Shown here piece after piece: positions 1 to 64,000 of a DNA stretch of 64,000 nt. Under the pieces are notes generated by a model, which was given only the letters and a program-made list of their open reading frames with translations, did not search any database and was not told the DNA's origin. The position numbers and the translations under genes are program-made. The stretch is from contig NW_021833079.1 of assembly GCF_006345805.1 (NCBI RefSeq), forward strand, positions 62,001-126,000. The letters are read 5' to 3'. This DNA comes from Octopus sinensis (lineage: Eukaryota). The first letter of the stretch is position 1. Each line of letters opens with the position of its first letter.

Positions 1-19
1 AAGATAAGATAGGTTTATT

Positions 20-360
20 TTCACAAAAAAGATATCGGACATAAAGTTAAGGGCCAGTAGGAGGCCTTACTCACAAAGTTGTTCACCGCTATTTCCTTCT
101 CCTCTCTAGAAACTTTCGGAACTGGTTTTCGACAAGGTCATTAATCATAGGAAAAGTTTCCTGAAAGCTTGGTATTTGATCTCGTAGGTCACCTTGAGCG
201 CTAGTCACTTTGTTTTTTCCAGTAGTTTAATAATTCTTGCCTTAGAAGGGGACAAGATCCACCCTTCTAGCCCATACGTCAGCACAGGAAGAATGGCTAC
301 TCGGAAAATGAATAGTACCGTCTCAGGAGGTAAGCGAAATTTAATAAGGGATATGATCAT
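20..360 (-). pseudogene. LINE reverse-transcriptase C-terminal fragment
   Basis: Minus-strand reading FRLPPETVLFIFRVAILPVLTYGLEGW..KTK*LALK parallels FQLCPETFLYVYKTCVEPLLTYRFEGW in the RT relic at 45188-45919; contains a stop. Confidence 0.6.
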
Positions 361-1629
361 TTGTGACTTGAAACAAAACTAAACTTGAAACATTCACATG
401 TACTTGATCGAAGATGAGAATAGTGAAACAACTAACGTCCATATATCACAAATTACAAAAATTGACTAACGATTTTGCTTGAATTTTTTTCATCTAAATT
501 TTTTCAAATCTAGTTTTGTGTTTAAGATTTGATTAGGATTTGAGTTAAGGTTATGGGTGGGGAAAGCGCGCATAGGGTTAGTGTTAAAAGTAGGAGAAGC
601 TTGCATATGAAATCTAGAATTTTTTGAGCTTTTCTAATGTAAAGTTTTTTAATCGATTTTGAACAATTTTAAATCGTTATTTTCCAACGGTTAACAGAGA
701 TTGGTTTAATCATCTCGAGGAGGAGTCACGGCAGTCGTGAAACGAGCTGGCTTTTTCAGCGGATATCGTTCGCGATATTACGTGGAAATTGCCTGTCCAT
801 CCGCTCGGCGACTCATCTAAATTAGTTAACTTCTCTATTTTACTTGTTACTTAAAAAAAATCTCTATATTTAAAAAAACGGTTAACATGATATAGATTTC
901 TCGATAATCAATAAAAAAAACTTTTATGTTACTGGCAGTTAGTTTTTTGATAATTCAACGTGTACCAAAATTATTAAAAATAAGGTTTAAAGTAAAACTT
1001 GGAAAAAATTAGTATGGCAAAATTGCTAAAAAATGAGATTTTGAAAGTCTATTTAACCGCGTGTGAAAGTGTACTATTCGAGGAGAAAACAAGTGGGTCA
1101 TTTGGACCACTCTTTCGTTCGATTTTGTCCACTAAACACTACGTTGCGTAGGAAAAACAGACTTATTTTTTTTATTAACAACTTCTATTTAAAAAAATAT
1201 TAATTTATTTGCAGCCAAAAAGTATTAAAAATCTAAATCCGCTAAATAACATTGTAGGCCTCTAATAGAGATTTGTGATGACTAGTGATAAATAATCGAC
1301 TGAAAAGTAGCCTTTAGTTAGTTTTCTTGTAATTTCTCTAAAAATTTGTTATTGACCGAAAAGTTAGATACAAAATAAACTTCTATTTGAAAATGCAGAC
1401 ATATTGAAATCACCAATGTTCTAATTAGATTTTGCTAAAAGTTTAAATACCCAAAATTCAAATTCATTTTACTTAAAAATGATTTTATCGGTATTAACTC
1501 AGACTTTCGCTACATATGGTACAAGCTTTTTATGTAATTGTCTAAATCTGTAGTTAAAGTCATCTTTGAAGAATATGTTGCCAATACTCTTATATTTTAA
1601 AAGTTAAAATTTGTTGAATATATACTACA

Positions 1630-2608
1630 ATGTTTGTTTACCACATATTGTTATATTTAACATTTTTCTATCAAAATGGTAATTGATAAAATATACTTTT
1701 AGCCTCAGGTAGTGGTTCCAGAATGTTATGTAATAAAATAAAGTGTTATTTTAATCCCTCTAAAAATATGAATAAAAAGCAAGCTATTGAATTTTGCCAA
1801 AAATATAATATGAGCTTGCCACATATAAGAACCATTGAAGAAAATAGTTTTCTTCACAGTAAATATATTTTTGTTAGTTTAAGATTCGTTTGTGGTAAAA
1901 TACAACATTGACATGTGGATCGATTCAAAATCAAATGTTCATTTCTTCTTTATTTAAAATAGATGGAATATTCTAATTGGAAAGATGTTAGAGACAAAGA
2001 TACTTCCTGCACTATAATGAATGATTGTGGGAAATGGGAATCTGTCGACTGTAACATGAAAAGAGCAGCCGTCTGTTCTTCAAATAGTTCTGCCAATTTT
2101 TTTCATTTTAACTAGGAGATAGAGTTCGCTGTAACTGCGGTAGTCAACATTCTAATTATTGCTACATGTATTTCAACGAAAGTTCGACCTTAATAACAGC
2201 CCAGGGAAAATGTAAAAGTATTGGCGGGAAACTTCTTACAATAAAAAATCACCCTGAAAATAACTACATTTACGGTATTTTATGTCAGTTACAAATAGGG
2301 CAATTCATGGTGTGCAATGTACATAATATTATATTAAATATTATGAAGATAGGGAATTCTTTTTTGGAAGCTACAACAAAATCACAATTGGTTAAAATCT
2401 TCAATATTTATTGTAAGCTATACTATGCTTGGGGACGGTATGAGCCAAAAATGTTTAAATGTGTTGAATTGAAGGGGTGTGGATACTGGAAAACAATTCC
2501 ATGTACAGCTGAAAGAAATTATATATGCGAATTTAAAAGTTTATTGGTTTATATATGTCTTTAGTTGGGAACGTAACAAGTTGCCATACAATTAATAAGA
2601 AAACTTGA
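1630..2608 (+). CDS. Secreted protein with two C-type lectin domains, paralog 1 (multi-exon)
   Basis: Hydrophobic N-terminus, then introns 1679-1702 (24 nt), 25, 26, 2087-2115 (29 nt), 24, probable 39 and 27, and 2539-2564 (26 nt) that join the ORF pieces in frame. CTLD signatures: FC..Y..SLP, MWID, WESVDC, WGRYEP..CVEL..W...C..RNYICE. Confidence 0.85.
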
Positions 2609-2689
2609 TCTAGCTATTAATAGACTGTTAAAATTGTTAGTGTTGAGTTCTTGTTTGCTAAACTAATAAATTGATTTGTTTATATCGAC

Positions 2690-3190
2690 TCTGTATACAA
2701 AATTCTCCTCTTAAAGAGATCAAGAAAAGCCTAAATGGGTAATTGGTTTGATCATCCATCTGCAATCCATATTCGGAAGTATTCAGAAGTTAAGTTTTAA
2801 TATCAGACTTTTCTTCATAGATAGAAAACCCATATTTTTCCAATTGCAGCCTCTCCAGTGTCTTTCGAGAACGACCAAATGGATATGTACCTTGATTGCA
2901 TTTCAATTTTAAATTAGCATAAGTGGCTTTTTTTAGTGTTTTGAACAATTCTGTCCCACATAAGCACAACGGGGATTATTCTCACTTTTGAAAAATAATA
3001 ATTCAAAAATCACTTTTTAACAGTCCATATTTATAGATTTTCTCAATTTTGATATGTTTCCAGCAACTTTTCGAAATTATTCCAATCTCAATGAGCCTGA
3101 TTGTATTCTTGGTTTTGTCATAAACAAAAATATCTTGCTTAAATATCAATTTGAAAGACATAATGGGAAATTTATCCACAATGTTGAGCT
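2690..3190 (-). mobile_element. R4-type RLE retrotransposon 3' relic
   Basis: Degenerate QDIFVYDKTKNTIRLIEIGI...IIPVVLMWD...KTLE matches the RLE domain of the intact element at 17103-20561. Confidence 0.7.
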
Positions 3191-3439
3191 TTTCTCCCTA
3201 AACGAGAGTTTTCTTTAAATTTAGGTTTCTTTTGTTCAATTTAGGTTTCTTTTGTTCGATCTACCTTAATAATATAACCAAGACGAATAACTACAATTTT
3301 TATTTTTTAATAAAAAAATCAGTTAATTTTAATTGAGTGTTTTGTTTTTTTCGCATCGAATTTATAATATTTGCTTTGAATCTGAATATATCAAGTACAT
3401 TTCCGGAGTCTCTTGCTTAATAACATTTAGCAAAATTTT

Positions 3440-3730
3440 GAATGGGCATTCCGCATTGTTTATAAGTTGTTGATCATCAAAATGTTCCAGAAATTGTTCG
3501 CTGCAGTCCTTTTCATCACTACTGTTATCATCCCAGAAACTCTAAAATCGCATTTCCCACAATATCCGAATCAATCAAACTTTCTCCGATGTTTTCTTTT
3601 TCCCGACAGTCATATTCCAAAACTTTTTAAAGCAATGTTGTATTGAAGTGTCTGTAATCTCGTCCCATGCCAATTTGGAACATGAAATAGCATCAAAAAT
3701 TGTGATTCCCTTGTTTCATCGATTTTTAAT
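3440..3730 (-). pseudogene. pogo/Tigger-like transposase C-terminal fragment
   Basis: KLAWDEITDTSIQHCFKK resembles the AW..V...TI.NCF.K motif of DDE_1 transposases, followed by an acidic tail; no termini found. Confidence 0.4.
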
Positions 3731-3789
3731 GATTTATTTATTATTTATTAACTCCAAGATCACCGAGAAAGATAGGTCAGAACTAACTA

Positions 3790-4440
3790 ATTAGGTGATC
3801 CCTGCCTCCAACAACAGCCGGACTCTCTTTACATGATCTTCTGATGACCCAACCGTCACCCGGAAACGCCTCCTCTTCCTTCTGCAGAGGAACTCAATCG
3901 GAGTGCATTTCTTTATAACCGACCGAAATTCCTCTGCATGGGCCACCTTTTCCTTGAATGGGTTTCCCAGTTCCTTGCAGAAGCGTAGGAAACCCTGTCC
4001 ATTCTTCTGTGTCGCCTCCTTGGAGCAAGGCTGTCAACTGAGAGGTCAGTGTGGAGCATAATCTTCCTTCTGAGTGATTTCAAGCGTTCCGTTTTCGAAC
4101 AAGCAATTGCAAACCTCCAGGCTGAGCAGGCATACTCAACCGTCGGGGCAATCATTTGTTGGTAGACCTTGCTGACACAATTTTTCAGGGGGAAGGGACT
4201 CTTCTTTAACAGAGCTTTCAAGACGTTCCACTTCCGAAGACCTTTAGCTAGGGCCTCCTCCACGTGACTTGAGAACGTCATTAAGGAGTTGAAAACCACG
4301 CCAAGGATCTTCTGGGTACGCGACGAGGGAATAGGATTGTCTCCAATGAATAGTTCCGGTCCATACTTGAATCTTCTATCAGTAGTGAAGAGGGTGAATT
4401 GAGATGCGGTTCACCTGTCGTTGTGGTGGCGCCCAGTGCA
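3790..4440 (-). mobile_element. LINE (APE-clade-like) 3' fragment, RT thumb to end of ORF
   Basis: KILGVVFNSLMTFSSHV...YQQMIAPTVEYACSAW; ORF ends LLLEAGIT*, the same ending as the 59470-59675 fragment. Confidence 0.75.
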
Positions 4441-4649
4441 TATTCTGCATGAAAAAAAACTGTTCGACCTTCTCCTCCCCCCCCCCACGACTTTAGGAGG
4501 GGTGGCCTTCCAATTTGTAATGATAACTTTTTTCTATAACGTTTATTATGAAATCGTATATTTTTTAATTTAATTTCAATTCATTATATTCATGAATTTT
4601 ATAATTGGAAAATGTCAAATTCGATGTGAAAAAGTGTCGGAAAAAAATA

Positions 4650-4960
4650 AATCAACGTTTGTGCTCGTTAATGTAAAGAATAGTTGATCAAAAATGAAGA
4701 ATTACTCGAAAAGAATTGGCCGATGCTTTAAAGATTACAAGAACATCAGTATCCTTTCGTAAAATTACTTTTACGCTACGTAATGTCCCTTCGTACAGTT
4801 ACTCCAAAACACAAGTCAAAATGATTGTTTTATGGTTACTAAGAACCGAAATAAATGTTTTGGTATGGCCAAGTTAATCGTCAGACTTCTATCCAATCAA
4901 AAATTTATGGAAAATTAAACAAATCAAAATTGGTTTAAGGAAATCGAAAAAAAATTATGA
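4650..4960 (+). pseudogene. Tc1/mariner transposase fragments
   Basis: ELADALKITRTSV (HTH-like) and WPS*SSDFYPIKNLW (degenerate WPSQSPDLNPIENLW). Confidence 0.5.
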
Positions 4961-5629
4961 ATTGAAAACTATTTGCCATGGAAAATAAAAAAATATTACT
5001 CCATTCAAATTTCAGAAGCTTGTTTTTATCTACAACAAAAAATTCAAACCACTAGCAAAGGGAATGTAATTTAATATTAAAAATACTTCATCGGCAACTC
5101 AGGACTGACATACTAAGTTGCATCAATCGTGGACAAAGTTACAGAAACAATGGAACAGATTTTTAGTCAAAAAAAACTGGTCGAATTCGAATCGACTAAG
5201 TACGGTGAAATGGGCCTTATTGTCCGAAGAGTACTCAGAGTCTTTCCTCTTTTAAAGCGTGCAATGGTAAAATACTTTGAAAGGCCACCTTTAACTGCTC
5301 AAGTACCTCCTTGGATTTACATGAACATCAAAGAAAAATACCTTCCTTTAGATTTTCTTTCTTCAATCTTAGATTGTTTTTTTTGAACTATACTAACTTC
5401 TGCAGCTCTCCATAGAGAGCTAGGACATTCTCCTCGTTCTTGAACCTCAGGGTAAATTCTGATTTATCGTTGATCCTAAAATTTATTATCGACAAAAGCC
5501 TAGAGAAATTTTTACTAATGAAAGCCGATGAAACCAAAAATCAAATAAATTTTCATTAAAGTGAGATGATAGTAAATCAATAAATCATGAGATTAATATT
5601 TTTAAAATTATTATTATCAAATTATAAAA

Positions 5630-6193
5630 TTAATGCGTCACATCGATAAATTTTGGTGGTGTAAAATATTTTTTATACTTTTCAAATAGAAGTCTGTCAT
5701 GTGAAAAACAATCCTGAATCGGTAATAATCCAGATTTCCTGTTGTTTTTGGAATTTTTATTTATGGTCTGCATTTCGTTAATTTTTCCTAACTGAGAATT
5801 ACTACAAATTTTTAAATTATTTTCATTCTTTCTTTCGATTGCAGGTATTGTCATTTTAATTTCAGGTCTTTTATATGTGTCTTTATTTTCAATTTTTTTA
5901 TGGTTCACCTAAACAATTATGGTTTAATAATCAAACACTTTTTTTTGACAATAATCCCGATTATTTTTATAACAGTTAGTTCCAGTTTTTATTTTATTTT
6001 GCTTCAACTTAAATTTCTATAAAAATTACTTTTAGATCTTCTACGCGAAGGTTTTGAACAAAATCCTTAAATATATAATTTTTTGATTTACAATTCTTTG
6101 TTGAATCGTGAGATTATTCGGATAGCATAAATTATTTTTATTAATATTTTCATTGGCAGTGAGGTCCATCCTAATCGTCACGAATACTTCCAT
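5630..6193 (-). CDS. Orphan spliced gene, Lys/Asn-rich ~160-aa protein
   Basis: ATG at 6193; three phase-0 GT-AG introns (25, 22, 30 nt) join four exons in frame into ORF 5630-5908. No recognised domain. Confidence 0.5.
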
Positions 6194-6219
6194 TTTTAAT
6201 ATTAATTGAAGTAATCAAT

Positions 6220-6420
6220 GTAACCGAAACATGCTTCAATTGCATTAAGTAAACGGACGTATGGACTTATATTAATATTTTGCGTATTTCATGAGCATTG
6301 CCTGTACGAAAATTACATATTTGACATCATCTATATTGCGTCATGATATTTTTGAGTATAAGACCGCATGTGGATCACTTTTACACACCTTCAAAAACTT
6401 CACATTCAAGCTCCAATTTT
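6220..6420 (-). pseudogene. IS630/Tc1-like transposase C-terminal fragment
   Basis: Frameshifted SPY.PF.LNAIEACF resembles the PYSP.LNPIE..F motif. Confidence 0.3.
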
Positions 6421-6929
6421 GAGAGTGAAAAATGGGGAAAGAGTGAGTCTCTTTCTAGGATTCCTCTTTCTAGTTTAACAATTCCAATCCTCTTATCGTT
6501 GAGTGTCAAGCACTTGACATAAGAATTTTTGATTTACAGATTTAAATACATTTATGGCATCGATCCACGTTGCGATTGGATCAAACTGTCAGGATCCTTA
6601 ATTATCGCTGTTTTTGGAGGTAAGGGAGATGTTTAATGGGTATATCTTTAAAATCGTGTTGTCTTTCTTGCGTTATATTACGCGTAAAGCTCACTTTATT
6701 TCTACTCGGCAAAGATCGTCAAAAACCACGGGTCTATAAGTAGGTGAAGGAAAGACTTCGCATCTAAAAAATTTTGATATTAAGAGCAAAACTCTATTTT
6801 TTGCGAGAAAAAGTCTTTTGTGGAGTTATGGTATTCTTCGAATAATTTTAAACACAAAAATTGCACTTACCTACAAGCGCAGGATTTCTTGCTTTCAAAT
6901 ATGAAATTGTTGATACTTAAGTTACTTAG

Positions 6930-7250
6930 AGGAAACACTTGCTTATCCAAATTAATTGTAAATCACTACATTTGATTATGTTTAAATGTATGGAGAAACT
7001 AACTGTTGAAATATCTCCTTTGTAATGGTTGTCCAATTGAATAATACCCACAAAGCGAAGAATTTTACTATTTTTTGCAAGATAGAAATTTATTTTCTGC
7101 ATAAACGAGATGGGATCACTATGCGTATATTGCAAAAAAGTAGGTAGACTGTTGACCATCTGGTCTCGCAGTGTGGTAGGATGCTAAACAGTGATTATCT
7201 CGAAGACATAATAAAGTGTTAAAGTATATCAATCTTAATTTGGTTGAATG
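6930..7250 (+). mobile_element. R4-type retrotransposon relic (linker/CCHC region)
   Basis: LQDRNLF...TVDHLVSQCGRML.SDY.RRHNKVL matches LQDRNFF...TVDHLATKCGSMLYHDYTWRHNEVV of the intact element. Confidence 0.7.
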
Positions 7251-8103
7251 TATGAAATCAAAAAAGACTACTCGATCTCTCCTCTTTGCAACCTTTACGT
7301 GTTGACGACCATTTAACTGATCACCTTTTCCAATTTCCCGGTCTTCTCCCTATCCACAGACAATTTGATATTCTCTCTCCTGAGATCCTTTATGAACAAC
7401 ACAGGAAGGCGCTGTTGTTTCTGGTAGCTGCTGGTCTCATCCCTTATTTGTTATCCGGGTAATACAACAACAGAAACAACAAGTAAAAGATATGCATAAA
7501 TATAATTTGTTAGCAAATGAATTATTTATTTCATGCTTAGATCTGACGATATTGTTTTTAAATTCTTAAATAACCACTTGAATTTTTTTATTGTCGGTTA
7601 TGTATCAGAAAACATCGAGCCCATGTCTTAAAAGCCCAACTCCGGTATACTTTCAACTCTGGATTAGAGATAAATGAAAAAATACTTATTCTTTATTTTC
7701 CAGTTTTTTAAAAGTTATCAGAAATAAAATTAAAACCTTTAAATTATATATTTCCATACGTAATGATAAATTTATCATGTAAACGTTAATTTTTATTTTT
7801 GGGTCGAAATATAACTTTCAATCGGGAAATAGTTGTCGTTCACAATTCTAATAATTTTATAAGATAAATCATGGATTGAGTGACATTATTAAATAAATTT
7901 AACGGATGTAGAATAGTTAACAGTACCCCGTGGCTATAGCTAACAAAACTCTCTATGAGACACAAGTGTCTTGATTTTTATCAGATGACGTGTTTAAATA
8001 AATTGAATCGATAACAAAAATAAGCGTCACAAATTAATTGTGCTTAAGAAATATTGATTTATTTACGCTTGTATAAAAGTTAATTTTAATAGTTGGTTTG
8101 TTG

Positions 8104-8471
8104 ATGGAGCAGACAAGATCATTCACGTCGTCAATTTTTGATAAAACCCCAAAACTAATTTGGGGGAGAATAATCCAACCTCAATCCAGTTTTGGATATC
8201 AAAAATTGACTTCACGTGAAATACAACGAGTCGTTGATCGTCTCTATTATTCACCTCCATCAAAAAGACTAATTGAGACATTCCAACGATCACGCAAGAA
8301 AAGTACAAAAATTAATGAATTGGTTTATATTTTAATAAAAATAATCTTTTTTAGAATAAAAGATTATATTCGGAACAACGGCCAGTTCAAGAATCTGATA
8401 GAAGACAAATTTCCAGCGAATTTAAAAATACCGGAATTGTAACATCTTTTGCTTGGAAAGGATATAATTAA
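8104..8471 (+). CDS. Orphan two-exon gene, ~110-aa basic protein with two RLY motifs
   Basis: 32-nt GT-AG intron 8323-8354 gives ...INELNKRLYSEQRP...TSFAWKGYN*; repeated VDRLYYS / NKRLYSE. Confidence 0.55.
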
Positions 8472-8994
8472 TCGTTTATTTGTTGAAATTGCAAAAAACA
8501 AATTAGCCATAAAAATCATTTATTATTGATTTATTTACACAAAATTTTTTTTACAATTTTAATAGTTAGTTTGCTTCCGTAATTTTTAGTATTTGATACA
8601 TCAATCTCACCTTCTTAGGGCCCACGTTCAGTGCACGGGAGGGGACATTCATGTCAACATACGGTATAGATTTAGGGGCTACTTTCTCAGCAGGCATCAC
8701 TAACCCGTGCCTTATCTTGGGTTGCATGCTCTCTAAGTTCTTTGGGCAACATAAGTGTCTGGATATATGCATTCACCCTGTCCTCTACTCTGAGCACCTC
8801 CAAATGGTTCTTGAAGAATTTAAACAGTCCTGTCTCAGGTCATAACGACAGGGACGATCTTCACTTTCTCCGATTGATTGCTGTCAGTCAGGGTTGTTTG
8901 ATTTTAATCAACATAAAAATCAGTGATTTAAATCATTAAAAAATCAAACAAATCATTCAAATTTGTTTGCATTAAACAATTGGGCGACGATAGG

Positions 8995-9520
8995 TATTCA
9001 TGACCAAGATGTCATGAGCATATATGATGAGCTTGCCAATCTCCGCCAGGCTCCTTCTAAGTTCTACACACTATAATAGGCAGTTCCCATAGCGAACAAA
9101 AGATTTCTCTCCAGACAGATTTCTCTTCAGTCATCGATAGATCTTCATGCCGGCTTCGGTTACATGAACTCTCTCAAGTAGGTTAGGTGCCACACGGTAT
9201 CGAAAGCTTTTGCGAAATTCAAATAAAACACAGTTACTCAGGCATTCTTACTGTAAGTACGGGATAGTTAATGCTCTAACTCTTTGAAACAGTCTCTTGT
9301 GCATCTTCCTTCTCGGAATCCACATTTACAAATGGGAGCAAATTTTGTGATTATTTAGAAATTGCTTATTTAGATCTTTTCGATTGTTTTAGAGATAAAG
9401 CTAATTGGGAGATAGCTGACAACTAGCAGTGTCGATTTGCTCTGTTTTAGTATCATTCAAATAATCGTATGTTTCCACGCTGCCGAAACGTGTCTAATCG
9501 CCCAAAATAATGGCTCCTCC
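8995..9520 (-). pseudogene. LINE RT fragment
   Basis: WKHTII...SYLPIS...CGFREGRCTRDCFKELE...FAKAFDTVWH...YAHDIL; same family as 45188-46190. Confidence 0.7.
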
Positions 9521-9669
9521 AATAACTCCAAAGAGTCAAGTTTCTTCACAATCCTGTCGTGAATAAATCCTCCTTAACACTCATAGTTGTCTTTATTCAC
9601 ATTGTTTGCGGAACATTGGTTGCTCTAATCATTCGGATTAATTAATTATTTTTTACAGTTTGTAAAGAC

Positions 9670-10263
9670 TCACTCTATACCAACGATCGTGCTGAAATAC
9701 GAGTTGACACTGCAATCCCTACCGAATCAAAAATTCAATATAACAAGCCGGAAATTTTCCTATACGACAAAAAATTAAACCAGATATGGCTAATAGAGAT
9801 TAGAGTGACGTGTATGGATAATTTAAAAGCAGTTGAAGTTGAAAAACTTCATAAATATGATATTCTGACAGGTGAATTAGTAATAATTTACAAAAGCAAA
9901 GTCAAAATACTTCCGATTGTTATTACCTGGGATGCGATCGCCTCCAAGTATTTAAATATATATATGGATTTGATTGCCATTAAAGACAATGTTCTGGCGT
10001 ACATTCAAACGATTGCATTAAAGAAGACGTTAGAAGGAATGTTCGTAGAATATAAACATGGTTTCAAAGACGTAATGACTAAAGCATTGATTCTCAACAA
10101 AGATTATGCAGTGTGGAACACTTACCAAAGTGGAGCTAACTCGAAGAAGAGGAGACATGATGAGGTGACAAAAACCGAATACTCCGAGGAAGGGAAAATT
10201 AATAGCAAGAGGATCATGAAAAGTGATGGCCCTGTTCAGCGAGGCCCAGGACCAGTAAATTGA
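9670..10263 (+). mobile_element. R4-type RLE endonuclease relic
   Basis: IRVDTAI.TE.KIQYNKPEIFLYDKK...IEIRVTC.DNLKAVEVEKLHKYDIL...ILPIVITWD...ALKKTLE. Confidence 0.8.
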
Positions 10264-11354
10264 AAAATTTAATTAATCTAACTTTTAATTCATTGCTTTT
10301 GACATTATCACTTTCACAGTTTTCATAATAATTTAAAAATAATTTTATAAAATATATAATTAAAATACCCATGTCTGAATCTTCTTCATGTGGTAGTAAA
10401 TTTATAAATTATGATTAAGAATCGTTTAATTATGTTCTACGTCTTTGGAACCTTGGTCACTGTGACAGGAAAAAATGCAGCGGGGTCCGCCTTGTAAAAC
10501 TCGGCTTTGCCGAATTTATTCCTTTAAAAAAACGCTTTAATGGAATAGTCTTAACTCCAATGGCTACAAACGTGCTCTCATTCAGTGACAAGTTTTTAAT
10601 TTATGCAAAAATAACAGAGAAATAATAGAAAAATACGGAATATGTGCCATCGATTGTTCATGGAACAAAATTGATGACCTCAGTCGTTTAAAATTTAATT
10701 ATAAACACGGGCGTCTTCTCCCCTTTCTTGTGGCCGGAAATCCCACTCGCGGAGGCCAGGCCTGTACCCTCAGCTGCGTTGAAGCCTTTGCATCAGCTTT
10801 ATGTCTTATTGGTTGGAGGAAGGCTAAAATATTGTTTTAGGGGATTCACGCTCTGCTCGTTTAATCATGGACCCTTTTCCGTGGTCTGTCAATTTTTTTA
10901 ATATGAATGAAACTCTTTTATCAGCTTACTCTACGTGCAAGACGTCGGCTGAGTTGATTAATGTTCAAAATGAAATTATGAATAAAAAATTTGAATGTTT
11001 ATGAGTTTTTATTATTTTTAGATGACAAGGAGTCCAATATGCGTCAAAATAAATATTATGAACAGTCGCCTGTTGATTCGGATTCCTTAAGTGATTTTGA
11101 TTCATTAGAAATTTAAGTGTTTAATTTTATATTTTTACATTTATTTTTTTTCCTACAAAATTTTTATTCTTTAAATCAAAATTTTTTGGAATGATGTTTC
11201 ACATATTTTACCTGCCCTGCTGATAATGTAATCCAAAGTAGTTAATTTGATATTCTGGCTATAAATAGACACCTTACCATTGGGATTTTATTGAGATTGG
11301 AAGTAAAATAAAATCCAATTGAAATTTAATATTTTTGGATTTTTGGTTGAGCCA

Positions 11355-11590
11355 AAGGCACGGGATCAGAATCACTGATAAAGAAATAAATTCAGCCAGC
11401 AGCCTCATAATTGAAGCAAGTCGTTTTTATGAAGAAAGTATAGAAAATAGGGATAAGGAGCCTTGACTAATTTGGTGATGGATAATAAAGTAGTGGTGTT
11501 TGTTACTTCTTCCTCTAAAAGGAGAAAATTATTTTTCAGCAGATAACGAGCGGATAAAATTGTAATGATTAGTTAATTGATAACTTTTTA
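11355..11590 (+). mobile_element. 3' end of an R4-type subfamily
   Basis: Nucleotide match (inverted) to 58270-58510, e.g. CGGGATCAGAATCACTGAT and GAAGCAAGTC. Confidence 0.6.
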
Positions 11591-11734
11591 ATAATGTTTG
11601 GATTTTTTTAGTTTTTAAACTCAGTTAGCGTTCTGTTATTGCTATTTGATTTATTGAATACTATCAAATTAACAACCATTAATTTGTTTTTAATCGAAAT
11701 AATTAAATATCTACGTTTTTTCCATATTAATACA

Positions 11735-14517
11735 CTAAGGGAGCATCACTTGGAAATCGTCATCGCTCTTTTCCTCAGTTTTATAATTTCTAGTACCCTC
11801 CACTATTTATTATATTATATACTTACACTCTAGGGAATCAGAGTGACTGGCCGTGAAATTTGATCTTTTTTCGTTACCACTTTGTCCCCTATTAGAACTT
11901 GAGCCTGCAAGTTATTCATATCAGAATACGTTCTTCTTCAGTCCCGACACTGTGACGGTGTAATTTGTTAGCAGAAATTGAGTCCTTGTTATTTTTTATA
12001 TACAAAATAACTCTGCGACGCTGTCTTTCTCTGCATATTTTATCCAATCGACTGGAATATTCTTGAACTTCTGAAGGATCTATTTTCTTGGCAATTTGAA
12101 CAATGTTTGAGAGACCTAGTGGTATGAAAGACGTTAATCACAATCTGTGTTATTTGGAAACTCTTCATGAGCTGTCTTAAGAAGCGAATATGCCTGTTGC
12201 TGGTTCCCCATTTGGAGATAGCAATTTGCTAAGCAGAGATACCAGTGAATTTCTTTTGGACTAATAAACGTTTTAAAAAGGTAAAATGAACTTAATTCGC
12301 AACGCAGTCTCAAAGTAGGATACAGCTCTTTCTGGGAGCTGAGAGTCAATAAAAAAGTCTCCAATCCACTGAACGATTTTTGAGTTGCCTGGATAACATT
12401 TATAAGCCTTAACATTAAGACCAATTAATACGTCCGAATAGTACTGAAATGCATGTGCCCTGTCTCCCCTGGCTTCGTGTATCTCGCCCAACTTTTCCAG
12501 GACTGAGGCGTCGTTGGGTACTATTCCAATTAATTGGATGAACCAGTCTAGAGCGTGGTCGTAATCCTGAACTTGGTAGTATCTATGGTCATAGTTAAGA
12601 ATTATTACATGTCTGCAAGGTGGTAATATACTTGTGGCTCATTCGGGAGTATTCCTCGAAGTTTAAACGCATATTCAATGGCACGATTGTAGTCCTTCTT
12701 GATTTTATATACAATTACTAAATGATTATTTAAAATTTTAAACTTATGTTGAACAGTGCTCCAACACAAAATGGATCGAATTCCTGTGCCGAATGATAAT
12801 ATTTAAGAGCAGTCTCGAGATCTGCGCGTGCAAAATAACAGTTCCCTTTATTGACAAGAGCTGGAATATTGAGGATCAAAATTAAAACTATTTGGATTCA
12901 GCTTGTCAGCTTCTAGTGCAAAATCAGCATATTTTTCTGCTTCTTCAACATCTCCGTTCTATTCAAATGTCATATATAATCAAACCAAAAAATATATGAA
13001 GGATAGATTACAGGATGCCGTCCCAGATGACCTAGGGTCAGATTTTTGAAAAGATTTGAGGATGTCAATTGCCTGGCTTTACATGGGAAAGTAACCTTTG
13101 GAATATTATTCTTTTTTAAGTGGAGAAGTGCGGTGTCAATAACAAGTTCATTCACTAGTCGGTTACTGTTAGAAGTCATTTTGGCCTGCTCAATGCACCT
13201 GAGATAATTCTTTATTGTAAAAACCAATTATATCCTATTTCGTACTCCCGTTCGATGACATTCGAGATTAGTTTGGCTGATCTTTTTATCGATGTCATGT
13301 CTCGTTGTTGGCAGGCGATCTCATACTTTGATAATTCGTCGTTTTTAATGACATTAAGAAGCAACTCCAATTTTTTATCTCCGTTCTAAAATATAATTTT
13401 TGTGTTTCACTGTAAAATAAGATGAATATTTGTCTGCGTCGTTTGATTTATAAAAACTAAGAAGTTGTCGAAAGGCCATTCTTATTCCATCTTTATCTTC
13501 CATTAGGTAATAGCAGATAAGGAGGTTAAATGAAGCTTGTAGATCTTTCTTTTCTAAAATGATGTGCTCAAATGTAGAAATAGCTTCAGCAAGTTGTTCT
13601 ATTGTCATAAAGCTTATTCCAATGTTTATCATTATCCGTTTTCTATCAGGGATTGATTTTTGGTATGTACCTCAACTGTCTGTGATTCTTGGGGATCTGG
13701 TCTAAAGCCATTCGATACATTTTTATTGCATTTCGATAATCTTTCATAGTGAAATAAATATTTCCCATATTTACTCTAAGACGACCTTTTATACCTGACC
13801 AAAAATTTACCTGCAGAAATATATTTCTTGTCACGAACAATGTTGCTATATGTGTTGAGAGCTTCATTGTAAAGTCCATTTGATGTCAATTGGAGAGCCA
13901 AATTAAGATTGACCTGAATCCTCAATATCTAAAAACTCACAGAAAAACTGATGTCAAGATTTTGATCATAATTCTGATCTTGTTCTCTTAATTTTTGGAG
14001 TTGTTTTTCGTATCTAATCGCTTCTCTTGCCTTTTCCAGGGCCTGTTGATAATTTCGTTGTTCGCTTGCATAACAAGAATCCAAAATAAGAGCCTCGATT
14101 TGAAGTTCTTGTTTTTTTATTTTAACATCCAAACTTAAAATTGATTTACTTAGGAAACCTTTCACTGTCTTCCTTTCTCTCTAGTTGGCTTATTGTGTTT
14201 ATTTTTTTCTTCTGACCGTCGGTTGTTGCTAAAATTTTAATTTAGTGGCATGCTGACTTTGATATGAAGACTTGTATCCTGCGCCAGCAATTGCCGTTAT
14301 TGGTCTAGAGTCCGCGTTCATATTTCTAATTGCAGTCATCCTGATTTGCCGTTTTTGAACAGTCTGTTGATTTTTAAAGAATATTTTTAAAAAACGACAG
14401 ATTAATCGATTAAGTTCTTTCATAAAAGTTTAATTAATTCAATTATTTAAATTTTAATACATTTTTTTCCAATTGAAATTCATTTTGTTCTTCAAAGTCG
14501 TAGATATCTTCATACAT
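11735..14517 (-). CDS. IFT88: Intraflagellar transport protein 88 (TPR protein), many mini-introns
   Basis: GRLRVNMGNIYF.MKDYRNAIKMYRMALDQIP, NIGISF..IEQLAEAISTFEHI, ALVNKGNC, LEKLGEIHEARGDRAHAFQYY and WIGDFFIDSQLPERAVSYFE all match IFT88. Start MYEDIYDFEEQ; C-terminal DDDFQVMLP* reached via 22-27-nt introns. Confidence 0.93.
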
Positions 14518-14521
14518 TTAG

Positions 14522-14553
14522 CTTGCTTTGATAACTGATATCTCCTTAGAAAC
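14522..14553. promoter_or_regulatory. X-box-like (RFX) sites upstream of IFT88
   Basis: ATCTCCTTAGAAAC (14540-14553) fits RTHNYY-WT-RRNRAC perfectly; CTTGCTTTGATAAC (14522-14535) has one mismatch. Both lie within 40 bp of the ATG. Confidence 0.55.
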
Positions 14554-15124
14554 AATTCTGAGAATAATCTTTAATTAATTTTTTTTTACTATTAAAACAA
14601 GAAATTAATTTAAAAAAGCCTAACACGTTTAATTAATTTGAGAAAATCTTGAATTGTCTAATTGATTAATTATTCTTGTGCCATTGATCTGCCATAATGA
14701 AGAACCCAAATTTTTCAAAACAAAAAATTGCCACTTAGCCCCCAAAGTCACGCCGGAAGAAATAAGATAATGATTATACAGATCACCTCATCAATTACTC
14801 CACCTCAATAGCTATAGTCGCGGATAACCTCCTTTCCATTGTTCTTTTTTAGTCCACTTACAAATTTTATTACTAAAATTAAAAAAATAATTATTAGACC
14901 ATTAGTTAAGATTGAAATTACTGGGATGGTTAAAATAATCAAATTTAAAATATATATTTTAAATACTCGAAATTACAAATATCGAACAAACTCGGACTCT
15001 TGCTACATATGGTATACCTGTATGCACTTGATCGTCCAAAGTGGTAATTAATATCAACTTTGAAGAATATGTTGCAAATAATCTCATATTTTAGCAAGTA
15101 AAATGTAATTGAATGGATTCTAAA

Positions 15125-16103
15125 ATGCTTGTATATCAGATATTACCATTTTTAACAGTTTTATTAAAAATTGGTAACTTATCAAATATATTTTTAGTCT
15201 CCAGTAGTGGCCAACAAATGATATGCACTAAAATGGAATGCTATTTTAATCCACAAAAAAATATGAATAGAAAGCAAGCTGCTGAATTTTGTCAAAAATA
15301 TGATATGAGTTTGCCATATATAACAACTTCTGATGAAAATAGTTTTCTTCACAGTAAATATATTTATGTTAGTTTAAGATTCGTTTGTGGTAAAATACAA
15401 CACTGATTTGTGGATCGATACAAAACCAAATGTTTATTTTCTGTTTGTTTAAAATAGATGGAATATTCAAATTGGCAAAATGTTAGAGACAAGGATACTT
15501 CCTGTGCTATAATGAACGATTGTGGGAAATGGGAATCTATAGATTGTAACATGGAAAGGGCGGTTGTTTGCAGTTCAAATAGTTTTGCTCATTTCTCATT
15601 GTCTTTAGGAGAAAGAGTTCGATGTAATTGTGGTAGTCAACATTCTAATTATTGCTACTTATATTTCAACGAAAGTTCTACGCTAAAAACAGCCCAAGAA
15701 AAATGTAAGAATATTGGTGGAAAACTTTTGACGATAAAAAATCAGCCAGAAAATAGTTATATTTATGGTTTTATTTGTATCAATATCATATAGGCCAATT
15801 CATGGTGAGCAATGAAAACAATATTATATTAAATATGATGAAGATAGGGACTTCTTTTTTGGAAGAGACGACGAAAGCAAAATTGGTTAAAAATGACTAT
15901 ATTTATCTTAAGTTGTACTATGCATGGGGACGCTATGAGCCGAGAATGTTCAAATGTGTCGAATTAAAGGGGTGTGGATACTGGAAAACTATTCCATGTA
16001 CCTCAAAAAGAAATTATATATGCGAATTTAAAAGTTCATTTGATTATATATGTTTTTAGTTGGAAACGTAACAAGTTGCCATAAAATAAATACGAAAACT
16101 TAA
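15125..16103 (+). CDS. Secreted protein with two C-type lectin domains, paralog 2
   Basis: Same exon-intron layout as 1630-2608 (introns 24, 25, 26, 27, 26, probable 39 and 27, 26 nt); conserved last exon IGNVTSCHKINTKT*. Confidence 0.85.
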
Positions 16104-17063
16104 TCTAACTATTAATAGACACTTTAAAATACTAATAATATAACATTCATACTAACTTCATTAAAACATTATTGAAAACTAAATTTTTTAAATCAATACA
16201 AACAAAGAAATTTTGCCCCTTAAAAAATTGTATTTTTAACTAAAAAAAAGCAAATTTGGAATCAGAGATTGTTAAGAAGAGAATGGATTTTAACTTTTCT
16301 AATAAAAAAAATTGCACTATTATAGGATTTTAAAGAATATTTTCCTCGGGAACCAAAAAATAATATAAACTCAACCTTGTTTTTTTGGTTAAAAAGATCA
16401 TCTAAACACTCCAATTTCGGACAAAAGCTAACTTTTTAGTTTATTTTTTTATAAATCAGTTATTTCACTTTTTCCTTAAATGCTTTGATCTGACTCAGTA
16501 CTATGTTTTTCAATCTCATAATTTATTCATAATTTCATACTGGGCAGTTTTTCATAGATTAGTTACGATTTGGAGTTATAGTTTTTGTTACTTAACAATT
16601 TGATGTAATGTCTTAATACATCCATAAATCCTGCCTTCAATGTAATAAAGTGAACTCTAATTAACCTGAGGGGCCTAATTTGACCTGCGAGGGCTTAAAA
16701 ATGATCCGCAAACGAATTGTATAATAATAAAAAAATGGGCCCGTCTACAAAATGTTCCAACTAACATGACCGATGAGCAAATATATTATCTATTATTAAA
16801 AATTAAATAAAATAATTACACCCCTCGACAAAAAATTTGGTTATTCGATCTTTCCTGCTTTTATTCATTTAAAAACGAATAAATTTTGAAAAAATTGAAC
16901 CGTAAAATTAAGCTAGTATTTAGAGTTTGTGTTAGATCAATAATCTTTTCTGCTCAATGTATTTTTGAATTATTACCGACCCAAAAAAGAAAAATTGTGT
17001 ATAGAAAAAAATTTGAAATAAATATTACTTCAACTCAAATTTGGAAAAGGTAAATTGTGATGT

Positions 17064-20000
17064 TTTTTATTAAGAAAGAAACTAATTAACTAAGTAATTT
17101 TACTAACTAAGTCCAGAGCCTTCGAAGTGAGCAGAAGGCGGCACTCCACGCACCTCCTCCCCTTCTTCCTCCTCTTCTCTGGCACTGTAGACCTTCGAGA
17201 AGGTGCAGTCCAGCGCCTCTTGCTGACTAAACGTCAGGAAAGGGCTGGATCGGCGAGCATCAAACGAGACACTCTCCAGAGTCCTCTTAAAAACAGTTGA
17301 CTGTATATAAGCCTGTAGAGACTTATCTACATCCAACTGTTTTAAGTACCGCTTGTGGTATTTGGTGACCAGTCCATCCCATGTCATCACACACGGGATG
17401 ACATGGACTTTGCACTGGTGCATCAGTCCTAGCTCGTTTGCAAGGAGGTCATACTTCCTTTTTTTCTCCACTTCCACTATCTGCAAACGGTCTAAGCACG
17501 TGATGCCCACCTCCACGATAACAATCTCCCCGGTGACCTTATCGTGGACCACAATGTCGGGTCTGTTGTGCTGGACAACAATCGAGGTGCGTATGGGGGT
17601 ATCCACCTTAATGCACACCCTCGAGTTCTCACACACCGATTGAACTCGATGGGTTCGCAACTTTCTGGACCGCCTCAAGCCGTACTTATTGCAGAGCAAA
17701 AGATGGAGGGACCTCACCACCTCGTTATGCCTCCATGTGTAATCATGGTAAAGCATACTCCCGCACTTCGTGGCTAAATGGTCAACGGTCATTGCCTTAC
17801 TCTTACAGTGGTTACACTGTTTCCGTTGACCATTAAAAAAGTTTCTATCCTGCAAATATGAGAACAACCCTTCTGATCGGGGAGAGTTATTCCCATATTT
17901 CAGCCACGTAGATGACGACGATACGTCAATGTGCGGGTTGTCCAGGCTGCTAAAGAGAGTCTTGTGAAGGACTTTTAAGTTGATCTTTTTAATTAAAGAC
18001 TCCTTTTGAAGTTTGATCAACTCCTTCACATTAACTTGGGTAGCACCTAGACCATACTTAGCCGACACATAGCCTTTTATGGTCCCTAGGTGTGTACCAC
18101 GCGCTTTTTCAGCAGCAAGGATGGCAGCCTTCCTTTGGGATACACTCGACCCACTCCACAAGGTGTCGTGCATCTTAGTAAGAATTCGCTCACTTAAGTG
18201 TACGATGTTACTCAGTCCACGTCCTAGCTGCCCGCGAGACAAGTACAATCTCTCCTTATTGCTTGCCAACACGTGGACATGATTCTCTCGGAGTACTCTT
18301 CGGACAATAAGGTCCATTTCATCGTACTCACTCGGCTCGAATTCGATCAGGCCAACGTAGTAGTTTAGCAATGAGATGGCATACTCGTTCAAGGCATGAA
18401 ATAAGTTCCGTGCATTGAGCCGAGTCTTACATAACATTGCCGCCCTACTACGCACACCCTCCACTACACACTTTCTCGTTTCGGGTGTGATTAATGAGGC
18501 TGGACTCTCAACCACACCAAGATACTTATATCCTTGGTGTTCCTCCAAGACTTTGACTAGGTCACCGCACACAGGGGTGTTAGTCGCCGACTTGTCGTAG
18601 TTGAGCTCCAACCCCACGGCCTTCATGAAACCTTTCAGGACTTTACCCATTGAGTGGAGGATCTCTGAAGACCGAGCGAACAGCTTAATGTCGTCTATGA
18701 ACATGAGATGGTTGGTGCTAAAACACCCTCCTTCATGTTCGATCGACATTTGTTCGAATTGGGCAGTGAGGACTCTACTCAACGGTTCTAGGCAGAGGAC
18801 GAACAGCAGCGGAGACATGCTGTCGCCCTGTAATATGCCCCTCTCTAGTTTCACCTCGCCTATATCGCATTTGTTGTAATTTAGATGCACGTTCCACCTG
18901 TCCATCACAGTTGCAACAAATTTGATAAACCACATTGGCAACTTAAGCCTTCGCAGACACTCAACGAGGTAGGCATGATCAACCGAGTCATATGCCTTCT
19001 TCACATCCACCCACATTGACACTAGTGAGTTTCCGTGGGCTCTCGCGAGGCATTTGTTGATCAGTGCCTGCTCCTTAGCTCCCTGGCAATCCCGCCGAGT
19101 ACCTAACTGGTTCTCGGACAGAATCCCATTCACCTCCACGAAATTTCTGACCTCAGTAGCCACCACCTTAGTCATCAACTTGTACAGGTTGGGCATACAG
19201 GTTATCGGACGATAATCTGTCGGAGCGGAAGGGTTATCTACTTTAGGGATCAAATAAGTGACCCCAGTACATAACCACTCTGGAATCGAGCCAGGGTCTA
19301 GTGTAAACTGTTCGATTGCTCGACACATGCAATCATGGATAGGTTTGCAATTTTTAATAAAGAAATTATACACTTTATCGACCCCAGGTGTCTTCCAGTC
19401 AGAGAGACGGGTTACTGCTTCATCGAACTTCTTGCGGATGTCAGGGACACCACAAGACTCGGTCATCAAGGGAGCATCGGGTCCACAAAACGGAAACGAC
19501 ACACCCTTGCGAGGACGTGCTTTCCACATACTCCCCCATGTGTCAAGCATTTCGGCCTTTTGCTGGGTACCCTCCTTCGTCTCTCCGTGCAACCGACGAT
19601 AGAACGACCTGCGATTAAATTCAAACAGGTTGTTCTCCCGCCTGCGCTGACACCGAGACTCATGAGTTGAGAGCTTCTTCTGATAAACGAGAATCAGCTC
19701 CTCCCTCTCTGCCCGGACACGCCTCAACTCGTTGAGGTCCCATTTGGCAGCTCGTTCCCGACGAAGTAAAGTACGCACCAAGGGGGGAGTCTTGCCCTTG
19801 ACCCCATTGCTCACATTCAAAATGTGCCCAGTCAGCGCTTCCAGCTCGGCTTTCCTTGCGGCTACTTTTGCGGCAATGTTTTCTCTCCATCTACTCTTTG
19901 GGGCAGGCCTCTGAGTGATTTCATCATAGGTTGTCTGTGCCGAGTACAAATAAAGAGAAATCTCGTCCATTGTCTCCGGAGGCTCACGCACGATCGCGTA

Positions 20001-20568
20001 AGCTATGGCACGATTGATGCAACCCATCACGTCACTTCTGAGTTGCCACCGAGGTATCTTTCGGGTCACTCTGCGGTCCGCAAGGGGGACAACACGATTC
20101 GCAGAGATATGCCTACTAAATATCTCCTTAACCTGCAAGAGTAGCGATAACTCACTACTCTGGTGCTCGTGTTGTTCAGAACACGGGGGGCATCCTGACG
20201 GCGTAACCGCAGCGGCAGTCCTCCCCCGCGAGCCAGGAGGAGGGGTCTTGGCCAGCTTCTTCAGTGCATCTAACGATAGGTTCGAGCTAAAGCGTCGATT
20301 GAAACACTGAAGCAGGGTAGGCCACCCATTTCTGGGCATCCTGGAAGCTCTTCCCAACACTTGGGAAAGGGCGGATTTAACCCAGTCCTCCCGGGTCGTG
20401 CACTCGATCCCTTCTGCAATGGCAAAGACGATGTTCTTGCCATCGGACGTCTGTCTCTCCGATGCGGTTGTCCATCCTGCTCTAGGTATATTATTATTAA
20501 TAATATTGTTAGTTTCTTGTTGTCCAGGTAGAGCACACATCGAGATAGTAGCACGTTGCATAACAGAC
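17064..20568 (-). mobile_element. Full-length R4/Dong-type non-LTR retrotransposon
   Basis: 13-bp TSD TAAATTGTGATGT (17051-17063 and 20569-20581), AATAAA plus short A tail, single uninterrupted ORF. Confidence 0.93.
17103..20561 (-). CDS. RT-CCHC-RLE polyprotein, 1152 aa
   Basis: RT motifs YRPITC, KKAYDSV, GILQGDSMSPLLF, NHLMFIDDIKL, YKYLG; R4-like RLYLSRGQLGRGL; CNHC..HLATKC knuckle; PD..E..K endonuclease (RPDIVV..IVEVG..EKKRKY). Confidence 0.95.
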   Translation of the reverse strand: MQRATISMCALPGQQETNNIINNNIPRAGWTTASERQTSDGKNIVFAIAEGIECTTREDWVKSALSQVLGRASRMPRNGWPTLLQCFNRRFSSNLSLDALKKLAKTPPPGSRGRTAAAVTPSGCPPCSEQHEHQSSELSLLLQVKEIFSRHISANRVVPLADRRVTRKIPRWQLRSDVMGCINRAIAYAIVREPPETMDEISLYLYSAQTTYDEITQRPAPKSRWRENIAAKVAARKAELEALTGHILNVSNGVKGKTPPLVRTLLRRERAAKWDLNELRRVRAEREELILVYQKKLSTHESRCQRRRENNLFEFNRRSFYRRLHGETKEGTQQKAEMLDTWGSMWKARPRKGVSFPFCGPDAPLMTESCGVPDIRKKFDEAVTRLSDWKTPGVDKVYNFFIKNCKPIHDCMCRAIEQFTLDPGSIPEWLCTGVTYLIPKVDNPSAPTDYRPITCMPNLYKLMTKVVATEVRNFVEVNGILSENQLGTRRDCQGAKEQALINKCLARAHGNSLVSMWVDVKKAYDSVDHAYLVECLRRLKLPMWFIKFVATVMDRWNVHLNYNKCDIGEVKLERGILQGDSMSPLLFVLCLEPLSRVLTAQFEQMSIEHEGGCFSTNHLMFIDDIKLFARSSEILHSMGKVLKGFMKAVGLELNYDKSATNTPVCGDLVKVLEEHQGYKYLGVVESPASLITPETRKCVVEGVRSRAAMLCKTRLNARNLFHALNEYAISLLNYYVGLIEFEPSEYDEMDLIVRRVLRENHVHVLASNKERLYLSRGQLGRGLSNIVHLSERILTKMHDTLWSGSSVSQRKAAILAAEKARGTHLGTIKGYVSAKYGLGATQVNVKELIKLQKESLIKKINLKVLHKTLFSSLDNPHIDVSSSSTWLKYGNNSPRSEGLFSYLQDRNFFNGQRKQCNHCKSKAMTVDHLATKCGSMLYHDYTWRHNEVVRSLHLLLCNKYGLRRSRKLRTHRVQSVCENSRVCIKVDTPIRTSIVVQHNRPDIVVHDKVTGEIVIVEVGITCLDRLQIVEVEKKRKYDLLANELGLMHQCKVHVIPCVMTWDGLVTKYHKRYLKQLDVDKSLQAYIQSTVFKRTLESVSFDARRSSPFLTFSQQEALDCTFSKVYSAREEEEEGEEVRGVPPSAHFEGSGLS

Positions 20569-21159
20569 TAAATTGTGATGTAATAAGAAATTAGGGAAAG
20601 TCATGGTATGGGGTTGTTTTTCCTATCGTGGGGTATGCAATTTGGTATTTATAGCAAGACGCTTAATTCTGCAAAATATCAATCTATTTTGATCAATAAT
20701 TTGCCACATTCTGCACAAAAAATGAGGTTTGTTGACTATATTTTTCAACATGACAACGCTCTCAGCCATACATCAAAAATTATTATTCAATATTTTTGCG
20801 AAAAACATATTAAAAAAATTAGAATGGCCTTCGCAATCTACGAATTTAAAACCAATAGAGCATTTGTGGGCTTATATGAAGGTTCAAATTAGGCAAAGAA
20901 AAAATAAGAACATTCAGGCACTGAAGGAAAATATATTAAATATTTGGTATTCCTTTCTAACAAAAACACTTGAAAAATTAGTTGGGTCAATGAAAAAAAG
21001 GTGTTGCGAGATCTATTAGGCAAAAAGAGGTTATTTTACATATTAATTTGACAATAACCAAATTTTATGCCAATGAAAGTCGTTGTTTTTTCCAAATTTC
21101 TTAGACAAAATTTCAAAATTTAAATAATTAAATTAATTATTGTCGTATGTCATAGTTCG

Positions 21160-21270
21160 AATCCAAGCCCTAACTATATTTTGACTTTAAACCCTAACAT
21201 CAGCCTAACCTAATTTAAACCCTAACACAAACTCTTATTCTAATTCTAGCCCTAACTGTGGTTCAAATCT
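21160..21270 (+). repeat. Degenerate hexamer tract containing four CCCTAA
   Basis: 6-bp periodic AACCCT/AATTCT/AGCCCT units just inside the Ginger-like TIR. Confidence 0.5.
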
Positions 21271-22068
21271 TATTACAAATAAACAAGTGTCCCAAGACTA
21301 ATTTGACTCACTGTATGATCCCGACCTTAACACTAATCCTTTCCTGAACGCAAACTCCAACTGATTATGTTTTTTTGTATTCACGTTGTTATCAAAATCA
21401 GATTTGATAAAAACAGTATCGCCGATTTTTATATGCGTTTTTTAAAAATTTTTATTGGCGTTTTCTTTTACTTTTTTCGGTAATTTTTTAAATGCTCCGA
21501 CGTTTGATAATCTGATTCAATTTGAATTTCATCCTCCGATGAATACTCCGTTCTTTCGAATGATGATTCGATTTCTTTATTATCAAACAAAGAAACAGTA
21601 TTGAATCCCAAAGTTCCAAAAAATAATCTAAAAATAAAATTTACGAAGCAACCTAAAAGGTGATTTTTCGGTAGCACGATAAATAGTCGTGTTGTATTTA
21701 TAGACAGTATTCTTCAAAATATCAATCCAATATTGGATCGGATTGAATATTGTTTTTGCTAACCAACGCTTTAGCTTTGATTATATCGTTCTACCCTGCC
21801 TTGTGATTGAGGGTGTCTTGGTCTTCCATGAATCGTCTTTATCCCCCAATCACGTAATAAAAATGAAACTTCAGAGTTACAACAACTCTTTCCCTTATCC
21901 GTGGTAAGGTTTCAGGTGGCCCAACTGAGTTAAACAGTCTTCAAAAGAATTCTTTATTTTGAGAAGTTTTACTCATAGGGAAATGGACCATGCAAATTTT
22001 GACCTAACAATCAATTTATTAGAACCATTTATTTCTCTATATTAGAGCATATCTCCGAGGATCTATAC

Positions 22069-24127
22069 CAGTGATTCTCAAGTGCGGCCCCTGGGGCCGC
22101 ATGCGGCCCCTAGGATTTAATTTGCGGCCCCTAGGTTTTATAAATGTTTTATTTTTTAATTTAATATTTTTAAATTTTATGAATAAAAAAATGTCACGTT
22201 TTTATTTGTTGTTGTGATGTCTGAATTCTAAACGTTGTCGAAAACTTTCCGAGGAAAATAGGATTTTTCAACACATCTGGGAAGAAATATTTCATTATTG
22301 AGATCAATGGAAAGGCTCTTGCCTAATATGCCATTCTATTATTGCAACTCTAAAACGTATACAATCGAACGGCACTACCGTTTCCACTCTATTCTTTATG
22401 ACAAATTCACTGGTGTTTCTCGGACGAAAAAACTAAAACAAATGAAAGAAGATTATTTAAAACGATCATTTACTCTTTCAAAAGTGGCACATATTCGTCT
22501 AATATTAACCTGGCATCATACAAAATTAGTTACCTATTGGCTAAAAATATGAAGCCTTATTCTGATGGCGAATTATATAAAACGGCAATCGAAATATTTG
22601 CATCGGAATGTTGTTCGCCCGCTGTTTTCGATATTGCACACAAGTTACCTCTAAGTACGATACTGTTACTAGAGAGTCAGTGATATATCTGATAATCTGA
22701 TTAACGAACTTTTACAGTATGCAATTGTTTTTGTAATTTTTAGAATTTGTAAAGATTTTCAATATTATTCTTTTGCGCTTGATTGTTCCAAAGATATTCA
22801 GATATCGAACAATTAGTAGTGTTTATAAGGGGAGTAACATCTGACTTTCGAGTATACGAAGAATTTTTTTCATTGAATTCACTTCACGGAGAAACTAAAG
22901 GAACACAGATTTTTTCTCCAATTGTGAAATTAATTGAAGATTATCACTGGATCCAAAAAAATTAGTTTCATTTCAACTGATGGAGCCCCTTATATGATTG
23001 GCAGTAAAACTGGTTTTCGTGGACGTATGAATAAATGGAGGTGTGATAATAACTGGACTCCAGTATTATGGCATCATTGCATATTCATCAGGAAAACCTA
23101 ATTTCCAAAAATTTAAAATGGAAATGTTTCTGAAGTAGTGATAAAAATTGTCAATTGGATTCGGGCGAACGCCTTGAATCACCGAAAATTTAAAACATTT
23201 TTAACTGAAACCGATTCGGATTATGGCGATGTCCTTCTTTTCTCAGTAGTAAGATGGTTAAGCCGTAGCTCTTGTCTCAAAAGGTTAATTTCTTATATTT
23301 AGATTTTATCAACTTCTCCCTGAATTATTTTATTCACTGAAAATAAAGTGGACAATGCATTATTGAAAGACAATAGATGGGTAGCAGATTTAGCATTTTA
23401 TGTGGATCTATCGGTGCATCTGTCTGCCCTAAATGTCGAACTACAAGGGGAAAAAAGCTAAATTATCAAATTTATGGATATATAAATGCCTTCGTTAAGA
23501 AATTAATTTTATGGAAAGCGCAGATATCAAATAATGATTACACACATTTTCCTTATTTGTCAGAAAATTCCGAAAGTGGCTCAACTGATAAATATTTAAA
23601 AATAATTGAAGATTTAAATTTGCAATTTGATGCAAGATTTCAGGTTTTTAGTATTTAATTTAAGCTGACAGAGCTTTAAAGAAGGTGCAAATTCAATGAG
23701 ATTATTTGCATCTCCATTAATTATGAAAAGTGAGGAGGTTTCCGGGATTTACCAACTGGAATTGATTGATTTGCAAAATGATGTTGAACTGAAAAGTTTG
23801 TTCAACAACATTTCAATAATTGACTTTTATTCGAGAATTCCAGAGAACCGATTTCCGAATTTAGTCAATAATGCAAAGAAAAATTTAGCAATGTTTGGAT
23901 CAACATATGTCTGCGAATCGACATTTAGTAAACTCGTTCGAATTAAAACAAAGTTTCGCAGCAGATTGACTGATACTCATCTGAGTGATTTGTTACGTAC
24001 TTCAAAAGTAGAATTAAACCTAATTTTGATTATTTGGTTAATAAATAATTCTTAAAAATTATTGCGGCCCCCTGTAAATTTTTTTTTTAATTTGCGGCCC
24101 CTGAGCAAAAAAGCTTGAGAATCACTG
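22069..24127 (+). mobile_element. hAT transposon (Buster/SPIN/GTF2IRD2-like) with intron-containing transposase
   Basis: TIR CAGTGATTCTCAAG, 8-bp TSD ATCTATAC (22061-22068 / 24128-24135), subterminal GCGGCCCC repeats. Motifs FALD, STDGAP.MIG, HCI.HQENL, VRWLSR, FGSTYVCESTFSKL..IKTKFRSRLTD. Confidence 0.93.
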
Positions 24128-24203
24128 ATCTATACAATCCGCCACAAATCTTTCGAATTTATGTGAAACGGTAATCATTTAAATATCTTCGCATGTCTTT
24201 AGA

Positions 24204-24631
24204 CAGTGATTCTCAAGCTTTTTTATATGTGCCACTTTTGAAAGTAAATGATCGTTTTAAATATCTTCTTTCATTTGTTTTTATTTTTTTCGTCCGAGAA
24301 ACACCAGTGAATTTGTCATAAAGAATAGAGTGGAACGTTAGTGCCGTTCGATTGTATACGTTTTTAGAGTTGCAATAATAGAATGGCATATTAGGCAAAG
24401 AGCCTTTCCATTGATCTCAATAATGAAATATTTTTCTTCCCAGATGTGTTGAAAAATCCTATTTTCTCGGAAAGTTTTCGACAACGTTTAGAATCAGACA
24501 TCACAACAACAAATAAAAAACGTGACATTTTTTTATTCATAAAATTTAAAAATATTAAATTAAAAAATAAAACATTTATAAAACCTAGGGGCCGCAAATT
24601 AAATCCTAGGGGCCGCACTTGAGAATCACTG
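24204..24631 (-). mobile_element. Non-autonomous 428-bp deletion derivative of the adjacent hAT
   Basis: Same TIRs; left ~400 bp of the 22069 element joined to its last ~20 bp; TSD CTTTAGA(C) at 24197-24203 / 24632-24639. Confidence 0.9.
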
Positions 24632-25399
24632 CTTTAGACTGTTGAAATGGTTGCAAGAATCACAAGTTGATATAAAATGGCGAATAACTTTTTAATTTAT
24701 ACCAATATATTTTTGGGAAATTAAATGGCACATCTTGGAAACTCAAGGATGTCCGATAGAATGTTCTTTAGTTAAAATTGAATTGATTTCGGATTCTTGA
24801 AAGGAACAGACAACAGTACGAAAGTTTCCATTAAGTGCAAGAATTAATTCTCCATTTATAAGTTTTAAATTCTGACACTTTCGGCGTAGCGTACGCTTTT
24901 GATTTTCATTGAAATCATTAGGATACTCATTATATTCGAAGTAGTTCATTATGTTCTTTAATTCATAGGCCGTATTAATGCTGAACGAAGAAGGCATTAC
25001 AAAAATCAAATTTAAAATTTAAATTAAAAAAATAATTAAAAAATTAAAAACAGCTTTATTGACTCAAAATATATCAGATTTATCAGTTAAAAAAAGTATT
25101 CAAAAATATTATAATTAGTATTTTCAAGTGATCAGTCGTTCTCATCAGCCCGGACACTATCAACAACCCGGACGCTATGACATACGACAATTATTTTCAA
25201 TTTTATCAGATTTTAAAATATATCGGAAGAAAACATTAAATCATTCTTTGTATAAATTCAGTAAGTTGAAGATTCACCAATATTTATGTCTAGGGGTGTA
25301 TGTGTGGTGAATTTGAATTTCGAATTGCCCCAAAAGAATTAAAGATCTTCAAACCCATACGTTTAATTCTGATTGAACTCATAAATATCTCTTTATTGT

Positions 25400-28300
25400 T
25401 TAACCTATATTCTTAATATGCTTCAAAAAGTTGCTGTCCAAAAATTTTATAACACCAAGCGACACTATGAAATTCGTCGTTACGAAAAATTTAAAAAGCT
25501 TACAAGAGAATCTCGCTTAAAGGAAATTAGGAGTCTCGAAAAAAATTACCGAAAGCAAACAACATTTTTTAAATAATTTGTGTTGTAAAATAGATGATAC
25601 TACACGTACAAATTACGAAATTTGGGGAACAAATGAAACCAATTTCAAAAACAGAATTTATAAAAGAATGCTTTCCGAAGTAGCTGAAAATCTATTCCCG
25701 AAAGGTTTTTTTCAAATACAGGAAAATGTCATAACTTTTCGTGAGGAAATATGATGGTTTATATTTCCGAAATACTATTAATATCTCAAAATGAGACATT
25801 TTGGTAGACATAAAATCACATCTAAATGACTTTTTTTTTTTTAATTTCAAAACCTTTGTTATGAAAGCAAGAAAGAAATTAAAGATAGCTAAGTTAATTA
25901 AAGGCCTTACGAGACACCCGACCAGCCTCGCGAATGGCGAAGCCGTTCCCTCGGATCACAGCAATCGACAGACGTTCCAGGAGCCAAGAAAACTCTCTTG
26001 GATCGTGACTAGTCCTTGAAATCCGTCGACCGAGCGAGCGAAGGAAGCGGAGTGTCTTGGGACCGAAGATCCCGGAGGACTCCACGGCAATTGGAGTAAA
26101 GAGCAGCGAGTTGGAGAGGTGGCCGTACTTGAGAATCTTTCGCTCCTCGGCCTGCCTGGAAGCGTGCCCAGGATTGGCGGCGGACAGAGCGAGATTTCCC
26201 AGCGAGAACGTGTCCGAGCAGGTAGAATCCCAAATAAGGGATTTCCCCTGCTCGTAGGGGAAGGTGGACATGCCGTCAGGGCGTTTGCCATCCCCTCTAT
26301 CCAATCCAACAGGTTCAAGGATTGACGGGATGCCTGCTGAAGCGAGGGCTCTCTGTATGACTGAGTTGAGTTCACTGTGACGGGGGGCACGACCGGCACT
26401 CCGCCGGCAAGCGAGGGGATGCAAACCGTACTCGTCAACAGTTCCCCCACAACGGCATTTGTGCGTCTGGCAGATTTTCAGCCCGACACGGAGGGAGATT
26501 GCAATTCTTAGGCATTCCTTGTCCAACAGGTTCCCGATGGAAGGGAGAGGGAGAGCCTTTAACCAGACACCGCTGCCTTCACAGCGACCTGCACGGAGGC
26601 AAGCGACACGGTGTTGATTGGAGACAGGAAGCAGGCCTTCGAAGATTGCCTGACAAGAGATTTCGTCCCATTGACGCTGTGAAAATTGAGAATTGGGCAG
26701 CTTCGAACCAAACCGAGCCTCCCACCGACCACGGGGCTGCAGAGTAAACTTCAGACAATTTCCGTTCGGGGAGGTTTCTAAGAACGATGTCTGAGAGAGT
26801 ACGAGAAGCGTGATGAGCGGATAGGAATGCCGGGAGGGCAAGATCGGAATAGGATCTCAAGCCAAGGCCGCCCCAGCGCACAGGCAGGGATGCCTGAGTC
26901 CAGCCTGGATCGTCGAAAGCCAGATTGCAAAGAGAGCTCGTACCGAGCCTGAGGATATTGTCAAGGTCGGAAAGAAGGTCGTCTCTTTGAAAGCAGGGTG
27001 CGCATCTTAGGGTGTAAAGGATCTTAGGGACGGAAAAGTGGTTTCGGAGGAGGAAAAGAGCCACATGAGGCTCTATGACTTTAAGCTTGTCGATCATTTT
27101 GGATAAGTGGGAAATTTTTCCAGCGAGTGAGCATTCGAGGGCAGAAGGCCCCATAGGGGCACCGAGGATCGTAAGATTTGATTTGTCCGTAATCCGGACA
27201 TCTGAGAGAATGCCTCGGCACGTGGAAATTGAAACAGTGAAGTCACTCGGATTTAAGGCAATGTTCACGATTTCGGATTTATCGGCGTTTATAGATAGGC
27301 CGATGTCCGAGAGGGAAGGGAGGATAGAACGAAGGTCGTCAAAAACAGCATCGGGGGGACCACAAATGGTTGCGTCATCCAGATACCATATGTTAACTGG
27401 GGATCGAACAGAGTGAGCGATACTGTTAACGCCCAAGGCAAAAAGGACAGGACCCAGGGGATCTCCCTGTTGGACCCCGGTGGCCGAAGAAATAGGTATA
27501 TCGTTGAACATAAGGATACTTGAGGAAGCATAAGAGAGATGCACAAGGGGATAGGCGAAAGGGACTAATTCACGACAGCACTCCAGAAGGTGGTCCCGCC
27601 TGATGGAATTGAATGCGTTGGAAACGTCCAATTTGACCATAATAAACTGCTCAAATGATTCAGTTAAGTCACGAATTGAGTGGACAGCAGCTTCGCAGCC
27701 GTTAGGAACGCCGACCCCGAGTTGGACAGGCAGAAACTTCGAGGACAAGCAGGGAACAATGGCTCGACACAGAAGTTTAGCGGAGAGCCTCCGGAAAATA
27801 TTGCCCACGGCGATGGGCCTCACGCCGTTGTCCTTTTTCCAAGGGCAGTAAGGTTGGCGGAAAAGAAAATATCACGAGCAAAATCGGGGAGGGAACCGGA
27901 GATGAAGCGGTTGCACAGGTTGGTGATTGAGCGTAGGAGTTTTCGACCAGCTTCGGCGGTAGTGGGAGACGTCAGGTCTTTCAGATGACCTGGTCTCAGA
28001 CAATCTACACCACCACTGCTTCCAGGTGAAAAGTCCCTCAGGGCTTTCAGTACAAGAGTTTCCGAGACAGCAAAAGGATTGAGAGCGAGGAGGGTGTCAG
28101 GGGACGGCTGAGGCCTGAAGTCGTTTGGCTGAGGGGGATGTTTTTCCCTGAGGAATTAAAACAGCAGGGGTCGTGGGCAAAAGGGGACTTGTCGAGGCAA
28201 CCAGCCTAACTGCACCACGAACGTCCCGTCCAAGAGTTTACTATTAATCTTTCTGTTGAGGTAATCGACGTCATTCGCGTGAGAGGACACATTATGGGAT

Positions 28301-29350
28301 GGTGAACCAGAGGGAAATTTGGAGCTAGCGAGGTGGTCCCGCAGCCAGCGGATGGAAAAAAAGTTCTTATCATACAAGGCCAATTCTTGTTTGACGGTTG
28401 TAGCCAGCGAGATGGAGGAGGTTTTCACACGGGCTCTTAATGGGGCAAAACCGAGACCGAAAGAGGCGAAGCAAAACAGCTTAAGCCAATCGGAATGGCA
28501 TCAGATGCCAAAGCCTTATCGATTGCGGCGGACAAGGAGGAGGCTGCAAAGATACGCGCAGCTTTTGGGATTCTGGATGGGATTTTCCGGAGACGGCGGA
28601 AGAGCTTGATAGATTTGAGAACTTCCTCGGCAGACGGAGATGTTGCGAGTGGCGCTTTTTCGGGGAGTTCTTGCGGGCTGGAACACTGAACCGGCTGGCA
28701 AGTGCGGCAGGAAGGACAGTCCCAAATTAAGAGAGAGGCAGAAACGCGCCTGGAAAGACGCACGCAAGAAAGGTGGAAGAATCTGTCGCAACTAGAACAG
28801 ACTCTCCCTTTCTAAATGACTTAAACTTGAAACTGCAAGGAAGTAATAAATTAATAAACCAAATGTATACCGAAATAACTACTTTTGAAAATAAATTTGA
28901 GTTGTAGGAATTACAGTTACAAAAAGGAAATATGACGTATTTTGTGAATTTTCTTTCTACGAATCCGACTGATGGCCCGGAATATACGAATTAAGATCAG
29001 AATTTTCATCACGTTTTATGGATTTAAGAGTAAAATACTTATATATAATTTTTTAGGTTCATAAAAATCTTTTCAACATTTTCCAATCTCATTTGATGTT
29101 GAAACTGAGACAGTACCAGGTTGTTATAAAATGGAATTACTTTAAAGTCAATGCGACACTAAACTTAAATCAAAATATTTTTCTGAATTGGTAATTTTGA
29201 GTTTCTAAAAAATTTTGTATGTGTTAAAAAATATCACAATTAACCGACAATGCTAATATTTGGAAACACATTTTTATATCAACAATTATTCTCCACTATG
29301 AATAATGTAAAAAATTGTCTGAGAACGAAAATTACCGATTTACATTTTAA
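25400..29350 (+). pseudogene. Second hAT (SPIN-like) transposase relic, split by CRE copy A1
   Basis: Removing the CRE and one TSD restores LVDIKSHLNDLNLKLQGSNKLINQMY; also YNTKRHYE and QLFSTMNNVKNCLRTKITDLHL. Confidence 0.7.
25833..28810 (-). mobile_element. CRE-clade non-LTR retrotransposon, family A copy 1 (5'-truncated inside the PHD finger)
   Basis: 12-bp TSD TCTAAATGACTT (25821-25832 / 28811-28822) and poly(A). RT motifs RPIAVG, LDVSNAFNS, VQQGDPLGP, WYLDD; zinc knuckle C.C...HPLAC; RLE KRPDG...WD..AVE. Confidence 0.92.
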
Positions 29351-29715
29351 CGATATATTACGTTTAGGACTAGTCAGATTAATAAATAAAATAAATTCAC
29401 TTCCTTGTAATCATTTTTAACTAATAAACTCGCAAGCTTTACCTGGAACGGTTAGTTCCTTGCAAAAAAGATAGTTTGTATGTTACCGCTCACGATTGTA
29501 AACGAATCAAGATCCTCTGTCTCAGCCAAGTGATTCTCGTATATTCTTATTTTTCCAACCGATAAGGATCTTTTCACGTTTGGCCCGGATCGCATACAAA
29601 AATAAAATTTTGCCACGCGAAGACAAACATCCTGCCGATCCCTGGGCTAGACCGTGGAAACGGGAAACATCTGACGGGTCTAGTTAATCCTCGTTCAAGA
29701 TGAGACAATTATTTG

Positions 29716-32700
29716 CACGCGCGTTGTTGTTGTGGTGCACTTTTTCTATTCATTTGTTCACTTGCTATTTGTTATTCAATTCAATAATTTTTTTTTTTAA
29801 AAAAAAAAAACTAGCTATTATGAACTGGCTCGCAGGATTGAAAGACAATTCCCGCGTAAAACAGCCAGCGAGATCCTCTGAATGAGGAATATAAATTCCC
29901 TCGGATCTCTGGAGCGGTGGGTGCACAAGCGGCCAAGTTTCTTGAGATGGGCAAGCGTCTTGGCCCCAAAAACACAGGAGGTTTCGACAGCAATTGCCCA
30001 AAAGCAAAATCGATCGAGTAAATCAACATATTTCGAAAGTTTTGCAAATTCGGCCTTCTCGGCCGACGAGCCGGGACGACAAGCCGTAGCATTTAAGGCA
30101 CCCTTGGCGAAGGAGTCGGAACAGGTGACGTCCCAAACGAGCTGTTTCCCGGATTCAAAAGCGAACAGCGTACAGCCGTCCGGACGTTTTGCATCATCAA
30201 GAACAAGGCCCGTCGGTTCCAGAATACAAGGGAAACCAGCTCTTTCCAGAGCTTTCTGAATTAGACTGTTGATTTCGGTGTGCCGAGGAAATCGGCCGGC
30301 GCTCATTCGACAAGACAGAGGATGTAGCCCAAAGGCGTCAACTTTATCCCCACAACGACATGGATGAGGTCTGCAGACAGGGAGTCCAAGGCGATTACAG
30401 ATACCAAAACGGAGTGAATCCCTATCGAGGACAGTATCCAAAAGCGGAGAAGGGAGAACATTCAGCCAGGAGCCTGAGTATGGCTGACAGGCGGATCGGA
30501 AACAAGCCAGTCTGTGTTGGTCGAGGAGTGGTTCCAAGTCGGTAGAAGAACGACGGCAGAGAATTTTGTCCCAGTCTCGCTGAGAAGAGACATCGGAAGG
30601 GACCTCAGAAAAATTGCCTTTCCAAAAAGCGAGGGCTGAATCAATATCAGAGTCCAACGATGATTCAGTAGTTTTTTCCAGAATCTTTTGGACAAGAAGA
30701 TATGATCCAGACGCCGAAGAAAGAAAGGCAGGAAGAGCCAAATCCATACTAGAACGGAGGCCCAGACCCCCGTGACTCACAGGAAGTTTAGCCTGACACC
30801 AGGCAATATCGTCGAAATGCACATTGAGAATTTTCTCCGCAGACCTCCGAACCAAGGAATCATAAGATTCCAGCATTTGGGTTGCATAAAAACAAGGTGA
30901 GCTCCTCAGGATATAAACAATTTTGGGATCAAAAGATAGTTCTTGAGGATGTAAAATGAAGGATGAGGATCAATGACAGAAAGTTTTTCACAAAGAGAGC
31001 AATAAGATTTTTCTTGGCAAGGAGGATTCGAGTAGCTGAGTCGGTGAGAATCGGTGACCCCAGAATTTCCAGATCAGACAGAGGTGTCTGTCTCAACTCA
31101 GGAAGGAGTTTGCAAAAAAGAGAGAAGGAGTTCTTAAACAGGGATGGCTCTACAGAGAGATTGACAATCTCGGACTTGCTGGAATTAATAACCAGACCAA
31201 TGTCGGATAAAGCCGGAATTAGACTGGCTAAGTCCTTTAGCAAAACATCAGGCGGACCGCCAAGGGTGCAATCGTCGAGATACCAAAGATTAAGGGGTGA
31301 TTCGTTAACGCGGGCAATGGCATCCACGGCAAGAGCGAACAGTAATGGGCCCAAAGGATCACCCTGTTGGACGCCACAGGACGAAGAAATGAAAAACTAC
31401 CGGCGATTAAAAGTGATGGAAGCGAGTACGAAAGCGATATAAAGGGAAGCAAGTGTGGAACACGGTCTTGGCAGACCTCCAACATATGACCACGGTCCAG
31501 AGAATTGAAAGCATTAGTTACATCCAGTTTCAATAAGGCAAGGGAAATATTGGAACGAGTAGAACCGTGAATAAAACAACGACAGGCATGGACAGAAGAC
31601 TCGCAACCGCCAGGAACACCCACACCCAACTGAATGGGCTGCAGTTGCTCGCCAATAGAAGGAATAACGGACTTGCAACAGACTTTCGCAAATAAACGGC
31701 GAAAGACATTTCCAACAGCAATAGGCCTGATACCGCCATCTTTCTTGCCCAAGGCCGTAAGATTCGCGGAAAAGAACAGAATTCTAGCATGGTCAGAAAT
31801 TTTGCCGCTCAGGAATAAATTGCACAAGTTAGTGCAAGCATTCAAGAGGCGATTCCCGGTATCCCCATTGGCGGAAATTAAGTCTCTCAAATGAATAGGA
31901 CGGAGACCGTCGATACCTCCACTACTGTTACCCCTAAAGGAGTTTAAGGCGTCCAAAAGTTGTTTGGGAGAAACAGAAAAGGGAAAACAGGACGATTGGG
32001 CCACATCAAAAGTTACTGGTTTTCCAATAGGGTGCTTTTCCTTGAGAATGCGAACAACATCGGGGGTGATTGTACGGACGGAATCAGAAGATGACAAGAG
32101 ACGAACAGCCGCGATGACATCATGCGACATTAAGCAGGAGTTAATCCGAGACCGTAAACGTTTAGAACCGTCCTTCGACGAGGGCTTAGCGGTAGAAGGT
32201 AAATGAGAGGGAGACGGAGCGAAAGAGCCAGTCATAAACTGACTCATATTCTTTTTCAAAAGAGAAACAAAGGAGGCACCGGCACCGGGGCGACGAGCAG
32301 GGGAGCCCAACGCAAAAGTTGGGAAAAAAAACAAACGATTCCAATTATGAATGGATGGATCGGAAATGGCAGACTCAATTAAAGAAGAAAGGTTTAGGGC
32401 CACCGAAATACGGGCTGATTTTGGGATTCAGATGGGAATGCGGAAAGAAACACGATAATCATGAACCAATTTAAGGACCGATTCAGAGTCCAATAAAAAT
32501 GGATCTGAAGGATTGTCAAGAGAGGGAGGAGAGACGGAGTGGTGACCATCATTTAAATAAGGAGGAGGAAAGGAAGAGCAAGAAGAGCACACCCAACGAG
32601 AGAGGCCGGAAAGAGACTTCTTTGACAGCTTGATACAGGAAATATGAAACAAAGAAGAGCAAGAATCACACCGAATAGATTTTTTCCGATTATTAACGGA

Positions 32701-35700
32701 TTTACAAACGGAGCAGATAGTCATTAAGAAATGAAAGAACAAAAAAAACAATCAGAAATGCCAGAAAAAACCTTCTTTTCTTCACTAATATAGACCAAAA
32801 AACAAACAAAGAAAAACACCACAAGAACACGCGCGCGCGTATGTTATTCAATAATTCAATAATTCTCACTCTCTTTCCCTTTCTTTTTGTCATCCATTTG
32901 TTCATTGTTTTTATCTTGCTCTCTTTTTATGTCTTTCTGTTTCCAACCCACTTCTGTTCTATGCTCTACTTGCGAAGTTAGTAACAACCGCAAGAAAGGG
33001 AGAGTCTGTTCTAGTTGCGACAGATTCTTCCACCTTTCTTGCGTGCGTCTTTCCAGGCGCGTTCTGCCTCTCTCTTAATTGGGACTGTCCTTCCTGCCGC
33101 ACTTGCCAGCCGGTTCAGTGTTCCAGCCCGCAAGAACTCCCCGAAAAAGCGCCACTCGCAACATCTCCGTCTGCCGAGGAAGTTCTCAAATCTATCAAGC
33201 TCTTCCGCCGTCTCCGGAAAATCCCATCCAGAATCCCAAAAGCTGCGCGTATCTTTGCAGCCTCCTCCTTGTCCGCCGCAATCGATAAGGCTTTGGCATC
33301 TGATGCCATTCCGATTGGCTTAAGCTGTTTTGCTTCGCCTCTTTCGGTCTCGGTTTTGCCCCATTAAGAGCCCGTGTGAAAACCTCCTCCATCTCGCTGG
33401 CTACAACCGTCAAACAAGAATTGGCCTTGTATGATAAGAACTTTTTTTCATCCGCTGGCTGCGGGACCACCTCGCTAGCTCCAAATTTCCCTCTGGTTCA
33501 CCATCCCATAATGTGTCCTCTCACGCGAATGACGTCGATTACCTCAACAGAAAGATTAATAGTAAACTCTTGGACGGCGACGTTCGTGGTGCAGTTAGGC
33601 TGGTTGCCTCGACAAGTCCCCTTTTGCCCACGACCCCTGCTGTTTGAATTCCCTCAGGAAAAAACATCCCCTCAGCCAAACGACTTCAGGCCTCAGCCGT
33701 CCCCTGACACCCTCGCTCTCAATCCTTTTGCTGTCTCGGAAACTCTTGTACTGAAAGCCCTGAGGGACTTTTCACCTGGAAGCAGTGGTGGTGTAGATTG
33801 TCTGAGACCAGGTCATCTGAAAGACCTGACGTCTCCCACTACCGCCGAAGCTGGTCGAAAACTCCTACGCTCAATACCAACCTGTGCAACCGCTTCATCT
33901 CCGGTTCCCTCCCCGATTTTGCTCGTGATATTTTCTTTTCCGCCAACCTTACTGCCCTTGGGAAAAAGGACAACGGCGTGAGGCCCATCGCCGTGGGCAA
34001 TATTTTCGGAGGCTCTCTGCTAAACTTCTGTGTCGAGCCATTGTCCCCTTTTTGTCTCGAGTGTTTCTGCCTGTCCAACTCGGGGTCGGCGTTCCTAACG
34101 GCTGCGAAGCGGTGTTCATTCAATTCGTGAACTAACGAATCATTTGAGCAGTTTATTATGGTCAAATTGGACGTTTCCAACGCATTCAATTCCATCAGGC
34201 GGGACCACCTTCTGGAGTGCTGTCGTGAATTAGTCCCTTTCGCCTATCCCCTTGTGCATCTCTCTTATGCTTCCTCAAGTATCCTTATGTTCAACGATAT
34301 ACCTATTTCTTCGGCCACCGGGGTCCAACAGGGAGATCCCCTGGGTCCTGTCCTTTTTGCCTTGGGCGTTAACAGTATCGCTCACTCTGTTCGATCCCCA
34401 GTTAACATATGGTATCTGGATGACGCAACCATTTGTGGTCCCCCCGATGCTGTTTTTGACGACCTTCGTTCTATCCTCCCTTCCCTCTCGGACATCGGCC
34501 TATCTATAAACGCCGATAAATCCGAAATCGTGAACATTGCCTTAAATCCGAGTGACTTCACTGTTTCAATTTCCACGTGCCGAGGCATTCTCTCAGATGT
34601 CCGGATTACGGACAAATCAAATCTTACGATCCTCGGTGCCCCTATGGGGCCTTCTGCCCTCGAATGCTCACTCGCTGGAAAAATTTCCCACTTATCCAAA
34701 ATGATCGACAAGCTTAAAGTCATAGAGCCTCATGTGGCTCTTTCCTCCTCCGAAACCACTTTTCCGTCCCTAAGATCCTTTACACCCTAAGATGCGCACC
34801 TGCTTTCAAAGAGACGACCTTCTTTCCGACCTTGACAATATCCTCAGGCTCGGTACGAGCTCTCTTTGCAATCTGGCTTTCGACGATCCAGGCTGGACTC
34901 AGGCATCCCTGCCTGTGCGCTGGGGCGGCCTTGGCTTGAGATCCTATTCCGATCTTGCCCTCCCGGCATTCCTATCCGCTCATCACGCTTCTCGTACTCT
35001 CTCAGACATCGTTCTTAGAAACCTCCCCGAACGGAAATTGTCTGAAGTTTACTCTGCAGCCCGTGGTCGGTGGGAGGCTCGGTTTGGTTCGAAGCTGCCC
35101 AATTCTCAATTTTCACAGCGTCAATGGGACGAAATCTCTTGTCAGGCAATCTTCGAAGGCCTGCTTCCTGTCTCCAATCAACACCGTGTCGCTTGCCTCC
35201 GTGCAGTGCAGGTCGCTGTGAAGGCAGCGGTGTCTGGTTAAAGGCTCTCCCTCTCCCTTCCATCGGGAACCTGTTGGACAAGGAATGCCTAAGAATTGCA
35301 ATCTCCCTCCGTGTCGGGCTGAAAATCTGCCAGACGCACAAATGCCGTTGTGGGGGAACTGTTGACGAGTACGGTTTGCATCCCCTCGCTTGCCGGCGGA
35401 GTGCAGGTCGTGCCCCCCGTCACAGTGAACTCAACTCAGTCATACAGAGAGCCCTCGCTTCAGCAGGCATCCCGTCAATCCTTGAACCTGTTGGATTGGA
35501 TAGAGGGGATGGCAAACGCCCTGACGGCATGTCCACCTTCCCCTACGAGCAGGGGAAATCCCTTATTTGGGATTCGGACACGTTCTCGTTGGGAAATCCT
35601 GGGCACGCTTCGAGGCAGGCCGAGGAGCGAAAGATTCTCAAGTACGGCCACCTCTCCAACTCGCTGTTCTTTACTCCAATTGCCGTGGAGTCCTCCGGGA

Positions 35701-35913
35701 TCTTCGGCCCCAAGACACTCCGCTTCCTTCGCTCGCTCGGTCGACGGATTTCAAGGACTAGTCACGATCCAAGAGAGTTTTCTTGGCTCCTGGAACGTCT
35801 GTCGATTGCTGTGATCCGAGGGAACGGTTTCGCCATTCGCGAGGCTGGCCGGGTGTCTCGTGAGGCCTTTAATTAACTTAGCTATTTTTAATTTCTTTTT
35901 TGTTTAAAAAAAA
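29716..35913 (+). mobile_element. CRE family A copy 2 (near full length; 5' UTR interrupted by CRE-B)
   Basis: 32993-35890 is nearly identical to the inverse of copy 1. PHD finger at 32960-33100, poly(A) at 35906-35915. The 5' UTR starts CACGCGCGT at 29716 and resumes at ~32865. Confidence 0.88.
29790..32841 (-). mobile_element. CRE family B element inserted antisense in the 5' UTR of CRE-A copy 2
   Basis: ORF from ATG 32724 (PHD finger) to stop 29818, with one in-frame TGA at 32428 and frameshifts; T/A tail at 29788-29810; TSD-like TGTTATTCAAT(AAT)TCAATAATT at 29770-29789 / 32842-32864. Confidence 0.88.
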
Positions 35914-36129
35914 AAGATAGGACTTACTCTCGTATGGGATGTATTCGGTGTCGACTCGTTTTCTTCGTCATCGCTCATGGACTCTGTTTCTCGCCCTAGA
36001 TCTGCCTCCGCTCATGCTGAAACTAAGAAAGGTGTTACACTCGTTGCTTTTCAAATAAAATGTTGACCCAGCCACGTCCTCGAGTGGTCATCTAAAAGAA
36101 GCAACTGTCCACGGAGTTAGGCATTGTAC

Positions 36130-36700
36130 TGTCTCTGGCAGGATAGGAATTTATTTTTCGCATTCATCGGGTCTTGATGCAATTATTGCAAAAATAGCAG
36201 GAAAATTGTCAGTGTGGTAAATATTAAAAAGTGATTATTTCTGAGAAAAATCAAGTTGTACACTATATCCATCTTTATTTGTGTCGAGTCTATGGTATTA
36301 AAAAAGTAAAGAAAATGAAAGCTCACTCGATTCAGTCTATAATACCGACGCAGAATGTTAAAATGTGAATTGATACGTAAATTAAGATTGAAAAAAAACT
36401 TCAATAAAATAAAGAATGAAATAACTTTAATTGAGGTAGGCATTACTTCACAAAACCGCCTCAAACAAGTCGAAATCATGAAATTTCACAAATATGAGTT
36501 ACTGGCTAATGAATGACCTTTCAATACTTGATGAAGCACATGTAAAAACTATTCCGGTGATTTTGACGTGAGCTGGAATTGTCTTGAAATGCTTTAAAAA
36601 TTATATAGATAAAATAAAAATTGAAAAGCAACGAGAACTTACATCAAATCCATTTTACTGAAAAGAACTCTCAAAAGTATGCTAATCATTTGAAACTTCC
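36130..36700 (+). mobile_element. R4-type relic (CCHC + RLE)
   Basis: QDRNLFF..CNYC, KNEITLIEVGITSQNRLKQVEIMKFHKYELLANE, KSILLKRTL. Confidence 0.75.
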
Positions 36701-36829
36701 GATGCTCAGAAAGTTTTAAACAGATTGAAAATCAAAAGAATCTTTTTAAAAATAGTTTTTATGATATAAGTCTATAAAATCTACAACTAACTGCCTTAAG
36801 TAACCGTTTCGGTACTTTGAAACAAGTTC

Positions 36830-37150
36830 GTGTTTTTCTCTCTTGGCATCGACCAGGTCGTCTGCTCAGTCGGATCACCATTCAACCCATGATATCTGAC
36901 GACACCACAATTAGAAGACCTATTGATCCATTATCTAAGGTCCCGATCCTGTCACTGAACAGTCTGGGACTCTTAGTAAACGTCACTAAAATCGAAATCC
37001 TTAATGTTAGCGTTCTCAAAACCACCCTCCAATGGCATGGAACAAAATCCTGGACATTATACACGATCGATCAGTCTACGAATCGGCCTATGCATTGTTC
37101 TTGTGGTCCTCAGCAGTGCTCTACAATTTACTATCCTACAGGATTGCAAA
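36830..37150 (+). pseudogene. CRE RT fragment
   Basis: Degenerate GIDQVV.SV.SPFNP.YLDDTTI...LGLLVNVTKIEILN matches CRE RT domains 5-6. Confidence 0.5.
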
Positions 37151-37355
37151 CTCCAAAACTTACATGCAGACTTTTCTGCCTTAGTCTTCGCACTGCCTTT
37201 TTTCAATTTCCATTCCTCAAAAGAACAGTAAAAAAAAAGAAAATCGAATCAATTAAAAGTTATTAACATCATATCTTTAAATTATTTGTATATTAAGGCT
37301 CAAAATAAATAATCTATTAAGCTCACTCAAAAAAAATTTCAAAGTATAATAATAA

Positions 37356-38167
37356 TCATTTGGAGTCTACACAAGCTCGTTTTCTGGCAGGAAGTGATTT
37401 TAATATAGCTGAAGTCCAATCCCCCATGTTAGCAAATTCGACCAATATTTGATAAACTGACATAGTAATTAAACATACCTTGATTAACAGTCAAAATCCA
37501 ATTACACTCGCGTTTAATCAACTCTGAACTGAGAGGTAGACGTCCGTGTTTTATATTTTTCTCACAAGCAATGTTAAAACACAAATTCTACATATTAACA
37601 ATAATATGTTCACTTTGTGATGATTGTGATCGATAAGACCACCAATTACATACACTTCTCCTTCACATAACTCATTTATTATGTTTGGAGAGTCCCCCGT
37701 TAAATAAGTGATAGATTTATCAACAAAACAGTTCAAAAAATAATCAGAATGAGTGAATATATCCCACTTATTATAATCATGAGGCATTAATTGAGTCATA
37801 TATTCATCCATACTTGTAAAATGTAATTGTAAAGGATTTAAAGACCGCCGATTGTAACTGTAACACCCGGCTAACTGAGTCGACAGTTTTTTACAGTCCT
37901 ATTTGATAATTTAAATGGTTTTAACATTAACGGACATGTAATTTCTAAATGAACAATCTATAACTACGTGAAAGAGTTTTTGGGAATTACTCATTCGAGT
38001 AATAAGACAAGGTTTACGTTTTTGAATTCTTTTTTCACGTTTATTTTTTCTAAAACATTAAATTTACAAATTCACTTTCGTTCTTGTTTTTTTTCTTGAC
38101 GTTTTTTAAGCTTAGCCTCTTTCTTAAGTTGTTTTTTAGATTTTATATTAATCACAAGATCAGTCAT
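37356..38167 (-). CDS. TRMT10: tRNA (guanine-N1, position 9) methyltransferase TRM10
   Basis: Lys-rich N-terminus, VIDCSF, KLSTQLAGCYSYNRR, YLTGDSPN, VYVIGGLIDHNHHK, RLPL, ILTVNQV.QIL, LPARK; four 22-27-nt introns. Confidence 0.92.
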
Positions 38168-38237
38168 GTGCAGGCAAACTTAATTCTATTTTAATATAAT
38201 TAATAGATTAAAAATATTTTTTCGGAAAAAATATAAG

Positions 38238-38563
38238 TTAAAGTTTTCCAGCTAAGAATGCAAACATCAAACGGTCCCCAGTCAGGCCCCAACTAAGTCT
38301 TTTAGACTGGAAGATGGCTATCCAAGAAATTAATGCGATCAAAAATACGAGAAGGGACACAAACGACATTTTCACGTCTAAAAAATAAGGTTGAGAATCA
38401 CAATATAAAATTTCCCTATCTTCATTACCACGATTATGAAATAAGCAAATATTCAATATCCATAAAATTGGAAGAAAGAAAAATCCAGCTAAATTAACAA
38501 TTAATAATTACTACCAATGAAATATCTTTTAGATTCCTTTTTAATATTCTCCACGTCACTCAT
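38238..38563 (-). CDS. PSENEN: Gamma-secretase subunit PEN-2
   Basis: After removing 26- and 24-nt introns: KRYFIAGFFFLPILWILNI...YYVKMS...SWIAIFQSKRLSWGLTGDRL.F...GK, colinear with PEN-2. Confidence 0.88.
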
Positions 38564-38707
38564 GAAAATAGGATATCTTATTGTTTAAATAAATAATTTT
38601 AATTTTAAATAATTAAAAAAATTTATTAATCCAAAAAACCAAGTAAAATACAGAATATCTACTCCTTCAGCGGACATCGAATTTAGCTATTTTTAAGGAA
38701 ATTAAAA

Positions 38708-39946
38708 TTATTTATTATCGAGATTATATAAATATGCTTTCAAATTGAGATTTATAGAACTGGCAACGGGTTTCATTTGGTCGTAAGTGGCAAGACATTT
38801 AAACTTGGGAGAGTCAAGTCCTCCTGTCGTACTCAGCAGTCGAAGACACACCAAAGTAGACAACTACGAGTCATTTAAACCACAACAACATGACTATTAA
38901 CATCATATTCCAACATGTTTGACATGTGTTCTTTAACCACGTGATGTATAGCACACAGTCTGTCCAATTCAAACAACTTAGGTCCTGTCGTTTGAGTTGT
39001 GGTCTAAACATTCTTAAATAATCATCACAGTCTTTGGCATAGCCTTCTTTGACGTCTTCTTAATAAAATACTGCACATCAGTCGAAATTGGATTGTAGGA
39101 TGCAATGTAGGCACAAATAAGGACAAGTTTAGTATTCTCTGGAAGATTCACCAAGTCATTGTTAAGAGACTCACAATCAGTCTTTAGAAAAATAGATTTT
39201 TGAGCCATAAGTAGAGAAGGTTCGAGAATTTTCCACATTGAATGAGCAGTCACATTTTTGGGAAGAAGATTGTAATATTTGAGACCAATTTGAATGATTT
39301 CGTGGAGATTAAACGTCCACACGTTCATAACACTGACAAGAATGTCTACAAATAATTCAGTTAAAGAGGAAGGAGGCAGGTGAGCCTCTAAAATTGTCTT
39401 GATTTCATCTGAAATGTATACATAGTACATACTAATTGTGTAATGAGGCAAGTGTATTGTCAGTCCTGACATATCACATGGATTTTCACTAATATACACA
39501 CAAGAGACGTCTATTTGAGGACTATAATCGTTTAATTTGCTCAGAATTGACAATATTTGAGGCGACAGCTTATCCGCTGAGTCAAAAATCTGCAACCTTA
39601 CATGACAGGGGACACCAATGTAAAATGTTGTCCTGTCTTTCCTGCTATGCTAATAAAGTCAGAGACTGTTTCCCCGGAATCGTTGCATGTCCCACAAAGA
39701 ACATTCCAAAATATAGACTCGCTGTAGCATTGGGCACAATCCAGATATACTGAATTGAGGGGATTGTCTTTTATCAGGTAGGCCACTGTACATGACTTTC
39801 CACAGCCTTGAGGACCGACAATATTTATGGATTTGTAGGGAGTGTATTTACTCTATGACATAGCAAAAATTTATATTTACAGAATTTAGTATTTTCCTTA
39901 ATAACTCTAATTTCTCACATCTGCACGTCGAGATAAACGGAGGCAT
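38708..39946 (-). CDS. ORC5: Origin recognition complex subunit 5
   Basis: Start MPPFISTCR, Walker A GPQGCGKS, LICAYIASYNPISTDVQYF, GPKLFELDRL.AI, LSTLV.LRLL..DSPKFKC, AYLY. Confidence 0.9.
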
Positions 39947-40174
39947 TTAAAATTATTTATGTTTCTCATTTTATTAAATATGTTTATAAACAAAGTTTAA
40001 ATATATTAAGACTTATTATCTTCATAATCAAATATTATTTTTAATCAATGAAAATGATATCATTGATATATTGAATAAACTAAAAGTTATTTAAATGTAA
40101 ATTGAAAACATTTTACAAGGTCAACATAAACCTAATTTCACCATTTTATTTGATTAGTTTGAAAAAAGAAATAA

Positions 40175-40932
40175 TTATGCCAAATGTTTAATGTCAGAAA
40201 TTGAAAGCGATTTAACTTTGGGTTCTCCTTCCACAGCATTAACACTAAAGATCGATAGGGCACAGTTGTATAATTTCAAGGGCACTTGCTCGTCGGTAAT
40301 CGACTTGAGGATAATTTTGAGCGCTCCATGGTGTGTTACCACCAAAACAACAGGCGGTCGTCCCTCAATCGTATATGGGCTATTCCCAATTTCCTCAATT
40401 TGAGATTTGAGTATTTCCTTTATAGCATTTTTACATCGTTGTTGAAACTAATCTGTGAAAGAAAAATTACTCACATCCTCCTCTGATTCGACTCCTGCAA
40501 GACTTGATCTGGTTATTTGTGAATATGGCAGTCCTTGGTACTTTCCCAAATACTATAAAAATCATTTTTATGTCTAACCCTTTCTCTAAGAGACTCTAAA
40601 CGTATAGGGGTGTCATTATAATATCTATTTCCTTCGGCAATAATTCTAGCTGTCTAAAATTCTTAGAAATATACACTAACCTCGCTAGCACGTGTTAAAT
40701 CGCTTGTATATATTCTCATTATTGGGACGTCACTTAGTTCAACTGCTGTTTTCTCGGCCTGGTCTATTCCTAGTTTAGAGAGATGTGTGTCCATTTGACC
40801 TGGAAATATAATAAATTTACTATAAGCCTTGACACAATCCCATCTCGTTTGCTTCCGTCCGTCCACTTAAATTGATTATTCGCTAAGAATATACTGCCGT
40901 GTGAGGATAAGCTGAAATAAATGTTCGCACAT
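40175..40932 (-). CDS. Histidine phosphatase (phosphoglycerate-mutase family, TIGAR-like)
   Basis: LTRHG.TEAN...QGQMDTHLS..G..QA, IYTSDLTRA, LRER.LG..QG, VLVVTHHG; five 22-29-nt introns. Confidence 0.85.
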
Positions 40933-41359
40933 GCCAAAAATAATAATTTTTCCGATCAGTATTTATTAAATAAAATACTTAAAAATCAATAATCATTTTA
41001 ATAATTTTGTAATTTTAATTATGTAAAACAACGTAATTTCTTTGCACTGCTTGTAGTTACCGCATATTTATTAGATCCCGTCGCAGTATCGATGGGCTAC
41101 TTTTGTCTTTTTTAATATGGTTGTTTACCTAGGAAATTGACCTTTTACCAATTTGACGTATTTTTATTGATTTAAAAGGACCTTTTAATCGTTTAAAATT
41201 GAACTAAAATCTAATTCGATTCAACAAATAAGAAAAGAAGGCTGTACTCTATAATTGTTGCCTATTAAATTAGCCTCATTTTAAATTAGCGATTTTAGTA
41301 TCTTAAAAATTTCTTCGAGAAAAACTCTTAGATATAAACTATAAAAATCACAAAAAAAA

Positions 41360-42835
41360 TTAATTCTTGTATTCCATTAAATATTTGGTTTGCTCATTAT
41401 CCAGCCCATGAGTTATCATCATTCTACGCAGCGTCTAAGACTGCCACATCAAAAAATCACCTCTGTGTAGAATTCTCCCTTAACTGGAAGACCCAAAAAT
41501 GCCCTGGTCTTAATAATTCTCATCGCAGCCATTGACACAGCCGGAGACATTTCATAAATAAACCTTTTCGTTATTCTTCCAAAACTCACTTCATGCGGGG
41601 AAAAATCAGCTCCAAAGTTTCAAGACCTCCAACATAATCGTTTATTTCGAATTGGAAGCCAGACTTTAGAAACATCAACGCTGTGTAATTCACGTGTGTC
41701 GTGGGGAGAATAGATGGACTCCATTTGGAAATTAAATCCTCGATTTTCTTAATAAAAATTCGAACATCAATCCCTTTTTCATTATCTTGGTTATTCCTGA
41801 GATTAATAATCCAAAATACATCATCGTAATATTTTTTTTACATTCCGAGAGCATCAAAATTCTCCGATAGATGTATTCATTATTCATATGAGAAAAACAC
41901 TCAGTACACGTGTTTGATGAGTCCACAGAGTTCTTAGAACAAAAGGGACAATTTGTAGATGATAAGAGTGCCTCAAATTTATCGTCGCTGCACCGTGGAC
42001 AGCGACAAGTAAAGCAATAGGGCTTTAACAAGGATTGTCGCTCCTCGTGGCTATTCATGACGTCAATATATGTTATCGTGATAGTAGTATTGCGAGGAAT
42101 GTCCTTCATGGCGACCACTCGTTGTTGCAATCCATTGAAATTTGTGGCTGCATTGGGAATGCAAGAATGGTCATACTTTGATGTACTGAATTTAACGTAT
42201 GAATATATTTACTTTAAATAAAGACCAACTCCTATTTTCTCGTCAAAATTCAAAATTTCAAAACTGTTTGTTTGCATTCGACAGTAAATTTCCACAAGTT
42301 GTGAAAAATCTTGCAAATCGTGCACATTCGAACAATATTTTTCGGCAATTTCAACATTCTTTTTCATTCGGTCAGATAAATACTCGAAATCTAACCAATT
42401 GTGATATTTTACGATTACTAGACACTAAGTCATAAAAACATCTCCCATCCGGGCCCTCTCGTTTGGTAAATAATCCCAATTTGTCCTTTTATATAATTTA
42501 AATAGATACTTTGATAATTAAATGATAAAATAAACGAGTTGAGTCAGAAGGGAGATCGCACGAGTGTTGCACGAGTTTAAGTTGAGAACATTCGTATTTA
42601 TGGATTTTCCACGATTTTTTCTGTGAATAAATAGTTTTTAATACTTGGCACATGCTGGAACAGAAATAAAGGATATTGCAAGCACTGCACTTTTTTAAAG
42701 GTCTAGAATATATATTACTCTAAATTACCTATCATTTCTCAAGCACCACGAGCAGTTAACTTTCAACAGTGATTTTTTTAATATGTGTACAAATGGAAAT
42801 GAGGATTCGATAATGTCTCCACACCTGAATTGCAT
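41360..42835 (-). CDS. SMYD-family SET/MYND lysine methyltransferase
   Basis: MYND finger (CSWC..CSAC..YFCSSMCQ..W..HK.EC), DHSCIPNA, ITITYID, post-SET YCFTCRCPRC, C-terminal MITHG. Confidence 0.85.
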
Positions 42836-42959
42836 AATTTATTTTATTGCAAGTTATGTTAATTTAAAAATAAAAAATATCATGTCGAAAATTAATTATC
42901 AGAATTAGTAAAATTAAATTTATTAAAGAATAACTCCCAGAAAGTGCTCTTAGATCAGT

Positions 42960-43790
42960 AATCTCCTATACTGTTTGTCATATATCTGGAAGCTGTATTG
43001 AGAGAACTAAAACCATACTATGAAGGAAAGATCAATGTGGGGGCACACGCGGATGACGTGGATTTTATTTCTTCCGACAGGGACGCTCTGAAAAGCCTAC
43101 TGGAGGTGATGCCAAATAGACTTGCTGAGTGGTTCCTCAATGTAAATGTGGAGAAAACAGAATTTACTGAACTAGCAAGACAGAAGTCTAAGCTGGATGA
43201 ACATTGGAGAAAAGTAAAGAAACTCGGATCATTATTGGGAGACGAACAAGACGTGATTATGCGAAAAACACATGCAAACAGTGCACTACGCAGTTAAAGA
43301 AAAATTGACTAAAACGCAAAGGACTTAGCACAAAAACACGGATACGACTATACAATTCACTAGTGAAGCCAATACTCCTATATAACGCCGGAATTTGGGG
43401 ACTTTCCGCTACAGACAATGACAACCTAGACTCTTTCCATAGAGATCATCTCCGACGTACTCTAGCCTCCAAGTGGCATTCAAGGTTGAGTAACAGAACA
43501 GTTTATGCCAGAACATCAAGCAAACCAATCTCGCTCGAAATTACCGAATGCAGATAAAGGCTGTTTGGACACATTCTAAAAATGGATTTGAATGCACCGG
43601 CAAACGCCGCTATGGAGGACTATTTCGAAGCTATGGGTCATGGTTTCCGTGGACGACTAAGAAATACTCTCCCGGGTACGCTGGATAGAGACCTAAAGAG
43701 GGCTGGTAAAGAATTGAAAGACGGAGACGATCTCGATACACTGCGGGACGTCACTTAAGATCGCGGGAAATAGAATAAACTAATTACTCT
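42960..43790 (+). pseudogene. RTE-clade LINE 3' fragment
   Basis: HADDVDF, LGSLL, RIRLYNSLVKPILLYNAGIW, LFGHILKM..RGRLR.T, DR..W-type tail. Confidence 0.75.
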
Positions 43791-43849
43791 TATTGTTTCC
43801 TGTGCTGCACAAGCTTTGTCGTGATTCATGGCATCGCAAAAGTGCCTAT

Positions 43850-45050
43850 AATAAGTGCTCTTCAGACTGCAAGCTTTCGTCAAGGTGCAGTTCTCTGTTT
43901 TTGCTGACTAAATTTCAAGAAAGGACAGGATCGGTGAGCATCAAACGAGATGCTTTCAAGAGTCTTCTTAAAAACAGTTGACTGAAAATAAGCTTGTAAA
44001 TAATTAAAAAATTGGATTTTTGATAGCTTTCTGCTTTCATTGGCAAGAGTTGAGATAGGTCGTTTTATATGCGTATCCAACTCTGTCAACTGTGTTTTAA
44101 TCGTCATTTCCAAACCTCTTTTAATTGGGAGTATAGAGTTTTTCAATAAATTATTTATTTTGTACTCCCTAACAGTGTCATTTTATTTGGCCTCCTATTT
44201 GTTGCATGCTCTTTTACTTTCTAGTATATTGTGAATAATCCAAAAACTTGAATAAGTAAATATTAATTATATAATCTTCTCCATCAGAAGTAGCGACTTC
44301 CTCTTTTCCTTTCGAGGTGCTGACAAACACTGGAGATGTTGTAATCACTCTTATTTGGTGATAAATCTCCTTTATTCTTCTTTTCAGTAAAGAGTCTTCC
44401 CTACGGTTTAACTTTGCTCCTATAAGAAGCAATCATCCTCTCAAGAGTTTTCTTTATAGTAAGTGATTGTATGTATGCATGTGTTCTCTCACTGATATAA
44501 AGCAAACGTAGATATTGTAAGCATTTCTGCATGAAGAATCGAAAAAACTTCTTTTGCAGACACCACTTCGGTGTTTTAAGTCCATAAGGAATCCAAGAAG
44601 CATAAGTTCACATAAAACAAAAATTGAGCTCAATCGTCTTCCAAAATTGTTACGGGAAAAGTATAATCTTTGTTTGTTGGCTGGTCGAAAGTGCATCTTG
44701 TATTCTATTAATTTTGCTCGGATTCTATCGTCCACCATTTCATATTCAAATGGCACAATATCAACTAGTCCAATGTAATATTTTTACAGTCAAAGAGGGT
44801 GTTCATTAATTGCTTTGACCAGATTCACTCCATTCAGTTTTGTATTTGCTAGCCTTTTAATTCCCGTGATTACTTCTTTGTATTTGCTAACCTTTTAAAT
44901 CGAGGATTATTTTCAGGATTTCCAGTTTAACTTTCAAGTACTCCCAGATACTTATATCAATCAATTTTGTCAAAAACTTTTACCTCCGTTGTTAACAATG
45001 CAGTGTTCACGGTTGATTTTTACAGATTTTTCTCCAGCCCAGCTGCACGG
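43850..45050 (-). mobile_element. R4-type relics (two pieces)
   Basis: 43850-44000 matches 17205-17320 at the nucleotide level; 44390-45050 encodes LNGVNLVKAINE and NKQRLYFSRNNFGR. Confidence 0.7.
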
Positions 45051-45187
45051 AAATAGCGATTCACCTTTTCCATCATTGGAACAGTAACATCCTCATTTTT
45101 GAGACGTTTAAGTCATCGATTAAGAGAAAATGATTAAATGAATGAATTTTTTATTAAAACGGAAAAGCCGAAAAAATAGAGAGAAAG

Positions 45188-46190
45188 TTAATGAGACAAC
45201 GTATGCCTGTTCTCCGTTGTTTCCCTCTTTTTTTTAATTCGAGAGGAAAAGGCTCTCTCAATAACACTTCCAACCGTTTCCGTCCCGTCTTCCATCTCTT
45301 GAGGGATGGGTTGGTCTAGCTGGAGTCCATTTGCCAATTTGATGGCATATCGTCTCGTCTTTTCGATCTTAGTGATAATGCCATCCCTCTCAGCAGTAGG
45401 GTACCATCCCTCGAACCGGTAGGTAAGCAATGGTTCGACGCATGTTTTATAAACATATAAAAACGTTTCCGGACAAAGCTGGAAGTGAATTATGCTTCTG
45501 AGAATTTGAGCGCATTTCCTTCTCCTTGAGTCGATGTATCTGAAGTAAGAGCCCTTGGATCCAACTTCAACCCCAAGGTATTTCAGGTTCTCCGTTGCTG
45601 TAAACCCATAGAGGTTTCTCGGGGGTTTTCGTTTAGCTCCCTGTTTTGCAATCCAAGTGGCGGTGCACTTTTCTTTTGCGAGCGTCAGTCCTTTTGAAAT
45701 GCACCACTCTTCGACTCTTGTCACGTATCCTTTTAATTTCCTCCACGAGATGTCTTTTCTCCACAAAGCATCCGTTATTAGTATGTCGTCCGCGTAGATC
45801 ATGAGACGACTGGTAGGATCTTTCAGTTTTGGAATATCAGCAACGTAAATATTAAAAAGCAGAGGGCTCAATACCGAGCCTTGAGGTACCACTCTTTTAA
45901 GATCGACAGATTCCGACAAACGGTTTCCGCTATGACCTCCTCATTGATAAATAGGTCTTCAGCCAATTGACCGTTCTAGACCCGGGTTTGATTTTGGCGA
46001 CACTTTCCAAGAGGCCCAGGTGCCATACGCTGTCAAAAGCTTTTGAGACATCGAGGCAGATAGCAATAGTCGCTGTATTGTTAGCAAGACTAAGCGAGAT
46101 GACTTTCTCGAGTTCTCCGAAACAATCACCACAGGATCTTTTTCGTCGGAATCCCCACTGCTCCGCTGCAAATGCTTTTTGTTGCAGCTA
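45188..46190 (-). pseudogene. LINE RT fragment (APE-clade-like)
   Basis: QWGFRRKRSC.DC, LDVSKAFDSVWH, VPQGSVLSPLLFNIYVAD, YADDIL, KYLGV. Confidence 0.85.
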
Positions 46191-46330
46191 CAATGATTCC
46201 CAGTTGAATGAATGAATGAGAAAATGATTTGTTGAGAACAACGGACTAACTTAAAATAATATTTACTTAACGATTGCTTATTTAATCAAAATGTAAATTT
46301 TAATCGGAATAAATCCACACCAATAATTAT

Positions 46331-46712
46331 TTAGCGATAGTTATAATTCGGGTGATTGATGACTCGTGTGTGCATGAAAAATGTAGTAATAAGCATTCCA
46401 ATCATAAAGAACCCGAGTATGACCGCAGTCGCAATTTTATAAGGAAGAAATTTGTCGTAAGTCTAACAGTACAAATAAGTAGAAAAACATAAACTGTCGA
46501 ATTTGATTGTTCACATTTCATAAAAACCAAAAATAATGTTACAATAAGAGATGATAAAAATAAAAGAAAAGATGTATTTCTATATTAGTTAAATATTGAA
46601 AACAACCTTTTTTTGTATTGTTGAAGTGTGCAGCTAATAGAGCAGTTAGAATTGTCAGACTCCAAACAACAACAATTATTTGTAGGCCTATTCCAATAAC
46701 CAATGGAAACAT
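46331..46712 (-). CDS. TMEM218: TMEM218-like ciliary transition-zone membrane protein (needs one extra A in an A7 run)
   Basis: MFPLVIGIGLQIIVVVW... / SSLIVTLFLVFMK / DKFLPYKIATAVILGFFMIGM, colinear with TMEM218's three hydrophobic segments; introns of 27 and 32 nt. Confidence 0.5.
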
Positions 46713-46985
46713 GATTTAAAGTGCCAGTTATTGAATCGCTGAATTATTAATAACTAATTTAAATATTCTGCTAGTTTATGTAAATTCAAATTAAATAAAA
46801 AATTGATGTTTCTAGTTTTTTTAAGATTAAAAAAAGAAAGATTTCTTAGAAGTACATTATCACTTTCTTTGCCAATATCTATACCATTTTCAGTTCAATT
46901 CTGACATTTTTATATCAATTTCCACAAAACAATATTCAAATTTGACAATGCAATATTTAATTTAATTATTCCGATATTCAATATA

Positions 46986-49529
46986 CACCCCTCGTCACCG
47001 AAAACCGGACAAGCTATTTTTGATGATTTTATTAATTAAATATGAAAAATCAAAAACTTACGCTTAAATCAAAAACTTACGCTAAAACGATCATCGAGAA
47101 CGGACATGGCTTTTCCAACGCATATCAATAGCCATCTTGCGTGGGAATTGCCATTCCATCTTGTCCTCCTAAACATTTTGACTTTAATTTAAACACTTGT
47201 GTTTCAAAAAAAATATCTTTACTTAATAATATTAATTATGTTATTATAGAACTTATATTTAAAGCAGAATTTCAATTTATTTATGAGATGTAAAACCGGA
47301 CAAAAATAAAAACAAGTCATTTAGTAGTTAATATGCCCACCATTTGCACTGAAAATTTTGTAACATCTATTTTTCATAGACATTGCTAGTTTTTCAATAA
47401 TTCTGGTGATATATTATGTCGCGAGCGCGAGCCGCACATATCGACTTTTTTAAAGCTATTAAATGGAACAAAAAATATCAAATAACGTTAGTACCATTGA
47501 GATAATATTCCAATATATATATATATAAAATCTATCTATATAATTTATACGGCGTACCAGAATCATACAACATTTTAATACCGTTGCACGCTTAGTTTCG
47601 TTTTGTTGTAACAATGTCACAATCGAACCAAAGATGCTTTATTCAAGATCAATTTGAATATCAGGAATTAAAGAAAGTCCTGTCTGGGAGATTCCACAGA
47701 CAGATGACAGATTCCGGAGACGAAGGCTTATTAAGAAAGCCGAATCTTTTGTGTTTATTCAGGGACACCTTTATCTGAAAGATGGAAACATTAACAAATT
47801 AGTGATTTCGTTGGACGATACTAAACAAATTGGACGATTATATGATTTTTTTGTTGGCTAAAAATTTTTTTGTATTTAAAAAAATAAAAACATGTCTAAT
47901 TATTTTTTGTCTAACTATTCGGTGATTAGATAACTATTGGATTTATAAGACGTCAGCCATATACTCATACATGTCAAGCTATTTTAACGATTTTCCGAAA
48001 TTTTCTATCATTTAAAATATTTATCAAATTATCAGAATTTCCATTAAATTTATTTGGCAGTGTATTTTTTTTAATTTATAAAATTTAAAGAAAACTTTAT
48101 AAAACAAGTTTTTACATATTTTAGTGTGACATAAATATTTTGTTACCTTTCCAAATCTTTCGGACTCCAGCGCCCGTAAAAATCAGCGCTTCGATGGCTT
48201 TTTTTCTTTTTGAAAAAAAACTAAGTCCATTTTAAATATAATTAAATGTGCGCGTCGCGCTCGCGTGCTCGCTGCGCTCGCGACATATTATTCTATATTT
48301 CTGTTAATTTGTCCTTTAGTTCATTTTTGTTTTTGACTACATTTTTTGATAATTCTCTCTTCATTTCTGCCCATAGATGTTCTATGGGCGTTTAAATCCG
48401 GTGACTGAGCCAGCCATTGAAGTAAAATAATGTTTTTTTAATATAATCTTGTACTATTTTAGATTTATGGCAAAGTGCATTATTCTGTTATAAAATTAAT
48501 TAGTCTATCCCGAATTTTTTGGCACATTCAAATATATTATTGGATAAAATATTAGTATATTTTGCGCTATTTAGGATTCCATTAATAAAAACAAGATTAC
48601 AGACTACTTTATATGAGAAACTGCTTCAGACCATTACTTTTCCACCAACGAATTTTACAGTTGGGATAATATTGCATTTTTTGTATGCAGAACCATTTTC
48701 TCTATACACTATTTGATGCTTATTGGTATTAAAAATATCAAAAGACCATTCATCAATAAAAATTACCGACTTCCATGTCTCGTCGGAAATGCTTAAAAAT
48801 GATTTCGTAATTTTACGTCTTAAAATTATGTTTTTTGTGGATAAAAGAGGTTTTCTTTTAGCAGCTCGGACATATAATCCTTTCTTATTTAAATTTCGAA
48901 ATACTATTCTTGTTGAAATTTTTTTTGAACATAGTTTTAATTTTGATAGTAAGAGTTTTGCACTTTTATTAGAAGTATTATTTGATAGTTCTACTAAAAT
49001 CAAAATTTCTTCCTCTGTCGATATTTTTTTTTCAGTTCCCGGATGTCTGTTAATTGATCCAGTTTTTTTGAATTTCTGAATCACATCTGATACAGTTGAT
49101 TTTGAGACTCCTATACTTGCAGGAATCATTCGATAAGTCACATTATGATTATAAAATGCAATAATTTGTCCTTTCAGGAAATCTAAAAGGTGACTTCTTC
49201 TTTAACTATACATTTTTAGCTTCTTTTCAACGACTTTTAGATCTATAAAAGTTTTGTCCGGTTTTACATGTCATAATTTTTTTTTTTAAATTTCAAATCA
49301 ATGTTAAAACAAATTAATCAGAAATTAATCGGCCAGCAAGCCGGATGGAACAGCTGTTCCCATAATTAAATTGAAATTCTGCTTTAAATATTAGTTCTAT
49401 AATAGCATAATTAATAATTAATATACAATTATTATTAAGTAAAAATATTAAGCATAAGTTTTTGATTTTTCGTATTTAATTAATAAAATCATAAAAAATG
49501 GCTTGTCCGGTTTTCGGTGACGAGGGGTG
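46986..49529 (-). mobile_element. Tc1 element (IR/DR type), decayed, interrupted by a Ginger-like insert
   Basis: ~80-bp TIR CACCCCTCGTCACCGAAAACCGGACAAG.. flanked by TA; inner AAAACCGGACAA repeats at 47281-47305 and 49251-49276; transposase ORF 48626-49141 (RKPLLS, IFIDE, TVKF.GGKVMV) continues to ANGGHINY* near 47330. Confidence 0.92.
47417..48285 (+). mobile_element. Non-autonomous Ginger-like element, 869 bp
   Basis: 12-bp TIR TGTCGCGAGCGC and 5-bp TSD TATTA (47412-47416 / 48286-48290). Truncated ORF from 47614 (RRRRLIKKAESFVFIQGHLYL) resembles the N-terminus of the 24997 ORF. Excision restores Tc1 NNISPELL. Confidence 0.85.
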
Positions 49530-49659
49530 TAGATAATGTTTTGAATTTAAAAAAGTTGACAATTGGAGTCAACAACTTTTAATTCAGTTTTAATTTAATT
49601 CTTTTAACGGCGTAATCTTAAAGCTAGTATCCTCCACAAACTAGCGAGTAATCTTTAGA

Positions 49660-50165
49660 CCATTTCCGTTCGGGAAAATTTCAGTGAATAATGTCAGAGA
49701 GATAACGAGAAGCCGAGCGAGGAGATAGGAATGCCGGAAAGCCCAGATCGGAATAGGAGCTCATGCCAAGGCCGCTTCAGCGCATCGATAGAGATGCCTA
49801 GCCGGGATCGTCGAAAGTCAGATCAGATTGCAAAGTGAGCTTGTACCGAGCCCAAGGATATGGTTAAAGTTTGACAGAAGGTCACCCCTTTGAAAACAGG
49901 GTGCATATCTTAACGTGTAAAGGATCTTGGGGGCGGAAAAATAGTTTCGAAAAGGAAAAAAGCCACATGAGGCTCGATGTCTTTAGATAGATTTGAGATT
50001 TTTTCAGACAGTGACCCGTGAAGAATGGAAGACCCATGGGAGCACCAGAATCGTCAGATTCGTTTTGGCTGTAATTTAAACGTCGGAAAGAATACTTCGG
50101 CATATGGAAGTTGCGAGTGCGAACAGAGTTGGATTTAGATGAATGCTCACAATTTCGGATTTTTT
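49660..50165 (-). pseudogene. Old CRE-A fragment
   Basis: Diverged nucleotide match to 26760-27270. Confidence 0.75.
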
Positions 50166-50229
50166 AAATTTTTTTACATTAACAATAATTTTTGACCTGT
50201 GAAATATTTGATTTAGATAGTCGTACTAT

Positions 50230-52330
50230 TTGGAGTTATTCGTTTGTTAAAAACTTCACTGGGGATCTCTTACCTTCCGGTCTTAGCGTGGCGTTATGGG
50301 GTCCACCATGTCAGTTGGAAAATTCCAATCGGATATGGCAACGCTCAGGAGGCACTTAATGCCTACCGAAGAAGGACTTCTAGCTCTCAGACCCTGGGAC
50401 ATCGTCGTCTCAGGTCGATCATGCGGACAGGATCGAACCTTTCAGAAGGATCTCCCTCGTTTGGATCGGCGATCACGGGAATAACTATAATTAACTGGCT
50501 TTGCCCGTGTTTGGTCTTTAATAAAAATAAATAAAAAAACTTCACGATACGCTCGACTAGCCTCCGAATAGCAAGCCATTTCCTCACAGCGCGATCGACA
50601 AAGGTTCCAAGAGTTAAAATGACTTTCTTAAGTCGTGTCTTATCATTTATATATCCGTCGACCGAGCAAACAAAACGAAAAACAGAATGTTGATCAGCAA
50701 GCGCTATAACAACTAAATTTACAAATGCTGGAAAAATCAATAAAACGATATCAGTCTTAATACTAATGCAGGAAAAAACGCTTCTGACGGTCATGAACGT
50801 ATATGACCAACAATGGATATAGCAATAAAATGTCCTGAAGAAGTCGAAAATTTTTACTAGAATCTTGACATGGCTATAGGCGATATGCATGCTCCTCCTC
50901 TCATTTTCCTTTGCAGATACGGGAATGAAAAAGTGGGAACACGTCCTAAGGATGAAAATTTTATCGGAGTTCATAGTAGAGGAACAAGCAACTCAAATGG
51001 CGCAGGTTTGGCAAATTTCTGCAGTGCATTGGACCTTTGTTGTGGAGCACGGCATTTACCCCCAACAAGACACATGACAAGGTGCGTGGGATAAATACAT
51101 AACGAATGTGGAGATTGTACCTATTTGCAATCAAATTAATTACATCATTTGTAAGCGTAATCTCAAATGCATATTGATGGACTCAAATTTCACGAAGTAA
51201 TACTTCTATCGAGTGGGCATAAAGCAGTTTTCACTTGATTTAAATTTCATTTAAGTTAGAATTTGATCAAAAACAGTAGAAACACTCCTCTGGAAATCTA
51301 ACCGTGCCAAACTGACATGCAAAGGATTCTACGCACAATAGATTTAATAAGAGTCGATAAATTTGTCTTAAAATTAAATTTAAATATAAACCTGATGATC
51401 TCTGGACTTGATTATCAGACAGAATTAAAAACATGCTTGGTCGTTGCTAAAGAGTGTTTCAAGAAAACCGAAAACTGCCTATCTATATTACAAAAATTGG
51501 CATTCTATCATGAAACAGAAAAAGCTTAGATTTCGTATAGAGAATATAAAGCATGCAAATATCAAAACAGAACTAAAATATAAGAGGAACTCCATTCTAC
51601 GGGATATAAAGAGTAGAATACGCCTGCTTCATCAAAGATCACTTGAAGAGTATGGCGAAAAAGTTGAACAGCTCAATTATGGCCCAAAAATGTTCCGAGA
51701 TATTTGATTGCTAAACAGAACGAACAGGCCTAAGTAGTTAATTCCACACAATGACTATGAAAGAAAAATGTTTGATAAAAAAGAGATGGCCGGAAAAATT
51801 GTTGTCTACTTTGAATCCCTTTTCAAAAATGACATTGAGCATATATCTAAGTTTTTTTTTGAGATCATAAATGTCTAACTGTTCCAATTACTATCACAAA
51901 GATGCAAGTTTCTCTACGGAAATTGAATAATGGTACGAGTTTGGGTATTGATGTAATTAATGGAGAACTTTTAGAATATTCGCCAAGCTTACTCGCTCAT
52001 CAGTTATGCGACATACTAAACGGCATATTCACGGCATATACCAACGTTTCACATGGACAAGGAGTCCAAAGGGACAGAAACCAGGGAAATCGGTTGGACC
52101 ATTAAAAAAATCTCAGACTTATAATTCTCTTATATCTTTACGATAACTATTTTCGTTAATTGTTCTTCACAGAATCTCTATTATCGTAGACAAATTCTTG
52201 TCTGTGGGACAAAGTGGGTTCAGTAGGAGAGACAAGACTGTAATCTACTCGTAGTGTTTTCTGCAAACCAATCATTTCAATTGGTTACTGATAGGAGTCA
52301 CCATTTATACACTTAGTATAGTTGTCAAAA
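50230..52330 (+). pseudogene. RTE-clade LINE 5' relic (APE endonuclease + RT start)
   Basis: TVMNVY.PT..EEVENFY..L, KVG..FIGVHSRG..NSNG..L.NFC, KLNNGTSLGID.INGELL, GQSGFS.RD. Confidence 0.65.
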
Positions 52331-53320
52331 ATAGCATTACGTGTCTACGACAACGCTAGTTCATTTTTCACGATTTGGGCCTTCCCTCTGTCCCCTGCAA
52401 CTAGAATTTAACAATTAGTAGACGAGTGCTGTTTGGGAACCCGAAAATATATCCTCTGTTTTTTGACTAAACATCGGTCATAAACTGGAGTAAAACAGTA
52501 CATTTCTCTCGGTGCCTTGCTTTTCGACCTGGCAATTGACTAATCATTTTTGGACTGTCCTTCTGGGTTTTAAGCATTTTGGCAAAACTTTGTTTTTAAA
52601 GATGACGAATTTTGCAGACTGGTTTTTAGGACTCATTCAAACCTTTTGCTAACTACAGACAAATTAAAGAAATTAACTGGCACGAAATCTTGGCTTCAGA
52701 ACTATTTAAGATTTTGAAACTCTTGCTTAACATGTACAGTGTGGCCTACCTCCACTGCACATGAAAACAACGGTACCTCGCTAAACGCATTCCAAGCAGC
52801 ATGAACGGCGACTCTACTCGAAAACAATTCATTCAGAACTGGTTTTTTTCTCCGACTCGAATTTCATCAATACACAGTTTATAACTGCCGCTGCATAACC
52901 ATAAAAGACGTGGAAAGACTACTTTTTCTCTTAAGTTTCTCTCCATACTTTACCGTCCAGATTGCTGGCATACCCTCTATCTCTGAACAAGCAGGTCTAG
53001 ACCTTGGCAAAGAAGCAAAACCAAACAAAATGACTATATTTCCTTTTCGAGCAGGCCTTTCATTCTTGTAAGAGACAACGTGCACACGTTCTCATCTTCA
53101 AATATCATCCCATAGGAAGAACGACCAGGGCACATTCCGAATAACGCTGAGCTTGCCACAAAAATAAGTACAAAATTCTCTCGGATCATCACTGTTTTAC
53201 GCCTGTAACATTTGATACATGCCGGTAGCATTCGAATTCTTACGGGTATGATCACTGAACTCGAGAGGAGGATTGTTTTACGTAGTAATGAGAAACGCGG
53301 GTCATCAAGACATTCAAACC

Positions 53321-53391
53321 TATAATCACCCTGAGTCAAGACCGCTAATTTTTTTAGATTATAATCACTCTGAGTCAAGACCGCTAATTTT
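53321..53391 (+). repeat. Tandem duplication, 39-bp period x2
   Basis: TATAATCAC(C/T)CTGAGTCAAGACCGCTAATTTT at 53321 and 53360. Confidence 0.9.
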
Positions 53392-53430
53392 CTATTTCGA
53401 AAAAACGAAATAGGGATTTTAGATTCAATA

Positions 53431-53569
53431 GTTTTTTTAACCGAAACGGTCCTTTCCATAATAAATAAACCAATTACAAAATAATTTTTTACAAGAAAAG
53501 TTTTTTTTAACTGAAACGGTCCTTTCCACAATAAATAAACCAATTACAAAATAATTTTTTACAAGAAAA
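53431..53569 (+). repeat. Tandem duplication, ~69-bp period x2
   Basis: GTTTTTTTAAC(C/T)GAAACGGTCCTTTCCA(T/C)AATAAATAAACC...ACAAGAAAA at 53431 and 53500. Confidence 0.9.
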
Positions 53570-53576
53570 ATATCAA

Positions 53577-56041
53577 TCAATATAAAATAGGCGCAGAAAT
53601 ATCATCTAAAATGAAAAAAATAACATTTCTCACCACCAGCCTCATTTATAATAGAAACAATCAGTTTCTTTGCTACGCGACGTAATCGTTGTAATTCAAC
53701 TGAAAACATAGCCAGAGCAGTAGAACAGGCCACAGCCGTATCAAATGTTAATTTAAGCTAAAATAAGCAATAGAAACCAACTTGTTGAGTAAACTTAGAG
53801 TTAACCAACAATGTCCTTGTATCTGGAAGTGCTCTTTTAACATCCAGATCCTACATAAATAAATCACCCAATCCACACCATAATAAAAAGTGATTTAACC
53901 ACTATAAACTGATCGGTAATCTCAGTTGGTTTAAGAATAAGTATGTGTTTGTCCTTTACAGTGTAAAGAACTTGTTCATAGTGATCAAAGACATCTTGGC
54001 TCATCTCAACAACAACAAGCCGAGCAACACCTTACAGGTGCAAAAATATTACTAACCACGCTGTATTCGATGACTTTCAAAATATTTTGGATTTTCTGAA
54101 GTTACTTTTCCAGTAACAATTCCCAAATGGAGACAAAAGTTTCTCACCATTAAAAAACGACGAGAAAACTGTCAAAATATTTTTTAACTGTAAACCAAAT
54201 CAACCAAGTCCTCTTCAGAAAAGGAATGCCCACTGCTGTCGTCATCAAAATCACCCTCTTTGAGTGGCGCGTCATATGAACAAATATGAAAATCAACGGC
54301 CTCAAATATCTGAATATTAAAACAAACCTCATAGTGAAAGAAATGTCGATAAAAAACAATCCATGACAGTTTATATGTCTAAAGTCATTATAACTGTAAT
54401 TACTCGATTAATTCTATCCAATTCTGAGCAGAAAAGTCTGTATAGTTTGTATAGACTGTTGTAACCAGAAAATGAACAAAGCAACAACAAATATATCCGC
54501 AAAGAAAAAGTTTTGCAAACACTTTCTACCATAATAGTAAATATAAAGCAAAAACCAAGATATGCTGACTCCTCTAATATATTTGTGACTACGTGGGAAA
54601 GATTTTCTCGAATATTAAAAGTGTCTTCCACCAGGACAAAAGTCTCCCGGCAGATAAAGAGAATTATATTTCCAGCCAAGCATGAGAACAGATTCGAGCT
54701 ACTTGCAAGATGAACAATCACTGATTCCATAAACACTCTCTGTCCTAAAAACTCGGCGTGTGAAGGATTTTCTTTATTTATTTGTGAATATATCCACCTG
54801 TCAATTGGTAACTAAACTTATTTGCAATTTCTTACCTCGTTAAAGACTTGCAAATTTTCAAAAACAAGGGCATGAGCTAAATTTTCCCGCCACTCGCTTG
54901 ACTCAACGTAAGTAAAAGTCTGGATTATTAAGAATAAAGGTATGGACCAACGAGAATTAGAAGAATCAAAGCACAACTCGGAGTCACAAATGGTTGGTTC
55001 TTATAAGACATGACTAGAAATATACTTTCGAGTGAAAATAATCGTATTCCACAACCAACGAGTATAAAATAAGTGGAATATAAACCCGTTCTCTGAAATA
55101 AGCACGGAAAAGTGTCGATATTTCAACACATGTTAACAAAATAATATCTTCGATATAGCATAGCTGATCTATATAGGACGAAAATAACGTGCAATTATTC
55201 TTTCTGTCCTGTTCCAGGTGAAAAGACTCAGATAGAATTGTATTTTTAATAAAACGGGTAAACCCTCCAAGATAGGTGAGGAGATGTGAATCACAAAGTA
55301 GCTTAACTATGATTGGATCAGAGACTAAAATAAAGTCAAAAATCAACCTCTGAAAATATTTAGAAGCACATGCCGAATTACGGCCTGAACCATTGTATCA
55401 GGGTGATTAAAAAACTTGACCGATTCTGTAAATAAGGGAAATTCATTAGAAATCTTAAATATGGATAATATGTCACCTCGTTGTAAAAGAATCCGGCGGT
55501 GTCATTAGAAAAATGTAATGAAAGTACTTTTAAGAAGGATATATAATGATTAATAGCCTAAAGAATATTTGTATCAAAAATATAATTATTACCTCCTCCT
55601 CGCGAAAGTCAAAATTATAGCTGATAAGATAATTAATTGTGTTGTTTGAGAGAAGTAAATCTAAATAATCAGATTTAATTACAGAGGATTTGTTTGTTTG
55701 TAAGACTTTCAAATATAATGCAAAGATTCTGAAGCAAGCAGAGGGCAATCTCAGGATTATCAACAAGAATGTCTTTCATTATCGTAATAATGTTCATCTG
55801 CATAAATTGGCTGCATATGTTAAAGGATATTTAAAATCACTTTGATATTCCTTCTGACTGATTAGTTCCCCAAAGGAATATGCGGGTTACTTCATAAATT
55901 GTATTCGATATTGCTGTGCTGTCTGCGAGTTTGCCACATGAGAGCAATTCCATAAGTTCGCTGATCGTCAAAAAATAAATAATACAAAAATCTTTCTACA
56001 GAGGTAGTTTGCTTAGGCCTCCTCAGAAAACTGGGAATCAT
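53577..56041 (-). CDS. CLEC16A: CLEC16A/TT9 (FPL domain) endolysosomal protein
   Basis: TIYEVTRIFLWGTNQ, LLSNNTINYLISYNFDFREEEV, FFYNE, FPLFTESVKFFNHPDTMV, YIDQLCYIEDII, C-terminal DTRTL..LTFD..C; last exon boundary uncertain (53577 or 53602). Confidence 0.85.
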
Positions 56042-56633
56042 CGTAGCTGCAACAAAAAGCAAAAAATATAATTTTAAATCAAAATATTAAAAATAAAAAA
56101 ATAATCAAGCAATATTACATTTCAATCAAGCGACAAAAGTATTTGAATTTATGAAAAATAAATACGTTCAGAGGAAAGATATTCAAAAACACAATCTACC
56201 TTTAGAATTTACAAATAAAACTTAAGATAATTTGGGGATTGAGCTTATTGGTTTATTCTGAAAAAGGATTTAGAACGTAACCCTAGATTTTATAGAACTC
56301 GTCGAGGACAAGTTCATATTTGTCTGATAAGTACCAAACCATATGTCACTGCGGCAATCACTGAAGAATTGTTATATTAAAGATATGGGGAAAGGTTAAT
56401 GGCTCCAAATCGATTTTTTTCTGTTTTCACATCTCATAACTTAGTCTAAACAAGCAATTAAAAAATCATTTATAGCATATTGAGCTGAAATGCGCTTATT
56501 TAATATTAAATGGAAAAAATACGACTTCATCTCAATGTTTCACTCATTTGGACATGTAGAAAAAAATAAATTGAGGGCACAAAAACAAAGTCATAATGTT
56601 ATTAGAAAAAAATAGAGTCAAAAATAATTAAAG

Positions 56634-57859
56634 CTATGATGGTCCTAGACAATCAGTACATCTCTCCATGCTATGATGATAGTTTTCCACCTGAAGATAT
56701 ATTTCAGAAAAGTTGAACTCCATCCTTAACTTTTCTGAACATTCAGCTACAATTCTTTGTGAGTCGACTTCGCTGTCTATCAAAAATTAATGCAATAAAT
56801 TACCAATAGTTAAATGAGCTGCAATAACAAGCTTAGAGTGTGTAAGGGACCATGCTCGTATATTATGGCATGAACGAACTCCAGAAACGCTGCTGAGGCA
56901 TTTCCAAAGTAAGTTATAGTCAACTCCAACGGGGACCGCTAAAATTGAAAAATCAAAATACCTTCCATAAGCACAAAAAATATGTCTCTCATGACTGTAT
57001 AAGTGCTGATTACCACCAAAATTGAAAAAATAAAAGTACAAATTGGATCTACGATTTTTAGATTTGGCTAACATCATTTAAAGACAATTACTTTGAAATA
57101 TATAATCAGAGCCGCAATAAAAACACCGATACTCTGAATTAAGTCTCCGATTACATGAATGAACGCAGCCGAGAGTCCAAGATGTTTTCCATGGCTTCTA
57201 TGTGAATGTTCTTCTCCTGAATATAGCATAATTTACTACCCTGTTGAATCACATCGACTGATTTTGGCAATTCGTGGGAATGTTCGTGGCCGTGATGCAA
57301 CACTGTAACCAATCTAAACACTTTATAAAGTGTACTCTACATTATATTGAAGAATAATCCAGTTGATGCTATAATAACCATAATATTTGGGTTAATGTCA
57401 TATTCGTTTCTCTTAATTCTGATAACAGCAGCGTATACGAATACGACAGTTAAGTTGATAAGTAACATTATGGAAAGTAGTGACGCAAGTACCTCTGTGA
57501 GTTTTAAAAGTATAAATACCTATTCTATACCAACCAAAACTGAACTTTTTGGTAGAAGGTCGTGAGTGGAATACTAATGACAAGTAGCTCACCCCAACGC
57601 TGATGACATCAACCAGCATATGTGAAGAATCTGTCATGATTGATATACTATTTGAAAGAATTCCACCTATTTTAAGAATCATTGATGTACCTATGAATTC
57701 AACTAATGTGAACGTAGCAGACAAAATCAAAGCAATCAGAAGTTTCTTTTTCGCAATTCTTGTTTTGTTGTCAATTTCTCGAGGTGGATGGCAAGAACAA
57801 TTGTTCGCCAGTGAAGTTGTTTCTGTAAAAATCATAGAACCAGAATTCAAATTCAGCAT
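56634..57859 (-). CDS. Cation diffusion facilitator zinc transporter (ZnT2/SLC30A2-8-like)
   Basis: KKKLLIALIL..F.LVEFIGG.LSNSISIMTDSSHML.D, RPSTKKFSFGWYR.E, His-rich loop HHGHEHSHE, AAFIHVIGDLIQ, WSLT..K....AHL. Confidence 0.9.
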
Positions 57860-58269
57860 GGTATATAAATCAGACTGGTTACCGCGAAAAAAGATAAGAT
57901 AGCTATTCTAAACTAGCATAATTTAACGATTGAACATTAATTAAATAATCGATTGAGTGGCAAGTGGTTTTAATAATAATAATAAACCGATTAATTTTAA
58001 TTCATTAGAACATTGTGAATAGATTCGCCTTTTCCAATTTAACCGCTTTTTAATTCTTTCTACTCGGTTAGGCCAAAAATTTACCGAAAAACAAGAAATT
58101 CATTAATTAGTAACGGTTTCGAATATATAAATGATTTATTACGGTATTTAAATTATTCTAGCAGTTATGTCTATTCTTAGAAACACGAACTTAATGATTT
58201 TTAACTGATCGAAGCAAATTTAAAGATTATTTAAGCTAATCGTTTGTCTATTCTACCATTTATTTTATT

Positions 58270-59230
58270 AAGTTAATTTTATTTCATTGATGTTAATCTG
58301 ATTGTTGTCTGCTGAAAATTAATCTCCTCTTTTTAGAGGAGGAAGTAACCAACACCACTCTTTGATCCTCTGTCTTCAAGTTAGTTGCGATTCTTTTTCC
58401 CACACTATCTACATTTTCTTCGTACAAATGACTTGCTTCAATTAAGAGGCTACTGGCTGAATTATCTTTTCATCAGTGATTCTGATCCCGTATTTGTGCT
58501 CAACAATTATACTCTCCAGTGTTTTCTTTAACACAATTGATTTTATGTAACTCCAAGTTCCGTCATCGATAGCCAACTTTTCGATGTATTTCGTGAAAAA
58601 TCTGTAAACGAACTCGTCCCAGGTCTAAACCAGTGGGATTATTCTCACATGAGCGTCGTAAAGAATAGACAACTCCCCGGCCAGTAGATCTTATTTATGG
58701 CATTTCTCGACCTTGACCTGCTTAGGTGGTCCTGAGAAATGATTTCCACATCGATGAGAGTAATTTCGTTCTTAATTTTGTGGTACGAAAATATGTCAGA
58801 CTTGTTGCACTGAATATTCGAGTCTGTAATTATTTGGGAATCGACTCGTATTTCGACATTTTGTGTGAATGTAATTGATTGGACAGGATAAACCTTTAAT
58901 TTTTTGACTTTGCGGATTGCGTACTTCATACATAGATGCAAATGAATACATCTCAGGACCTCTTTATGTCTTCTGTTGTAATCACTTTTGAGCATTTTTC
59001 AACACCGGGTTGCCAAATGCCCAACAGTTTTTTTGCTTCTCATACAATGATTGCAAAATGCTCCCTTGGTTGAAAAGAATAGATTCCTATCCTCCAGTAG
59101 ACAATATAGTGCCTCACTTCTGGGGGAAACATTTCCTCTCTAAAGCCAGCCGCTGGTCATTTAGACATTTGAATAATATGGAATGCAGAGCTTTACATTT
59201 GATTTTCTTGATTAACTAATTCATGTTGGC
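58270..59230 (-). mobile_element. R4-type relic (CCHC + RLE + 3' end)
   Basis: GNVSPRSEALYCLLEDRNLF..CNHC..TVGHLATRC..DYNRRHKEVLRCIHL..NKSDIF..ITLIDV. Confidence 0.8.
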
Positions 59231-59469
59231 GGTTGTGATAGACTTCGCACAGATGCTTTCTCTGCTCTGAATACCATATTTGGGGCTAGAAATCCTGCGA
59301 TCATGGAAAGGGCAATTTATTTGTTTTAATTGATCGCAGAATCCCCGACCTCCTCAGGCAAACTAAAGACATTCTCTTAAGGCCACCCAAAATTGGAATA
59401 GCATAAATTCACTTTTAAAAACACTCGACGTTAATCCTTTTCAAAGGTTTTTCCTGCATAAATACAGCC

Positions 59470-59675
59470 GCTCTTTGTTCGCCGGCTTTAATTGCATTTT
59501 GAGGAAGACAAGCAAGCCCCTTTTGCAGGTCGATATTTTCGAATTCGGTGGGCCTACAGGCCCCAAAACTCCACCACAGCGTTCTCATAGAAATTGTGTC
59601 GGGACTAGGGAGCAGAACCGGGCAAAGATGAGGACCCTCCTCAGAGAAGCCGGGATCACCTGATTAATTAGTTCT
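59470..59675 (+). pseudogene. LINE 3' end related to 3790-4440
   Basis: Ends MRTLLREAGIT* then TTAATTAGTT, versus VRLLLEAGIT* TTAGTTAGTT. Confidence 0.5.
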
Positions 59676-59745
59676 ATGTTTTGGACGGCGATCTTGGTTT
59701 TAATAATAATAATTAATTACTACTGAATTAATTTAAATATATTTC

Positions 59746-60660
59746 ATGTTGCTCCAAAGTGATGGTAATTCACTTGTATATATTAAAGAAAATACATTTT
59801 CCAAAATATGCTCTGATGCTGAACATAAAAAGGAGTCTAACTTTATACGGCAATCTCTTTCGTACTTTTACGAGGCTTTTACTCGTTTTAGGTTGACTTA
59901 ATTTTATTTAATGAAAATTTATTTACATAAGCTAATTAAAATTTGACGTCAATTTGAATAGTTTTGATGAAATGTGCATAGCTTTTGGCGGAGGAAAGGA
60001 ATCAACAATTGTCCTATATTTATTCATGAGTGCGTGGAAGCGACAGTTAGTAAAGTCTACAAACTTAACTTCTAGTGCGGGTTCTTTATCAAAAATAGAA
60101 ATATTAATTCTTCACATTTCCACCGGACCCGAATTTCCAGAATTAACAAATTTCATACAAGAATCTGTTAATAGGTTAAATAAATATATTTAAACAAAGA
60201 TTTAATTTAAAATACGTTCACTACTGTGGGAACTATAAAGAATCACTATATCAGTTTACTAAAGACAACAGAAAGATAAAGGCCGTATTTATGGGAACAA
60301 GGGGAGACGACTTTGGTAAAGACACAAATGTTGTAATTTTTTCAGAATATTCGATTGCTCCGTTTATGCCTTGTGATGAAGGTTGGCCTCCTTTAATTAG
60401 AGTGAATCCAATTTTGTCGTGGAACTACAGAGAAGTCTGGAATTTTATTGAACGTTATAATATTGATCAGTGCCAATTGTATGAAATGGGGTTCACTTAA
60501 CTGATTAAGTAAAAGATATTCTTCGATTGGTGAAAAATATACGACTCAGAGAAATCCTAACCTTGTCACTTCTCTTAATGGAAATACAAACTATATCAAA
60601 GCTTCAAAACTTGAACAAGTGGGGACCGAACGTATTGGACGGGCTAAAAAATCTGAGTAA
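59746..60660 (+). CDS. FLAD1: FAD synthase (PAPS-reductase domain only)
   Basis: CIAFGGGKESTIVL, AVFMGTR, F.PCDEGWPPLIRVNPILSWNYREVWNFI...CQLYEMGYSSIG..T.RNP.L; 5' exon structure less certain. Confidence 0.85.
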
Positions 60661-60733
60661 AAATAGTATGATAATGTCTTTTTATTTATTTTATCTCATT
60701 AAAATTATTTAAAAAAGTATTATCTGAGTAATT

Positions 60734-60950
60734 AGCTTTTGGTCTAGTTATACCGGGCAGGTAAATGGTCGAAAATCCGTTGCTAAACTCTAGTCCCGGG
60801 TTCGATTCTCAGAAGCTGTCTGTACCGAAAGTTCCAATTGGGTTTGACTAGTGACGCCGTTATTGACATACCATTACAAGCGAATTCCAAGCACTATCTG
60901 GACTTCGGTACGTCTTAGCTTCCTGTCACACTGAACGGGTGAAGAACTTA
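60734..60950 (+). mobile_element. tRNA-Ser-derived pseudogene / putative SINE
   Basis: 60734-60817: 7-bp acceptor stem AGCTTTT/AGAAGCT, A-box-like TGGTCTAGTT, B box GGTTCGATTC, Ser(CGA)-like ATGG-TCGAAA-TCCGTTG arm, broken D arm. The downstream body is shared with 63405-63435. Confidence 0.5.
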
Positions 60951-61344
60951 ATCAATTATTTGCAGAATTTTGTTCATCGTACCTGGATGAAAAAATGATG
61001 AATAATTTTTCTACAAATGAAAAAATGCAATTATTTAGAAGATTGTAATTTACTTTTTGAAACCACTTCATTTCACCTTTCTAACCTTTATTCCCCATAC
61101 GGAAAACGTGTTGAAGAAATGGAATAAGAAACTAAACTTTCTTAAAGCATTTCTTGGAAACTTGAACAGCCACACTTGAATAAAAAGAAAACTCAAAAGA
61201 CAAGAGAAATTTATCTATGCCTCAACTAGAAATTAATTAGAATAACCAACTTACTTGTTATCTCTTGCTCTTGAAAAATTCTGTGTCTGGTACAAGCGAA
61301 ATCTTACGTGTTGTTGTTTAGTTATACAAATTCATTTTAAAAAA

Positions 61345-62555
61345 AACCTGCTTATATCTTGATGTGAACTCCTCCTGAAAGAGAAAATAACAATGTTATT
61401 ATTCATAATATATTTAGAGCAGGATGGACAAACGCGTCGGAGAGGGAGACCTTCGATGGAGAGTCTTGCCATCGCAAAAGGGACTGAGTGCACGACCCGT
61501 AAGGACTAGGTTAAATCTACTCTTTCCCAAGTGCTGGGAAGAGCTTCCAGGATGTCCAGGAATTTTTGACCTATTTTTCTTCAATGCTTCAAATTACGTT
61601 TTTGCGCGAATTTGTCTCTGAATGCACTGAAGAACCTGGCTAAAACTTCTTTTCAGGCTTGCGAAGGAAAACTTTTTCTGCGATTACGCCGTCAGGATGC
61701 TCATGTTCTCAACAAAACGAGCACCAGAGTAGCGAGTTAGCCCTATTTTTGCAGGTTAGCAAGGTATTAAGTAGACATCCCTACTCTCTGAGAATTGTTT
61801 TTTCCTCATTACGGACCGCAGAATGACCCGAAATATATCTAGGTGGCAACTCAGGACTGACGTTATGAGTTGCATCAATTGTGCAATATCTTACGCGATC
61901 GTGCGTAATGCTCCAGAGACAATGGACGATATTTATCTCTATTTGTACTTGGCACAGACAACCTATGAAGGAATCACACAGAAGCTTGGGACAAAGAGTT
62001 GATGGAAATTTCGTCGAGCACACCCTGCCAAATGGAATTTTAATGAATTGAAATGTGTGCAGGCAAAGAGGATGGAGTTGATTGTTTTTTATCAGAAGAA
62101 GCTCTCAACCCACGAATTTCGGTGTCAGGGAAGGCGAGAGAACAACTTGTCTCAGTTAAATTCCAGACTGTTCTATTGGCGGTTGCATGGAGAGACGAAG
62201 GAGGTTACCCGCATGAGGCCAAAATGCCTGACACATGAGGAAGTATGTGGAAATCAGGTCCACTATGAGTAAGTCGTTTTGCTTTTGTATATCTGATACT
62301 CTCATGATTACCAAGTTTTGTGGTGTCTGACATCCGTTAGAAGTTCAATGAAGTAGTAACCCATTTCTCTCACTGGAAGACAATTGGGATCAATGAGATG
62401 TATAATTTATTTCTAAAAAACTGCAAACCACTTCATGATTGTATGTTTCGAGCAATTGAAAGTTTGCACTTGACCCTGGCTCGATTCCAGAAAGGTTATT
62501 TTCCGGGGTCACTTATGTGATTCCTTAAGTAAATAACTCGTCTGCTCCGACAGTG
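61345..62555 (+). mobile_element. Diverged 5' relic of the intact R4-type element
   Basis: Nucleotide similarity from the very 5' end (TAGAGCAGGATGGACA, TGCACGACCCG, CTTTCCCAAGTG.TGGGAAGAGCTTCCAGGATG) to GCTCCGACAG, with deletions. Confidence 0.85.
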
Positions 62556-62579
62556 ATTATCCGACATTTTTTTACAAAT

Positions 62580-63010
62580 TGAACTCGCATCAATGAACGC
62601 AGCCGCGCAACCACACTCAGCGGACTGGTTAAATGCCGTCCCACTATCCTCAGCCGGTTTACTCTTGTATGATTAGTCAGTTCGACTCGGTACCTGTCTT
62701 CGACTAGGAATCCCTCTTTGCCATCCCCACCCGTGCAAGTGTGGGCAGTTGATAGACTCTGATGCCCTCCACCCTCATTCCTGCCGGTTAAGTGCTAGAC
62801 GTACTCCGAGACACCCCAATTTGAACAACGTCGTCAAACGGGGCCTTAATGCGCAAGCTTCCCTTATGTTCTGGAGCTCACTGGTCTTGATCGCGGAGAC
62901 GGTAAGCGTCGGACAGAATGACGGTCTTTCCATACAGCGAGGGGAAGTTTCTCGTATAGGATGTAACCTGTGCGGACAGTTATTAAGTCTGCGTTGTGTC
63001 CTGGATTCAT
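62580..63010 (+). pseudogene. CRE zinc-knuckle/RLE fragment
   Basis: WLNAVPLSS..LRLGIPLCHPHPCKCG..HPHSCR.S..RH..LN, GLDRGDGKR, DVTCADS. Confidence 0.75.
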
Positions 63011-64000
63011 GAGAAAGTAAACGCTTTAAACTGAACAATGGATTCTTATGCGAATCTGAAAACAATTACTTTTAATTAAGTCTTTAATTTGTTTAGTCTG
63101 GTGGATAATCAAGTTTTGATTTAAAATTAATGTGACGACAAGCCCATACTTTTGTTGCTTCTCGACCCAGTATACAAGTTCTTGTTCAAGTGCTGGCCCC
63201 CGGAAGCTTTTTTAATAGCACATTTGTTTCTTTGCATAGGTATGTTGCATTGTGTTTCCAATTTCTTACCAGTTTCTTATTTACGTCAAACTTTCTTGAA
63301 GCGGTACAGTTGTTAATTTCTTAGACAAAGTTTACAACTGTTATCATTTCGGCCGAAGGTTCCATGCATATTATATGCACCCCGGATTACATGCACCCCG
63401 GATTGACGAGTGACGCCGTTATCAGTGATACCACTGCGGAACCGGATGTCTACTTCAGCCACACTCGAAAAGAAAAATAGATGAAGCAGAGACCCATGTC
63501 TTCGTTTGGATTGTCTTCCTTTGGATTAGTTAGTTTCTTAATAACATGTTCTCTCTCTGTTTTGATCTTATGTGGCTGGCCCAAGCGAGATGTTAACATT
63601 CCGTTCTCATCTTGCGGCAGGGCTTGTTGTTGTTACAACTGTAGTCTGATATTTCATTTGTCTAGACATGGATAGGTATAATGGTTGGATGTTTAAGTGG
63701 TTATAATTTTTTAAAAGACAAGTGGTTTTAATGAGCTTGAACTAGATTCATTAGAGTAAGACAGCAGTGTTAAAACCAGTTAGGAAGCAATGCTGCACCC
63801 TAATTAGGAGACAATTATATAAGGAAGGAACTTTGCAGTTAAAAAATCCCCGAGGGAATATTTAGTGATAAGCTATATTGATTAATTTAAAAATTGCCAC
63901 AATATCTGCCATATGGAACATATGTGACCAAACCAATAAAAATTAATAAGAATAACCAATATAACATTCGATTAATAAATATGTCAAGTCACCGTTTCAA

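Follow-up and report, generated by a model that had tools for sequence, protein, structure and literature searches.

The 64,000-nt stretch of DNA analyzed here (the window), which is filed under Octopus sinensis, contains transposase genes whose reading frames are interrupted by short segments beginning with GT and ending with AG. This raises the questions of whether these segments are introns, what kind of genome they belong to, and how they came to lie within mobile genes. We consider it likely that the window derives from a host with ultra-short introns, and that it holds dead, nested transposons carrying six ordinary U2-type introns of the host class, gained within these elements. The original prediction had proposed six GT-AG segments of 19–28 nt in three superfamilies of DNA transposon. 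The coordinates and ends of all six were confirmed, and hAT, Tc1, and Ginger-like elements all carry them.

The segment of the Tc1-like element, previously given as a reconstruction of 27 nt, is real, and is split in two by a LINE with a 13-bp TSD. The features are as follows:

16960–17049, plus strand: Tc1-like transposase fragment, upstream exon (translation ends ...LKFGKG; aligns to SB100X and the Tc1 in locus L001)
17050–17063, plus strand: 5′ part of the Tc1 intron, GTAAATTGTGATGT (17051–17063 is also a copy of the LINE TSD)
17064–20568, minus strand: non-LTR retrotransposon (LINE), inserted inside the Tc1 intron
20582–20594, plus strand: 3′ part of the Tc1 intron, AATAAGAAATTAG
20595–21019, plus strand: Tc1-like downstream exon (KVMVWGCF ... 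DDE_3), carrying two or more frameshifts

The TSD TAAATTGTGATGT is present at 17051–17063 and 20569–20581, and joining GTAAATTGTGATGT to AATAAGAAATTAG gives an intron of 27 nt in all. The LINE ORF (17103–20561, 1152 aa, containing RVT_1) is intact and intronless, in keeping with the earlier statement that the retrotransposon lacks such segments; an exact-sequence look-up of this ORF gave no match. The Tc1 fragment matched PF13358 (DDE_3) at 33.8 bits (cut-off 28.6). As this match begins after the junction, and does not discriminate between spliced and unspliced forms, the junction was aligned to Sleeping Beauty SB100X 5CR4 and to the intact Tc1 in L001; the SB100X alignment (E=2e-26) is gapless across the intron junction. 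A second, intronless Tc1 in the window (~48290–49200, minus strand) was considered as a segment-free copy and rejected, since it has no DNA similarity to the first copy; it therefore represents another family and is uninformative on private insertion.

The Ginger-like element carries a single segment:

21135–25195, minus strand: Ginger-like DNA transposon of the integrase type, with 21-nt inverted repeats at its ends
21628–21652, minus strand: Ginger-like intron, 25 nt, GT-AG (between SPFR and LFFG), placed by alignment of the junction to P0244/P0245

The inverted repeats contain TGTCGTATGTCATAG, and the candidate 4-bp TSD reads AATT against TATT. This element is interrupted by a hAT, hAT-A, and by a hAT MITE, and exact removal of both inserts leaves 1559 bp with several stops and frameshifts. 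The decayed copy matched Integrase_H2C2 at 30.9 bits (cut-off 25.5) and rve at 28.2 bits, below the cut-off of 32.6; its homologues carry both rve and H2C2.

The remaining four segments lie in two hAT elements:

22069–24127, plus strand: hAT-A element (GTF2IRD2/ZBED5-like hAT), TIR CAGTGATTCTCAAG, 8-bp TSD ATCTATAC
22717–22743, plus strand: hAT-A intron 1, 27 nt, phase 2, frame-preserving, no stop
23284–23302, plus strand: hAT-A intron 2, 19 nt, phase 2 (between CLKR and FYQLLPE)
23644–23671, plus strand: hAT-A intron 3, 28 nt, phase 0 (between DARFQ and SFKEG)
24204–24631, minus strand: MITE derived from hAT-A by internal deletion, matching its 5′ end at 96.5% identity, TSD CTTTAGAC
25894–28790, minus strand: decayed GC-rich non-LTR retrotransposon (RVT_1), which truncates hAT-B (approximate boundaries)
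28790–29400, plus strand: hAT-B, a second, divergent hAT, 3′ fragment (approximate boundaries)
29030–29056, plus strand: hAT-B intron, 27 nt, phase 0 (between RFMDLR and VHKNLF)

The superfamily marks of hAT-A comprise TIRs, the 8-bp TSD (copies of ATCTATAC at 22061–22068 and 24128–24135), and a C-terminal hAT dimerisation domain (PF05699, E=1e-8), and its homologues have FAM200/ZBED5 RNase-like domains. We aligned hAT-A to 19 homologues and hAT-B to the same set. Against these homologues, the three segments are the sole insertions in hAT-A beyond a few bases. All other differences in length or frame are 1-nt indels or point stops, with about 12 further 1-nt frame corrections needed and one extra stop.

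When the segments are removed, each of the six junctions aligns gaplessly to intronless homologues, in line with the earlier observation that their removal restores family-typical motifs. Among random 17–30-nt segments of the window, only 0.2–0.3% have GT at the start and AG at the end, so the GT-AG ends of all six are not due to chance. The six are AT-rich, with a median length of 27 nt. Five contain a stop in the frame of the upstream exon, the exception being hAT-A intron 1, which has a length of 3n and is stop-free. These stops had been held responsible for the broken appearance of the genes, but the ORFs are also broken by other lesions: in the Tc1, Ginger-like, and hAT-B copies, truncation or interruption is accompanied by stops and frameshifts. 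Because every carrier copy is inactivated by such lesions, the introns in the window have no present function. One decayed copy each represents the Tc1, Ginger-like, and hAT-B introns, and a blastn search of the window and of four related loci (65 kb) found no further copies of these elements. No spliced full-length product was present among the protein matches, and an Rfam scan of the window gave no match.

Two host genes in the same window served as a yardstick:

38708–39946, minus strand: host ORC5 gene, with four GT-AG introns (17–28 nt)
56634–57859, minus strand: host ZnT (SLC30A2-like) gene, with seven GT-AG introns of 23–27 nt and a spliced ORF of 350 aa

The ORC5 introns occupy 39853–39880 (28 nt), 39590–39615 (26 nt), 39004–39028 (25 nt), and 38864–38880 (17 nt). 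Across both genes, the 11 introns measure 17–28 nt (median 25), and complete ORFs result once they are taken out. The transposon introns, at 19–28 nt, fall within this range. A GTA start was found in 8 of 11 host introns versus three of the six transposon introns in the window (four of nine when those of L001, described below, are counted), and on these small numbers the transposon 5′ splice sites look weaker than those of the host. Since ZnT and ORC5 carry introns of 17–28 nt, the host is an ultra-short-intron animal, most likely a dicyemid, a parasite of octopuses. Among animals, introns below 30 nt with reduced “GTa...AG” signals are reported for dicyemids and myxobolids only (PMC13644364; PMC6736024). 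The best matches of ZnT lie in bilaterians, mostly spiralians; the best named ones are flatworms, molluscs, and annelids at ~40–45% identity, with no cnidarian, and the database yielded nothing near-identical. GC and repeat content fit D. japonicum (PMC6736024).

The strongest support comes from a related hAT on L001, on contigs filed under Octopus sinensis, with a protein 50% identical to that of hAT-A. It contains three segments of 30, 25, and 27 nt, at L001 positions 4498–4527, 5074–5098, and 5442–5468 and again with GT/AG ends, at the same codons and in the same phases as hAT-A introns 1, 2, and 3, respectively. Position and phase are thus conserved between these diverged copies, though the intron sequences differ, and the flanking exons are 40–77% identical over 30 nt. 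In both lineages, the length of intron 1 is a multiple of three and it contains no stop. The spliced ORF of the L001 element is intact (587 aa), and the element has a perfect 8-bp TSD. Four copies were found, 99.2–99.9% identical to one another; intron 1 is identical in all four, and introns 2 and 3 are identical in both full-length copies. The same contig set includes Rho GTPase and ZIP genes (L005) with introns of 23–27 nt. Because these contigs’ own genes carry such introns, the “Octopus sinensis” contigs bearing the related hAT are probably dicyemid contamination, and transfer of the hAT from parasite to host was rejected on the same evidence. RefSeq models under this species name cover the first two exons of the young hAT, reading through intron 1 and stopping inside intron 2. 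The concern that such elements would be mis-annotated as dead therefore holds for this hAT but not within the window, where the copies are dead for other reasons.

Transposase genes with introns are known in DNA transposons including the Drosophila P element, maize Ac, C. elegans Tc1, and Minos. Host-type introns in transposase genes are an already known phenomenon, to which the present elements add further members. As in our elements, the transposase ORF of these systems is interrupted by GT-AG introns of host-matching size and signals; there, the introns are spliced by the host and retention leads to truncated products. The introns described here differ in being 19–30 nt long, under the usual animal minimum, and in having intronless nearest relatives. 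There is a likeness in form to the host-gene introns of dicyemids (Lu et al. 2019, PMC6736024; Zverkov et al. 2019, PMC6543705; Hadjez et al. 2026, PMC13644364), which share the length class, minimal “GT(a)...AG” signals, and AT-richness. Those introns, however, lie at anciently conserved positions and have shrunk, whereas the transposon introns have no equivalent in related elements and appear to be recent acquisitions. Neither dicyemid genome paper mentions transposases (“transpos” has 0 occurrences). Introner-type elements (Huff, Zilberman & Roy 2016, as cited in PMC9942856) likewise tie DNA transposons to intron gain. As presented in PMC9942856, though, introners are transposons turned host-gene introns, while the introns here sit within the transposon’s own gene and are much too short to be mobile themselves.

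Elements fitted to the minimal-intron class of their host could have reached that state by gain or by shrinkage. The host-like form proposed in the original prediction stands, and its two routes can be narrowed towards gain by comparing intron positions with those of homologous transposases, as the closest outgroups are contiguous ORFs. The nearest hAT relative (P0003) has 1806 nt for 601 aa, and the nearest Ginger-like relative (P0244) 1356 nt for 451 aa. Full length is also seen in other hAT homologues called as ORFs on 2–3-kb contigs. The GTF2IRD2/ZBED5-like (FAM200) hATs of tunicates, vertebrates, and other animals have the same domain order as hAT-A and the L001 element, which are 50–53% identical to the tunicate-type hAT group, and the same CAG(T/G)G..TTCTCAAG-type TIRs and 8-bp TSD. 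Yet FAM200-type hATs are single uninterrupted ORFs, whereas the two apparently dicyemid lineages have three introns. Genomes of this kind also contain other hAT and Tc1 families, and these are without introns at the sites in question. As the nearest relatives are contiguous and these other families lack the introns, de novo gain inside ultra-short-intron genomes is most probably the explanation, by parsimony among relatives that are only ~40–50% identical. The identities compared, 40–53%, also leave room for a closer, unsampled donor with introns, and intron-bearing transposases are common, as the P element, Ac, Tc1, and Minos illustrate. The introns might, then, be old, inherited from intron-bearing ancestral transposons and shrunk to host size, just as the host’s own conserved introns did shrink (PMC13644364). 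We regard this as unlikely, given the contiguous hAT and Ginger-like relatives and the other hAT and Tc1 families without introns at these sites. The hAT-B intron, moreover, sits 3 codons further 3′ than hAT-A intron 3, suggesting separate events.

Less probable again, and unsupported, is that the introns form a regulatory gate, as the original prediction had suggested, with intron retention giving shortened proteins or repressors in the manner of P-element IVS3, or that the elements seed host introns, akin to the intron reservoirs of that prediction. Retention of any of the five stop-containing introns would truncate the protein, and the product of hAT intron 2 retention would be without the dimerisation domain; inefficient splicing of very short introns in microsporidia is cited in PMC13644364. 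Against such a gate is the 3n, stop-free hAT intron 1 of both lineages, and neither of the two host genes examined (ORC5 and ZnT) has a transposon-like intron.

Finally, we judge it very improbable that the segments are not introns but GT...AG stretches arising by chance, or small insertions private to single copies of pseudogenes in decay. In favor of this reading, every window copy is dead with many other lesions, AT-rich DNA often offers a GT...AG pair of suitable length near a frameshift, and three of the six segments rest on one copy. Against it, gapless alignment on either side fixes boundaries whose random base rate is given above, the remaining hAT-A lesions are all 1-nt indels or point stops, and the three hAT-A sites recur, with other lengths and sequences, in a relative that is intact apart from them and was active recently.

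Returning to intron gain within a host of ultra-short introns, we infer that the segments are spliced. Transposase genes depend on the host for transcription and splicing, so introns in DNA transposons are tolerable only where the host spliceosome removes them; retrotransposons lose theirs via the RNA copy. In the hAT-A lineage, gain would predate the split of two families that are now 50% identical. More tentatively, DNA transposons invading an ultra-short-intron genome may gain introns repeatedly, with three in one hAT and independent gains in a second hAT, in Tc1, and in the Ginger-like element; this is plausible, but we stop short of favoring it. An insert of 20–30 nt with “GT(a)...AG” would suffice for splicing, making repeated gain possible, and such introns might be selected if intron-bearing transcripts are better expressed.

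These elements offer a clean case for the study of intron origin, in which introns appear in mobile genes that have intronless relatives elsewhere, and the setting is one of only two animal lineages known for introns of this size. In genomes with introns below 30 nt, transposon annotation that relies on ORFs will leave active transposases split or truncated. If repeated gain is true, transposon families would provide natural reporters, open to dating, of how an animal acquires introns de novo. Genome-wide transposon consensus sequences combined with RNA data could yield a measurable rate and a mechanism of intron gain.

The window has a GC content of 30-35%, broken by GC-rich blocks that are non-LTR retrotransposons with RVT_1, and its 16.8-29.4 kb region is a transposon nest with these elements:

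Tc1-like fragment, interrupted by a LINE at 17064-20568
17064-20568, minus strand: LINE with an intact 1152-aa ORF (17103-20561) and a perfect 13-bp TSD
21135-21155 and 25175-25195: 21-nt inverted repeats bounding a Ginger-like integrase element
22069-24127: hAT-A, inside the Ginger-like element, with the 8-bp TSD ATCTATAC
24204-24631: deleted hAT-A derivative (MITE) of 428 bp, the second insert in the Ginger-like element, with TSD CTTTAGAC
~28790-29400: hAT-B, a second, divergent hAT fragment, cut off by another decayed LINE

The LINE (GC ~49%, short A tail) lies within the Tc1 intron and looks like a recent insertion. Exact excision of hAT-A and the MITE from the Ginger-like element restored homology over the joins (FERFVADCIDPRRY against YDRYVIDCIDLRHY in the protein match P0244). 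Elsewhere in the window, an ORF at 2166-2564 (plus strand) encodes a C-type lectin domain (Pfam E=1e-6) and is probably a host gene exon.

All six segments that the original prediction had read as tiny introns in these transposase genes were present with GT...AG ends, a combination found in merely 0.2-0.3% of random 17-30-nt segments from this window. The Tc1 segment measures 27 nt once the LINE insertion is closed (GTAAATTGTGATGT + AATAAGAAATTAG). A stop in the upstream frame was likewise recovered in five of the six, the exception being hAT-A intron 1, the length of which is a multiple of three. To reconstruct hAT-A, the three segments were removed and 1-nt frameshifts corrected, and the resulting protein matched GTF2IRD2/ZBED5-like hAT transposases at ~50% identity. 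In a 20-sequence alignment, all three hAT-A junctions were free of gaps and had conserved residues on either side, as in RWLSRSSCLKR/FYQLLPE against RWLSRASCLKRFYELLPE. The three segments were the only multi-base insertions in hAT-A relative to its homologues; the remaining defects were 1-nt indels or point stops. Junctions in the other three elements were likewise gapless with homologues (slash, junction):

hAT-B: EFSSRFMDLR/VHKNLFNIF; homologue P0009, EFSSRFVDFRQHAGEFKLF
Ginger-like: ATEKSPFR/LFFGTLGFN; homologue P0244, ATGNSPFMLFFGQPGYN
Tc1: LKFGKG/KVMVWGCF; homologues SB100X (5CR4), VKHGGGSIMLWGCF, and an intact Tc1 in contig L001

From these sequence comparisons, we infer that the six segments are spliced. 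That retrotransposons carry no introns is expected.

Comparison with a related hAT followed from P0046, a protein filed under Octopus sinensis in which 10 extra residues stand exactly at the intron 1 site and the sequence terminates exactly at the intron 2 site. Its locus, on contig L001, holds a hAT flanked by a perfect 8-bp TSD, with GT-AG segments of 30, 25, and 27 nt (27, 19, and 28 nt in the window), located at the same three codons in phases 2, 2, and 0. The introns differ from those of hAT-A in sequence and length, while flanking 30-nt exon stretches are 40-77% identical. Removal of the three segments yields an intact 587-aa transposase with 50% identity to the window reconstruction and one gap across 559 aa. 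Four copies of this hAT, two of them full length, occur on four contigs at 99.2-99.9% identity; as judged from these sequences, it is a young family whose protein requires removal of three introns. The three hAT-A introns would be older than the divergence of the two families, which today share 50% identity. Intron 1 is a stop-free multiple of three in both lineages (window 22717-22743, 27 nt; L001 4498-4527, 30 nt), and its retention would add 9-10 residues with no truncation; the RefSeq model reads through it.

Host genes in the window carry introns of similar size:

39946-38708, minus strand: ORC5, a complete single ORF after removal of four GT-AG segments (28, 26, 25, and 17 nt)
57859-56634, minus strand: ZnT/SLC30A2-like gene, a 350-aa ORF after removal of seven 23-27-nt segments

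These 11 host introns span 17-28 nt (median 25, GC 27%), and the transposon introns 19-28 nt (median 27, GC 20%). A GTA start is found in 8/11 host introns versus 3/6 window transposon introns (4/9 with L001 added), which might mean weaker splicing of the latter, though numbers are small. The spliced ZnT protein is ~45% identical to bilaterian ZnT2, and its named best matches are from flatworms, molluscs, and annelids. The only animals reported to have introns below 30 nt are dicyemids and myxobolid myxozoans, in which the signals are pared down to 'GTa...AG' (PMC13644364), and the Dicyema japonicum genome has 36.7% GC, 49% repeats, and numerous LINE copies (PMC6736024). Taken together, these data make a dicyemid the most likely host of the window.

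The related hATs came from four unplaced WGS contigs of GCA_006345805.1, namely L001 (VCDQ01002078.1), L004 (VCDQ01013161.1), L005 (VCDQ01011168.1), and L006 (VCDQ01006159.1). Two cellular genes were found on L005:

~3980-3300, minus strand: Rho-family GTPase, with three GT-AG introns (26, 25, and 23 nt) in canonical positions (VVVGDS/SVGKT, YPKT/DIFIICF, ESK/WIPE)
1100-2030: ZIP transporter, with one GT-AG segment of 27 nt and an in-frame GC-AG segment of 24 nt that contains stops

Removal of the latter segment (1738-1761, two stops) is needed for ZIP13-type spacing; as it starts with GC, not GT, the choice is between a GC-AG ultra-short intron and an error in the assembly. With introns of 23-27 nt in their cellular genes, the contigs look like dicyemid contamination of the octopus assembly, which is the simplest reading. 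An unclassified repeat common to the window (58264-58693, 11346-11558) and L004 (907-1324), at 78-82% nucleotide identity, suggests related source genomes. An octopus transposon or a host-parasite transfer was set aside, given the tiny introns of the L005 Rho GTPase and ZIP genes.

The original prediction had allowed for shrinkage or de novo gain. The nearest hAT outgroup, P0003 (two occurrences in one assembly), is a contiguous 1806-nt ORF, and the nearest Ginger-like relative, P0244, a contiguous 1356-nt ORF; shrinkage is therefore less favored. Further families were available for comparison:

L004 12996-12045 and 9822-8965 (both minus strand), L005 12147-12899: other hAT families in dicyemid-type contigs, one split by the young hAT insertion
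Window 48290-49200, minus strand: second Tc1-like copy, almost full length and intronless, bearing four point stops as well as local frameshifts

Neither the hAT at L004 9822-8965 nor that at L005 12147-12899 had an intron where introns 2 and 3 lie in hAT-A, so intron carriage is lineage-specific. The Tc1 intron was absent from the intact L001 Tc1 and from the decayed 48.3-49.2 kb copy, which has no DNA similarity to the fragment that carries the intron and is thus of another family. Counted from the hAT-A intron 3 site (23644-23671; after RFQ), the hAT-B intron (29030-29056; after RFMDLR) is displaced by 3 codons in the 3' direction. Both are phase 0 and fall within one short linker, and the two could be near-coincident independent gains or reflect intron sliding. 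Overall, the contiguous outgroups, intronless families, and 3-codon offset lead parsimony to favor several de novo gains, as a reading of distant relatives.

The suggestion that such elements are mis-annotated as dead did not hold in the window, where the copies are dead spliced or unspliced. hAT-A needs ~12 frame corrections and has one extra stop, and its lesions recur in the neighboring MITE, so the lineage was already non-autonomous. Both TIRs persist in the MITE around an internal deletion, and its identity to the 5' end of hAT-A is 96.5%, frameshifts included, indicating mobilisation in trans of a lineage that was already defective. Of the others, Tc1 survives as an interrupted fragment, the Ginger-like copy contains several stops plus two insertions, and hAT-B is truncated. 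Mis-annotation does apply to the young dicyemid hAT: its RefSeq proteins, named 'GTF2IRD2-like' (XP_029657494, XP_029655752, XP_029656231, XP_029655454, and XP_029654578), come from read-through models and are truncated. The other ideas of the original prediction, that splicing could gate transposase expression and that DNA transposons could act as intron reservoirs, are conjectures.

Host-type introns in transposase genes are well known from the P element, Ac, Tc1, and Minos, a feature shared by the elements described here. Ultra-short introns in dicyemid host genes have also been published (PMC6736024, PMC6543705, PMC13644364), and the two dicyemid genome papers nowhere mention transposases. 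A literature text search for tiny introns in transposases yielded ciliate genome papers only, and those consulted describe no such case. Our analysis adds proof of the hAT introns by comparison between elements, evidence in favor of de novo gain, and a concrete case of mis-annotation and contamination.

What the first reader, a model, noticed from the sequence alone, without database searches (positions are those of the whole stretch)
17050..20594. Intact 3.5-kb retrotransposon sits inside a 27-nt intron of a Tc1 transposase
Seen: removing the R4 element and one copy of its 13-bp TSD leaves GTAAATTGTGATGTAATAAGAAATTAG (27 nt, GT..AG, in-frame TGA). Splicing it out gives AAA TTT GGA AAA GGG AAA GTC ATG GTA TGG = KFGKGKVMVW, the Tc1 motif. 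The other Tc1 (46986-49529) has no intron here. Inference: either chance, or this RLE endonuclease prefers intron-like AT-rich sequence. An antisense insertion in a mini-intron tests whether this spliceosome can still handle multi-kb introns.
Basis: partly seen in the sequence, partly recalled or inferred. Interest (0 to 1): 0.8.

Follow-up and report, generated by a model that had tools for sequence, protein, structure and literature searches.

The report
Young LINE inside dead Tc1's mini-intron
A recently active 3.5-kb retrotransposon has landed in a 27-base intron-like segment of an already dead Tc1 transposon copy, in what is almost certainly dicyemid parasite DNA mislabelled as octopus. 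This is an ordinary nested insertion, not a test of splicing.

Summary
A 3505-bp non-LTR retrotransposon lies at 17064-20568 on the minus strand. It has one intact 1152-aa ORF and is flanked by a perfect 13-bp duplication, TAAATTGTGATGT. Removing the element and one duplicate leaves a 27-nt GT..AG segment, and removing that segment restores KFGKGKVMVW.

A second copy of the same Tc1 family on another contig (L009) carries this 27-nt segment uninterrupted, 26 of 27 bases identical. This proves the empty site and shows the segment is a family feature. The genome has 23-27-nt introns: seven were verified in a zinc-transporter gene in the window. The intron reading is therefore well supported, but no RNA data were available.

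The host Tc1 copy is dead:
- It lacks about 445 nt of N-terminal coding sequence.
- It has three private frameshifts.
- It has lost the first catalytic Asp.
- It is about 10% diverged from its paralog, while the retrotransposon copies differ by about 0.1-2%.

Nothing needs to be spliced here.

Eight insertion sites share no motif. None of the other seven lies in a recognisable intron. The sites are AT-richer than background (P about 0.001).

The protein is an R2-like LINE with a restriction-like endonuclease. The label "R4" could not be tested, and its lack of site specificity argues against that label. The contig comes from the Octopus sinensis assembly but looks like Dicyema DNA.

The parts
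16819..25298 (+). Host Tc1/mariner element: a dead copy carrying nested insertions. It is flanked by TA at 16817-16818 and 25299-25300.
   Evidence: The terminal repeats are TACACCCCTCGACAAAAAATTTGGT on the left and, in reverse complement on the right, TACACCCCTAGACATAAATATTGGT; 21 of 25 bases match. The left end, the coding part and the right-end segment 25189-25240 all align with the L009 paralog. Pfam finds DDE_3 in the conceptual protein.
16890..17049 (+). Remnant of the Tc1 transposase upstream of the 27-nt segment (..IIFSAQCIFELLPTQKRKIVYRKKFEINITST / KFGKG). It carries a private 2-nt deletion, and the first catalytic Asp is lost.
   Evidence: Translations are. The alignment to L009 (FPDECIF, NITPTVKFEKG) is. 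About 445 nt of N-terminal coding sequence present in L009 16972-16525 is missing here.
17050..17063 (+). 5' part of the 27-nt GT..AG intron-like segment (GTAAATTGTGATGT). Bases 17051-17063 are the left copy of the target-site duplication.
   Evidence: The paralog has the same bases uninterrupted.
17064..20568 (-). Full-length non-LTR retrotransposon (3505 bp) with a restriction-like endonuclease. It lies antisense to the Tc1.
   Evidence: Seven full-length copies at 97.9-99.9% identity lie on different contigs with the same termini. It has a short A tail and a 13-bp duplication.
17103..20561 (-). Single intact ORF of 1152 aa. The reverse transcriptase is at residues 438-683 (18513-19250). The CCHC knuckle is at residues 916-933 (17763-17816). 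The restriction-like endonuclease core is at about residues 975-1060 (17382-17639).
   Evidence: Pfam RVT_1, E 3e-30. C916, C919, H928, C933, P1001, D1002, E1017, K1033, K1036 and Y1037 are conserved in at least 90% of a 31-sequence alignment. The AlphaFold model has pLDDT 83. The best structural matches are R2 retrotransposon proteins, E 5e-31, TM 0.56-0.70.
20569..20581 (+). Right copy of the 13-bp target-site duplication TAAATTGTGATGT.
20582..20594 (+). 3' part of the 27-nt intron-like segment (AATAAGAAATTAG).
   Evidence: The paralog reads AATAAAAAATTAG.
20595..21019 (+). Remnant of the Tc1 transposase downstream of the segment (GKVMVWGCFSYRGVCNLVFIARRL.. QHDNALSH.. LEWPSQSTNLKPIEHLW.. to the stop). 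It has two private 1-nt frameshifts.
   Evidence: L009 is in frame at both places.
21142..25188 (.). A further nested insertion of about 4 kb in the same Tc1. Its termini are GTCGTATGTCATA / TATGACATACGAC, and it is flanked by AATTATT. It contains a hAT-like unit at 22102-24617 with 102-nt perfect inverted repeats.
   Evidence: (Dimer_Tnp_hAT in ORF 23696-24055). L009 is continuous across this point.

Best explanation
The region is a pile of nested transposons in AT-rich, repeat-rich DNA. That DNA is almost certainly from a dicyemid parasite of the octopus.

An old Tc1/mariner copy spans 16819-25298. It had already lost its N-terminal coding region and its reading frame. A member of a currently or very recently active LINE family then inserted into it.

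The LINE encodes one protein with a reverse transcriptase, a CCHC knuckle and a C-terminal restriction-like endonuclease, as R2 does. It most likely inserted by target-primed reverse transcription (inferred):
- The endonuclease nicked the window's plus strand between 17063 and the next base of the empty site (GATGT^AATAAG).
- The freed 3' end primed copying of the element RNA from its short A tail.
- A second nick 13 bp away on the other strand produced the 13-bp duplication.

The insertion point lies within a 27-nt GT..AG segment that the ancestor of this Tc1 family already carried. That segment is most likely a genuine mini-intron of the once-active transposase gene.

That the LINE hit this segment is best explained by chance, combined with the element's preference for AT-rich DNA. 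The insertion has no consequence for splicing, because this Tc1 copy no longer encodes anything.
For: **Shown.**
- Element boundaries, the duplication and the intact ORF.
- The empty site, seen in the L009 paralog with the 27-nt segment 26/27 identical.
- A clean 27-column gap at this position in two other Tc1 lineages of the same genome.
- Seven GT..AG introns of 23-27 nt in the window's zinc-transporter gene. Their removal yields complete Cation_efflux and ZT_dimer domains.
- Published Dicyema figures: median intron 27 bp (PMC6543705); GC 36.7%, 49% repeats, host Octopus sinensis (PMC6736024).
- The window copy's frameshifts and N-terminal deletion are private. L009 is intact at each of those places.
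- LINE copies are 97.9-99.9% identical, and 3 of 7 have intact ORFs. The Tc1 paralogs are 84-94% identical block by block.
- Insertion sites: duplications of 8-15 bp at five of eight sites, extra bases at some 5' junctions, and no common target sequence.
- Sites are AT-rich: mean GC 21% against 32-35% at random positions, P about 0.001.
- R2-type architecture.

**Inferred.**
- The order of nicks and the priming step.
- That the 27-nt segment was spliced in the active ancestor.
Against: - No RNA data were available, so splicing of the 27-nt segment has never been seen.
- Only two copies of this Tc1 family could be recovered. A shared defective ancestor cannot be excluded. The stretch just upstream (KIVYRK..NITPTVKF) is damaged in both copies in different ways, so its ancestral state is unknown.
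- Only eight LINE sites were examined. The AT bias could reflect selection against insertions in genes rather than enzyme preference.
- Three of the eight sites show no clear duplication.
Confidence: 0.8

Rival explanations
1. The 27-nt segment is not an intron. It is an in-frame insertion that arose once in a non-autonomous Tc1 lineage and was spread when an intron-less master element mobilised that lineage in trans. Its GT..AG ends are coincidental.
For: - Both copies that carry it are pseudogenes.
- Every other Tc1 examined lacks it: two other lineages in this genome, and the nearest database protein, P0083, reads GGGKIMVWGCF continuously.
- No RNA evidence exists.
- The region about 10 codons upstream is damaged in both copies.
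Against: - Boundaries GTA..TAG, flanked by AAG| and |G.
- The length equals the genome's median intron length (PMC6543705) and lies within the 23-27 nt of verified local introns.
- Removal restores the most conserved Tc1 motif exactly.
- It has an in-frame TGA.
- From base composition, the chance that a random 27-nt insertion has GT..AG ends is under 1% (my estimate).
- The identifiable frame-breaking lesions are private to one copy or the other, which implies a largely intact common ancestor.
Confidence: 0.2
2. The endonuclease of this LINE recognises mini-introns or 5' splice-site-like sequence, so the location is targeted.
For: - In the window copy, one of the two inferred nicks falls inside the GT of the segment.
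- Insertion sites are AT-rich, as mini-introns are.
Against: - The other seven sites show no GT..AG context, no flanking open frames and no shared motif.
- From the figures in PMC6736024 (5012 genes, 6.2 introns per gene, 38 bp mean, 67.5 Mb), introns make up about 1.7% of the genome. With at least 18 annotated copies, one intron hit has roughly a one-in-four chance under random insertion.
Confidence: 0.05
3. The junctions are an assembly artefact: a repeat copy was placed wrongly into the contig.
For: The element is a high-identity repeat in a draft assembly, and such repeats are often misassembled.
Against: - The flanks carry a perfect 13-bp duplication.
- When joined, the flanks reproduce base for base the uninterrupted sequence of an independent paralog.
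- The termini are the same as in six other full-length copies.
Confidence: 0.02

Closest known systems
R2 elements (e.g. Bombyx mori R2; PDB 8gh6, 9nl3, 9nl2)
   Same: - It has a single ORF, with a reverse transcriptase followed by a linker, a CX2CX8HX4C knuckle and a C-terminal PD..E..K endonuclease.
- The best sequence and fold matches in the PDB are R2 proteins.
- The 3' junctions are precise and the 5' junctions are variable.
   Different: - It is not inserted in 28S rDNA; eight different targets were seen.
- Pfam detects no N-terminal zinc-finger or Myb motifs.
- RT identity to R2 proteins is only about 14-18%.
R4 / Dong clade
   Same: It is a LINE with a restriction-like endonuclease and a single ORF, and its 3' end is A/TAA-rich (..TTAATAA(A)n).
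   Different: From my own knowledge and PMC4640811, R4 is specific for large-subunit rDNA and Dong for (TAA)n. This element is not site-specific. No R4 or Dong sequence appeared in either protein search, so clade membership is untested.
HERO clade of restriction-like-endonuclease LINEs
   Same: According to PMC4640811, HERO is the clade that contains many elements without target specificity. This element behaves that way.
   Different: No HERO reference sequence was available, so no phylogeny was made.
Tc1 and Tc3 of Caenorhabditis elegans (transposase genes with a short intron; from my own knowledge, not checked here)
   Same: It is a Tc1/mariner transposase gene interrupted by one short spliceosomal intron.
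   Different: The intron position differs. Here the segment is 27 nt, in a genome where that is the usual intron size, and it lies between the two Gly/Lys codons of the ..KxGxG|KVMVWGCF motif.
Ordinary nested transposon insertions
   Same: A young element has inserted into an old dead one. The same Tc1 copy carries a second 4-kb insertion. The L003 LINE copy also sits inside a Tc1 of another family.
   Different: Nothing essential differs.

Membership tests
LINE with restriction-like endonuclease (R2-type, early-branching non-LTR retrotransposons) | Single ORF with a reverse transcriptase domain | tested here: met
   There is one 1152-aa ORF. Pfam RVT_1 matches at E 3e-30, residues 438-683.
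LINE with restriction-like endonuclease (R2-type, early-branching non-LTR retrotransposons) | CCHC knuckle CX2-3CX7-8HX4C downstream of the RT (spacing from PMC5678591) | tested here: met
   The motif is CNHCKSKAMTVDHLATKC, i.e. CX2CX8HX4C. C916, C919, H928 and C933 are conserved in at least 90% of 31 relatives.
LINE with restriction-like endonuclease (R2-type, early-branching non-LTR retrotransposons) | C-terminal PD-(D/E)xK-type endonuclease | tested here: met
   P1001, D1002, E1017, K1033, K1036 and Y1037 are nearly invariant. The full-length model aligns over 870-1170 columns with R2 proteins, E 5e-31. Catalysis was not tested.
LINE with restriction-like endonuclease (R2-type, early-branching non-LTR retrotransposons) | No apurinic-type endonuclease domain | tested here: met
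   Pfam finds only RVT_1, with no Exo_endo_phos.
LINE with restriction-like endonuclease (R2-type, early-branching non-LTR retrotransposons) | N-terminal zinc-finger/Myb DNA-binding motifs | tested here: not met
   There is no Pfam hit in residues 1-437. The model shows only helices there, with residues 1-39 and 107-134 disordered.
R4 clade | RT groups with R4/Dong in a phylogeny | not testable with these tools
   No R4 or Dong reference sequence was obtainable. None appeared among the hits.
R4 clade | Target specificity (rDNA for R4, (TAA)n for Dong) | tested here: not met
   The eight insertion sites have unrelated target sequences. Only L008 abuts an (AAT)n run.
HERO clade | RT groups with HERO in a phylogeny | not testable with these tools
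   No reference sequences were available.
Tc1/mariner DNA transposon (host element) | Terminal inverted repeats flanked by a TA duplication | tested here: met
   The termini are TA|CACCCCTCGACA.. and ..TGTCTAGGGGTG|TA, with 21/25 matching.
Tc1/mariner DNA transposon (host element) | DDE transposase with DD34E spacing | tested here: met
   Pfam DDE_3 matches the conceptual protein. Counting on the translation gives 34 residues between the D of QHDNA and the E of PIEHLW. The first D is mutated in this copy and present in L009.
Dicyemid-type spliceosomal mini-intron | GT..AG ends and a length in the genome's narrow intron range | tested here: met
   The segment is 27 nt, GTAAAT..ATTAG. Local verified introns are 23-27 nt. 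The published median is 27 bp (PMC6543705).
Dicyemid-type spliceosomal mini-intron | Removal restores the frame and a conserved protein motif, and the segment itself cannot be read through | tested here: met
   Removal restores KFGKG|KVMVWGCF. There is an in-frame TGA at 17058-17060. Other Tc1 lineages have a 27-column gap here.
Dicyemid-type spliceosomal mini-intron | Present in independent copies of the gene | tested here: met
   The L009 paralog carries it, 26/27 identical. Only two copies were available.
Dicyemid-type spliceosomal mini-intron | Spliced in RNA | not testable with these tools
   No transcript data were reachable.

The most novel reading that the evidence does not exclude
The 27-nt segment is a genuine spliceosomal mini-intron that a Tc1 transposase gene gained within the dicyemid lineage, and every copy of that transposon family carries it. 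This would be a datable intron gain inside a mobile element, in one of the two animal groups with the shortest known introns. The family's copies would then serve as natural reporters for what this minimal splicing machinery recognises.
Probability: 0.6. Interest if true: 0.4.

Novelty: new member of a known kind. Interest (0 to 1): 0.3.

Why it matters
The insertion as such matters little: young elements landing in dead ones are routine, and this one has no functional consequence. Three by-products have some value.

1. A Tc1 transposase gene that appears to carry a 27-nt intron is a small, checkable case of intron gain in a genome with extreme intron miniaturisation.
2. The LINE family is young. 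Copies are about 98-99.9% identical and several ORFs are intact. It is not site-specific, which is unusual among LINEs with restriction-like endonucleases. Its nearest named relatives are in microsporidia.
3. Large contigs of the Octopus sinensis reference assembly, and RefSeq proteins named as octopus proteins, appear to be dicyemid DNA. Users of that annotation should know this.

Tried and rejected
- **Exact look-up of the 1152-aa protein.** It is not on record. The RefSeq model for this locus is a truncated 792-aa version.
- **Unsupervised intron scans.** One looked for GT..AG segments joining open frames; the other tabulated the length distribution of GTAA..TAG. Neither gave a signal above controls, because genes are sparse in these repeat-rich loci. 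I replaced them with hand-checked introns in one conserved gene, validated with Pfam.
- **Protein search with the conceptual Tc1 C-terminus.** The best hits were 40-52% identical, mostly fish Tc1, so no close family member is annotated anywhere. The paralog was found instead by DNA search in flanks fetched for other LINE copies.
- **Exact-pattern scan of metagenome contigs for the 27-nt junction.** No match.
- **Rfam scan of the element for a 5' self-cleaving ribozyme.** The ORF starts only 8 nt from the 5' end, which prompted the scan. It returned only two chance-level hits.
- **Profile search to reach named R4, Dong or HERO relatives.** None were reached.
- **Recent horizontal arrival of the LINE, suggested by its 49% GC in a background of about 30% GC.** The window holds five older, diverged, AT-richer relics of related elements, so the superfamily is a long-term resident.
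Full report
**1. What is in the sequence**

- The plus strand reads ..AAATTTGGAAAAG (to 17049), then GTAAATTGTGATGT (17050-17063).
- A GC-richer block follows at 17064-20568.
- After it come TAAATTGTGATGT (20569-20581), AATAAGAAATTAG (20582-20594) and GGAAAGTCATGGTATGG.
- The block is about 45-50% GC in a background of about 30% GC.
- On the minus strand the block holds one uninterrupted ORF of 1152 aa, at 17103-20561. Pfam finds a reverse transcriptase domain in it.
- In its own orientation the element begins GTCTGTTATG, so the ORF's ATG is the eighth base. It ends ..TTTCTTAATAAAAA.
- Removing the block and one 13-bp repeat leaves GTAAATTGTGATGTAATAAGAAATTAG: 27 nt, GT..AG, with an in-frame TGA.
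- Removing that segment too gives KFGKGKVMVWGCFSY.., the conserved Tc1 motif.

**2. Where the window comes from**

The ORF's best database match, at 100% identity, is a RefSeq protein named as Octopus sinensis. It lies on contig VCDQ01007963.1 of assembly GCA_006345805.1.

The DNA does not look like octopus DNA. A zinc-transporter gene in the window (56640-57859, minus strand) is interrupted by seven GT..AG segments of 24, 25, 27, 23, 24, 23 and 27 nt. Removing them gives a protein with a complete Cation_efflux domain (profile positions 1-198 of 198) and a ZT_dimer domain.

Among animals, introns this short are reported only from dicyemids and some myxozoans (PMC13644364). The published figures for Dicyema fit:
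- The median intron is 27 bp (PMC6543705).
- Dicyema japonicum has 36.7% GC and 49% repeats, and it was collected from Octopus sinensis (PMC6736024).

I conclude, with about 90% confidence, that the contig is dicyemid DNA carried into the octopus assembly. This is inference; no dicyemid reference sequence was compared.

**3. The retrotransposon**

*Copies.* The RefSeq cluster of this protein has 18 members on many contigs. I fetched eight further loci.
- Seven full-length copies, the window's included, are 97.9-99.9% identical. Three have the intact 1152-aa ORF.
- One copy is 5'-truncated (L009).
- One is an internal fragment (L007).

*Protein.*
- Downstream of the reverse transcriptase lies CNHCKSKAMTVDHLATKC. 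This is CX2CX8HX4C, the spacing given for these LINEs in PMC5678591.
- After that come RPD.., ..E-V.. and K..KY.
- In an alignment with 30 relatives, these residues are conserved in at least 90% of sequences.
- An AlphaFold model built from that alignment is confident: mean pLDDT 83, pTM 0.77.
- Its best matches in the PDB are the R2 retrotransposon proteins of zebra finch, turtle and silkworm (E 5e-31 to 6e-29, TM 0.56-0.70). They rank ahead of human LINE-1 ORF2p. Sequence search gives the same order.
- No apurinic-type endonuclease and no N-terminal zinc finger or Myb motif were detected.

The element is therefore an R2-type LINE with a restriction-like endonuclease.

*Clade.* I could not test the label 'R4', because no R4, Dong or HERO reference was reachable. 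Named relatives are confined to other 'octopus' contigs, to microsporidia (Hamiltosporidium, Enteropsectra), and to a few records flagged or likely to be contaminants.

**4. Insertion sites**

| Locus | Duplication (element orientation) | Extra bases at 5' junction |
|---|---|---|
| Window (L001) | ACATCACAATTTA (13 bp) | none |
| L003 | TCGGAATCTACT (12 bp) | 2 |
| L004 | TTTGTATTA (9 bp) | 6 |
| L006 | GACTCGAT (8 bp) | about 12 |
| L009 | TGTTTACAACATGTA (15 bp) | 1 |
| L002, L005, L008 | none clear | not applicable |

- The targets share no motif, so the element is not site-specific. According to PMC4640811, that is typical of the HERO clade and not of R2, R4, NeSL or CRE.
- A 40-nt window centred on each site has a mean GC of 21%, against 32-35% for random positions in the same loci (P about 0.001).
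- No site other than the window's has a recognisable exon-intron context.
- Two of the eight copies lie inside Tc1-type elements of different families: the window's, and L003's, whose Tc1 ends are at 8443 and 13297. With half the genome repetitive, I attach no weight to this.

**5. The host Tc1**

*Extent.*
- The left end is TA|CACCCCTCGACAAAAAATTTGGT at 16817.
- A matching inverted end lies at 25298, with 21 of 25 bases matching.
- The element is therefore 16819-25298.
- Besides the LINE, it contains a second nested insertion at 21142-25188, with its own 13-bp inverted ends and a hAT-like unit.

*The paralog.* A paralog in L009 (about 14005-17217, minus strand, on a different contig) aligns with the window copy in blocks of 84-94% identity. 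It settles three points.
- It reads ..AAATTTGAAAAAG GTAAATTGTGATGTAATAAAAAATTAG GGAAAATCATGG.. without interruption. The reconstructed empty site and the 13-bp duplication are therefore real.
- The 27-nt segment was already present in the common ancestor of the two copies.
- The window copy's defects are private:
  - a deletion of about 445 nt that removes the N-terminal DNA-binding region, which L009 retains;
  - a 2-nt deletion just before KFGKG;
  - a 1-nt deletion after VFIA;
  - a 1-nt insertion in an A run before LEWPSQ;
  - loss of the first catalytic Asp (FSAQC against FPDEC).

L009 has its own, different defects: a nested Tc1-like element with a TA duplication, a 12-nt deletion in QHDN, and E to K in PIEHLW.

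*Comparison with other Tc1 lineages.* Two other Tc1 lineages in this genome show a clean 27-column gap at the position. They are at window 46985-49530 and at L003. The nearest database protein is also continuous there.

**6. Is the 27-nt segment an intron?**

In favour:
- The ends are GTA..TAG, with AAG| before and |G after.
- The length is exactly the genome's median intron length.
- There is an in-frame stop, so the segment cannot be read through.
- Removal restores an invariant motif exactly.
- It is present in two independent copies whose other lesions are not shared.

Against:
- There are no RNA data.
- Only two copies were found.
- The few codons upstream are damaged in both copies, so a defective common ancestor cannot be ruled out.

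I put the intron reading at about 0.75-0.8, and the 'lineage-specific insertion in a non-autonomous subfamily' reading at about 0.2.

**7. Does the location mean anything?**

The Tc1 paralogs differ by roughly 10%. The LINE copies differ by about 0.1-2%. The LINE therefore arrived long after this Tc1 copy had decayed. Nothing here needs to be spliced, so the insertion is not a natural test of whether the dicyemid spliceosome tolerates a 3.5-kb intron.

From the figures in PMC6736024, introns make up about 1.7% of the genome. With 18 or more copies, one landing in an intron-like segment is unremarkable, the more so for an element that favours AT-rich DNA. Chance, helped by AT preference, is the best explanation.

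**8. Verdict**

- The intron reading is supported but unproven.
- The functional speculation is not supported.
- This is a new member of known kinds: an R2-type LINE without site specificity, nested in a dead Tc1.
- Two modest side interests remain: a probable transposon-borne mini-intron, and a mislabelled parasite contig in a reference assembly.

Noticed in passing
whole window; contig VCDQ01007963.1 of GCA_006345805.1: The window, and at least nine other contigs of the Octopus sinensis assembly (up to 1.29 Mb), look like dicyemid parasite DNA. They have about 30-37% GC and introns of 23-27 nt. Their genes are nevertheless in RefSeq as Octopus sinensis proteins (XP_0296...).
   Followed up: partly
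window 56640-57859 (-): A zinc transporter (cation diffusion facilitator) gene has seven GT..AG introns of 23-27 nt. The spliced product has complete Cation_efflux and ZT_dimer domains.
   Followed up: yes
window 21142-25188, with 22102-24617 inside it: A second nested insertion of about 4 kb lies in the same Tc1. It has 13-bp inverted ends and an AATTATT duplication. Inside it is a unit with 102-nt perfect inverted repeats and an ORF carrying a hAT dimerisation domain (23696-24055). Several CCCTAAC-like motifs occur at 21170-21260.
   Followed up: partly
window 25854-28813 and 32993-35916; 29818-32403: Two nearly identical GC-rich retroelement copies lie in inverted orientation, with arms up to 607 nt at 100% identity. 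They flank a third related element. Their ORFs have RVT_1 and a C-terminal ..KRPDG..WD.T.. motif, which suggests another LINE family with a restriction-like endonuclease.
   Followed up: no
window 9670-10041, 36085-36744, 43898-45055, 58508-59157, 61371-62552: These are old, diverged relics (30-65% amino-acid identity) of LINEs related to the young element. Their GC is lower (27-44%). The superfamily is a long-term resident whose dead copies drift towards the genome's AT richness.
   Followed up: partly
window 46985-49530 (-), insertion about 47420-48290: The second Tc1 copy is also a pseudogene (TGG to TGA in VMVW). It carries a nested element of about 850 bp with GC-rich inverted ends (..TGTCGCGAGCGCAGCGAGC.. 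/ ..GCTCGCGCTCGCGACA..). The same kind of end abuts the LINE fragment in L007.
   Followed up: no
L003 8441-13309: Another full-length LINE copy sits inside a Tc1 of a different, fish-like family (ends CAGTGGGGCAAAAAAG). It lies about 65 nt upstream of the transposase ATG. That Tc1 has an uninterrupted N-terminal ORF and no intron at the GGG|SIMLWGCF position.
   Followed up: partly
L009 14341-16163: The Tc1 paralog is itself interrupted by a Tc1/mariner-like element of about 1.8 kb. That element has ends CAGTGAATCCTCGCAAATTGGCC and a TA duplication.
   Followed up: no
window 1500-2600 and 15000-16030: A C-type lectin gene is duplicated 13.5 kb apart, at 78-85% nucleotide identity.
   Followed up: no
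protein hits: Outside the 'octopus' contigs, the named relatives of this LINE are microsporidia (Hamiltosporidium, Enteropsectra) and records that look like contaminants: a 'Candidatus Riesia' MAG and a louse contig flagged UNVERIFIED_CONTAM. Many unnamed metagenome contigs of 3.5-4.5 kb also match. The distribution is patchy and biased towards parasites.
   Followed up: no
L002 about 9400-9460: Thirty bases upstream of the L002 copy, a 12-nt stretch (TGTTATGCAACG) repeats the element's own 5' end. No duplication is recognisable at that site.
   Followed up: no
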